A stretch of 63,308 bases of DNA from Cyanophora paradoxa CCMP329 (GCA_004431415.1 QPMI01000357.1:1-63308); one strand, 5' to 3'. Numbered from the stretch's first letter, positions 1 through 63,308 are shown. The notes: generated from the letters alone by a model not told the origin. Numbers and translations: made by a program.

Positions 1-1979
1 GGGTCCGATCCGAGCCCCTCGAGCTTGCAGAACTGCGCGGCCGGAGTCGGGCCAGAAGGAGGAGAGGGGCGGGGCGGGGCGCGGGGGTACCAGGACGGAG
101 GCGAGGCGGAACTCGGAGAGGGCGGCGGTGGGGTCGAAGACGGCCGGCACGCCCGCCGACCACCCCTTGATGTCCTCCAGCCGCGCCCGCACGCTGCGCC
201 CCGGCCGCCCGTCATCCAGCGGACTAGCGCAGGCAGACCAGAGGGCGTAGCAGGCGCGGCAGGGCGCCAGGCAGCTGGCGCAGGCCTGCTAGCGCACGCA
301 TCCCCGGACGGCGTTCACCTGTAGGGGACGTAGAGCGCCACGGCGTCCTCCTCCTCGGGCTCGAGCTCCGGGGCGGCGGGGGCGGCCGCCTCGGCGCGCA
401 GCATCCTCGCGGCAAGCTTCTCGAGGGCGGGGCGGGCGGCGGCGGGGACGACGACGGGGCCGACGGGGAGGGCGCTGGGCGGGGCGGCGGCGTCGGGGTG
501 CGAGGCGCGGGAGCGGCCGAGGCCGAGCCCCAGGAGGCCGCCCACGGCCGAGCCCCGCGGGCGGCGCGGGGCCTGCACCTCGCCGGCCTCGCTCGGGGCG
601 GCCTCGCGGGCCGGGGTGTCGCAGGGGGCGAGGCCGGCGGGTCCGGGGGCGCGGAGGGCGCAGGGGGGCAGCCAGCGGAGGGCGGACTGGCAGGCGGCGA
701 CCTCGCCCTTCTTGATGCCGGCGAGCGCCTCCCCGGCCTCCTCGATCCCCGGCCCCGCGATGAAGTGCGCCATCCGCCCCGGCACTGCGCCCCCGCCGTG
801 CGTGAGGGGCGAGGGCCGGTGGGGGGGAGAGCCGGGGGGGGGGTACCCAGGTGGCCCCGCTCGTCGAGGAGGGCGCTCTCGAGGTGCCCCCCCGCCGTGG
901 CGCCCCGATCCCCACGAAGTATTCCGCGAACTCTCCGGCTGCCCGGGGGTTGGAGGGGCGGGGGGGGGGGGGGGGGGGGGGGCGGGGGGCAAAAGGGGGG
1001 TACCGGCGACGGCGACGCGGAGCTTCATGTCCTTGCCGATGCCGACGCACACGGACGAGAAGACGTCTGCGGGGAGACGGACGAGAGGACGTCAGAGCCG
1101 AGTACCCCGGGGCGCCCTCGAGGCCCGCGCACCCTGGACGTGGAGCGCGCACTGGAGGGCGAGGGCGCAGCGGCGCGCCATCCTGTCCCGCAGCAGCGCC
1201 GCCGCCCCCGGGGCCCGGCCTCCGGGGCCGCTCGGCCGCGGCGAGGGCGCCGGGGCCGCAGGCGGGGCGGGGCGCGGCGAGCTCGGCGGAGGAGCGGCGG
1301 GAGGGGCCGACGTGCGCCTCCTCGTGGCCCTCGGCGCCCTCGGGGCGCGCCACCGGCCAGAAGACCAGCAGGCCGTCCCCCACTGCCCCCCGCAGCGCAG
1401 GCGGGGCTGCGTGAGGCCAGGGCCGGGCCCCCGGGAAGGCGCGCAGGGCTGCGGGGGCGCACGGAAGGAGAGGACGTCGCCCCCGTAGTGCTCAGCCAGC
1501 TCCACCCTGCCGCCCCGTGAGGCCCGCGTGCCCTGCCGCGCGCCCCCCCGGCCCCGTCCCGCCCCCCGCTCACTCCTTCGAGAAGGCCCCGTTCACGACG
1601 CGGCAGAGCTCTGCGGGCGGTGCTCAGGCGGGGCGGGGCGGGCGCGGGGCGGCGGGCCGGCGCACCCTCGATGAGCTGCTCGTTCTCAGAGGCCGTTTCA
1701 CACAGCGCTGCGCGCCGGGCCCCGGGCGGGGCCGCGTCAGCCGCCCGTGCGCCTGTGTGGCGGGCCCATGGGGGAGGGGCCGCACTCGAGAAGCCAGAGA
1801 TATCCAAAATGGCAATTACTCCCGGGACGGTCTGCACGATGGGCTGCGGGGGCCTCTGGCTTATCGCGGAGGGCCGGGCGGAGGACCCGGAGGCCGAATG
1901 CCGCCGCCCCTCCTCATGCGCGCCGCCGAGCTTGTCCGGGCCCTTCGGCCTCCCGGAGATGATGTGGTTCAGCACACGG
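1..1979 (-). CDS. Class III nucleotidyl cyclase, soluble adenylyl cyclase (ADCY10)-like; spliced, first exon(s) unresolved, continues past left edge
   Basis: Joined exons read VIAILDISGFS|TLCE...ELCRVVNGAFSKEVELAEHYGGDVLSF|LGDGLLVFWP...GRMAHFIAGPGIEEAGEALAGIKKGEVAA. This matches the DISGF and GGDxxxFxGD metal-binding motifs of the first sAC-type cyclase domain. Confidence 0.75.
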
Positions 1980-2372
1980 CTACAGGCACGGACGCAGCGT
2001 CAGGATCCCGGACGTCGACGGGCCCACGGAACTCGGGCGGCGGGCGAGGTCGCACTTCGAGACAAAGCGGCGAGCTATGTCCATTCGTTAGCGTCTTATT
2101 CCAGCTATGCAAATCCGCCACCTGCAAAGCGTCTTCGTGAGCTGCGAGGACAGAGAGGACGCCGCGGGCGGGTCTAATGTTGAGGTCTGAGGTCTGAGTT
2201 TTAGATTAGCCTCACGCCGGCAGCACCAATATCCGCACATGCAGGAGGCTGGCGGCGGGAAGCCATGATCTCCTCCCGTCTGGTCGATCACAGATCCGGA
2301 GGCTCAGGCTAGGCTGTTCCGTCCGGGCTCGTCAATCGCATGCGCAAGCAAGTGTCGAAGAAGCAATGCTAG

Positions 2373-2405
2373 CTGTTTTGGATCGCCCTGTTTTGGATCG
2401 CCCTG
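2373..2405. repeat. 15-bp tandem duplication (CTGTTTTGGATCGCC)x2
   Basis: Read directly in the intergenic spacer. Confidence 0.9.
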
Positions 2406-3311
2406 CTGCTTGCAGACCGATCGATCGATCGCTGCAACGATAGTTAGCTAGCCGCTGAGCGGGTCTCTTCCGGCACCCGTATACGCGTACGTGCGCTAGA
2501 TCTAGAGCAGCTAGTAGATCCTATGCATCTGCAGCAGCACGTGCGCGCGGGGCCGCTGCAGCAGCTGCAGCTGCTGATGCTAGCGCGCCTGCTAGCTGGG
2601 CAAGATCTACCCCTGTACCCAGGCCCCAAGTAGACGCAGTGATTCACGAGCGCTCGACCGTTGCGATTGGATCGTGGGTCCGCGAGTCCGCGACGGTCGA
2701 AAACTTGCGAACAATGCGAAGAAAGGATACGATCTTGTACGAGTAACCAGTGGATTTCGCAGAATTTCGGGCCTTGCAAAATTGGGCCCTTGGCCCGCCG
2801 CCGCCCGTGGATCGAGGGATTCGAGGCTAGAAGTAAGGACCTTCGCCGCAAATTGCCCGCAATTGCAATCGCCATGGCCAGTTTCGCAACTTCGCGCTAA
2901 TTATAAGGCCTAGGACTTCCGAAGTTCAGGGCCCAGACTCTGAGATTCAGCAGGCCCTCACTGCCCCTCAGCCTGGGGCCTGGGCCTCATGCCCTCAGGG
3001 CCTACTAGTAGCTCAGGGACTTCGAGATCAGGGTAGCTCCTGTATAGCTATGGTTCAGCTGCAGTGGCGCCGGCAGCACTGTCAGGCTGGCAGAAGAGTG
3101 CACGCGCCCGCAGAGCTCGAGGGCCTGCAAATTGGCTGCAATGTTTCGCCAAGCCGCTGAGCGCTTCTGAAGTTCAAAAAAGAGGGGCTCCACCCAACGC
3201 ACACAAGCTCTAGCTCGGCGTGGGGCACCCGCGTACACGACTTGGCGAGCCTCCGGATCCCAGCGCGGGGCGGCCGCCTGCGCACGCAGGTTCCGGGGGG
3301 CTCGGGGCGGC

Positions 3312-4807
3312 CTAATCGAGGGCCTCCTGGAAGGAGTAGGCGGCCGGCTCGACCTCCAGGTGCTTCTGGAGCAGGTCGTAGTGGTTGGAGCCTGTGGCGC
3401 CGGCGCCCGGCCCGGGTCATCCCCGATCCGAGCTCGCGCCTCGCGCATCGCGCCCCCCCCTCCCCCGCGCGCGGGGCGGGCCTTACCGTTGTAGAGGATG
3501 CGGATGATGGGCGCGTTCTCGTACTGCACGCCTGGGGCGCCGCGCCCCGTCGGGCTCCAGGCGGAGGGGGGCGCGGGCACCCCGCGAGACGCGCACCGTA
3601 CTGCTGGATGTTGATGAACTCCCCGATGGGCGCGCTCTGCGGCGAGGGCGCTCCCGTCGGCCCAAGGCGAGCACGCAAGGGGCACGAGGGCGGCGGGTGC
3701 GCGAACCTCTTGGATGTAGACGTAGATCTGTTTCTTAAGGAGGTCCGCCAGCACGATCAACTCCGGCTCCCCTGCAAGGCCGGGCGGGCGGCGCGGTGGG
3801 CGGGGGTACATGCAGAGGGGGAGGGGAGGAGCATCGCGGGCACCTCCCCAATACGAGGGGTTGCGCAGGCGGTAGATGTACTTGTCGAAGGGTTCCTCAA
3901 TCACCTGCCGCCCGCGTCGCGCAGGGAAGGGAGGGGGGGAAGGGGAAGGGGGTACCCGGTACTTCTCGAAGACCTTGCGGTAGCGGGGCATGCGGTCGGC
4001 GACCTCGCGGCGGAGGCGGTCCGCCTCGCGCGTCTCGTCGATGCTCCTCCCCTCCTGCGGCCGCCTCGCGCTCGCCCGAGGCGCGGCGGGGCGGGCGGGG
4101 CGATGGCGGCGCACGGCCTGGGCGGCGCCCTGCGCGATGGCGCGGAACATGCAGCGCCCGTCGCCCCGCATCCGCTTCACGCGGTACGCAAAGCACGGCT
4201 CCCGCGCCGGCCCCTCCACGTGCTTCGCTAGCACCTGCGCGGGCGCCTCCTCAGCCGCCCTCGCGAGGCAACCGGATGCAGGGCTTCGCAGCTCGCGCGC
4301 ACCACGTCGAAGTAGTCGTCAGCGATCGCCTCTCTGCTCTGGACAGTGCCGGCGATCGCTTTGAGGACGGCGCCGACCACAGCTAGGAGCACGGCGCCGA
4401 CAAGGCCCGCCGGAAGGGACAGCGATCCCGGCTGAACCGCGCAGCGCGGCGTTGACCGCGCTCCGACGAATCGCTGCTTCCGCGGAAGATAGTTGAAGCT
4501 GGGCAAGGCGGTGTTCGACCTAACGGGGGCTGCGGATGCCCACGCGATATTGTTCGCCCACTCGGGCTTGCGTGCCACTGCGAGGCGGGTTCAGATCGGG
4601 GGCGATCTGAAGGGGGGTGGTCATGGGCCGGCGCTGGGGCCAAGATAGCGAACCGATCGGAGACGATCGAGATGAAGAGCTGCCTCCGACTCGCTGCTGC
4701 TGTTTCTGCTGCAGGAACGGCAGCTTGAAAGCGATCAGGAGCTCGCGCGCTACCGCCCCCAGCTGCAGATCGACGTGTGGGTGACCTTTGGTCCGTCTGG
4801 AATCCAT
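3312..4807 (-). CDS. OTU-family deubiquitinase (cysteine protease) with an N-terminal hydrophobic segment; spliced
   Basis: RMRGDGRCMFRAIA (Asp/Cys loop), SYWGG|EPELIVLADLLKKQIYVY and IRILYNG|SNHYDLL (catalytic His). Stop TAG at 3312-3314. ATG at 4807 joins in phase to the VARKPEW exon; the start is less certain. Confidence 0.88.
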
Positions 4808-4948
4808 TCTGGCGACGTGAAAACGGCCCTAGGCCCCAGCTAGATCGTGCTGAAAGCCAGCCGCCACTGTCTAGACTTCGCGTACCCAGCCAGCCAGAAT
4901 CGAGTTGCTTGGCTGCGCTGCGCGTGGCCTCCTGGCACGTACTTGCAC

Positions 4949-5000
4949 GCAACGAGCAGATTGCGCATCTGTAGCAGCAACGAGCAGATTGCGCATCTGT
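4949..5000. promoter_or_regulatory. 24-bp direct repeat GCAACGAGCAGATTGCGCATCTGT x2 in a divergent promoter
   Basis: Copies at 4949-4972 and 4977-5000 in the 233-bp gap between two divergent ATGs. Each contains the near-palindrome CAGAT-TGCGC-ATCTG. The repeat is seen directly; a regulatory role is inferred. Confidence 0.5.
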
Positions 5001-5040
5001 GCGCAGAAGCGATCGCGTTGGCGTCGCGCGGGGCGACACG

Positions 5041-7403
5041 ATGCTCCAGCAGCGAATTCTGCACTATCTTCGAACGGGCCGCCTGGCGGTAGCGCCGGAG
5101 CGACCTGCGCGAGCCCATGCCAGTTTGCCGTCGCTGCTTCTGTCGTCAGCGAGCGCGGCGCGGCCGGAGGGCGCGAGGTGGACCGGCACCGCTCGTGCAT
5201 TGCTAAGCATGCAGCTCCAGCGTCGTAGCTGCGGCATCGCGTCGCTTCCCCAGCAGTTCCGGTCCAGCGCCGGCCCCACGAACTGGAGGGCCTCCCTCGC
5301 CCGATCACCTGCAGCGCCCGCGTGGTTGCTCAGCCGGCCGGTCACGCGCGTCGGCCGGCGACCTCTCTCGTCGAGCAGCGGCGAACAGCTCCCTGCAGCC
5401 GACCCGCACGCGCCTCCACTGGCGGAGCATCTGGCGGGGCCCGCAGCAGGCAGCGGCGAGGCAGCCGGTGGCGCGGAGGCTGCGCCCTCGCCGGCGGAGA
5501 TTAGCTCAGAGCCGTCACTATCAACTGGCGCGGATGTGCAGCAGCAGCAGCAGCCGGGGCGGCAGCCGAGGCAGTCGCGGCGGCGGGGGAGGAAGAAGGC
5601 AGCGGAGCAGGGGGCGGGGGAGTCAGCGGGGCCGCCGGGACCGGTGCAGCTCGAGAAGATGGCGCGCATCGACAAGGCGGCGGAGGCCTTCGGCTTCAAG
5701 CCGCCCTCCAAGAGGAGAGGGAAGAAGCGCGCGGCAGGGGCGGCAGGGGACGGGGCGACGACGAAGAAGGGCGGGCGGTCGAAGGCGACGGCGGAGGAGC
5801 AGGCGGCCGCGGCCACCGCCGGCGACGCGGTAGCGCAGCAGGCGGCAGCGGTGGAGCAGGCCGGCGCTCCAGCCCCGGGGCTGGCCCTCGAGGCGGGCGT
5901 CCCCGCGGGAGCGGACGCGGCCGGCGGGGCGGCGGAGGCTGAGAAAAAAGAGCGGAAGAAGAGCAAGAAGCAGCGCAAGAGGGAGGAGCAAAGTGCGCTG
6001 CGCGCGTCCCCACCCCGCTCCCTCCCCCTCGCCGCGCCGGGCGGCCGACGCGGGGGGCGGCGGGCAGGGGCGCAGGCGAAGAAGGAGGAGGAGCAGAGGG
6101 TGGCGAGGCGGCACCTCGTCAACATCATGGCGCGCCACCCGTTCGGGATGACCAAGCGCGTGCCGCAGGCCCCCGCGCCCCGCCTCGCCGGCCGGCCGGC
6201 CTGAGGCTCCGCAGGGACGGCGTCGACTCGTTCCTGCGCAAGTTCGACGCCTTCCCGGGCCGCTTCCCCTACGTCCAGTGGGCCGTGCGCCCCGCCCCGC
6301 CCCGACCCCGCGGGGTTTCTCTGAGGCGGCGGGGGCGGCAGGCGCTGCGGACGGCGGAGGACGACCGCCTCAAGGAGGAGCTCATCGCCAAGCGCGCCGA
6401 GCTGCTGCTCAAGCTCATGCCCCCGGGCCGCTTCCGCGACGTGCGCCCCGCCCCGTCCGCGCCGCGCCGCGCCGCGCCCCGACGCCGGGCAGTTCGTGGC
6501 GCGCTTCCCGGTGAAGTTCGTGGACTGCGAGAGGGAGGTCGGCCAGCGCGTCAAGTTCCTCACCCAGTGCGCCCCCGCGCCCCAGCCCGCCCCGCCCGCC
6601 CCGCTCGCCCCGCCCCGGCCCGACGCCGACGCCGGGGGGCGCTGCAGGGAGTGCAAGTTCATCCGGCGGGACATCTTCATGATGCTGAGCCAGCCGAAGG
6701 GCGTGGACTACCTGCTCAAGCTGCGGCGGGAGACGTGGGAGCGGAGCGTGCTCGCCCCGCTCCGCGACTTCGGCTTCAACGCCGACGAGACGCGGCGGCT
6801 CGTGGTCGGGCGCCCCGAGCTGCTGGCCGTGGGGGAGCCGCACTACATCACGGGCCTGGTGGAGACGGCGACGCGCGTCATGCCCTCCCTCCGCACCATC
6901 CTCGCCTCCGCCGACATCACCGACCGCGTCTTCCGCTTCACCTTCTTCCGCAAGGCCCGCCCCGCCCCGCCGCCCCCGCCTCGGCCTCTGACGCCGCCGG
7001 CGCGCAGCTCTTCGACTTCGACTTCCCGAACAACCTGTCGGGGATCATCCAGCAGCTGATGCGGGCGGGGTTCGACCAGGCCGGCGCCGAGGCCTTCATC
7101 CGCGAGTTCCCCGAGATCCTCTACTCCAAGGCCCTCCAGGACCTCAAGCCCAAGATCGACTACCTCGAGGCCCGCCCCGCCCCGCCCCGCCCCGCCCCCC
7201 GCCCCTCACCCCGCCGGCAGGAGAACCTCGGCATCAACGTCCGCAAGCTCGGGCCCATCATGATCGCCAACCACCGCAAGGCGCGCTCGCCCGGGCATCG
7301 TCTCCAGTCCCAGATCCGCGCCCCTGACGCTCCGCGACAGGCGGAGGACTCGCGTTACCCCAACATCGACTACCTCCTCTTCGTTCCCCGCCGCGCCTGG
7401 TGA
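5041..7403 (+). CDS. Organelle-targeted mTERF-like protein; spliced
   Basis: Arg/Ala/Ser-rich N-terminus (MLQQRILHYLRTGRLAV), low-complexity linker, then mTERF-like repeats: GFNADETRRLVVGRPELL and FIREFPEILYSKALQDLKPKIDYLE|ENLGI. Confidence 0.55.
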
Positions 7404-7637
7404 CCTCGCTATCTTGTATCTGAAACGAGAAGTTTCCGCACGTTCGCACGCGCATGCGCAGCGGCACGCTCGCACGCACATCCATGGGGGGCGGGCTCGG
7501 GACGGGGTACAGGCACAGCTCGGAACCCTCTCGAAGCGTGGGTCCGGCGAAGCATTAAAAGCGCTCGTATACCGCACAGACGACAATCTCAGATCCCTGC
7601 GAAGCTCTCGAAGCTAGAAGACAGCGAGTTCTTGTCT

Positions 7638-9130
7638 ATGATGCAGACTTGTTTCAGCGTCGGATCGCCGGCAGTGCCGCGCTCCGCGAGCCTGCACACG
7701 CACGTCACTGCAGGCAATCGGGCGGCAGCGTGCTCGCTGGCCCTCCCGGGCCCGAACATAAGAATCTTCAGCGTCGGCAAGTCGGCGGCCGGCGCGCCGG
7801 AGCAGGCAGATGCGACTTATGGTGTCACCATCCCTCGCACGAGGGGCTTCTTCTTCTCACGCACGCCGTCCGCCTTCCGGGATGCCGATCCCTCTGCCCG
7901 CTTCACCGCTGCACGCGCGGCACGGCCCGGCCGGCGTGCGGTCCCGGCGGTTCCGATCATTTGCATGCAGAGCTCCGGATCGCCTCCGGTGCGTTTACCG
8001 CCTGCGCCCGAGGCCGCCCGCCGCGCGTACGCATGACGGCGCACGTGTCGCAGATGAGCCCGAACGAGTACACGGAGAAGGCGTTCGAGGCGATCCAGCG
8101 GCTGCCGGGCATCGTGCAGTCCGCCGGGCAGCAGATGGTCGAGCCCGAGCACCTCATGCTCTCCCTGCTCGAGCCCGTGCGCCGCGCCCGCCGACCCGTG
8201 GCGCCGGCCGGCCCTCACGCGCGCGCAGGGCGAGATCGGGCTGGCGTGGCGCATCCTCGCGAAGATGGGCCTCAACGTGAACGACGTCAAGGCCTCCACC
8301 TCCCGCTACATCGCGAAGCAGCCGAAGGTCTCGGGCGCTGCAGCGCAGCCGGTGCGCCGAGGCGCCTCGCGGGGCGCGCGCGACCTCCCTCCCCGCGCCG
8401 AAGCCGACCAACGCCGCGCGGGGGCGCAGTCGCTGGGGCGGGGCCTGGCGTCGCTGCTGGAGCGGGCGGGGCGGGCGAAGGCGACCTTCAAGGACGAGTT
8501 CATCTCGGTGGAGCACCTGCTGCTGGCCTTTGGCGAGGACGAGCGCTTCGGGCGGGCGCTCTGGCGCGAGTTCGGCATCACCGAGGCCCGCATGCGGCAG
8601 GCCGTCGACGAGGTCCGCGGCAACCAGCGCGTCACCGACCAGAACCCCGAGGGCAAGTACGAGGTGCTCGAGAAGTACGGGCGCGACCTCACCAAGGCCG
8701 CCCGCGAGGGCAAGCTCGACCCCGTGCGCGCCCCGGCCCCGGCCCCCCGCCGCCTCCTCTCCCCTCCCTCCTGACGCGCGGGCCGGCAGGTGATCGGGCG
8801 CGACGACGAGATCCGGCGCGTGATCCAGATCCTCTCGCGCCGCACGAAGAACAACCCCGTGCTCATCGGGGAGCCCGGGGTCGGCAAGACGGCGATCGCG
8901 GAGGGCCTGGCGCAGCGCATCGTGAACGGGGACGTGCCGCAGAGCCTCAAGGACCGGCAGCTCATCACCCTCGACATGGGCGCCCTCATCGCCGGCGCCA
9001 AGTACCGCGGCGAGTTCGAGGAGCGCTTCAAGGTGCCCCCGCCCCGCCCCTCTTCGCTTTCTCCTCGCGGGGCGCTGACGCGTGCGGGCGGGGCAGGCCG
9101 TGCTGAAGGAGGTGCAGGAGTCGGCGGGGC

Positions 9131-9162
<32 letters not shown>

Positions 9163-11832
9163 GTGGTGGGCGCCGGCGGGGGCGGCGAGGGCGGCGCCAT
9201 GGACGCCGGCAACCTCCTCAAGCCGGCCCTCGCCCGCGGCGAGCTCCGCTGCATCGGTGCCCGCCCCCGCCGCGCCCCCCCGCCGGCCCCGCGGCGGCTG
9301 AGGGGGCGGGGCAGGGGCGACGACGCTGGACGAGTACCGGAAGTACATCGAGAAGGACGCGGCGCTAGAGCGGCGCTTCCAGCAGGTCTACGCGGGGGAG
9401 CCCGACGTCCAGGACACGATCTCCATCCTCCGCGGCCTCAAGGAGCGCTACGAGGTGCGCGCGGCGCGGCGCGGCGGGGCCGGCGGCGGGCGGCCCCCGA
9501 CGGGGCGGGCGGGGGCAGGTGCACCACGGGGTGCGGATCTCGGACGCGGCGCTGATCGCGGCGGCGACGCTCTCGAACCGGTACATCGCCGACCGCTTCC
9601 TCCCCGACAAGGCCATCGACCTCGTCGACGAGGCGGCCGCCAAGCTCAAGATGGAGATCACGAGCAAGCCGGCCGCCCTCGACGAGGTCGACCGCCGCCT
9701 CATGCAGCTCGAGATGGAGCGCCTCTCCCTCAAGAAGGAGACCGGCGCGCGCCCGCCCCGCCCCCTCCCGCAGAACGTCCTCGCGCACTCTGACGGGCGG
9801 GCGGGCGGGGCGCAGACAAGGCGTCGCAGGAGCGGCTGGAGGCGCTGGGGCGGGAGATCGACGAGGTGAAGGGGCAGCAGTCCGGGCTGGTGGCGCAGTG
9901 GGCGAGCGAGAAGGGCGTGATCGAGGGGATCTCGTCCCTGAAGGAGCAGATCGACGCGCTAAAGCTCGAGGTGGAGCAGGCGGAGCGCGACTACGACCTC
10001 AACCGCGCCGCCGAGCTCAAGTACTCCCGCCTCCCCGACCTCCAGCGGTGCGCCCCCGAGCCCCGCCGGGTGTAGACGAGCGGCGCGCCGAGGCGGGGCG
10101 GGGCGCGCGCAGGCAGCTGGAGGAGGCGGAGCGGACGCTGGAGTCGGGGAGCGGGCGCTCGATGCTCCGCGAGGAGGTCACCGAGCAGGGTGCGCCGCCC
10201 TCCCCGGAGGGACGCGAGCCCGCCCGGGCCGGCCCGGCGCGACGCGGTTCGGCGCAGACATCGCGGAGATCATCTCGAAGTGGACGGGGATCCCGATCAC
10301 GAAGCTGGTGGAGTCGGAGAAGGAGAAGCTGCTGAACCTCGCGGCCGTCCTCCACGAGCGGGTGATCGGGCAGGACGAGGCGGTGGACCTCGTCGCGGAG
10401 GCGATCCAGCGCTCGCGGGCCGGCCTCTCGGACCCCAACAAGCCCATCGCGAGCTTCCTCTTCCTCGGGCCCACGGGGGTCGGCAAGACCGAGCTCGCCA
10501 AGGCCCTCGCCTCCTACCTCTTCGACACCGAGGAGGCCATCGTCCGCGCCCCGCCCTCCGGCTCCCCGGCGCGGCCCCTCCCCGGCGCCGATGCTTTCGC
10601 GCGCGGCGGCAGGTGCGGATCGACATGTCGGAGTACATGGAGAAGCACAGCGTGTCGCGCCTGATCGGGGCGCCCCCGGGCTACGTCGGCTACGACGAGG
10701 GCGGGCAGCTGACCGAGGCCGTACGCCGCCGCCCCTACAGCGTCATCCTCCTCGACGAGATGGAGAAGGCGCGCGGGGCCGGCCGCGCGGGGCCGGGCGG
10801 GGCGGGCGGCTGGGCTGACGGGCTCCGGGGGCCGCAGGCGGCGCCGGACGTCTTCAACATCCTCCTCCAGGTCCTCGACGACGGCCGCCTCACCGACTCC
10901 CAGGCCCGCCCCGCGCCCCCGCCCCAGCCGCCGCCGCCCTCACGCCCCGCGCGCCCCGCAGGGTCGCACCGTGGACTTCAAGAACGCGATCATCATCATG
11001 ACGAGCAACGTGGGTGCCCAGTACATCATGGACATCGCCGGCAAGGCGCGCCCGCCCCGGCCCCCGCCGCGCGCCTCGCCCCGGCGCCGCGGGGGCTGAG
11101 GCGGGGCGGGCAGTCGGTGGCCGGGGGCGGGGCCGAGGACGTGGCGGCGTACGCGGAGATGCGGCAGCGCGTGGTGGAGTCGATGCGCGCCCAGTTCCGC
11201 CCCGAGTTCCTCAACCGCATCGACGAGGCCCGCCCCGCCCCGCCCCGCCCCGCCTGTTCTTCTTGCTCTGAGGCGCGGGGCGCAGTACGTGATCTTCCAC
11301 GCGCTCGACAAGGAGCAGCTGCGCGGCATCGTCCGCATCCAGGCGCGCCGCCCCGCCGCCCGCCCCGGGGCCCGGCTGGAGCTGACGGGGCGGGGCAGGT
11401 GGAGCGGGTGGCGGAGCGGCTGCGGGAGCGGAAGATCGCGCTGCGCATCTCGGACGCGGCGCTCGACTTCCTCACGGAGGTCGGCTTCGAGCCGATGTAC
11501 GGCGCGCGGCCCCTCAAGCGCGCCATCCAGCGCCACGTCGAGAACCCCGTGCGCCGCCCCCGGCCCCGGCCCGGGGCCGGGCGCGAGGGGGCCTCACGGG
11601 GGGGCGGGGCCAGGTGTCGAAGGCGATCATCCGGGGGGACGTGGCGGACGGGGACACCGTCTTCGTCGACTCCAGCGGCGACCACATCGAGGTCAAGGTC
11701 CGCCCCCGCCGCCCCGGCCCCGCGCCCCGCCCCTCGCCCCGCCCCCCGCCCCCCGCCCCTCTGACCTCGGCCGGTCGCCCCGCCCCCCCGCAGCGCCTCC
11801 CCTCCTCCGACTTCGCCACGCCGGCCGCGTGA
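7638..11832 (+). CDS. clpB: ClpB/Hsp100 disaggregase with plastid-type transit peptide; 19 exons, 18 introns
   Basis: KLDP|[49 protein letters not shown], long ClpB middle domain ([19 protein letters not shown]), [54 protein letters not shown] and [11 protein letters not shown]. All 18 introns restore the frame. Confidence 0.97.
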
Positions 11833-12122
11833 TAGGACACCGTCCTCGGCTCCCCCGCCCTCTCCATCCGCCCCCGCCCTCCCCTGCCCCTCGCGAAGAT
11901 CCCTCCCCCCCGAGGTCCTCTTTCCCGGCGCCGCCCTCGAAAGTTTTGTGTGAATAGAGGGCCCCGCCTTGCCGCGCACGAGCCGAGACCCTCTGACCGA
12001 CGCGGGTTACTTTCACGCTCTAAACAAACTACCACGAAACAAAGAACAAGTCTTGCAAGAAATGAAGAGTGGGCGGCATCGCAGCAAAGCAAGAAGGGGC
12101 GAGGGCCCCAGCTACGGCTAGG

Positions 12123-15100
12123 CTAGAAGTACTGTGCGAGGTGGGGGTCGGCGTGGCAGGGGACGCGGAGCGCGTCGTAGACCTGCGCGGGGGGTCAGCG
12201 CGGCAGCGCGGGGCGATACGCGGCAAAGCGTAGTGGGGCGAGGGCACGTGAAGGAGGAGGGTGGGGAAGCGGGAGGCGAAGTAGTGGAGGAAGCCGCCGG
12301 GGAGGGGGCCCATGAGCGCCTGCAGCGGGGGCGGCATGTCCCGGAAGTGGTTCCGCTTGTTCCGGATCACCCGCAGCAGGTCCTGCCCCCGCGCAGAGGC
12401 CCCTCGGCCGGCGGCGGCGGGGGGCGCAGCGGGGGCGGGGGGGCGGGGGAGCGGACGCGGAGGGAGGCGGGGTTGTACTTGCGGTACTTGCCGAGGTTGG
12501 CGACGAGCTCGGGGTCGAGGAGGGCGACCCAGTCTGGGGCCGGCCCCAGCACGGCTGCCGCGCGGGCCTCGAGGGCGCGGAGGAGGGGCGAGTCGCGCTC
12601 CTCGGGCTCGATGCGGTCCGAGGCGTCGACGAGGAAGGCGAGGCGCTGCTCGTCCCCCCAGAAGAACGGGTGCGCGACCACCTCCCCCGCCGTCGGCCGG
12701 CACCCGGGCTCCTGCCGCCCCCCGCCCTTCAGCCACAGCGCGGCGGCCTCGCCGAGGGGAGGGCGCGGGGGCGCACGGGGTGGAGCATGGCGCGGATGAG
12801 GTGCTGCGCCTCGGGGAGGTGGGCGACCCCCGAGAGGTCCGCCCGCCCCGCCACCACGTTCGCCTCGCGCTCCATCCTGCGCCGCGCCGGCCCCCGCGCT
12901 CGGGCCCCGCCGGCTCGGGGCGGGGCGGGCGGGGCGGGCGGGGCGGGCGGACCGCTCGCCGAAGGGGTGGCCGGCGAAGGTGAGGACGTAGTGGAGGAGG
13001 CAGCCCGTCGAGAAGATGTCCACCGCCTTCGTCAGCCGCCCCGCCAGCAGCACCTCCGGCGCCTGCCACCCGCTCGTCCCTGCACCGCCACCCCCGGCGT
13101 TGGCGCCCCGCCCCGCAGCCGGCCGCCGCGCGTGCCGGGCGGGCGCACCCGGCGTGCAGCTCTCGTAGCTCGTCTCGTGCGCCTGCAGCCGCCTGCTCAG
13201 GCCCATGTCCGAGATCTTCAGCCTGCGCGCGGGCCGCGGCCGTCAGCCGGCCGCAGACGCCCGCTTCAGGCGTCGAGGGCCGCAGGGGGGCGGACATTCC
13301 GGTCTCGGTGAGGAGCACGTTGACGGGCTGCGCGCTGCGTCAGGCGGGAGCGAGGGCGCGGCAGAGAGAGCGGGCGGCTCGCCTTGATGTCCCTGTGGAC
13401 GATGTGCATGGCGTGGAGGAAGGCGACGCCCTGCACGAGCTCGCCCAGCACCCGCCGCGTCTCCCCCGACGGCAGCGCGCTCTGCCGCCCCTGCGAGGAG
13501 CGCGCCTGCGCCGCACGCGCGCGTCATCCACGCGTCGAGCGGGGGCGGCTGCCGGCGGCGCGGACCTCCTCGACGTAGTCGGCGAGGGTCCGCGCGCAGC
13601 GCTCCAGCGCCAGGTACACGAACTGGTTGTCCGCCTCCTGCGCTCGCCCCGGCGCGTGGGCCCCCGGGGTACGGCGCGGGGGCGCGCGGCCACGCACCAG
13701 GCCGTAGTAGCGCACGACGTTCGGGTGGTGGTCGGCCTGCAGCTCGGTGAGCCTCGAGGGGCAAGCAGCTCTGGGCAGGGAGGGGTGGAGGGGGACCTGG
13801 ATGAGGAGGGAGATCTCGCGCTGGGCGGCGTTGAAGAAGTGAGGGAGCATCCGCTTGACGGCGACCCTGGGCGCGGCCGCGATGAGCGGGGCGGCCGGCG
13901 CAGCACGAGCGCGGGGCCCGAGGTGTGGGGGCTGGAGCGCACTGGCGGCCGTCGAGCTCGCCCTCGTAGACGACGGTGCCGTGGCTGCCGTAGCCGAGGA
14001 TGCGGGAGCTGACGAGGAGCCGCCCCACGCGGATCCAGCCGTCCGCCTCGGCGACAGGGGGCGGGCCGAGGGGCGGGGCCACAGCGAGCGCCCCGCCCTC
14101 CTCCTGGAGGGTGTCCCCCCGGGGGGGCTCGGGGGAGAGATGCGGCTCCGCCGCCAGGGTCTCCGCGGAGGCCGGCGCAGACGCCTTCTTCCCCCGCTTC
14201 TTCTTCTTTGGAGCGGGCGCAGCCGGCCCCAACGTCTGCTCCACGCCCCCGGGGCCGCTCGCTGGCGGCTCGGCGCCGGCATCTGCGCTGATCAACAGCT
14301 GCCGCTCGTCGTCGTGCACAGTCACGACTGCTGCTCGCTGGCGCATACGCCGAGAGAGCATGAGCGAGCCGGCGACGACGATGAGCACGGAGGCCGTCAC
14401 TGCCAGAATGAAAAGTCGCTCGATGGTGAAAAGCTTGTAGAGCTCGCTCTGGTGCTCGTTGTGCTGAGGCAGCTGCTGCTCGGGTGGCTGTGCCGCTGCC
14501 GTGCTCGACGGAGGCACCACTGGGAGGAGAGGGAGAGGCTGATGCGGGGCGAGCTGCAGCCTGTGCGACGGTATACCGTGGGCGACTGCTCGCGTCTCCA
14601 GGTCGTGGGGACACTCCTCGCTCCTGAGGGCCGGAAGGGCGACCGCCTGGTTCTGAAGCGTGACAAGCTCGAGCATCGAGACGTCGCCTGCGCCGCTCGG
14701 CAGGCTGAGGAACTCGCCGGCGCTTTGCCCGGGCACGGCCACGTTTGCCTCCTCCAACGCCAAGCGCCGCAGATCCAACGGGAAGGACCTCGCTCCGTCC
14801 CCGGACACTCCGAAGGCGCGCATGGCGGGCGCTGGCAGATGCAGGCGCCAACGAGGCTCCCCTGGAAACAGGGTCAGCAAGGCACCCAGGCGCGGTCGAG
14901 GCTTCCGACAGCACCTCCAGAGTCGTCGATAAAGTACACCGTGTTGTCACGGGCGACGAGCAGGCGCCCACTGGAAAGCGGGTCGCCGGCCTGCTGCACG
15001 GACGCTGCAGGGTCGTGGAGAATCGGAACAAATTCCGACAGCGTCAGATTCCAGCTGTGGCCGGAGATTCTGATCAGACGCCGGCGAGAGGGGGAGGGTC

Positions 15101-15909
15101 GAACAGCTGCCCCACGCACCGCTCGCGGCCAGTGCGGCTGTCAACAGCACGCACGGAATATCGGACGTGGCCCATTGTGATGGTCCCTGGCCGCCAGTCG
15201 TTCAGACAGACGTCCTCCTTATTGTCTGTCGACGAGAACGCGAATCGGATCGAGCCATCGGACGGTGAGATCCCGTAGACCTGCGTCATGTCGATGAGAA
15301 CGCAATCAGCGCCGTAAATTTGAAGCGTAAGCACTGCCGACCTTCGTCAGCTTCGTTCCAAGAAGTATGAGCCCGTCGCCGATGCCATAGGGAGAGGATG
15401 CCACCGCATCTATCGAATACCGTTATGAATGCAACGCGGTCCAGAGGCGACGATGCCGCACCCTTGATGGTGAAGTCCAACTTCTGCAGCGTGCTGCCCG
15501 GCTGCACGCCTAGAAGGTACACACTGCCGTCGTGCCCCGGAACGAGCCTGAAAGGGAGCGTCTCGTTGTCGTCCAGAGCGACGTGCGCGCGCACGGCCGG
15601 CTCCCCCAAGCGCGCTGCGAACTTGATGGCACCCGTTCGCACGTCGAGGCCGACCACGTCGCCTTCGAGGGTGGACAGCACGACGACGTCTCCGGATCCT
15701 GGACTCTGGGCTACTTCCTGGGAACCAACGACAGCTGCAGGCGGCAGCGGCTTCGGGCTAGCGCTGTCCTCCGCTGATGCGCGTGCGCTCTGGCCTCCAG
15801 ATGTTGTAGCTGTAGAGGGCGCCAGCAGCAACAGGCCAAGGACGACCGCAAGCGCGCACGGCCAGGAGCGCGCAGCCGCACCGCGGCTGGGCAAATGGTC
15901 GCGCGGCAT
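12123..15909 (-). CDS. IRE1: IRE1 ER-stress sensor kinase/endoribonuclease; spliced
   Basis: Signal peptide (ALAVVLGLLLLAP), luminal domain (VLSTLEGDVVGLDVRTG), TM helix (LFILAVTASVLIVVAGSLML), kinase (LGYGSHGTVVYEG, HHPNVVRYY, HRDIKP, KISDMGLS, GTSGWQAPE) and KEN RNase domain (DLLRVIRNKRNHFRD). Stop TAG at 12123-12125. Confidence 0.96.
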
Positions 15910-15927
15910 CACGCGCCCGCCCTGTTG

Positions 15928-15978
15928 CTAGATGTATGAACGAGTGGCGGTGCTGCCGAGCAAATGGTCTTGCGGCAT
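15928..15978 (-). promoter_or_regulatory. Candidate 16-codon uORF (MPQDHLLGSTATRSYI*) upstream of IRE1
   Basis: A diverged copy of the IRE1 start region lies 69 bp upstream, in frame, and ends in TAG 18 nt before the main ATG. Confidence 0.55.
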
Positions 15979-16431
15979 CACGCGCCCGCTCTCTTCCTCG
16001 ATCGGCGCAACTGAGTGGGCCGCCGATCGCCTTTGCTCAGACTCCAATCGTCGCACCGGCTGCCGACAAGGGCTGCTCACAGCTCTCGAATCCTCCGCAC
16101 CGTGCACGCTGCGGCTCGATGGCGCGCACCGCCCAATGCTGCGTCCGCAACCCAAAAAGGCTTGCGGAGGGCGGCAAGGCGGGAAGGGGAGGTCGGCCGC
16201 TGCGCAAGGAGCCTCAGCTCGGTACCCCTCGAGGCAATTGAGTCGCATCGAAGGGCGCAACGCCCCAGCTAGCTGGACAGCGAACAGAGACTGCGGCTGG
16301 AGCTCTCTCGGCTTCCAGCGCTGGGTCAGCTGCAGTGTTCAGCACCTTCGGCCGGGCGCATCATGATGCCCGGCTGCCCGAAGTGGAGAAGCCCGGGATA
16401 GCCGATAGCTCGGCTCACAGTAGCTAGGAGG

Positions 16432-19400
16432 ATGTTGCGACCAGCACAACTGCGGCCTGGCCACGGCGTCGGAGCCGGGACCGGGTTGGGCTTGATGCTT
16501 GGGGCCGGGCACCCTGACCACCCGTCCAGCACCGACCAGACGCCGCTTGCGGCACGCGGGAACTCGCTCCGAGGATCCTTCTCAAGGAAGCATTCGGATA
16601 CAGAGGCAGCTGAGCAGCCCGGGGTTCAAGGAGTTCACGTCAGCGGGATGAGCATCCGCCGCGCGAATAGCAATAGCATGCAGCCCGGCGCCGCGGCCAT
16701 GAACTCCATTAGACATGGACCGGTCATCCCACCCCGAGAGATCAGCCCAATACCTCCTGCGGACGCTCCCTACAACAGCTCCGAGCCCACCCCTCGCGGC
16801 GCGGCAGCCCTGCAGGTGGGGCCGCTCCGCCGGAGCATGGAGAACGTACCAACCACGAAGAGCTTCCGAATGCCGAGCCCCATGCGGGGCGCGTCCGCCC
16901 GCAAGGTGCAGCCCATCTCGCCCAGCGCCTCCTTCAGGCAGGCCTCCTCCGTGCCCGCCAACTTCAGCCACCACCATGAGCACCTCCCTCCCATGCTCCC
17001 CCCAGCCAACAGCGTTCCCCCGCTCGTGGGCGTGCACCAGCCGCACCCTCCACCCCGCACCCCGTCCCGCGGCGGCATTTCCGTGCGCGGCACCCGCTCC
17101 GGGCACGCCTCCGGAGTCGAGTCCTCGGACGAGTCCGTGATCTCCGCGGCCCCGAGCCTGAGGCTGGCCGGCAGCCGCCGCGGGCTGGGCCCCGTGCAGG
17201 GCGGCGTCCTCGCGAACGGCCTCACCTCCAACTTCCATTCGGGGCGCTTCGCCGCGCCGCTGGCCAGCGGCAGCCGCCGCTCAATGGCGCCGATACCCGA
17301 CGCGAGCCCCGGCCCCGCATCGCTTGAGGGCGAGCTCGCCAGCGGCACCCTGCTCGTCGGCGCGCCTCCTTTCCTTTCCTTTCCTTTCTTTTTCTTTGCG
17401 GGTCGCTCACGCGGGGCGCAGGGAGGCTGCCGCTGGGGCGGCGGTCGAGATCGGGGACGGCGAGCGGCAACGCGAGCCTACGGACGTCGATGACCTCGCT
17501 GGCCGGCACGGCCGACGGGCGCGAGTCGCGCGGCGACCCGCGCGCGGCGCTCGCCGGCCTGCACGAGGAGCTCGCCGACGGGGCCTGGCTGGACGACGGG
17601 GCGTACATGTCGGGGGGGAGCCGCCCGCCGACGGCGAGCTCGATGAGGCCGCCGGCCTCGGCCACCTGGGGCTCCCCGCAGCAGCAGGGGCGGCCGGGGG
17701 CGCCGGGCGGGTCGCAGCCGGGCTCGCGGGCCGCCTCGGTGCGGGGCGGGCACGTCTTCAAGGCCACCGGCTCCTCCTCGGTCGAGGGCGGCGGGGTCAC
17801 CGCGGAGCTCACCTTTGTGCAGCCCATCGCGCCCGGCGGCGACGGCGCCGCCACCGCGACCGCGGCGGCGGCAGCGGCGACGGCTGCAGCGGCCGCTGCC
17901 GCCGCGGCGGCGGCGGTGGCGGTGGCGGCGGCGAGCGGGGCGCCCTCGTCGCTGCTGGGGAGCTCGATGAAGGCGGGGAGCAAGAGCCCGGGCGCGTCGC
18001 CGCCGCCGGAGCCGGCCGAGTCGTCGGGCCCCCGACGAGGCCGAGCAGCGGGGGGCGGGGGCGGGGCAGGGCGGGGGCGCCGGGGGCGACTTCCACCACA
18101 TCTTCTCCCGCCTCCTCTCACCCATGATGGAGCACCTGGCGATCCCCGAGGGCCAAACCCCGGTTCCTTCCAAGCCCAGCACGCCCACGCGCGGCACCCC
18201 GACGAACGCGCCGCCGGCGGCGCAGGCCTCGCCGCCGCAGCCGTCGCCGCCGGCGTCGAAGCCGGGCTCGTCGGCGAGCCTGCCGCCGTCGAAGCCGTCG
18301 TCGGCGGCGCAGCTGACGCCGGCGGAGGCGGCGATCGCGCGCGACCAGAAGCGCATCGCCGAGGAGATGCTCCGCTCCATGCAGCAGGTCCCCGCCGCCG
18401 CCCCCCGCCCCCTCTCTCCGCCCCGCACGCCCGCCCCTGAGCCCCGCGGCAGGTGCGGCACGCCGGCGGGCGGCGGCGGGCGTCGATCGACGGGGCGGGC
18501 GGGGCGGCGTTCCCCTCGATGTCGGGCAAGGCCCTCTCGAGCAACCGGTCGCGGCGTGGCTCGCTGAACACGAGCGGGGGCCCCTCGGCCGCCGCCCCGC
18601 CCCCGCCGGCGCGAAGAACCCCTTCACGTCCCCTCGGGGGCCACCTCGTGCCCCCGGGGGCGCCCCAGGGCCGCCGCGGCTCCGTCTCCGCCCAGGCCGC
18701 CCAGGCGGCGGCGGCGGCGGCGGCGGCGCTGGCGGCGGAGGAGGAGGCGAAGGCGGCAGAGGCGGGGGCGGGGCGGAGGAGGCCCGGGCCTCTCTGTGAC
18801 GGGCGTGCGGCCGCCGTTCGCGAGCCGGTCGCGCACGGGCGGCACGTTCCGCAAGAAGGTGACCTTCGACATGGTGGAGCAGGCGCAAGCCGCCCTCGCG
18901 GCCGCCGAGGCGGCGGCAGCGGCGGCGGCCGCCTCGGCGCGCTCGGGGCCGCGCGAAGCGAGCGTGCCCGAGGAGGGGCCGGCCGACCTCTCGGGCATGG
19001 CCGCCGGCGTTTCCGAGTCGGAGGCCGAGGGGCGCGAGGCGGAGGGCGCGGAGGCGGCGCCGGTGCGGCGGCGCGCCGACAGCTTCCTCTCCTTCCTCAA
19101 CAGCGAGCCGCCCGGCGGGGGCGGCATCTCGGGCATCGCAGGCATCAACCCGCCCGCCTCGGTGCGCCGCCGCCGCGCCCCGCCGCGCCTTGGCGCGCAG
19201 GATCCGACGGCTCGCAGATCGCGATGGACATGTCGCCGCTGATGTTCCTGCGGCCCTCGATGCCCTCCGTGGAGGCCCCGCCCGACGCCTCGGAGGAGGC
19301 CGGGGAGGGCGAGGGGAAGGAGAGGAGGGGCGAGGAGGGGGCGCGTGCGCGCAACTACGAAATCGACTTCTCGCAGCTGCAGCTGCGCAAGCGCATCGGC

Positions 19401-21382
19401 GTCGGCAGCTACGCCGAGGTCTACGTCGGCACCCTCGGCGCCAACCAGGCCCGCCCCGCCCCGCCCCGCGGCGGGGGCGCGCGCCCGAGGGCTCACCTGT
19501 TCTGCAGGTGGCGGTGAAGTACTACATGGAGCGGCGGCAGGAGGTGTCGGAGGCGCAGCTGGGGAAGATCCGGCGGGAGATGGAGCTCGCGTGCGGCCTC
19601 AAGCACCACAGCGTCTGCAACTTCGTCGGCTTCTGCGCGACGCCGCCGCACCTCTGCCTGGTGATGGAGTACTACGGGCGGGGCACGCTGGAGGCCTTCA
19701 TCAAGCACTACCCGGGGACCTTCGACTACGGGATGATCCTGCAGTGGGCGCGCTCGCTGGCGCAGGGGCTGGCGTACCTGCACGGGGAGCGCGTCGTGCA
19801 CCGGGACATCAAGAGCCAGAACATCCTCATCGGGGACGACGGGCACCTCAAGATCTGCGACTTCGGCGTCTCCGTCATGAAGTCCCGCTCCCGCCTCATG
19901 ACCGAGGCGCGCCAGCGAGCGAGCCGCGCCGCGCCCCAGCCCCCGCAGCGCCGCTGAGAGCACGGGGGCGGCAGGTGGGGACGGTGAACTACATGGCGCC
20001 CGAGGTGCTGCGGCACGAGAAGGCCAACGAGAAGGTCGATATCTACGGCTTCGCCATGGCGCGCCCGCCCGCCCGCCCGCCCGCCCCGCCCTGCCCGCCC
20101 CGCGGGGCCGCCGGGCTGAGGGGGCGGGGCCTGCCTGCAGGTGCTCTACGAGCTGGTGTTCCGCAAGGTGCCCTTCACGGACCCGGGGGACTCGCCGAGC
20201 CCGCTCTTCGCCGGCCTCCAGGCCGCCTACAAGGGCCTCAGGCGCGCCCCCGCCCCACCCCACCCCGCCCGCCCCGCCGGCGGCTGACGGGGGCGGGGCG
20301 GGGCAGGCCGGTGCTGGAGAACTGCCCGTACCCGCAGATCCTGCCCCTCATCGAGGCCTGCTGGCACGACGACCCCGACGACCGCCCCTCCGCCGAGGAG
20401 ATCGCCCAGGCCCGCCCCGCCCCGCCCCGCCCCGCCTGCTTGCCCGCCGCTGAGGGCTCGGGCGGCCGGCAGGTCCTCGACGCTATGATCGCCGACTACG
20501 ACGCCAAGGTCGCCGCCGCCGCCCTCACCGGCCGCCGCCCCTCCCTCCCCACCTCCGACCTCCCCCTGTCCGCCCCGCCCCGCCCCGCCCCGCCGCGCGT
20601 TGCTGCGCGGGCGCTGACGGGGCGGCAGGACGCTGATCCGGCGGCCGGCGGAGAAGAAGGCGCGGGCGGCCGACAAGTCCTCCAAGAGCGACGGCAGCGG
20701 CGACTCGGGCGGGGCCGGCGGCGAGAAGCCGGGCCCGCTCTCGCAGCGGCAGCGGCGCTTCCTCCCGCGGCACGACTCGTTCGGCGCCAAGTCGATCACG
20801 TCGGAGTACTCGTACGCGAGCAGCTGGAGCTCCAAGCGGGGCGCGCGCGCCGGGGCCGGCGCGGGGGCCGACTCGGTGCACTCCTCCTTCAACCGGAGCG
20901 AACCGCCGAACCCGAACGACCTCGAGTCGCCCCGCGGCGAGGGCGAGGGCGAAGGGGAGGGCGAGGGTGCGGCCCCCGGGCGGCTCTCGGCGCGCTTCCG
21001 CAAGCGGGGCTCCTCCTCGGTGCACTCGTCCTTCGCGCGCTCCGGCTCCGTCCGCTCCGACCCGGGCGGCGGCGACGGGAGCACCCCGGGCGCCTCCCGC
21101 CGCAGCTCCGCCTTCGAGTCGCCCCCCGCCGCCCCCAACGCCGCCCGCCCCGTTGGAGCCCCCTCCCCCGCCGCCCCCGCCGCCCCGCCCCGGCCCTCCC
21201 TCCCGCCCCGCCCTCGACCCCCCGTGCCCCCGAGCCCCCTCCCATCGACCCCTTGTGAGTGCCCGCGTCTTACCCTTTCCCAGCGCCGCGCCGATTCGTC
21301 GCATCGCGCCCCCCGCATTTTTGTAGTTTCTGTAGCTATTTCGTATCTTCTTTCATTGTCTGTCCAGTCTGTAGTAGTCTAG
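16432..21382 (+). CDS. TKL/Raf-like (MAP3K-type) Ser/Thr kinase with a long disordered N-terminus; spliced, 3' end approximate
   Basis: YEIDFSQLQLRKRIGVGSYAEVYVG, VAVK, LCLVMEY, VVHRDIKSQNILI, KICDFGVS, VGTVNYMAPEVL, EKVDIYGFAM|VLYEL and LIEACWHDDPDDRPS. Confidence 0.92.
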
Positions 21383-21512
21383 TGCTAGTCACGCAGACAC
21401 AGGCTCGGTGTCTGCCCCTTCTTTCAGCTGCGTGCGCCCCTCCTCGGGCGTCTGTATCACCAATGCGAGCCTAGGGAGCCTCTTTCAGCGCTCGGCGCGG
21501 CCCGGGCCGGGG

Positions 21513-24500
21513 TCAGGCGGCGGCCTCGACGCCGCCGGGCTCGCCCTGGGGGTCCGCTTTGGCGGAGGGGGCGGCGAGGACGACGCGCCCCGCCTCGTCC
21601 ACGTCCAGCGCGATCCTGCGCGGGGCCCGCGTGGGCGGCTGCCGGGGGGTGCAGGCGGGGCCCGCCCCGCACCGGTCGCCGACGGAGACGCGCCCCGCGA
21701 GCACCGCGTCCGCCAGGAAGTCCTCCACCTGCGTACCCCCCTCGCCTCCGGAAGGCGGGGGCGGGAGCTGCGGGGGGTACGGCACCATGCTGGTGATGGC
21801 GCGGCGGAGGGGCCGGGCGCCGAACTTGGGGTCGTAGCCGCGGCGGCAGAGGGCGTCGAGGAAGGGGGCGGTGGCCTCGGCGGCGATGCCGGACTCGGCG
21901 TGCACCTCGGCCAGCGTCCGCGCGAGCATCGCCCCCGCGATCTCCCGCACCGTCCCCGCCCCCAGCGGCCCGAACGCGATCACCTGCGGAGAGGGCGTCG
22001 GACGAGGGAGGAGGGGCGGCGGGCGGGCGGGGGCGGGCCTCGTCGATGCGGTTGAGGAACTCGATGCGGAAGACGCGCTGCAGCGCCTCCATCACCACCT
22101 CCCGCCGCCGCAGCCGCCGCCCCTCCGCCCCCTCCGCCCCCTCCGCCCCCTCCGCCCCCTCCGCCCCCTCCGCCGCGCCTTGGCCCTCCTCGCCGGCGCC
22201 CTGCGCCCCGGCGGCGGCGGCGGCCTCGGCCTCCTCGCGGGCGGCCGCCTCCATCTCGGCGGCGATCTGCCCCGCCGCCACGTTGCTCGTCAGGATGATC
22301 ATCGTGTTCTTAAAGTCCACCGTCCGCCCCTGCGCGCGCCGAGGGGCGTCACGCCTGCCGCCTGGGGGCGCCAGAAGGGAGCGCCGAGGGAACAAGCCTT
22401 GGAGTCGGTGAGGCGGCCGTCGTCGAGGACCTGGAGCAGCACGTCGAAGACGTCCGGGTGCGCCTGCGGGGGGAGGGGGGGGGAGTGGGGGGGGGAGTGG
22501 GGGGGGGGGGGGGAGGCGGTGGTCAGCGGGGGCGCGCCGGGGCGTGCTCGAGGGGGCGGCGCGCCTTCTCGATCTCGTCGAAGAGGAGGACGGAGAAGGG
22601 CCGCCGCCGCACCGCCTCCGTCAGCTGCCCCCCCTCCTCGTACCCCACGTACCCCGGCGCGCTCCCGATCATCTTGTTCGTGCTCAGGCTGCGGCGAGAG
22701 GGCGGGTCGCGGCGAGGGGTGAGGAAGATCTTTAACGAGCTGGAGGGCGGGGGCAGGGCGGCGCGCCTGTCCATGTACTCGCTCATGTCGAGGCGGATGA
22801 GGGAGTCGGGCCCGAAGTAGGAGTCGGCGAGGGCCTTGGCGAGCTCCGTCTTGCCGCTCCCCGTCGGCCCCGCGAAGACGAAGCTCGCGATGGGGCGGGC
22901 GCGCTTGCGGAGGGCGACGCGGCCGCGGCGGACGGCGCGGGCGACGGCGCTGACGGCCTCCTCCTGCCCGACCACGCGCCCCCGCAGCGTCTCCTCCAGC
23001 CCCCGCAGCCGCTCCACGTCCGAGCTCGAGAGCTGCCCCCCCGTCAGGGGTACGCGATTCAAGAGGAGGGGGGGATGCGCGCCTTGGAGACGGGGACGCC
23101 GGTCCACTGGGAGACGACCTCCGCGACGTCCTCCGCCGTCACCTCCACCCTGGGAGGGGGGGAAGAGTGGGCGGGGGTACGGGAAGGGAGGGGCGGTGCA
23201 GCGGCTCACGAGTGGCGGGGCCGGGGGCCGCTGGAGGTGGCGGGGGAGGGGAGGGGCGGGGGGCTGGCGGGCCGGGGCGGGGCGGCCTCCGGGAAGAGGG
23301 AAGCGGCGGGGGACGGGGAGGGGGGCGGCGAGGCGTCGGGGGATTCGGGGGCCGGCGTGGGAGTGACGGAGGGGGAGGCGGGAGGGGAGGCGCTGCGGGG
23401 CGGGGCGGGCGGCCAGGGCGGCTGCGGAGGGGCGTCGGGGGTACGAGGCCTGCGCGGGAGGGAGGGGGGGTACCTGGTCGGTGACGATGGCGTAGGCGGC
23501 CTGGTCGTAGTTCGACGTCGTCGGGAAGGCCGTCTGGGCGAGTGATGTCAGGGGTACAGGGTTAGAGAGCCCTCCGGGGCGCGCGCCTGGGCGATGGGGC
23601 CGCCGGCGCCGGCGACGGTGGCGCGGATCTCGCGCTCGCGCTCCGACTGCCGCGCCGCCCGCGTCGCCTCCCTGCGCCGGGCGTCGGGCGGGCTCGAGCG
23701 CTGGCCCGGGGAGGGTCGGAGGGTACCGTATCTTGGCGCGGATGCGGGCCTCGACCCGCCGGTGAGCGTTCGCCTCCTCGAACCTGGGCGCCCCGTCGGA
23801 GGGGAGGGGGGGAGAGGGCGGGGCGGGGGTACAGGGGCACCGGTTGGCGCGGACGAGCTCGAGCTTGGCGCGCTGGACCTCCCTCACGGCCGCCTCCAGG
23901 TCCTGCCGCCCCTTTGCGCGATGCAGAGGGGAGAGGGGCTGGCCCCCCGCACCCGCACGTCCACGGCGGCGCGGGCGGCCCGGCGCGCCGCCCGCGCCGC
24001 CGCCTCATCGATGAGGTCGATCGCCTTGTCCGGCAGCCGCCGCCCCGCGATGTAGCGCTCCCCCAGCTGCGCGGCGCTCGGGGGGAGGGCGCGGGGAGGC
24101 GGGGGCGGCGGGGGCGCACGCGGCAGGCGGCGGCGAGCGCCTCGTCCGTGATCCGCAGCCTGCGGGGGCGCGTCGGGGGGGGGGGCGGTGGGGCGGGGGG
24201 GCGGGGGTCGGAGGGGGCGGGGGGGCGGGGGCACCGGTGGTGGGCCTCGTAGAGGGATCGCACGCCGTAGAGGATCTCGAGCGCATCCTCCGCGGACGGC
24301 TCCTCCACTGCGCGCGGGTGAGGGGCGCGGAGGCGGCGCCGGGCGCGGCGTGGCGCGGGGCGGGGCGGGCCGGTGACGGGCTGGAAGCGGCGCTCGAGGG
24401 CGGCGTCGCGCTCGATGTGCTTCCGGTACTCCTCCACCGTCGTCGAGCCTGCCCAGAGGTCGGGCGGGGCGAGGGCTGGGGGCCCTGCGCGCCCGCACCG

Positions 24501-26435
24501 ATGCACTGGAGCTCGCCGCGGGCGAGGGCCGGCTTGAGGACGTTGGCGGCGCTGATGCCGCCCTCCGCGGCCCCGGCCCCCACCAGCGTGTGGATCTCGT
24601 CGATGAGCAGGATGATGTCCCCCGCCCCCCGCACCTCCTGCGGGGGCCCGAGTGAGGGGCGCCCGGCGGGGGCAGAAGCGCGAGGGCGAGGGGAGGCGCC
24701 TGGATGATCTTGTTCATGCGCTCCTCGAACTCGCCGCGGTAGCGGGTGCCGCCGACGGCGGCGGCGAGGTCGAGCTGCACGAGCCGCTTGTACGCGAGGC
24801 ACTCCGGCACGTCCCCCTCGTCAATCAGCGTCGCCAGACCCTCAACGATCTGCCCGCCCTCCGGTCAGGGCGCCGGCGGCCGGTCGGGGCGATGGGGTGG
24901 CTCTGCGCACGGCGGTCTTGCCGACGCCGGGCTCGCCGATGAGGACGGGGTTGTTCTTCGTGCGGCGCGAGAGGATGCTGACGACGCGCTCGATCTCCTC
25001 GTCGCGCCCCACCTGCGCGAGCGCCGGCCGCCTCGGCGCCGGGCGAGCGGGCGGGCCGGGGCGGCGGTCTCGGCCGCGCACGACGGGGTCGAGCTCGCCG
25101 GCGGCGGCGAGGGCGGTGAGGTCGGTGGAGAACTGCTCGAGCGTCGCGAGCCGCAGGCGCTCCCGCGGGCGGCCGCGCAGCCGCGCCTCGAGCACCACCC
25201 GCTTGACCTCCGCCTCGAGCGCGTCCAGCTTGATGCCCCGCACCTCCAGGATGCGCGTCGTGAGGCTCTTCTTCCGGATCAGCGCCAGCAGCAGGTGCTC
25301 CGTCCCCACGAACTCGTCCCGCAGCTGCCGCCGCCGGCACCGCCTCGGCGGGCGGCGTGGGGCGGGGGGCGGGGCGGCGGGGCGGGGCGGCGGGACCTTC
25401 TCGGCCTCCTCGCGGGCCATGACGAAGGCCTCGCCCACGCTCGACGTGAACATCACCTGAGGGGACATCGGCGCCCGGGGGCCGCGGGCCGGGGGCCGGG
25501 GGCCGGGCGGGGGACCTCGGGGGGCACGAAGCCGATGCCGCGGCCGATGTACTCCTCGACCTGGCGCTGGCACTCCTCCACCCCGAAGCCCAGCGAGGCC
25601 AGCACCCGGTGCGCCACCCCGTCCTCCTGCGCGCCCGCCTCGCCCCCGCGAGGCCGCCGACGGGGGCGCCGCGCCGCACCTCCGCGCAGACGCCGTAGAG
25701 CAGCACCTCCACGTCGCAGTAGCTGCGCCGGCCCCGCTCGCGCCGCGCCCTTCCATGGGGGAGAGCGGGGACCGCGCACTGGTGCCCCAGCCGCCGCGCC
25801 TCCTCGCGCGCACGCTGCACCGCGCCCCGCGCCGCCTCCGTGAAGTCATCTGCGGCGCCCAGCCTCGTCCGGCCCGGCCGCGCGGCGGCGGGCGCGCCCG
25901 GGGCCGGCTCACCAGGGATCACGTCCTTCGCGGCGGCGATCCACGCCCGCGGCTCCGGCCACGCGCTCTTGCCGCTGCCGCCGCGCACTCAGCGCCGGCG
26001 AGACACGTTGGACGAGTTCTGGGCGCGGGGGACGGGCGTGCGGCGGCGGGGACGGCGGCCAACCGTGCGGCCGGCGGCACGCGTACGTGAACGGTTACTC
26101 GGACGCGCGGCCCGCGGGGACTAGTCGAACTAGACAGTCGCCTAGGATCGCGTACGGCCCGTCGAGGCACTCGCCGACGGCGTCCGGCCGCCGCCGATCC
26201 GGCGCGCCCCAAGACCTGCCCGGACGCACCTGGAGTTGCAAAATCGAGCGTTTGGTAGTCCCGCCAAGAACAGGGATCGCTGGGCCGCGAGCCCTTTACA
26301 CCTCGCACGCGCGCCTCGCACCCCGCCAGAAATTGAAGCTGGCGCGTGCCTGACCGCGGCCGAGATTCGCCCGTGGGATACGCCTCCCACCGGCAGCGCC
26401 ACGGGCGCAACCGGGGCAATGAAAGCCGCCGACAT
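21513..26435 (-). CDS. clpC: ClpC/ClpD-like Hsp100 ATPase with plastid-type transit peptide; spliced
   Basis: Presequence [16 protein letters not shown], Clp N-domain repeats ([22 protein letters not shown]), [28 protein letters not shown], short UVR-like middle segment (KLELVRANR|FEEANAHR) rather than a ClpB M-domain, [15 protein letters not shown] and [15 protein letters not shown]. ClpC versus ClpD is not resolved. Confidence 0.88.
22120..22173. repeat. 9-bp coding tandem repeat, about 6 copies, encoding (AEG)n in the ClpC-like second ATPase domain
   Basis: (CCCTCCGCC)n on the + strand, translating as [20 protein letters not shown] on the - strand. Confidence 0.85.
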
Positions 26436-26657
26436 CGCTCCCGCTTGAAAGGGGTCTTCGCCGGCGCCGAACCGCCGGCTTTTGAGTCGTGGGAGCTCCA
26501 GCTGCTCCAGACGCTCTGAATCAGGGGAGCGAAGCCGGTATGATCGACGTTGCGCGGGTGACGCGCTTTTGACGCTTGGCGCGCTCAACGTTTCAAGTTT
26601 GGAGCGCGTCGACGCGCCGATCGGAGAGGGCGGCCGCGGGCGCCGATCGAGTCAGCC

Positions 26658-29160
26658 ATGCAAGTCAGCAACCACCCGACGAAAGGCCGCGTGCTTCTCG
26701 CGGCGCGGCGATTCAGCGAAGGCGAGGTGGTGCTGTTGGACCCGGGGCTCGTCCGCTGCCCCCACGCCCGCCGGGAGCCCGTCTGCGGTCACTGCTGCGA
26801 GTGCGCCTGCGATGTGAACGTTCTGCGTCCGATTGCTGATCGCCGTAATGCGTCCGCAGCTACATCGACGGGCCCGTCGCGTCGCAGTGCGAGAGCTGCG
26901 GGCTGCCCTTCTGCGGGGCGGAGTGCGTGGAGGCGGCGAAGGCGTACCACGGGCTTGAGTGCGGGCTGCTGGCGGCGGGGAGCCTGGACGTGCTGGCGGA
27001 GGAGCTCGACGTCTCCCGCGAGCTCCTCTGGCTCGGCCTCCGCGCCCTCCTCCGCGACGCCGCCGACGCCCGCCGCGCCGCCGCCGACGCCGACGGCGCC
27101 GCCGACGGCGCGGGGCGGCCCGAGCCGCTGCGCGACGCCGTCGCCTCCCTCGAGTGCGCGGCCCGCCTCGCGGGGCGGCGGGGCGGGGCGGGGGCGAGGG
27201 GGCGGCAGGACGCACGAGGGGCTGATCGAGGGGAGTACCGGGAGCGCCTGGGGCGGGCGGCGGACGCGCTGGCGGCGGCCTTCGCGTGCGAGGCCGAGGG
27301 CCTCCCCGAGGGCGACCTCGCCCGCGCCCTCCCCGCGTCCGCCCCCGCCCCCGCCCCGCCCCGCGCCCCCGCGCCCTCTCTGAGCGCCGCGGGGCGCAGG
27401 AGTGCCTGGTGCGGGTCTTCCTAGCGCAGGGCGTGAACGGGATCGACATCGGGCAGACGTACCCCGACCGCCTCGCCAGCGGCACCGGCATCTTCGTCCA
27501 GGCGCGCCCCGCCCCCGCCCCGCCCCGTCCCTCGGCCCCGCCGGCGCGAGCGGCGGCGGCAGGCGTCCCTCTTCTCGCACTCGTGCGACGCGCCGAACTG
27601 CCACTACCAGGGCGAGCGAGGCGCCGTCGCCGTCCGCGCCGCCCGGGTCCGCCTCCCGCCCCGGCCCGCCCCCGCCCCCGCCCCGGGCCGGGCCTCACCG
27701 GCGCCGGCAGGAGGTGGCGGAGGGGGAGGAGCTGACGATCGCGTACGTGGCGCTGGACCGCTGGACCGCCGTCCGCCGCATCGCCCTCCTCCGCAGGCGC
27801 CCCCGCCCCGCCCCGCCCCGCCCGCCGGTCGGCACCGGCCCCGCCGCTGAGGGCGCGCAGCAAGTTCTTCCTCTGCGAGTGCCCGCGCTGCCTCTCCCCT
27901 CCGAGCTCGGCCGCTACACCGGCGCCGCCCGCTGCAAGCTCCGAGGCGCCCGCCCCCGCCCCCGCCGCCCCGTCGCCACGGCCGCCTTCTCAGCGGGGCG
28001 CCGCGGCAGGCTGCGCGGGGTACCTGCTGCAGCGGCCGTACGCGCACCCGGCGGGGGAGGGCGGGGGCCTGCCGGAGCCGGCGGCGGTGCTGGAGCAGCC
28101 GTGGGCGTGCGAGGCCTGCGGGACCCCCGCCGAGCACGCCGCCGTCGAGTCGGCGCGCCCCGCCCCGCTCCGCCGCCCCGCCCCGCCCGGCGCGGCTGAG
28201 GGGAGGGCAGGACCTGCGGCGGGCGTCGGCGTTCCTGGACAAGAGCGACGAGGCGTGGCACGAGCGCTCCGACGTCGCGGCCGCCGCCGAGTGGTGCGAC
28301 CGCTTCCTCGGCGCCGCCGCCCCCGCCCTCCTCCACCCCCTCCACACCCTCACCGGCCGGTCCGCCCCCGCACCGCCCCGACCCCGCCCTCGCTTCCTCG
28401 CCGCGAGCGCCGCGCCTTGGCAGGGCGCTGTCGCACCGGATGAAGCAGGCGGCGCTGCTCGCCGACTTCGACAAGGCGGCCGCCTGCGCCGAGCGGGTGG
28501 GCCCGCCCCGCCCCCGCTCCGCCCCCCGCGCCTTGCGGGCTGACGGGGCGGCAGGCGCTGGAGCGGATCGCGGTGGTCTTCCCCGAGGCCCGCTCCCTCG
28601 AGTCCGCCCCGCCCCGCCCTGCTCTCCTGTGGCCCGCCGCCCCGCGTGACGGGCCGGCGCCGCGCGCGCAGGCGGGCGGAGCTGCAGTTCGACGCCGCCC
28701 TCGCCTTCGTCATGGGCGCCCGCAAGCGCGCCCCCGCCCCCGCGCCCCCGCCCCGCGCCCGGCGCCCCCGACCCGGCCCCCGCCCCCATGCAGGCTCCCC
28801 GAGGAGGCGCACCGGGCGGCCCTCGCGCGCTCCGAGGCCCTCCTCGCGTGCGCCCGCCCGCCCAGCGGCAGCCCAGCGTGGCGCTGATGGCGGGGAAGGG
28901 AGGCGGAGGGGACGTTCGCGGTGCTGGCGGGGCGGACGTCCAAGCGCCTCGCCAACATGCGCCGCGAGTACGCCGCCATCCGCTCCCACGCCCGCGAGGC
29001 CCGCGCCGCCCGCGACGCCCGCGCCGCCCACGCCCCGCCCCGCCCGCCCCTGCCCCCGGCGCCGCCCCCGGCCCTGGCCGCTGACAGACCTGTAGCTAGC
29101 TATAGGACCGCTCGATGTGCTTTTTCGCTCCCCGATCTAGATCTAGATCTAGACCTGTAG
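26658..29160 (+). CDS. SMYD-family SET+MYND lysine methyltransferase-like protein; spliced, ends approximate
   Basis: HPTKGRVLLAARRFSEGEVVL (N-SET), CGHCC|...CESCGLPFCGAECVEAAKAYHGLEC (MYND finger), GTGIFVQ|ASLFSHSCDAPNC, EGEELTIAYV and KFFLCECPRC (post-SET). One apparent frameshift in a G-run near 27230. Confidence 0.88.
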
Positions 29161-30049
29161 AGATTCCGACATGAACAGCGGTCCACAAACACGCTCTGCC
29201 TGGCTATAGCTACACTCTGCCAGCGAGGGCCAGCTGAGATCGGATTCACGGGGGCCCGAGGCCTGATCATGAGGCCCTGAGGGGTATCGGGTGCAGCGCT
29301 GTTTCATGTTCGAGGTTAGAGGCCTCACTGAGTCACACCCCACCGTGGCACAACCTCACTACAAGACGCGCACGTTTCAAGTCTTGTCTTGCTAGACTCT
29401 GCCAGCCAGCTGCAGTTGAACTTGCAGGGCCGAGACCTGATCATGATCGTAAGGGGTGCAGCCTTTGTGGGCATTCACACACGGCGAGGGCATCTGAATC
29501 CGCTCCAATCAAATCCCAAGCCACGGCCATTTGCATGGCCAGCCGCTGAGCAGACTCGAGCTCCGAGGCTCCAGCCCAAGACAGCTTGCCAAGCTGCCCG
29601 ATCGCAACTTGAGGGGCCCGATGAAACAAAAATCACTGAGTCAGCCTAAAGGCCGGCAGCCGGGCAGCGTACACTTGCCCCCCCTGTATACCCTCTGTAC
29701 CCCTGTATGCAAACGTTAATTATAACCCGTACCCCCGTGGTCATCTAATCTAAATCTGTTCCGATCCCGACAGCCCTGGACCTGCTCTAGATCTTCCAAG
29801 GCCTAGGGGCAGCGGCTCATGATCAGTGGCTAAATTGTTTGCTGCTCATGATCATCGGATCGATCGCCAAAATCGACACACTGACTCAGTGAAGCAGTGA
29901 ACGCGTGCAGGGTTCGGGCCAGGCCCGCAAAATAAAATAAATAGTTCACAGATAGCCATAGTAGCACGGCGTCGCCTCGGAGGCTGAAGCTGAGCCTCGG
30001 AGGGCGACGCGGGCGGGGGTGATCGTGAGGAAGGCGGACTCCGGGAGGC

Positions 30050-33000
30050 TCACAGGAAGAGGCAGAGGCGGATGGTGCCCTGGCGCCAGAGGCGGGCGGG
30101 GTCCTCCACCCGCACCAGCCGCACCCGCTCCGCCGAGCCGGCCCCGTACACCCTGCCGCCTCCGGCTCGAGTCCGGAGCGCCGGGGCGGGGGCGGGGCGG
30201 GGCGGACCGGACGATCCAGAAGCGGGCGCGGGCCTCCTCGGCGAGGCGCATCTCGGCGGGGGAGATGGGGAAGAGCTCCTTGCCCAGCGCCGCCGTGCTC
30301 TTGACCTCCACCAGCGTCTCCTGCGCCCTCCGCTCGAGGCGGCGGGTGGGCGGGGCGGGGCGCGGGGGCCGCACGTGGCCCTCCGGGGAGCGCAGGCGGA
30401 GGTCGAAGCTGGCGCCCGTCTCGCGCGCCGCGTTGAGCCACTCCACCGCGTGCCCCGCCGGCACGCTCGCCCGCAGGAACCGAAAGACCAACTCCTGGGG
30501 GGAGCGTCGCGGGGGCGGGGGCGGGGCGGGGGCGAGGAGGAGGGGAGGGGGGCGGGGCACCTCGCCCCAGCGCCCGATGGCGAGGCGGCCCTCCTCCGAG
30601 AGGCCCTCCCCGACCTGCCCCGGGCCCCGCCCCGCGTCGCTTGGGGCGCGGCGAGCTGGCGGCGAGGGCGGGGGCACCTCGGCGGGGATGCTCGGCAGCG
30701 CCTCCCGCAGGCGCCCCGCGATCTCCTCCGTCGACACCACCTGCGGCCCCGCGCGGCATGGATCACGCGCCGGCGCCTCCGGGCGGGCCGGGGCGAGCTC
30801 GAGGGCACCGCGACGCTGGGGTCCCGCTCGGCAACCCACTCCCAGGGAGCCGCCTCCCCCGCGCCCGCCTCCCGCCGCCACGTCTGCGGCCCCCCCCCGG
30901 AGCCGTCGCCGGCCCCGTCCCCCTCCAAGGGACCCCGCGGCTCGTCTCCGCCCCACGCCCCTCGCGGCGGTGCGTCTCCTCGCGGGGACCGCGGCGCGCC
31001 ATCCGAGCTCCCCTCTTCCCGCGCGGACCGGGGCCTGTCCGCCGCCTCCTGCGGTGTGCTCTCCGAGCCCCCGAGCCCCTTGCGGCCGCTGCCGGAGCCG
31101 GCAAGCAGGCCGGACCCTTCGAGCAGCGCCGTGTTATGCGGTGCGCCGTCGCTGCTTGCGCGCGGGGCGCCCGCCGCCGCCGCCGCCGCCGCCGTGGCGG
31201 CGGCCGCCTTTGCGGCCCGCTCCTGCTCCTCATCCACGGGCTGCAGGTGCCTCCCGAGCGCCTCGGGGGGCGGGGGCGGCCATTGCCGCTTCGCCTTCTC
31301 CTGCTAGGCAGGCTCAGCAGGGGAGATGCCTTCGACATCCAAGCGCACGCAAAGCAAGCGCACGTCTCTGCTCGGGGGCGGGGCGACCGCGACGGCGGGG
31401 GCGGTCGTGGACTGCGGGGGCCACGCCTGCGACGTGCGCTGCCGCGCCGGGGCCCGGGCCCCCTTCCCCTCCGCCTCCTCCTCGGAGCTCGCGGCTTCCT
31501 CGTCGGCCTCGCGGCGCTTCTGCGCGGCGCGCCGCTCCACCTCCGCCACGTCGGCGTCCACCGGCGCCCCCGCCGCGACCCCCGCCGCGACCGCCCTGCC
31601 CCGCACGTCGGCGCCGCCCGCCACGCGCGCTGGGACGTGGGGGCGCTCGAGCGCACCGGGGCAGCTCCCAGCGGGGGTCGGCCTCGGGGAGGGGCGGGAG
31701 GCGGCGGCCGTCGGCGACGAAGGCCTCGCGGGCCGGCTCCGGGGTGAGGGCGAGGGAGTAGAGGAACTCGGCGAGCTGCGCGCTCGCGGCGCCCCCGAAG
31801 AAGAGCCCTGCCGCACGAGGAGGCCTGAGCTCGGGGCGAAGCAGCTCCCTCGGGCGGGGCTCGGGGGCCCCGCGCACGCGAGAGCTCCTTGAAGATGGGG
31901 CCGTACTCGTCGGCGCTCTGCGCGCCCCGGCGTCGAACGGCGCGCGAGAGGGGGCGGCGCGGCTCGGGGCGGGGCGGGCCTCGAGCTTGACGTAGAGCCA
32001 GGTGCCGTCGAGGGCGCACTTGACGTGCTGCCGCTCGGCGGCCCGCCCGCCGGGCAGCGCGAACTGCACGAAGACGTCGTTCGTCACGGAGACCCTCAAG
32101 GCCGCCACCCGCTGCGCCACGCCGGCCGCCTGCAACCTGCGCCCCGGCCCGCGCCCCGCTCGCGATTGCCCCCACGAGACGGTGTGCAGAGGGCGCGGCA
32201 CCGGGCGTAGTCGTCGGGGAAGACGTGGCGGACGAAGCGCTGGGCAAAGGGCATCAGCTGCCGCACCGTCTCCTCGATCTGCCGCCCCGCTCACGTCCCC
32301 GGTCCGGCCCGCATCAGCAGGCAGCTGGTCGAAGACCGACCTTCGTGTTAAAGTACGTCCCATAGGTGACCACCTGCGAGAGTTCGACGGTGTCATGATT
32401 TTGGTGCAGAAGAGGACGAGCGCGGCGAGAGGCACCTGGCGGCTGACGATGCTGCTCAGCAGGGGCACGCCGATCGTCGCGAGGAAGGGGAGCGGGTCGC
32501 GCTCCTGGCGCTCCGCGGCCTGCCCGGAGCAGCGTGTCGGGAGCTCAAGTTAGAGTCAGATGAGCGCAGACTCACTCTCGTCTGGACGTCGAGGAAATGC
32601 ACGCCGGGCACGGCGGCGAAGTGTCCCGCTATCTGCACCCCCACATGATCCGCGTGAACTCGGGCAGAAGGCGGTGGAGCAGGGGCACCTCGGCGTCGTC
32701 TGCCACAATCGGCTCCTCCGCGAGCGTCACCCACGCCTGCCGCCCGGGCTCAGAAGCCGCGGCGGGCCGCTGGCGGGTAGCTCGCCTTTCGCTGCGTCGG
32801 GAAGATCGCCGCCTTGAGGAGGGCGGGGCGCCAGTACATCTGGTCGCAAGGCCGAGGGCGAGGCGGTCGGGGCGGGGGCGGCGGGAGGTGAACGCGAGAC
32901 GAGGGGGCGGGGCGCACGAGCACTTGCGGGACGTCGACGCGGCCCTCGGCGATGGAGGCCGCCCACATGGCGAAGACGGCCCTCACCTGCCCCCGCCCCG

Positions 33001-36000
33001 CCCTTCAGCGCCCCCCCGCCCGCCCTCCCCCCGCACGATCCGGGGGCCCACGGGCTCGCCTGGTTGCCCGCCTCGTCCGTGCTCTTCGTCTCCGCGATGC
33101 CGGCGAGCGCCGCGAGGTACTGCGCGTGCGCGGAGCGCGCGCTCAGGACGCGGCGCGGCGCGGCGCGGCGCGCGGGTCGAGGCGGGGGCGGCGCCTGCTC
33201 GAAGGACGGGACGGTCGCGATCACGTCGTTCAGGAAGCCGTCCAGGGGCTTGTAGTACCGCACCAGGCACCGCAGGTGCTGCCCGCCCACGATCAGGACC
33301 ACAGGGCCCGGGCCCGGGCGGGCGGGCCGGCGAGGTGCGGACCTGGTCCATGACGCGCGAGGGGTCGTACCAGGCCACCTCCTCCACGCGGTAGAAGCGG
33401 CCCTGCCGGCGCCGCCAGCGCTCATGATCAGCCGGCGGGGCGGCCTCGAGCGGGGGTGCGGGGCGGGGGCGGGGACCTCGACGGGGGCGTGCGGGTCGTT
33501 GCGCTCGAGGTAGAGGGGCACGAAGAGGAGCGCCCCGCCCCGCAGCGCCTCCACCACCCCCTGCCCCCGCTTCAGGGTCGCGCCCGAGCCGGCTCGCGTC
33601 CGGGGGGTGGGTGCGGACCGCGCGGCCCTCGAACGCGGGGTCGAGGAGGAACCTGACGGACCGGAGAGAGTCAAAGGAGCAAACCAGGAGGCGCTGAAAC
33701 TTTGAGAGGGCCCACCTGTACACCTCAATGAACTGGGCCGTGCTGGCGCTGAAGGTCCCCCCCGAGGAGGCCGCCGACCGGCTCCAGGACTTCAGGATCG
33801 CCAGCATCTGCAACGCGGTGGGGGTGTCAGGGGCGAGGAGGCCCGAGCGGAGCGCGCGCGCGGCGGGGCCGGCCTCGGCGTGCTCGACGCGGTCGCGCAT
33901 GCCGAGGGCGCGCGCGAACTCCCGCGACTGCAACTCGGCGCCGGCGTACTCGACGCGCGCGCCCAGGAGGGCCTTGACCTGCTTCACGTCCCGCCAGAGC
34001 AGGCCCGGCAGGTAGAGCCGCCCCTCCGTCCACGAGGGCACCCACGCCAGGCCCCGCAGGAACAGCACGAAGGACGAGTCCGTCGCGAAGGAACTGCGCG
34101 CGACGCCGGCGGGCGGCGCTCGGCTCGCCGGCCGAGTTCGCGGCCGGCGGACGGCGCGGGCGGACCTCGAGCTCGAGTCGTCGGCGCCGCGGCTGGCGAC
34201 CCGCACGCGGGCGCTGGTGGCGTGCTCGAAGTCGCTCTTCCAGCGCAGGTCAATTTTCCGGACGAGTTCCTTCATGAGATGCCAGCCTTTCGACGAGACC
34301 AGCTGCCTCCCGTGCGCCTCGGGGCGGCCCGCCGCGGCGTCGGCGTCCGGCAGCCGGTGCTTCTGCGCGCGTGCAGTCCAGTCAACGTCACGCCGCGCCG
34401 TGCACACGCGAGCAGCGAGGCGGGCGGCGCCTGTAGGATGCTGTGGACGAGGGCCTCGAGCTCCTCGCAGCGCCAGTCCTGCTCCACCAAGTACGGCGCC
34501 CCCTCGCCGCCCTCGCCGTCGGCCCGCGCCGGCCACGCCACCGACCGCCACGCGCTCTCCTCCTGCGCCCGCCGCCGCGCTCAACGGCGCAGCCGCACGC
34601 GGGGCGGGCGGCGGGCCTTGTTCGCGACGGTCACGGAGGCGCGCTCGGGCGAGAGGAAGTCCGTAACGCCCAGCCGCTCGAACAGCTCGCGCCACGTGAG
34701 CGCGCCGCCCGCTTTCCCGGCCGCGCGCTGCAGGTACGGCGTCTCGCCCAAGACGATCCACTCGAAGCCGGCGCCTGCGAGCGCGAGCGGAGACGCTTCA
34801 GAGATGCATGCGCGGAGCTGGAGAGGAGCATGCACAGCGCGAGCGCGCCAGAGAAGTACTCGGGAAGGTTCGTGTGGTTGCCGAGCTTCACGGAGAAGTG
34901 AACGCGGCGGGCCGCGGGGACGTCTCGGAGGCGGACGGGGCCCTGGCTCGTCGCGACGACCGCCCCCGCGCGGAGACGGTCGAAGAGCGTCGCCGCCTGG
35001 GATCTGTCGCGCGCCTGGAAGTTGCAGGTCTTGCAGTTCGGGATGTGCTCCTGAGGGCAGCCTCGCACGCGCCGCAACGCCGGTGGGGCATGCGCAGAGC
35101 CGAAGCGGTCGCACCCGCATGAAGGCGAGGTAGCGGGCCCACCTCTCGGCGTCGGCCTGGGTGGAGGCGGGGGCCTCCTTGGGCGGGGCGCAGGCGGGGA
35201 GGACGACGAGCTCGGCGGCGTCGTGGGCGGTGATCTGCGCCACGCCGAGCCGCTCCAACATCGCCCGGCACATCGTCCGCCCCACCTGGCCCCGCGCGCC
35301 GCGCCGTCACGACCGGCGGTGCCGCGAGGAGCTGGCCATATGCATGGGCGGCACCTCAGAGGGGATGGAGGGGAGGAGGTCGGGGTGGAGGAAGGGGATC
35401 TCGCCCTGGAAGGAGGCGAGCGCGCCGGCCGCCTGGGCCGCCGCCAGCGGGAAGAAGACCTGCGCGGGGCGCGCTGCGGGGTCGGGGCACGGGCGGAGAC
35501 GGCGCCGGCGCCCGCGGGCGCGCCTTGGCGTCGGAGAGGGCGACGAGGCGGCGCTGGCTCTCGTCGCCGCCGGGCCCCGCGACCGGCAGGATCGGGAGGG
35601 CCCTCGCCCGCGCCAGCTCCTCCGCCGTCATCGCCCCGTCCTGGCCCCACCTCGGAATATGAGCTGCGCATGCGGAAGAAGGCCCAGGGGGCGCAGATGG
35701 AGCAGACCTGGACGCAGTGGAAGAGGCACGCGAGGAAGCCGCCGATGAACGGCAGGGTGAGCCCGGACCGCCCCTCCGCGTCGCGCACCATGGCCAACGC
35801 CAGCTCGATGAGATGGGCGGCGGAAAAGAGCTGCGCGGGACGGAGTTTTCTCGGCTCTGGCGATTGCAACTCTCGCCCTGCAGAAACGCGAGGACTGACG
35901 GGTATGCCGAGGGAGCGGCGCAGGGGCTCGGAGATGGCGATGTCGCGGTGCAGGTAGTGCAGCCCGAGGTACCTGACCGCGATGCCGCGCGAGGGCATCG

Positions 36001-39000
36001 GACACTAGTACTCCCGCGGGAGGCGGCGGCGGCGCGGCGGCGGCAGCGCGCACCGCTGTAGCATGTCGGGGGGGACGAGGTCGTGCGCGCTCGACCCCGG
36101 GCGCGCGAAGACGACCTGCACCAGGGAGCTCAGTCGCGCACGGCCAACAGCAGAATGGGCAGCGGCTCGCCTGGTTTGGCAGAACCCACTCGCCGCTCTC
36201 AGCGAGCATGCACTTCGTCGACCTGCGGGCGTCGGGGTCGGCGTCCACACTCTGAGGGGCGGCGCGGGGCGCACCGGAGGCTGCGGAGGATGAGGGTGGC
36301 GGACGACTGGAAGAAGCCCGTGACCTGGCCCTCGAGGGGCACGAAGCGCAGGTAGAAGGAAGCGACCTGCAAGCGCCGGCAGTGAGAGCACGCCTGGGCC
36401 GGGGGGGAGGAGGCGGCGGACCTCGGCGGGGGAGGCGGAGCCGCCGAGCTCACGGAACGCGGCGATGGCGCGCATGAACAGGCCCGGCACGGCGTCTGAA
36501 AACCCGCGGCCGGTCGCGAGCGCGTCGCAGGGGCGCTGGCGGCGGACGGGCGGCGGACCGCGGATGATTTGGTTCCAGGGGGAGTCCGCGTCCACGTCCT
36601 GGCGCGAGGAGGGGACGAGGAAGTCCGCCTGCCGCCGCCCCCGACAGAGATCAGCGAGTACGAGCTGCACGCCACTGCGAAGTCGCGCACCTGGATGATG
36701 AACTTGAAGCCGTAGGAGCGGACGGGCAGGTACGCGAAGACCTGCGACCGCGGTCAGGAATACGACCAAAGCCGGGCCGAGCTCGAGGAGAGGCGGATCC
36801 GGACCTGCTGCGGAGGCAGCGGCTCGCTCTCGTCCTCCGCAGCGCCGGAGAACAAGGGGAACGCAAGCGCCACCTGCGATTGTTGCGCTCGCGATCGCTT
36901 GCAGCGTGCGCGGCCGCCAAAGAACAGAGAAGACTTGCCTCGGTGCTATCTACGCCCGGGCGTCGATCCGAGCGCGCCGCTATGGCCTCGCGGATGACGA
37001 GGTAGCGCAGCTTGCCGCTCTGCACGCGATCGCGAGGACAGCGCGGATCAAATCGAAGACAAGATCAGGAGGACGGGGCATCTCGGGGCGCCTCGTTGAG
37101 GATCTCGACGATGCCGTTGCCGAGGTCGCGGCGCTCCATGAAGCGCTGGCGATCCCCCTCCCGGTCCACGATCGCGATCCGCCGCAGCTGCGCGCGAGGC
37201 GCGAGGCGCGTCGTGCGGAGGCATCGCGCGGGATCGCACGTGCGCGCAGCGCGCACTTTGTTGAGGAAGAGGAGGAGCGAGTCGTGCACGTCTTCGAACT
37301 TGACAGACACCAGTTGCTGCTTGAAAATAAGAGGAAGGCGCGAAAGGATGTGCGGCGAGAAAGAGCACGGACTTCATCATCGCCTGCACGGCGCCGGAGG
37401 GGGAGCGAGATGCGAGTCCGCCACTCGTGCGCCGGAGGCCAGCCGGCCGCGGCCGCGGACAGCTGAGCGAAGGGATCTCGTTGGTGCTGCAGAGCACCGT
37501 CCGCCTCTACCCAGTGAGGGAGGATGAAGCCCAGCGGCCCGGCCGAGTCCAGGTCGAACTAATCGAGGTTATTTCAATGTGACCGTGATGCCAACAGCAC
37601 TTGAAGCAGAAGCGACATGCCTTGATGTGGAATCCGTTGGAGTGGATCTCAGGTGCCGATGTCACGCGGAAGACACTCTGGGCGGCCGATGGGTAGCCCG
37701 GCGGCGGGTCTGAGGCGCCGCAAGGTGCACCTTGAACCCGATGCCTTTGGCGCCGATGTATCCCGTCTGCTTCTCCTTGGTGGAGCGGCCGACGTCGCAG
37801 AGGGCCCGCACGTTGCGCTCCGTGAAGCCCGTCTGCACGGCCCATCGCGAGTGAGGGCGGGGCTCTGGCGAGGGCCCTCGACCACCTCATCTCACCTCGT
37901 TGTTGTAGACGTCGACCCGGCTCCCGTCCAGGACAAACGCCAGAGAAGGAAGGACCTCCTCTCCGTAGCGGTTGTCGTCTAAAGAGGGCGCGCATCAAAC
38001 TGGAGCGGATCGGAGCAGCAATCAGGGAACACAAATCAAGTACCGGCGTTCTGCACGAGCTCCAGAACGAAGTGCTGGCGGTGGCCGGTTAGCTTGCAGT
38101 GGAGTATGTATTGTCGCAGTTATGGTGGGCGGCCGTGGCCACGAACCGTGTCCGTGCTGTAGAGTTCGGAGGAGAGGCGCGCGAGGGCGCGGCCGAGGCG
38201 CTCCTGCTGCACCCCCATCGCCCTGCGGCCCTCCTCGTCCAGCTGCCCGGCGCCGCCGGCGCCGTCAGATATCGATCAAGAGTCATGTCGATCACAGCCG
38301 CGCGGCCGGCGGCCCCTTAAGTTTACCTGCACTCCGATGGCGAACTCGTCGCGCCGAATGCTCTCCACAATCGCGCGGCAAACGGCCTCCTCCGCCTCCC
38401 GCGCCTGCGAGGCGGCCTCGAGGCTGCCGGGCGCGAGCCCCAGATCACGGTCGACGGCCGCCTGCAGCTCGAGCTCGGAGTCGGGCTCGCCGCCCGGCCG
38501 CGGCGGCAACAGAGTCGGAGACGGGTCCGCAGCCATGGCGTCGAAGAGCAGCGATCGCGAGGCGGCGGGCGGGCTCGATGACGCTCTCTCCGCGAGCGTG
38601 GTGAGGCCGCCCCGAGCACCCCGCTGTCTCGGCTCCTGCTGCCGCGCAGGCACCTCGTGGGCGTGACCGGCAGCGCGCGCAGATGCAACCTCGTGGCGGA
38701 AGTGGGCCACAGCGGATGGCAGGCCGAGGTGCAGGCCGACGTCGATCAGGGCGGCGCGCTGCTGCGGCCCGCGGGAGGCGGCGAGGAGGGCGGGGAAGGG
38801 GTCCCCCTCGAGGGCGGCGGAGGCGGGGCCGAAGACGAGGTCCTGGGCCATGGCCCGGCGGAGAAGGGGCGGCAGGGCGAAGAGGAAGTTGGATGCGAAG
38901 GAGGCCGCGCGGGATGCTCCGTCGGCGCCGTGGCCCTGCAGCTCGCGCAGCGCCTGCGCTGGCGAGTGAGACGGCGCATAAGCACACGCGCACACGGCGA

Positions 39001-42000
39001 CGCGCACAGTTTCGCAGTGGCGCGCGAGGAGCTGCATGGGCGCGTGGTCGACGCCCCCGCAGGCCGCGACGACAGCCGCGGCTTGCGCCGCGGCGGCCTC
39101 CGCATTGCCCGCCCCGGCGGCCGCCAAGAAGAGGTCGGGGTCTGCCGGCTCGGGGAGGCGCACGGCCGAGCCGTCGGCGCACACGAGCACGGGGAGCGGC
39201 GTCGCCTCGTGCTCGGCGGGGGCGGGGCGGGAGAGGAAGGAGGGGAGCGGGCCGACGTCCGGGGCGCGCGAGAAGGCGGCCTCCCAGGGGAGCACCTCCT
39301 CGAGGCGCTGCAGGGCCGGCGCCGCGGCGAGGAGCGCCCGGGCGGCCTCCCGCGTGCTGGCCTCCTCGGCGGGCGGCTGGGCCAGCCCGGCGGGGTGCCG
39401 CACGGAGCAGACGAGCGCCGCCTCGTACGCGAGGGCCGCCGGGCCCGCCGCCGGCGCCTCCCGCTCCGCGACCCGCGCCGCGATTCGTTGCACGCTCCCT
39501 GCAAGACGTGCACGTCACGATCAGCCGCCCGCGAAACCCTTGCAGAGTGGACGAGCGCACCGAAGCGAAGCTGGGTCACGGACTGGACGCCGAAATGGAC
39601 GCAGAGGGCGCGCTCGACGGCGGCCAAGGCGGCCTCGGGGAGCTGGCCCGCCCCCAGGGCCACTCCGCACGACCTCATGCACTGCCGGCAGAAAATTGCG
39701 AACGCATCAAAATGACGAAACGCGCGCGCACAGAGGTGGAACGGAGCGCGCACCTGCGCGGCGACTTCGAGCAGGGTCTCTTCTGAGATCGGGTGCGCAT
39801 ATGGCCCGCCGACTGCACCCGTAGCCGCAGTGCCGCCGCCGGCGCCTCCGCTAGCACACCAGTCGTCCGCTTCCGGTGCCGATGCGCGGGCAGGGCCGAA
39901 TCGCTCGGGGTGGGCGGCGAGGAATGCGAGGAAGGACGAGCCCAGCCCGAGACACTCGAACGTGCGCGCGTGGAAGTGCACGCAGATCGCCTGCACCCGA
40001 TCGCGAGTCAAGATCCAGACCAAGCGAGGAGCAAGAGTTCCTTCTGACCTGCTCGAGGGAGGCGAGGGTGGCGAGGCCGAGGGCGGAGGGGTCGCCCCCC
40101 GCCCGCCGCTCCACCTCCTCCAGCACCTCGTCCGCGCTGGGGCCCGCCGCCGCCGTCTCGAGAGCGCGGCCCCCGTGGTCGCTGCCGGCCGTGGCCCCGG
40201 CTCCTGCGACAAGTGCGTGAGAGAATGCTGCGGCGCACGGCGCGCAGAGCGCACCACTGCTGACGCTCGATGGTGCGCTTTGTGAGGTGCTCTGTAGAGC
40301 CGCATCGAAGAGCTGCCCTGGCGGGAGCTGCGGTGGTCCGGGCCCGGGTTGGTCGGGGGGGGGGGGGGGGGGGGGGGTATATATGCGTATGCATATGCAT
40401 GGACCTTCCGAGCGGAGAGGGACGCGCGGTAGCCCCGCAGGTACGAGACGGCAATCTGAAAGCACGCCGTCAAACCAGAACTCATCATCCATAGACTCAT
40501 GAAAACAGTAAAGCGAACTTTGCACAATACGGCCAGGGATCCGGATCCGGAGCTGCTCGATGCGCGTTTCTTCGAATTTGCAGACGACTGATGCTGAAGT
40601 AAGAGTGACAGAGCTTTCTGCATCTGGTGTGGCGCGCGGGGCTCAACACTGAATTGCGTTGTGGTGCGCGTAGCTAGGCAGGCCCACGGACGAGCACTTG
40701 CCTGCTCAGCGACGGATGCACGAGAGGCGGCAGGGTCGTTGCTGGCGGTCATCCACGTTCGAACGAAGGCCAGCACGTCCTCCTCCTGTGAATTCGCGAG
40801 CATGAGCGGATCTCTAATCTCCAGCCGCGGGCGGCGGATTCGGACGAACCTCGACGGGTTGAGCCTGCGCCACAGCGATGTGTCGGTGCACATCCGCCTC
40901 AAGCTGTCTCCGCCTCGCGTCCTACGAGCAAAGTGAGAGCGTCAGAGCGCGACGATGCGTCCGCGGCGTATAGATACCCGAGCTTGCTGCACGGCTTCGA
41001 CCGCTCGGGCCTTCTCTTGAGCTTCTTCTTTGTTTGCCTGCGCACAAACATCAGAGCCACTGCAAAAACCGCCGGAGCGAGGGGTCCGTGGCCATGGACG
41101 CACTTGAGACGTCAGGTCTTTGTTGAAGGCCGCGATTTTCGAGCGCAGCGCGCGGTCCACGTCCCCCATCGTCTTGATGTAGAGGCCAACCCCGTGGACC
41201 TGGCGCGATGTTTTGGCCTTTCGAGTTGAAGATGCATCCGGATAGGTGGCGGGGGCTAGCCTTTATGCATAACTCAAGGGGGTCCGCCACCTGTCTGAAA
41301 GGACGATTAGCTTACTAGGGGAGGAACGGGGGAGGAACGGGGGAAGAGGGGGGGGGGGGGGGGGGGGGGGCGAGTGGACGCGAGGGGGGGGGGGGGGCGG
41401 GCCGGAGGGGGAGGGGAGGGATCGGGAGGGGGGGGTGTTCGCGATCGGGGGGAAGGAGGGGGGGGGGGGGGGGGGGTGGCACCGCTTTATCGCAAGCCAG
41501 CGGACGAACTCGGGTGTGTCCACCTTCTCGCCCCATTTCTGTACACGAGAAGAGCATAAGCGCATGCACACGCGTACAGAGCATAGGCGTCGAGCTCGAG
41601 GACCCGACTGTTCAGGTAGGTGCGTAGCGCAAGGGCGACATCGGCCGACGTTATCGCGGGCGCGGCTGTCAGAGAGGGCGGCGGGCTGAAGCCCCTGATG
41701 ACCAGCGGATGCTTGATAAGGGGCCCTGCAGACAGGCGTTTGAGTGCAGGCAGAGATCCTGCGCGCGCGACCGCGCGAGCGAATGCGTCAACGTACCGAG
41801 GCGGAGCGCGGCGTAGTTCGGCACTGCCTCCGCCGCGCAGACCTCTTGTTCGATCTCCCATAGCGTGACGATGGGGCGTTGATTCATGAAAGTCTGACGC
41901 GTGCGCGCATGCATGTGAGCTCGCCGGCCGCGGCCGCGGCCGCGGCGCCCGCGGCCGGCGCAGGCGCGTGCACGCGCTGGCCGCCTTCTTACCTGGATAA

Positions 42001-42318
42001 AGCAGAATACCTTGTTTTCTAACTCAAAAAGCTCCTTGAGCGCCGGGATTTCGTAGGGCCGACCCTAGCGCATTTGACAGGTCATGGCGCGCGCCGGACA
42101 AAACCCCACCACGGACTTACCACGCATAGATCTTCATAGCGCGCAACGTTTAGCCGCGTGCGGATGATGTTGATCACGTCGGGCGCGTTGACGCAGCGCC
42201 CAGCGCCGTGCAGCTCGTCGCGCACCGCCGCGGCGAGGTTCGCGACCTCTCGCTTGGTGTATGTACGTGCCGGAGGGGCTGTTGGTCGCACCAGGTGCTG
42301 TCGCATGGCTGCTGTCAC
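30050..42318 (-). CDS. NO VEIN/sacsin-like giant protein: GHKL (Hsp90-like) ATPase plus C-terminal DUF3883; many exons, start approximate
   Basis: IVESIRRDEFAIG, ELYSTDT|HFVLELVQNA|DDNRY, YNNE|GFTERNVRALCDVGRSTK...YIGAKGIGFK|SVFRVTSAPEIHSNGFHIK, ADFLVPSSRQDVDADSPWNQ, and the C-terminus IGRWGE|ELVFRFL...VEWLN...GASFDL...LVEVKST...FPISPAEMRLA...FWIVR|VYGAG. Stop at 30050. Confidence 0.88.
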
Positions 42319-42725
42319 GAAGATGAAGGTCTGCTGCAGTGCGGCCGGCGCCGCGGGAACGAGCAGATTGTGCTCAAGCTGCAGCTGAGCATATACGTAC
42401 GAACGCTACTTGCAGCTGACCATGCATATGGCCGAACCGAAAGTTCGACCGAAAGTTTGCACAGGTACGCATCGATATCCGTACGCGTATACCGGTATAA
42501 AAGGGCACGCGGGTACAGGTCACACACGGGAAGGGTACACAGAATTCCAAAGCTCAGGGGGTAAATTAAAGTATACAGGTACGTATACATCGAAGGGCGA
42601 ATGCATATGGCCTGGCCTGTAGCTACCAGTATACGTAGTGGCAGCTCCAGGGCCGCCGCGCGGCGTCAGCGCTGGCCATATGCATGGGGGGGGGGGGGGG
42701 GGGAGTTGGCTGCTGGAGCGCGAGC

Positions 42726-43941
42726 TCAGACGGCGCCGTCGCGGTGGAAGTGGCGAACGGGGAGTAGGTCGGGGCGGCAGTTCTCCGCCGCCACCCCCGA
42801 GCGCAGCGCCGCGCAGTTCTCGTTCGTCACCTGCGCCCCCGCGGCCGCCTCGGGCCCGGCTCCGCTCGGGCTCGCGTCTTCGAGGGCGGGGGCGGACCGC
42901 CATGAGGCCGTTGAGGGCGTGCAGGCCGATGTACGTGAAGAGGGCCGCCCCCTCCTCCTCCGCCCCCGGCCCCGCGCCCGCGCCGGGGCCCGGCCCCGCC
43001 TCCGCCCGCAGGCCGTCCGCCTGCAGCTGCGCCAGGAACGGCGGCGCCGCTGCGGCCTGGGCTGCCGGGGAGGAGGGGGCGGGGGCGGGCCGTGCCGGGG
43101 AGGCGCTGGCTGTGCCACGGGCGTCGCGGTTCGGCGGGGGGCTGCTCGGGCGTGAGAGCGAGCGCGGAGGGGAGGGCCGAGGCGCGCACGGGGGCCGGCG
43201 GGACGAGGGCGGAGGGGACGCGGGCTCGGATCCAGGAGGAGCGGCGGCCGCGGCAGGCAAAGGATCCGGAGCAGAGGAGGGCGCGCCGGTGCCGGCGCCG
43301 GCGGCGGGGAGGAGGCGGACGCGGACGGAGACGACGCCGGGCTCGTGGGGCGGCGCCGTGACAACAAGCAGCCGGTCCGAGTGGAAGGCGTGCGGCACGA
43401 CCGCGCCCCCGAAGGCCACCTGCATAGGCGCTCCTCTTCGGAAGCCGGAGCCTACCAGGCGCACGGCCATCCCGCCCGTCGAGAGCCCTTGCGCCGGCTC
43501 GCAGCGCTCCACGCGCGGCTGCGGCGCACAGGGGCCGGAAGCAGGCCTGCGCGCGGCGCGAAGCTGGTCGCGGTGAGCGCGTGCGCGGACGACTAGCGCA
43601 CCAGACCGCTCCTTCCGGCGCCGAGATCACGTGCAGCACGCAGTCTTCCGCACAGACCTCCACAAGAGGGCGCTCGGGGTCTGCGAGGAGGAGGCGCCGC
43701 CCCGACGCCATGCGGCGGCGGCCTCAGAGACGTACGCGCTCTTTCGCACAGCGCCGAGCGCACCGAGCTGCTCCCCGCTGAGGTAGACGCGAAAGCCGGA
43801 CGGCGGCACCGGGCGCCCGAGCCGCTGGGCGACGAGTTCGGCAACCGAGGCCGCGTCCTTCGCGCGGCTGCTCTCGTTGAGCGCGATAGGGATCGGCTGA
43901 GACGACGGCGCTAGCGAATGCAGCGCAAGTAAAACGCGCAT
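42726..43941 (-). CDS. IPT/TIG-domain protein with a possible ubiquitin-like N-terminal domain; spliced
   Basis: PRVERCEPAQGLSTGGMAVRLVGSGF...VAFGG...SDRLLVVTAPPHEPGVVSVRV...FTY matches the IPT/TIG pattern. ATG at 43941, TGA at 42726. The N-terminal domain call is a guess. Confidence 0.7.
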
Positions 43942-44079
43942 GTTGACCCGGAAGAATTTGCCGTACCCCAGCCGCGCCCTCCATCTTCGACCTTCGCGCA
44001 TTGGCGTGTCAACAGCGCACGAATCCGGCGCTGTTGAACGGCCGGGAGACGTTCCAGCCCGCGTACGCGACCCTGCGAG

Positions 44080-47000
44080 ATGCAGGTGCAACCGCAGCAA
44101 CCGGCCGTCGATCTTGGCTGGCGCCCGACTGGCATGCCCTCCGCCGTGCTGCAAGACTGGAGGGGAGAGGGGCCCCGCGGAGCACGCTCGGCCCCCTGCG
44201 TGCGCGCCCCCGAGCATGAGCAAGAGGCGGCGGTCCCGCTCTTCTTCATCGATAGGCACGGAGCGTCGCCGCCTGTTCCGGGAAAGCGCCAGAGGACGGC
44301 CGAGGCGCGGCAGCGGGACGGGGGCGGCTGCAGCGAGCTCGAGGCGAGCAGCAGCGGGTCGGCCTCTTCGGGCGAGGAGGCCGAAGCGCCGGGCGAGGCG
44401 CCCGACGCCGACGCCGACGGGGGCCCGCGGCGGCCGGCCGGGGCGCGGCAGCGGCGGGCGGCGCGCCGGCGGAGCGGCGGCAGCGGCGGCGGCGGGAGGC
44501 GGCGCAGCGGACCTCCTCGGCGTCGGGCTCCGAGCCGGCGGAGGGCACCGCGGCCCCCGGGCCTCCCCTCCGGCGTCCTCACCTCCGTCCCGACCCCGAG
44601 CCCGAGCCGCCGCCGCCGCCGCCGCCGGCGCCGGCGCTGCGGGCGGAGGCGGCGGCGCTGCCGGGGGTGCCCCTCGCGGCGTGGCTCGCGTCGGGCCCGC
44701 TGCGGCCCGAGGCGGCCCCTTCGGGCCTCGGCGGCCTGGCCTTCGAGTGCGAGCAGGACCGCGTCCTCCTCCGCTACCTCGAGGAGGCGCCGCCCCGCCC
44801 CGCCCGCCCCTCCCCCGCGCCGCCCCCTCACGCCGCGCAGGTGGCGCCGACGGCGGAGGGGCGGAGGCGCGGGCGGGTTCGTGGGGCGGCTGCGGGGGGC
44901 GGTGGCCGGGGAGCTGCCGGGCGCCTCGACGGACCTCTTCGGCTCCTTCCTCACCGTGCGCGCCCCCGGGCGCCCCGGGCGCCCGCGCGGCCCGAGCGCG
45001 CCCCGCGCAGGGCCTCATGGTCGCGAGCTCCGACCTCGACGCGGTGGTCCTGCACCGGGCCGAGCGCGAGGCCCCGCGGGGGCTCCTGAGCCGCGTGCGC
45101 GGTGCCCTCCTCGCCGCCGGCTTCCGCTCCGTGCAGGCCATCCCCTACGCTCGCGTACCCATCCTCAAGGCGCCTCCCCGTCCCCCCGTACCCCCCAGCC
45201 GGCTCGGACGGCTGCTGGTGACCGCGGGGGGGGGCCGGGCGCCTGGTCAGGTGGAGGAGGGCGCGGTCTGCTGCGACGTCTCCTTCAACTCGGACTCGGG
45301 CCTCCGCTCCACCCGCCTCCTCTCCCGCCTCGTCGAGCGGTACCCCCCGCTCGTGCCCCTCACCCGCCTCCTCAAGCGCTGGCGCGCCGCCCGCGAGCTC
45401 CCCACCGCTGCCCAGAACGGCCCGCCCGCCCCCGCCCCCCGCCCCCCGCCCCCGCTTCCCGCCTGACGCTGCACGGCGCGGCAGGCCTCTCCTCGTACGC
45501 GTGGGCCCTGATGACGGCCGTCTACGTGATGGCGCGCCCCGCGGGCGCCCCTCCCCGCTCCGCCCCTGACGGCCGGGCAGAACGTGTACGGGGCGGAGGC
45601 GGGGCCGGCGCTGCCCGCCCGGGGCGCCCTGGAGCTCCTCGCCGGCTTCTTCGACTTCTACGCCGCCATGCCCCCGGGCCTCGTCCGCCCCCGCGCGCGC
45701 CCCCCGACCCGCCCGCAGCTGACCCCGCCCCAGAGCCTCGTCTCCCTGCGGCGCGCCGCGCTGCTGCCCCTCCCCTGCGGCGCCGACCCCGGCCGCAAGG
45801 CCCGCGCCCTCTCGCCTCGCGCTGTACCCCCCGGGCTGACGCGGGGGCAGTGGGTGACGGTGGAGAGCCCGGAGGGGCCCGGGGAGGACGTCGCCCGGGC
45901 CCTCCTGCAGCCCCAGGGCGCCCTCCTCGCCGCCGAGGCCCGCCCGCCCCGCCGCCCTCGCCTGCCTGCGGCCGGCCGAGGGACGGGGCGGCAGGTGCGC
46001 CGGGCCAGCGCGCTCTGCGGGGAGGCCGCCTCGGAGCCGCGCCGCCTCCACGCCCTCTTCGCGCCCCCGGCCCCCGTGCCGCCCCCCCGCCCCGCCCCGC
46101 CCAGGCCCCTCGCCCCCGCCGAGGGCCGGGCAGGGGAGCGGGAGGCGCAGCGGCGGGGAGGCGGCCCGGACGTCATCCCCCTCCCCGCCCTCCTCGCCCA
46201 CGCCGAGTGCGCCCCGCCGGCCCCCCGCCCGCCCCGCGCGCCCACGCGGCGGGGCGGGGCGCAGGGCGGGGGACCGGCGGCGGCAGCGGATGCTGCAGCT
46301 GGCGATCGGCAACGCGGCCGACTTCTTCGCCGCCTCGGGGGCCCCCTCCCCGCCTCCATCTCCGCCTGCACCGCCCCCCGCGCCCCGCCCGAGCGCGCCC
46401 CCGGGCCGGCGCCGCTGCCGGTGGTGGCCAGCGCGAGCGGCGGCGGGCGGCGGGCGCGGCGGCGGGCCGCGGCGGAGCTGCAGGCCGCCCTCGCCCGCAA
46501 GGAGGCCAAGTACTTCGGCGCGCCCCCGAGTCGATCTGCGCCCTCCAAGGCCCACCCCCGGGCCGCCGGCTGAGGGGCGGGGCGGGCAGCGGAGTGCACG
46601 ATCGAGGTCGGGGGCTGGTACCTCGCCTTCCCCCCCGGGAGCCCCTCCACGCGTGGCGAGCTCTCCCTCGCCGACCCCGCCGCCCTGGCCGCCCCCGCCC
46701 CCGCCCCCGCACCCGCACCCCCCGACAGCCGCCCTCGCCGCCAGGTGGCCCGCGTGACGCGCATCCTCAACGGCGACCGGGAGTGCGACAGGGCGCGCCC
46801 GCCCCCGCGCCCGCCCCGCTCCCTCCCAGCCCGCCGCCGAGACGCGGCGGGCCCCTCGCAGATCCACCGCCGCTTCGACGACGGGTACGCGGTGCACGCG
46901 GAGCTGCACGGGCGGGCCCCCGCGGAGCGCCTGGCCCCGCTCGCCGCGCTGCCGCCGGCCGCCTGGGCCGCCGAGGCCCTCCTCGCGCCCCTCGCCACCC

Positions 47001-47260
47001 GCCCCGGCCCCGCCGCCGCCTCCGCCCCGCGCTTCTTCCGCCGCCGCCTCGCCGTCGAGCGCCTCCAGGTGCCCCCCCGCCCCCGGGGCGAACGCTCCTC
47101 CGATGCGCGAGGAGGCGCGCTGACGCGCCGGGGCGCCTGCGCCTGCATGCAGGAGGGGCTCTTCGCCGCCTCGTCCAGCTTCGAGCGGGAGGGGGACCCC
47201 GGACCCCGCCCGGGCCCGGAGCTCGAGCCTCCCGGCACCCACCCGCGTAGCTACAGCTAG
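44080..47260 (+). CDS. Non-canonical poly(A)/poly(U) polymerase (Cid1/TRF4/TENT-like nucleotidyltransferase); spliced
   Basis: LFGSFLT|GLMVASSDLDAVV (Pol-beta GS...DxD), IPYARVPILK, CDVSFNSDSGLRSTRLL, LKRWRAAREL, GLSSYAWALM and LLAGFFDFYA. Confidence 0.85.
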
Positions 47261-47540
47261 GCAGCCTCGAGCTCCCCGCCCCGCCCCGTCGGGAGTGGCC
47301 GCCCGAATCATCGGATCACTGGCGAGTGCGATTCGCAACAGAGTAGAATACAACAGTATCGGCATCGATACAGAATAATGAAGGAAATAGGTGTACTACA
47401 GCGGAGCTTACTGTATATGAGCTGCCAATTATCTATTGAAACTTGAATATGCGCGGAAGACAAGGATCTATAGCTAGCGCTATAATACTCTTTCGATTTC
47501 GGTGATCTGTAAATATATCGGCGCTGGCCCCTGGCCGCGC

Positions 47541-48850
47541 TCAGCAGACGGCCATGTAGGAGGCGGAGCGGTCGAAGGGGCGGCGGGAGGGGGCGAGGGG
47601 CGGGGCGGGGCCCGGGGGCGGGGTGGCGGGGCGGGGCGGGCGGCGGAGGCGCGGACGAGGCGCTCGACGAGGCGGGCGGGCTCGGGGCGGGGGCGCAGGG
47701 GGGAGGCCTCCGGGGAGCTCCCCAGCGAGGCGGCCGCCTTGCCGCCGGCCGCCCGCAGCGCGGCGATGGCCGAGGCCGCCGAGCCGGCCGCCGGCGCCGC
47801 TGCCGAGGCGAGCGAGGCCCGCCGGCTGTCCGACGCCGAGGAGGAGGCCGACGACGAGGAGGATCCGGAGGCGATCTCCAGGGGCGGCAGGGGCGAGGCC
47901 GCGCGCAGCGGCGCCGCGGCGCGGGACCAGAGGGCGGGCGGGGAGGCGACGGGCGAGGGGCGGGCGAGGGCCGCGGGAGGCATCCGGGGTGGGGGGAGGC
48001 GGGGGCGGGGCGGGGCGGGGGCGAGGCCGGCGCCTCGCCGAGGAAGCCGCCGAGGAAGTCGTCGATGCGGCGGTCCTCGTCCTCGGGCGGCGCTGCCGGG
48101 GCCGGCGCCTCCTCGCCGGGCGCGGCGCGGAGCCAGCGGGAGACGCGGCTGCGGGCGGCGGGGGAGAAGCCGAGCGGGGAGGGCAGGAGGCGCCCGGAGG
48201 CGGGGAAGGCGAGCGCCGTCTCCGGGGGCGACTCGCAGCGGGGCAGCAGGCGCCGCCTGGGGTGCTCCGCCGACATCTGCCGGCCCCGGGGCGACGCGTC
48301 AGAGGCGAGGCGGGCGGGCGGGGGTCGGAGGCCGGCGCGGCGCACCTCGTCCAAGAGCTCGACGCGAGTGCGGCGCTCGGGGGCCCCCGGGGACGTCGAC
48401 GACGACTCGGGCGCGACGGCGCGGTCGGAGCCCGAGCCGGAGCCGCAGTCGGAGTCGTCGCCCGAAGGGATGAGGCGGACCACGACCTGCGCGCGACGTC
48501 TCACTGCCGCCCTGCGCCGAGGCCCCCGAGCGAGCTGGCCGGCCCGCGCCCCGGCGCACCTCGTGGAAGAAGCGCACTCGGGAAGCGCGGCGGCGGGGGT
48601 TGCGATTGCAGTTGCTGCTTCCCTCCGCGTCGCTGCCCGAGCCGGCCTCACACGCGCATGGGTCGCCGTTCCGCGAACGCGGTGACTCCAGGACTGCGTC
48701 AGGCGCGGGCCGCGGCTGTGCCGCGGCCGCCTTCTCCAAGCAGTCGCGCGCGGCGCCGGCAGCTCCGGCATCTCGCCGGTCGGCGTCGCGAGCGATGGGC
48801 AAATTGGACTCTGCCTCCGCAACGGCGAGGGCGATGGCGGGCTCCATCAT
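47541..48850 (-). CDS. Hypothetical low-complexity protein with an RVxF-like motif; spliced
   Basis: ATG at 48850, with introns bearing the local donor and acceptor signature. Joined RRRASRVRFFHE|VVVRLIP. Last exon reads FDRSASYMAVC*. No recognisable domain. Confidence 0.5.
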
Positions 48851-51721
48851 TCAGCAGCCTAGGGAAGTAGCGCTAAGAGGCTGCTGCTGCTGAGAGCTTC
48901 TAGGTTGGCCAGGCTGCTGCAACCGGAGACGCCGACTGTCGGAGAGGCGCTGGGAGGCTGAGTATCCCGCACAGATCCCCCTAACTTCGCCCGAAAGAGA
49001 GCCGCACCAGCACAAGGGAGCGACTGCAACTTGGCAAGGATGCCGCCAAGCTGTGTCTCTGGCCCAGTAGTAGTGGGAATGCAGATCGGCGACGTCGGAG
49101 CATGCGCATGCGCGCAGAGCGCGAGCTCGAGCTGCTGTTGTTGACGACGAAGAAGGGGGTGCACGAAGAGCTGTGAACTTACGTGCGCACACATGAGCGC
49201 TCGAAGCCGAGTCGAAGGCTGTCGAAGCGGATCATGCATGATGATCTCAGAAAAAAACAGCCGCTTCTCACATAACGACCGGCGATCGCTTGCACAGGAG
49301 CTGCTTCAAGTTCGTCGCACCAGCCAACGCCAACGCCTGCAGTGCGTGCCCGCCACCCGTAGCGCTGCGAGCTTGCTCGCATAGAGATTCTCTATTCAAT
49401 TGGATCGCTAGATCTGCCCCGCGCATACTATGACCGGCGATCGCTTGCACAGGAGCTGCTTCAAGTTCGTCGCACCAGCCAACGCCAACGCCTGCAGTGC
49501 GTGCCCGCCACCCGTAGCGCTGCGAGCTTGCTCGCATAGAGATTCTCTATTCAATTGGATCGCTAGATCTGCCCCGCGCATAGAGCGTTCTCATTGCTCG
49601 GCGATCGCTTTGTGTTCGGCGCCATACCCAGCGAGTCCGACCTCTAACAAAGAGCTGCTGGGCCGGCGATCGCTTCTGGGTTCTCAGTTCTAACGGTCGC
49701 CGCGGGCTTGACGTCCACCGCCTTCTCATTGGCCAAGCGATCGCTGATTTTCGGTGTCTTATGCCGTGTCCGCAGCATGTCGACCCTCGGAGGCCCTCTT
49801 TGGGGAGGAAGAGATGGAGTGGACCTCCAGCTCATCTCCCAACCCCTTCCCAAGGGCGGCGTGGCGGTGGGTTGCCTCGGGGCGGCCTCGGGCGCAGCAT
49901 GGCAAGTGGCGGCGCTCGCTCCGGCCATGAGCTTGTCCCCGCCCTCCCCTCCCCCGGCCCGGCCCTCCCCCGGCCCGGCCCCTCCCCCGGCCCGGCCCTC
50001 CCCCGGCCCGGCCCCGGCCCGGCCCTCCCCCCGGCCCGGCCCTCCCCCGGCCCCGCCCTCCCCAGGCCCCGCCCCTCCCCCTCCTCCGGCCCGAAGGCGG
50101 GAGGCGGCGCGGGAGGCGGCGCGGCGGGCGGCGCGGCGGGCGGCGCAGCGGGCGGCGCAGCGGGCGGCGCGGGGGCGGGGCGGCGGGCGGCGCGGCGGGC
50201 GGCGCAGGCGGAAGGCGACAAGCACATGCACCCTTCGAGATCTGTGCGTTTCTGGGAATTCTCGCCTCGATGGGTCGGGTGGTATGCGCCGGGCACCACC
50301 AGCGCAGCCCAATGGACTGCGCACCATTTGTTGCGGTAGCAAAGGAATGGTTCCGCAAGCCGCTTGCGGCCGAGGAGGATCGGTTTGCCGACGCAGCTAG
50401 GCTAGATGAGCTAGTGGAGCGGTGCAAGCAGTTTGTAGGGCCTCAGTTGAACTTCCAGTGAGTGTAGAGGTCTTGAGAGGTTGCAATTTTGTTGACAAGT
50501 CAAATTTCGTCAATGTACCCCAGAGCCTTCGCTTTTTAGCCACCGAGCCCCCAAGTTTGGGGGGGAATGAGTCGGGGGGGTACCCTGACCTTCCAAACTG
50601 AGGCGCGCGGCGTCGACGTATACGTACCGACGTCGACGTCGCAACTGCGGCGCGGATTGAAGGTCGCGCATTGCGCTTCACCGTGCGCGCGCTGTGCTCA
50701 GCCCCGCGGCGCCACGCCCGCCCCGCAGGCGACTTCGCCGCGCCCGCGCACGCGAGGAGTACACATCGCTGGCTTCATCGGCTCACCCGCGGCGCCGGCG
50801 GCGCGCTAGCTACACGCTTTCGCTTGTCCGAGGTGCACATCATCGAATTCTGCAGCCGTTGCCCCATCCTCGGCCGCTGTAAGGCGGCGCGCAGGGATTC
50901 GAGCTCTCAACCGGGTCTCATGGCGTCGGCCGGCGGGCCCAGCGCAAGCACCTCTGAGTCAGTAGGTCCGTCCCGGAACCGCCCCTCGGTCCTGCCTGGG
51001 CGCGCTTTCTTCCGATCCTTCTAAAAACCGTGATTTCGGGGCGACATTTTGGCACTATGTTCACTATGCCCGCCGGCCATGGGCTCGAATCGGGCCGGGG
51101 TCTTTTTCAAGCGATCGCCGGCGCCGCGTCCGTCGTCCGGCGGTTCGCGCTAGCGATTGCCCCGGAGTACTCGGTACCAGGGCCTGGCGATCGCCGAAGC
51201 GATGAGAAGGCTCTCTGACCGGCGATCGCTTGCACAGGAGCTGCTTCAAGTTCGTCGCACCAGCCAACGCCAACGCCTGCAGTGCGTGCCCGCCACCCGT
51301 AGCGCTGCGAGCTTGCTCGCATAGAGATTCTCTATTCAATTGGATCGCTAGATCTGCCCCGCGCATAGAGCGTTCTCATTGCTCGGCGATCGCTTTGTGT
51401 TCGGCGCCATACCCAGCGAGTCCGACCTCTAACAAAGAGCTGCTGGGCCGGCGATCGCTTCTGGGTTCTCAGTTCTAACGGTCGCCGCGGGCTTGACGTC
51501 CACCGCCTTCTCATTGGCCAAGCGATCGCTGATTTTCGGTGTCTTATGCCCGTGTCCGCAGCATGTCGACCCTCGGAGGGCCCTCTTTGGGGAGGAAGAG
51601 ATGGAGTGGACCTCCAGCTCATCTCCCAACCCCTTCCCAAGGGCGGCGTGGCGGTGGGTTGCCTCGGGGCGGCCTCGGGCGCAGCATGGCAAGTGGCGGC
51701 GCTCGCTCCGGCCATGAGCTT

Positions 51722-52987
51722 GTCCCCGCCCTCCCCTCCCCCGGCCCGGCCCCTCCCCCGGCCCGGCCCTCCCCCGGCCCGGCCCTCCCCCGGCCCGGCC
51801 CCGGCCCGGCCCTCCCCCGGCCCGGCCCCTCCCCCGGCCCCGCCCCTCCCCAGGCCCCGCCCCTCCCCTCCTCCCGGCCCGAAGGCGGGAGGCGGCGCGG
51901 GAGGCGGCGCGGCGGGCGGCGCGGCGGGCGGCGCGGCGGGCGGCGCGGGGGCGGCGCAGCGGGCGGCGCGGGAGGCGGCGCGGCGGGCGGCGCGGCGGGC
52001 GGCACGGCAGGCGGCGCGGCGGGCGGCGCGGCGGGCGGCGCGGCGGGCGGCGCGGCGGGCGGCGCGGCGGGCGGCGCGGGGGCGGCGCAGCGGGCGCGGC
52101 GCGGCGGGCGGCGCGGCGGGCGGCACGGCAGGCGGCGCGGCGGGCGGCGCGGCGGGCGGCGCGGCGGGCGGCGCGGCGGGCGGCGCGGCGGGCGGCGCGG
52201 GGGCGGCGCAGCGGGCGCGGCGCGGCGGGCGGCGCGGCGGGCGGCGCGGCGGGCGGCGCGGCGGGCAGCGCGGCGGCGCGGGGGGCGGCGCAGCGGGCGG
52301 CGCGGCGGGCGGCGCAGCGGGCGGCGCAGCGGGCGGCGCGGCGGGCGGCGCGGCGGGCGGCGCAGCGGGCGGGGCGGCGGGCGGGCGGCGGGCGGCGCGG
52401 CGGGCGGCGCGGCGGGCGGCGCGGGGGCGGCGCGGGGGCGGCGCAGCGGGCGCGGCGCGGCGGGCGGCGCGGCGGGCGGCGCGGCGGGCAGCGCGGCGGG
52501 CGGCGCGGCGGGCGACGCGGCGGGCGCAGCGGGCGGCGCGGCGGGCGGCGCAGCGGGCGGCGCAGCGGGCGGCGCGGCGGGCGGCGCGGCGGGCGGCGCG
52601 GGGCGGCGCAGCGGGCGGCGCGGGGCGGCGCGCGGGCGGCGCGGCGGGCGGCACGGCAGGCGGCGCGGCGGGCGGCGCGGCGGGCGGCGCGGCGGGCGGC
52701 GCGGGGGCGGCGCAGCGGGCGCGGCGCGGCGGGCGGCGCAGCGGGCGGGGCGGCGGGCGGGGCGGCGGGCGGCGCGGGGGCGGCGCGGCGGGCGGCGCGG
52801 GGGCGGCGCGGGGGCGGCGCAGCGGGCGGCGCGGCGGGCGGCGCGGCGGGCGGCGCGGCGGGCAGCGCGGCGGGCGGCGCGGCGGGCGACGCGGCGGGCG
52901 CAGCGGGCGGCGCGGCGGGCGGCGCAGCGGGCGGCGCAGCGGGCGGCGCGGGGGGCGGGGCGGCGGGCGGCGCGGCGGGCGGCGCAG
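51722..52987. repeat. Compound minisatellite: C-rich (CCCGGCCCGGCCCTCC-like) block followed by expanded G-rich (GCGGCGGGCGGC)n
   Basis: Long form here and at about 58051-59313. Short forms (about 270-290 bp) at 49935-50207, 54506-54788 and about 60831-61115. Confidence 0.95.
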
Positions 52988-55900
52988 GCGGAAGGCGACA
53001 AGCACATGCACCCTTCGAGATCTGTGCGTTTCTGGGGAATTCTCGCCTCGATGGGGTCGGGTGGTATGCGCCGGGCACCACCAGCGCAGCCCAATGGACT
53101 GCGCACCATTTGTTGCGGTAGCAAAGGAATGGTTCCGCAAGCCGCTTGCGGCCGAGGAGGATCGGTTTGCCGACGCAGCTAGGCTAGATGAGCTAGTGGA
53201 GCGGTGCAAGCAGTTTGTAGGGCCTCAGTTGAACTTCCAGTGAGTGTAGAGGTCTTGAGAGGTTGCAATTTTGTTGACAAGTCAAATTTCGTCAATGTAC
53301 CCCAGAGCCTTCGCTTTTTAGCCACCGAGCCCCCAAGTTTGGGGGGGAATGAGTCGGGGGGGTACCCTGACCTTCCAAACTGAGGCGCGCGGCGTCGACG
53401 TATACGTACCGACGTCGACGTCGCAACTGCGGCGCGGATTGAAGGTCGCGCATTGCGCTTCACCGTGCGCGCGCTGTGCTCAGCCCCGCGGCGCCACGCC
53501 CGCCCCGCAGGCGACTTCGCCGCGCCCGCGCACGCGAGGAGTACACATCGCTGGCTTCATCGGCTCACCCGCGGCGCCGGCGGCGCGCTAGCTACACGCT
53601 TTCGCTTGTCCGAGGTGCACATCATCGAATTCTGCAGCCGTTGCCCCATCCTCGGCCGCTGTAAGGCGGCGCGCAGGGATTCGAGCTCTCAACCGGGTCT
53701 CATGGCGTCGGCCGGCGGGCCCAGCGCAAGCACCTCTGAGTCAGTAGGTCCGTCCCGGAACCGCCCCTCGGTCCTGCCTGGGCGCGCTTTCTTCCGATCC
53801 TTCTAAAAACCGTGATTTCGGGGCGACATTTTGGCACTATGTTCACTATGCCCGCCGGCCATGGGCTCGAATCGGGCCGGGGTCTTTTTCAAGCGATCGC
53901 CGGCGCCGCGTCCGTCGTCCGGCGGTTCGCGCTAGCGATTGCCCCGGAGTACTCGGTACCAGGGCCTGGCGATCGCCGAAGCGATGAGAAGGCTCTCTGA
54001 CCGGCGATCGCTTGCACAGGAGCTGCTTCAAGTTCGTCGCACCAGCCAACGCCAACGCCTGCAGTGCGTGCCCGCCACCCGTAGCGCTGCGAGCTTGCTC
54101 GCATAGAGATTCTCTATTCAATTGGATCGCTAGATCTGCCCCGCGCATAGAGCGTTCTCATTGCTCGGCGATCGCTTTGTGTTCGGCGCCATACCCAGCG
54201 AGTCCGACCTCTAACAAAGAGCTGCTGGGCCGGCGATCGCTTCTGGGTTCTCAGTTCTAACGGTCGCCGCGGGCTTGACGTCCACCGCCTTCTCATTGGC
54301 CAAGCGATCGCTGATTTTCGGTGTCTTATGCCCGTGTCCGCAGCATGTCGACCCTCGGAGGGCCCTCTTTGGGGAGGAAGAGATGGAGTGGACCTCCAGC
54401 TCATCTCCCAACCCCCTTCCCAAGGGCGGCGTGGCGGTGGGTTGCCTCGGGGGCGGCCTCGGGCGCAGCATGGCAAGTGGCGGCGCTCGCTCCGGCCATG
54501 AGCTTGTCCCCGCCCCTCCCCCTCCCCCCGGCCCGGCCCCTCCCCCCGGCCCGGCCCCTCCCCCCGGCCCGGCCCCTCCCCCCGGCCCGGCCCCCGGCCC
54601 GGCCCCTCCCCCGGCCCGGCCCCTCCCCCGGCCCGCCCCTCCCCAGGCCCGCCCCTCCCCTCCTCCCGGCCCGAAGGCGGGAGGCGGCGCGGGAGGCGGC
54701 GCGGCGGGCGGCGCGGCGGGCGGCGCAGCGGGCGGCGCAGCGGGCGGCGCGGGGGGCGGGGCGGCGGGCGGCGCGGCGGGCGGCGCAGGCGGAAGGCGAC
54801 AAGCACATGCACCCTTCGAGATCTGTGCGTTTCTGGGGAATTCTCGCCTCGATGGGGTCGGGTGGTATGCGCCGGGCACCACCAGCGCAGCCCAATGGAC
54901 TGCGCACCATTTGTTGCGGTAGCAAAGGAATGGTTCCGCAAGCCGCTTGCGGCCGAGGAGGATCGGTTTGCCGACGCAGCTAGGCTAGATGAGCTAGTGG
55001 AGCGGTGCAAGCAGTTTGTAGGGCCTCAGTTGAACTTCCAGTGAGTGTAGAGGTCTTGAGAGGTTGCAATTTTGTTGACAAGTCAAATTTCGTCAATGTA
55101 CCCCAGAGCCTTCGCTTTTTAGCCACCGAGCCCCCAAGTTTGGGGGGGAATGAGTCGGGGGGGTACCCTGACCTTCCAAACTGAGGCGCGCGGCGTCGAC
55201 GTATACGTACCGACGTCGACGTCGCAACTGCGGCGCGGATTGAAGGTCGCGCATTGCGCTTCACCGTGCGCGCGCTGTGCTCAGCCCCGCGGCGCCACGC
55301 CCGCCCCGCAGGCGACTTCGCCGCGCCCGCGCACGCGAGGAGTACACATCGCTGGCTTCATCGGCTCACCCGCGGCGCCGGCGGCGCGCTAGCTACACGC
55401 TTTCGCTTGTCCGAGGTGCACATCATCGAATTCTGCAGCCGTTGCCCCATCCTCGGCCGCTGTAAGGCGGCGCGCAGGGATTCGAGCTCTCAACCGGGTC
55501 TCATGGCGTCGGCCGGCGGGCCCAGCGCAAGCACCTCTGAGTCAGTAGGTCCGTCCCGGAACCGCCCCTCGGTCCTGCCTGGGCGCGCTTTCTTCCGATC
55601 CTTCTAAAAACCGTGATTTCGGGGCGACATTTTGGCACTATGTTCACTATGCCCGCCGGCCATGGGCTCGAATCGGGCCGGGGTCTTTTTCAAGCGATCG
55701 CCGGCGCCGCGTCCGTCGTCCGGCGGTTCGCGCTAGCGATTGCCCCGGAGTACTCGGTACCAGGGCCTGGCGATCGCCGAAGCGATGAGCCACGCCTAGT
55801 GCTGCCGCCACCGATGAGAAGGCTCTCTGACCGGCGATCGCTTGCACAGGAGCTGCTTCAAGTTCGTCGCACCAGCCAACGCCAACGCCTGCAGTGCGTG

Positions 55901-56143
55901 CCCGCCACCCGTAGCGCTGCGAGCTTGCTCGCATAGAGATTCTCTATTCAATTGGATCGCTAGATCTGCCCCGCGCATAGAGCGTTCTCATTGCTCGGCG
56001 ATCGCTTTGTGTTCGGCGCCATACCCAGCGAGTCCGACCTCTAACAAAGAGCTGCTGGGCCGGCGATCGCTTCTGGGTTCTCAGTTCTAACGGTCGCCGC
56101 GGGCTTGACGTCCACCGCCTTCTCATTGGCCAAGCGATCGCTG

Positions 56144-57010
56144 AACACGGATGAATGGGCGAAAGCCGGTATCCAGGCAGTGCTTCCACCCCCACTGCCT
56201 GGAGCTGCCTGGGCGGCGCGATCGAGCACGTTCTACCCACGTGAAAGTGTGATAAATGTTTTGTGAAATCGCTATATCTTCTCTGAAGCCGGAGCGCGAA
56301 CGCTGTTGGGAGAACTCGTGACTGTTGCTGACACGGGGAGAACTCGAGCAGGGGTACAGTAGTCGCAAAAGCGTTCCTGTACCCGTTCCGAGAGCGAGAC
56401 GCAGCTCCGGCCGCTCCTGCGCTCTACTGAGAGCGTTGTAGGCGCATTTTGATAGACCTTAGCTATGTTTAATCAAGTTCCCGACCCGTTTGGGCCGCCA
56501 GGAGAGCGGCCAGCGCCGTACCTGTCGTTCGATCTTGCAGGCTCGACTTGGTCGGTTATTTCGCTTCTGACCTGCGTACTGCTTCTTACTTGTGGCAGGC
56601 GACCGCCGGCTCTGCCGGACGGGCTTCCAGTTCAACCAGCGAGGTTCCCGAACATGCCCTCGCTTGCTGCTGCTTCCAGCGCTCACTTACCTCTCCGTAC
56701 GGCTTCAGAGCTTCCGAGACGACGACGGCTTCGCTGGCGGTGGGCCGCCGCGTGTGTGCGGCGCGCGCTGTTCGGGAGGCTTCGCTGGACGCGGGACGCC
56801 CTCGTTTCTTTGTCTGTTCAAACTATAACGGCGCGGGTCGCGTCGCATCCCATCCGGTCTGCTCTCACGCAGCCAACCGCCGCGCATTCTTTCCTGCACG
56901 GCCAGCTCACCTGCCGTCAGACTTTCACGGCGGCGAGCTCGACAGCATCGTCTCTTGGGCGCATCTGAAGTGTCTGCGGTGCGCGGGCTGCGCTGGGGCC
57001 TGACTCTGTC
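56144..57010. repeat. Alternative ~870-bp module replacing the middle of the standard unit; second copy from about 62584 to the window end
   Basis: Diverges from the standard unit right after CAAGCGATCGCTGA and rejoins at CCGTGCGCGCGCTG. The second copy is 6440 bp downstream. Confidence 0.95.
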
Positions 57011-60000
57011 CGTGCGCGCGCTGTGCTCAGCCCCGCGGCGCCACGCCCGCCCCGCAGGCGACTTCGCCGCGCCCGCGCACGCGAGGAGTACACATCGCTG
57101 GCTTCATCGGCTCACCCGCGGCGCCGGCGGCGCGCTAGCTACACGCTTTCGCTTGTCCGAGGTGCACATCATCGAATTCTGCAGCCGTTGCCCCATCCTC
57201 GGCCGCTGTAAGGCGGCGCGCAGGGATTCGAGCTCTCAACCGGGTCTCATGGCGTCGGCCGGCGGGCCCAGCGCAAGCACCTCTGAGTCAGTAGGTCCGT
57301 CCCGGAACCGCCCCTCGGTCCTGCCTGGGCGCGCTTTCTTCCGATCCTTCTAAAAACCGTGATTTCGGGGCGACATTTTGGCACTATGTTCACTATGCCC
57401 GCCGGCCATGGGCTCGAATCGGGCCGGGGTCTTTTTCAAGCGATCGCCGGCGCCGCGTCCGTCGTCCGGCGGTTCGCGCTAGCGATTGCCCCGGAGTACT
57501 CGGTACCAGGGCCTGGCGATCGCCGAAGCGATGAGAAGGCTCTCTGACCGGCGATCGCTTGCACAGGAGCTGCTTCAAGTTCGTCGCACCAGCCAACGCC
57601 AACGCCTGCAGTGCGTGCCCGCCACCCGTAGCGCTGCGAGCTTGCTCGCATAGAGATTCTCTATTCAATTGGATCGCTAGATCTGCCCCGCGCATAGAGC
57701 GTTCTCATTGCTCGGCGATCGCTTTGTGTTCGGCGCCATACCCAGCGAGTCCGACCTCTAACAAAGAGCTGCTGGGCCGGCGATCGCTTCTGGGTTCTCA
57801 GTTCTAACGGTCGCCGCGGGCTTGACGTCCACCGCCTTCTCATTGGCCAAGCGATCGCTGATTTTCGGTGTCTTATGCCCGTGTCCGCAGCATGTCGACC
57901 CTCGGAGGGCCCTCTTTGGGGAGGAAGAGATGGAGTGGACCTCCAGCTCATCTCCCAACCCCTTCCCAAGGGCGGCGTGGCGGTGGGTTGCCTCGGGGCG
58001 GCCTCGGGCGCAGCATGGCAAGTGGCGGCGCTCGCTCCGGCCATGAGCTTGTCCCCGCCCCTCCCCTCCCCCGGCCCGGCCCCTCCCCCGGCCCGGCCCT
58101 CCCCCGGCCCGGCCCTCCCCCGGCCCGGCCCCGGCCCGGCCCCTCCCCCGGCCCGGCCCTCCCCCGGCCCCGCCCTCCCCCAGGCCCCGCCCCTCCCCTC
58201 CTCCCGGCCCGAAGGCGGGAGGCGGCGCGGGAGGCGGCGCGGCGGGCGGCGCGGCGGGCGGCGCGGCGGGCGGCGCGGGGGCGGCGCAGCGGGCGGCGCG
58301 GGAGGCGGCGCGGCGGGCGGCGCGGCGGGCGGCACGGCAGGCGGCGCGGCGGGCGGCGCGGCGGGCGGCGCGGCGGGCGGCGCGGCGGGCGGCGCGGCGG
58401 GCGGCGCGGGGGCGGCGCAGCGGGCGCGGCGCGGCGGGCGGCGCGGCGGGCGGCACGGCAGGCGGCGCGGCGGGCGGCGCGGCGGGCGGCGCGGCGGGCG
58501 GCGCGGCGGGCGGCGCGGCGGGCGGCGCGGGGGCGGCGCAGCGGGCGCGGCGCGGCGGGCGGCGCGGCGGGCGGCGCGGCGGGCGGCGCGGCGGGCAGCG
58601 CGGCGGCGCGGGGGGCGGCGCAGCGGGCGGCGCGGCGGGCGGCGCAGCGGGCGGCGCAGCGGGCGGCGCGGCGGGCGGCGCGGCGGGCGGCGCAGCGGGC
58701 GGGGCGGCGGGCGGGGCGGCGGGCGGCGCGGCGGGCGGCGCGGCGGGCGGCGCGGGGGCGGCGCGGGGGCGGCGCAGCGGGCGCGGCGCGGCGGGCGGCG
58801 CGGCGGGCGGCGCGGCGGGCAGCGCGGCGGGCGGCGCGGCGGGCGACGCGGCGGGCGCAGCGGGCGGCGCGGCGGGCGGCGCAGCGGGCGGCGCAGCGGG
58901 CGGCGCGGCGGGCGGCGCGGCGGGCGCGCGGCGGCGCAGCGGGCGGCGCGGGGGCGGCGCGCGGCGGCGCGCGGGCGGCACGGCAGGCGGCGCGGCGGGC
59001 GGCGCGGCGGGCGGCGCGGCGGGCGGCGCGGGGGCGGCGCAGCGGGCGCGGCGCGGCGGGCGGCGCAGCGGGCGGGGCGGCGGGCGGGCGGCGGGCGGCG
59101 CGGGGGCGGCGCGGCGGGCGGCGCGGGGGCGGCGCGGGGGCGGCGCAGCGGGCGGCGCGGCGGGCGGCGCGGCGGGCGGCGCGGCGGGCAGCGCGGCGGG
59201 CGGCGCGGCGGGCGACGCGGCGGGCGCAGCGGGCGGCGCGGCGGGCGGCGCAGCGGGCGGCGCAGCGGGCGGCGCGGGGGGCGGGGCGGCGGGCGGCGCG
59301 GCGGGCGGCGCAGGCGGAAGGCGACAAGCACATGCACCCTTCGAGATCTGTGCGTTTCTGGGGAATTCTCGCCTCGATGGGGTCGGGTGGTATGCGCCGG
59401 GCACCACCAGCGCAGCCCAATGGACTGCGCACCATTTGTTGCGGTAGCAAAGGAATGGTTCCGCAAGCCGCTTGCGGCCGAGGAGGATCGGTTTGCCGAC
59501 GCAGCTAGGCTAGATGAGCTAGTGGAGCGGTGCAAGCAGTTTGTAGGGCCTCAGTTGAACTTCCAGTGAGTGTAGAGGTCTTGAGAGGTTGCAATTTTGT
59601 TGACAAGTCAAATTTCGTCAATGTACCCCAGAGCCTTCGCTTTTTAGCCACCGAGCCCCCAAGTTTGGGGGGGAATGAGTCGGGGGGGTACCCTGACCTT
59701 CCAAACTGAGGCGCGCGGCGTCGACGTATACGTACCGACGTCGACGTCGCAACTGCGGCGCGGATTGAAGGTCGCGCATTGCGCTTCACCGTGCGCGCGC
59801 TGTGCTCAGCCCCGCGGCGCCACGCCCGCCCCGCAGGCGACTTCGCCGCGCCCGCGCACGCGAGGAGTACACATCGCTGGCTTCATCGGCTCACCCGCGG
59901 CGCCGGCGGCGCGCTAGCTACACGCTTTCGCTTGTCCGAGGTGCACATCATCGAATTCTGCAGCCGTTGCCCCATCCTCGGCCGCTGTAAGGCGGCGCGC

Positions 60001-63000
60001 AGGGATTCGAGCTCTCAACCGGGTCTCATGGCGTCGGCCGGCGGGCCCAGCGCAAGCACCTCTGAGTCAGTAGGTCCGTCCCGGAACCGCCCCTCGGTCC
60101 TGCCTGGGCGCGCTTTCTTCCGATCCTTCTAAAAACCGTGATTTCGGGGCGACATTTTGGCACTATGTTCACTATGCCCGCCGGCCATGGGCTCGAATCG
60201 GGCCGGGGTCTTTTTCAAGCGATCGCCGGCGCCGCGTCCGTCGTCCGGCGGTTCGCGCTAGCGATTGCCCCGGAGTACTCGGTACCAGGGCCTGGCGATC
60301 GCCGAAGCGATGAGAAGGCTCTCTGACCGGCGATCGCTTGCACAGGAGCTGCTTCAAGTTCGTCGCACCAGCCAACGCCAACGCCTGCAGTGCGTGCCCG
60401 CCACCCGTAGCGCTGCGAGCTTGCTCGCATAGAGATTCTCTATTCAATTGGATCGCTAGATCTGCCCCGCGCATAGAGCGTTCTCATTGCTCGGCGATCG
60501 CTTTGTGTTCGGCGCCATACCCAGCGAGTCCGACCTCTAACAAAGAGCTGCTGGGCCGGCGATCGCTTCTGGGTTCTCAGTTCTAACGGTCGCCGCGGGC
60601 TTGACGTCCACCGCCTTCTCATTGGCCAAGCGATCGCTGATTTTCGGTGTCTTATGCCCGTGTCCGCAGCATGTCGACCCTCGGAGGGCCCTCTTTGGGG
60701 AGGAAGAGATGGAGTGGACCTCCAGCTCATCTCCCAACCCCTTCCCAAGGGCGGCGTGGCGGTGGGTTGCCTCGGGGGCGGCCTCGGGCGCAGCATGGCA
60801 AGTGGCGGCGCTCGCTCCGGCCATGAGCTTGTCCCCGCCCCTCCCCCTCCCCCCGGCCCGGCCCCTCCCCCCGGCCCGGCCCCTCCCCCCGGCCCGGCCC
60901 CTCCCCCCGGCCCGGCCCCCGGCCCGGCCCCTCCCCCCGGCCCGGCCCCTCCCCCGGCCCCGCCCTCCCCAGGCCCCGCCCCTCCCCTCCTCCCGGCCCG
61001 AAGGCGGGAGGCGGCGCGGGAGGCGGCGCGGCGGGCGGCGCGGCGGGCGGCGCAGCGGGCGGCGCAGCGGGCGGCGCGGGGGGCGGGGCGGCGGGCGGCG
61101 CGGCGGGCGGCGCAGGCGGAAGGCGACAAGCACATGCACCCTTCGAGATCTGTGCGTTTCTGGGGAATTCTCGCCTCGATGGGGTCGGGTGGTATGCGCC
61201 GGGCACCACCAGCGCAGCCCAATGGACTGCGCACCATTTGTTGCGGTAGCAAAGGAATGGTTCCGCAAGCCGCTTGCGGCCGAGGAGGATCGGTTTGCCG
61301 ACGCAGCTAGGCTAGATGAGCTAGTGGAGCGGTGCAAGCAGTTTGTAGGGCCTCAGTTGAACTTCCAGTGAGTGTAGAGGTCTTGAGAGGTTGCAATTTT
61401 GTTGACAAGTCAAATTTCGTCAATGTACCCCAGAGCCTTCGCTTTTTAGCCACCGAGCCCCCAAGTTTGGGGGGGAATGAGTCGGGGGGGTACCCTGACC
61501 TTCCAAACTGAGGCGCGCGGCGTCGACGTATACGTACCGACGTCGACGTCGCAACTGCGGCGCGGATTGAAGGTCGCGCATTGCGCTTCACCGTGCGCGC
61601 GCTGTGCTCAGCCCCGCGGCGCCACGCCCGCCCCGCAGGCGACTTCGCCGCGCCCGCGCACGCGAGGAGTACACATCGCTGGCTTCATCGGCTCACCCGC
61701 GGCGCCGGCGGCGCGCTAGCTACACGCTTTCGCTTGTCCGAGGTGCACATCATCGAATTCTGCAGCCGTTGCCCCATCCTCGGCCGCTGTAAGGCGGCGC
61801 GCAGGGATTCGAGCTCTCAACCGGGTCTCATGGCGTCGGCCGGCGGGCCCAGCGCAAGCACCTCTGAGTCAGTAGGTCCGTCCCGGAACCGCCCCTCGGT
61901 CCTGCCTGGGCGCGCTTTCTTCCGATCCTTCTAAAAACCGTGATTTCGGGGCGACATTTTGGCACTATGTTCACTATGCCCGCCGGCCATGGGCTCGAAT
62001 CGGGCCGGGGTCTTTTTCAAGCGATCGCCGGCGCCGCGTCCGTCGTCCGGCGGTTCGCGCTAGCGATTGCCCGGAGTACTCGGTACCAGGGCCTGGCGAT
62101 CGCCGAAGCGATGAGAAGCTCTCTGACGGCGATCGCTTGCACAGGAGCTGCTTCAAGTTCGTCGCACCAGCCAACGCAACGCCTGCAGTGCGTGCCGCCA
62201 CCGTAGCGCTGCGAGCTTGCTCGCATAGAGATTCTCTATTCAATTGGATCGCTAGATCTGCCCCGCATAGACGGCGATCGCTTGCACAGGAGCTGCTTCA
62301 AGTTCGTCGCACCAGCCAACGCCAACGCCTGCAGTGCGTGCCCGCCACCCGTAGCGCTGCGAGCTTGCTCGCATAGAGATTCTCTATTCAATTGGATCGC
62401 TAGATCTGCCCCGCGCATAGAGCGTTCTCATTGCTCGGCGATCGCTTTGTGTTCGGCGCCATACCCAGCGAGTCCGACCTCTAACAAAGAGCTGCTGGGC
62501 CGGCGATCGCTTCTGGGTTCTCAGTTCTAACGGTCGCCGCGGGCTTGACGTCCACCGCCTTCTCATTGGCCAAGCGATCGCTGAACACGGATGAATGGGC
62601 GAAAGCCGGTATCCAGGCAGTGCTTCCACCCCCACTGCCTGGAGCTGCCTGGGCGGCGCGATCGAGCACGTTCTACCCACGTGAAAGTGTGATAAATGTT
62701 TTGTGAAATCGCTATATCTTCTCTGAAGCCGGAGCGCGAACGCTGTTGGGAGAACTCGTGACTGTTGCTGACACGGGGAGAACTCGAGCAGGGGTACAGT
62801 AGTCGCAAAAGCGTTCCTGTACCCGTTCCGAGAGCGAGACGCAGCTCCGGCCGCTCCTGCGCTCTACTGAGAGCGTTGTAGGCGCATTTTGATAGACCTT
62901 AGCTATGTTTAATCAAGTTCCCGACCCGTTTGGGCCGCCAGGAGAGCGGCCAGCGCCGTACCTGTCGTTCGATCTTGCAGGCTCGACTTGGTCGGTTATT

Positions 63001-63308
63001 TCGCTTCTGACCTGCGTACTGCTTCTTACTTGTGGCAGGCGACCGCCGGCTCTGCCGGACGGGCTTCCAGTTCAACCAGCGAGGTTCCCGAACATGCCCT
63101 CGCTTGCTGCTGCTTCCAGCGCTCACTTACCTCTCCGTACGGCTTCAGAGCTTCCGAGACGACGACGGCTTCGCTGGCGGTGGGCCGCCGCGTGTGTGCG
63201 GCGCGCGCTGTTCGGGAGGCTTCGCTGGACGCGGGACGCCCTCGTTTCTTTGTCTGTTCAAACTATAACGGCGCGGGTCGCGTCGCATCCCATCCGGTCT
63301 GCTCTCAC

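Follow-up and report, generated by a model that had tools for sequence, protein, structure and literature searches.

Frequent GC splice donors and a C-tolerant donor code in a genomic window of the glaucophyte Cyanophora paradoxa

The frequent GC splice donors of the glaucophyte Cyanophora paradoxa are real and unusual. GC-AG introns normally account for ∼1% of all introns, and the usual donor consensus is GTRAGT. In the window analyzed here, a stretch of 63,308 nt of nuclear DNA from strain CCMP329 (GCA_004431415.1 QPMI01000357.1:1-63308), 52 of the 171 catalogued introns (30%, 95% CI 24-38%) start with GC, instead of the genome-wide rate near 1% that a first-pass annotation of this DNA had named as a check on its claim of an unusual donor code. 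Corrected for background, this code is G-Y-R-M-G-Y, that is, the usual GTRAGT plus C at positions +2, +4, and +6. It is probably explained (at a rough probability of 0.6) by ordinary U2-type introns and snRNAs with standard ends, combined with a drift toward C and G and a tolerance for its products at the donor.

The initial claim was built on the gene for a ClpB protein, whose conservation was said to fix 18 introns. The features of this gene are as follows (the slash marks the exon-intron boundary):

7638..11832, plus strand: ClpB gene, 19 exons, ∼1000 aa (open frame; homology; Pfam on single exons)
7989..8053, plus strand: intron 1, CCG/GTGCGT (RNA piece end at 7987)
8177..8228, plus strand: intron 2, CCC/GTGCGC (record-length subtraction; frame)
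8352..8429, plus strand: intron 3, CCG/GTGCGC (RNA piece start at 8429; homology)
8724..8789, plus strand: intron 4, CCC/GTGCGC (RNA piece end at 8723; homology)
9033..9096, plus strand: intron 5, AAG/GTGCCC (RNA joint)
9257..9314, plus strand: intron 6, TCG/GTGCCC (RNA joint)
9455..9518, plus strand: intron 7, GAG/GTGCGC (RNA joint)
9745..9815, plus strand: intron 8, GC-AG, CCG/GCGCGC (RNA joint, three runs; sole register GC..AG)
10048..10112, plus strand: intron 9, GCG/GTGCGC (RNA joint)
10190..10257, plus strand: intron 10, AGG/GTGCGC (RNA joint)
10542..10612, plus strand: intron 11, ATC/GTCCGC (RNA joint)
10769..10837, plus strand: intron 12, GC-AG, AAG/GCGCGC (RNA joint, three runs; register)
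10904..10961, plus strand: intron 13, GC-AG, CAG/GCCCGC (RNA joint, two runs; register)
11046..11113, plus strand: intron 14, GC-AG, AAG/GCGCGC (RNA joint, two runs; register)
11228..11285, plus strand: intron 15, GC-AG, GAG/GCCCGC (56-nt RNA piece; homology)
11343..11398, plus strand: intron 16, GC-AG, CAG/GCGCGC (RNA joint; homology)
11549..11613, plus strand: intron 17, CCC/GTGCGC (RNA joint, three runs)
11698..11793, plus strand: intron 18, AAG/GTCCGC (82-nt RNA piece, end 11695, three runs)

Removal of the 18 introns, which span 7989-8053 to 11698-11793 and are 52-96 nt long, leaves an open frame of 999 codons that starts at 7641. The resulting model shows 57-58% identity to bacterial ClpB, with the Pfam domains Clp_N, AAA, and AAA_2 matched on single exons and an N-terminal extension resembling a plastid transit peptide. 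A search with a ClpB exon found proteins of the ClpB family, all those with a named source being bacterial and the C. paradoxa protein itself being absent; these proteins were used as a local profile.

The ClpB intron coordinates were fixed in writing ahead of the comparison with RNA, which covered positions 5900-11880 and used contigs from three RNA-like runs (three studies) and from a DNA-like run, X15. The labels RNA and DNA are guesses; the X15 contigs continue unchanged across the introns, and no ClpB intron joint was found among the X15 joints listed. At least 12 of the 18 introns appear, among the joints listed, as RNA joints of exactly the predicted lengths in two to three RNA-like runs, and those at 7989, 8177, 8352, 8724, 11228, and 11698 have indirect RNA support from piece ends and record lengths. 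These contigs report the presence of joints and not their rates, which leaves room for minority use of other donors. The open frame and the RNA support uphold the coordinates of all 18 introns. Their stated basis was overstated: conservation leaves five introns open (7989, 8177, 10048, 11046, and 11698, each with alternatives within 2 bits or better), and RNA settles them.

All six GC donors reported for this gene are RNA supported. At 9745, 10769, 10904, 11046, and 11343, GC..AG is the only register that ends in AG, and GT..AG fits none; at 11228, the RNA contains a piece of 56 nt (11284-11339) before the next joint, and the best GT alternative scores 26 bits lower against a profile of 89 ClpB proteins. 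That nearby GT donors are the real sites, a check named at the outset, is rejected on the basis of the RNA registers and homology. At 11343, the site CAG/GCGCGC is used and an in-frame GTCCGC located 12 nt upstream is skipped, so that exon context is able to outweigh U at +2. Six GC donors among 18 depart from the 1% norm with p 2e-8. As claimed, all 18 donors carry C at +4, where the C content of the individual introns predicts 10.0 (p 5e-6), and A is absent from both +3 and +4.

The window-wide catalogue covers 11 genes and comprises introns with GT and GC donors; 24 introns are RNA supported, 57 are fixed by conserved motifs, and 90 were derived from reading frame and signals. Because the frame and signal model for these 90 introns had scored the donor, a donor-blind subset of 141 introns (RNA or motif fixed, or recovered by the model when given GT/GC only) was analyzed as well. 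GC donors are found in 29 of the 81 introns that are RNA supported or motif fixed and in 50 of the 141 donor-blind ones. Genes discussed below include the following:

3315-4807, minus strand: OTU gene (exon matches EukProt EP00741 Cyanophora paradoxa tig00001416_g8949.t1)
5993..7340, plus strand: upstream gene, 8 introns, 4 GC donors at 6156, 6955, 7170, and 7281 (7281 a listed joint; others from piece ends; frame)
21616..25912, minus strand: Clp paralog, 22 introns, 8 GC donors (conserved AAA motifs; frame)
30153..42120, minus strand: long gene with a GC gradient, 60 introns, 15 GC donors (frame and signals; 41 introns donor-blind, without +3..+6, or motif fixed)
44956..47152, plus strand: nucleotidyltransferase gene, 11 introns, 7 GC donors (public model g8958.t1; Pfam)

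Public gene models agree with the catalogue in 7 of 7 OTU introns and are identical to it in 10 of 11 nucleotidyltransferase introns (g8958.t1), including all seven GC donors; GC introns are therefore already present, unremarked, in the public annotation. The description of the C. paradoxa genome, which gives a GC content of 67.6%, an average of 9.2 introns in each gene, and a mean intron length of 86 bp, is silent on splice-site sequence (Price et al. 2019, PMC6704402), and a literature search in which subscription journals were thinly covered found no report of GC-AG introns in Cyanophora. The gene labels "SMYD" and "ClpC-like" are motif based only; Pfam gave no support for the label "mTERF-like" on the largest exon of that gene, and a representative-library search with one exon of the 30-42 kb gene returned zero matches.

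These introns resemble those of the major (U2-type) class in being excised from RNA with GT/GC..AG ends and in having -1G and +5G that are both conserved and mutually compensating. Their median length is 64 nt, and the acceptor is a nearly fixed GCAG (-3C in 166 and -4G in 139 of the 171). Motifs similar to CTGAC, CTCAC, or CTGAG, which the gene model itself scored, are found in 122 of the 171 introns at a median of 17 nt from the 3' end. Membership in the U12-type class was rejected, as the RTATCCT donor with the CCTTRAC branch point occurs in 0 of 171 introns.

The commonest donors are GTGCGC (42) and GCGCGC (20), and the pattern GYGCGY covers 66 of 171. Position +4 is occupied by C in 142 introns (83%; 24 of 24 among the RNA-supported ones), A in 19, G in 5, and T in 5. 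With 87 C residues expected from intron composition, the excess of +4C over the intronic background, also named in advance as a check, is borne out. Invariance of this C, as originally described, holds for ClpB and similar high-GC genes but not window-wide, where donors such as GTAAGT, GTGAGC, GCAAGT, and GCGAGC are present. Relative to intron bodies, and conditional on the preceding base, the observed/expected ratios are 1.4 for A, 2.2 for G, 0.5 for C, and 0.2 for T at +3; 1.7 for A, 1.4 for C, 0.29 for T, and 0.12 for G at +4; 2.6 for G at +5; and 1.3 for C, 1.2 for T, 0.5 for A, and 0.35 for G at +6. The donor-blind introns give the same picture. After this correction, position +4 admits both A and C but selects against U and G: A and U stand at 19:5 where their local supply is 1:2 (p 5e-6), and the choice between A and C tracks supply (p 0.27). 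In the AT-richer introns, mainly those of the 30-42 kb gene, A is 3.3-fold more frequent than expected at +3 and 2.5-fold at +4; this gene, predicted from frame and signals, is the source of most +4A donors (GTAAGT, GCAAGT, GCGAGC, and GTGAGT). Where RNA or conserved motifs fix the intron (81 introns), +4A is found 3 times versus 4.9 expected, the overall excess coming mostly from that one predicted gene.

The GC share varies with the exon end: it is 53% (40/75) after AG, 19% (10/54) where the final G follows a base other than A, and 5% (2/42) where the exon does not end in G (Fisher p 1e-8), in agreement with the earlier reading that the exon-side AG compensates for GC. The accompanying statement that GC donors all follow an exonic G is correct for the six in ClpB and for 50 of 52 in the window; the two found after A are at 6156 (CAA/GCGCGT, 88-nt RNA piece) and 28726 (model only). 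A combination of -1G and +5G is seen in 43 of the 52 GC donors versus 51 of the 119 GT donors (p 1e-6). Among GT donors, +5G is present in 37 of the 40 that lack -1G versus 51 of the other 79 (p 8e-4), the same two-class pattern as in the study of Parker et al., which described a trade-off between U5 loop 1 and the U6 ACAGA at donors and a requirement for both -1G and +5G in the GC sites of humans, which make up 0.87% (PMC11732430).

Base composition probably accounts for a part of this picture. Synonymous pyrimidine sites in ClpB have a C:T ratio of 128:1, and in intron bodies C is seven times as frequent as T after G. The share of GC donors barely tracks local supply, being 26% at a GC:GT supply of 2.4 and 37% at a supply of 23; it is still 26%, and 43% after AG, in the AT-richer introns, and the GC content of introns with GC and GT donors does not differ (p 0.26). 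Among donors that follow AG, too, GC falls ∼7-fold short of its supply (ln ratio -1.9), which indicates that +2C is still selected against. The GC share in the AT-richer introns reflects either donors that lag behind a recent change in composition or +2 proofreading relaxed in trans. As composition alone leaves the rate of GC donors unexplained, altered splicing cofactors are plausible.

In the favored explanation, strong drift toward C and G would have moved the donor positions one by one to the GC-richest base tolerated there, namely, G at +3, C at +4, C at +6, and, where the site is otherwise strong, C at +2. Such sites could be recognized via the exon-side AG (by U1 and U5 loop 1) plus +5G (by U6 C42); a GT donor may lose one of these, and a GC donor would require both. 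Position +4 would face a methylated U6 adenosine, with no Watson-Crick partner, letting A or C in and keeping U and G out. Given that +2C is tolerated more widely than composition predicts, +2 proofreading is probably somewhat relaxed, and the very short introns with their near-fixed GCAG acceptor perhaps help. The standard U1 5' end is ACUUACCUG, and the standard U6 box is ACAGAGA; we infer that both are in place here, that U6 is methylated, that GC drift is the driving force, and that proofreading is relaxed. Rfam searches of the window at gathering and E-value thresholds revealed no U1, U5, U6, or other snRNA, and a motif near 42584 (minus strand) that resembles the start of the Mastigamoeba U1 gave no U1 match. 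Methylated U6 disfavors +4U in Arabidopsis and fission yeast (PMC9803359), and among 240 fungi the +4 preference shifts without changes in U1 or U6 (PMC10581693). The weak pairing to canonical U1 (mean of ∼4.7-4.9 of 9 positions) counts against standard snRNAs, as does the equal preference for C and U at +6, where the canonical A partner should prefer U. Other points on that side are the concentration of the +4A excess in a single predicted gene and a GC share that is nearly independent of supply.

The broadest alternative is that C. paradoxa, as an intron-rich member of the plant lineage, has a modified major spliceosome, with a change either in U1 or U6 at the base facing +4 or in U1-C, LUC7, SNRNP27K, or a proofreading factor, that treats +2C and +4C as nearly equal to the standard bases in non-mobile introns irrespective of composition; we consider this possible but doubtful. 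A narrower version keeps standard snRNAs and assumes that a changed protein (U1-C, LUC7, SNRNP27K, Prp8, Hub1, or a proofreading helicase) positively accepts +2C and +4C, with GC drift being secondary. The persistence of GC donors in AT-richer introns and the equal GC content of both intron types would fit this idea, as would three GC donors whose positions coincide between two Clp paralogs of only 50-54% identity. However, the loss of GC from the AT-richer introns may be recent, with lagging donors, and the deficit of GC relative to supply even after AG speaks for continued selection against +2C. We regard a positively accepting protein as unlikely.

An altered U1 or U6 is disfavored by the donor sequences. 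A co-evolved U1 (or U6) with G opposite +4C, possibly with a standard copy serving the +4A donors, would account for the prevalence of +4C, including its presence in every RNA-supported intron. Mastigamoeba balamuthi combines the same GUGCGC consensus with a U1 that reads ACGUAC, and Physarum is said to have standard plus modified U1 copies (bioRxiv 2022.06.08.495308); a precedent for U6 comes from C. merolae, with its altered ACAGA adenosine (PMC10581693). On paper, a G5 U1 pairs better with GT donors (-7.1 versus -3.9 kcal/mol), but this argument is circular. By our own reasoning, G opposite +4 should allow U through wobble and penalize A; the data show the reverse, albeit with an A excess mostly from one predicted gene, and Mamiellales pair the same consensus with standard U1 (bioRxiv 2022.06.08.495308). 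We accordingly rate co-evolution of the snRNA as quite unlikely. Still less probable, and indeed hardly credible, is an origin of the code in the introns themselves, either through pairing of their ends (donor GYGCG with acceptor CGCAG, +4C being selected for -4G) or through copying of introner elements. The consensus ends are nearly complementary, with a C-rich 5' half and a G-rich 3' half, and Micromonas introners have 53% GC donors of the form AG/GYGCGT (PMC3879977). Nevertheless, there is no +k/-k covariation (532 pairs versus 545 in permutations), which also speaks against element-specific terminal inverted repeats; the two arms of an intron pair no better with each other than with arms taken from elsewhere (p 0.67), folding is no more favorable for real introns than for chimeras (p 0.26), and no families of similar introns were seen (best-hit identity of 0.69 versus 0.68 in shuffles).

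With these data, a glaucophyte joins the short list of lineages with +4C and abundant GC donors. Such +4C lineages split into those with standard U1 (Mamiellales and Thecamonas) and one with co-evolved U1 (Mastigamoeba), which makes Cyanophora a further independent test of when snRNAs follow splice sites. A standard U1, the expected outcome, would be of modest comparative interest. Because its genes have about nine introns each, C. paradoxa would offer far more sites than the intron-poor cases for measuring which neighbors make +2C tolerable. In practical terms, annotation and read mapping in this genome must permit GC donors.

Among lineages rich in GC donors, haptophytes provide a precedent. 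Pelagophytes have 14-17% GC-AG introns, ascribed to high GC content (bioRxiv 2024.10.30.620910), and Symbiodinium uses GC, GT, and GA donors (PMC5177918). Cyanophora resembles both in having GC donors far over the usual level, at a share higher than that in pelagophytes. Its donors are similar to those of humans in the need of GC sites for both -1G and +5G, in the trade of exon-side for intron-side strength among GT sites, and in disfavoring +4U; its GC sites differ in making up ∼30% of donors and in that most of them lack A at +3 and +4.

The Cyanophora donor code is of a kind already described, in Micromonas with an unchanged U1, and both U1 outcomes have precedent. Mamiellales have GYGCGY donors and Thecamonas has +4C, both with standard U1, whereas the GUGCGC donors of Mastigamoeba are matched by a compensated U1 (Roy and Bowser, bioRxiv 2022.06.08.495308). 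The commonest Cyanophora donor, GTGCGC, is identical to that of M. balamuthi, +6C included; the compensated U1 has been shown in that organism, and the retention of +4A with rejection of +4U speaks against one in Cyanophora. Canonical introns of Micromonas favor AG/GTGCGT and a CTGAC branch, with 53% GC donors in one introner family (Verhelst et al., PMC3879977). The two GC-rich algae share Y at +2, G at +3, C at +4, G at +5, and Y at +6, along with the exon-side AG and frequent GC donors; the CTGAC-like motifs of Cyanophora may correspond to the Micromonas branch. Unlike Micromonas, Cyanophora is intron rich, its GC donors are found in introns that are each unique, C and not T predominates at +6, and the branch-like motif lies ∼17 nt, rather than 43-52 nt, from the 3' end.

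The 171 introns catalogued from 11 genes of the window have no polypyrimidine tract; their 5' halves are C-rich and their 3' ends are G-rich. The acceptor is near-fixed, with C at position -3 in 166 of the 171 introns and G at -4 in 139. The arms of these introns are capable of generic pairing, without pairing that is specific to individual introns.

Comparison of intron positions between ClpB and its paralog in the window, whose proteins are 50 to 54% identical, revealed four that coincide exactly:

9257, 10769, 10904 and 11228, + strand: common intron positions in ClpB
24498, 22564, 22397 and 22038, - strand: common intron positions in the Clp paralog

At three of these four positions, a GC donor (an intron starting with GC instead of GT) follows AG in both genes. 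The coinciding introns may have been inherited from a common ancestor or gained in parallel at AG|G sites.

Two other genes of the window are also rich in introns:

about 12100-15912, - strand: IRE1-like gene encoding a luminal region, a kinase and an RNase domain (Ribonuc_2-5A in Pfam)
30050-42306, - strand: long gene of ~2,500 amino acids and more than 60 introns

A GC donor (AAG|GCGAGC) is found in 1 of the 15 introns counted in the IRE1-like gene. In the long gene, the GC content of the introns is ~0.5-0.7 at the 5' end and climbs along the gene, reaching 0.9 by the 3' end. We take its product to resemble the NO VEIN/sacsin-type ATPase proteins, a likeness that a Pfam search with two short exons did not confirm.

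The spliced ClpB transcript (7640-11840, + strand) contains a second frame without stops over 1,003 codons, a by-product of extreme GC3, which bears on the long overlapping open reading frames reported in C. paradoxa (Price et al. 2019, PMC6704402). At three places a single base seems to shift the frame of a gene that is intact elsewhere; the probable cause is misassembly of long reads at runs of G/C:

near 27230, + strand
near 890, - strand
near 37400, - strand

The end of the window is repetitive:

49277-63308: tandem array, units about 1.7 to 2.8 kb apart

Its long units contain a 12-nt G/C minisatellite (about 93 copies). The array, which had no match in Rfam, is possibly subtelomeric or centromeric.

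At about 42576-42584 (- strand) lies a motif similar to the 5' end of the Mastigamoeba U1, which is altered to match GUGCGC donors; lacking U1 structure and any Rfam match, this motif was taken as a chance occurrence. C. paradoxa has 77 minor introns, yet U11 was the sole snRNA of the minor machinery found, and the authors considered that machinery possibly transformed (PMC10639083). This combination hints that the snRNAs of C. paradoxa may have diverged.
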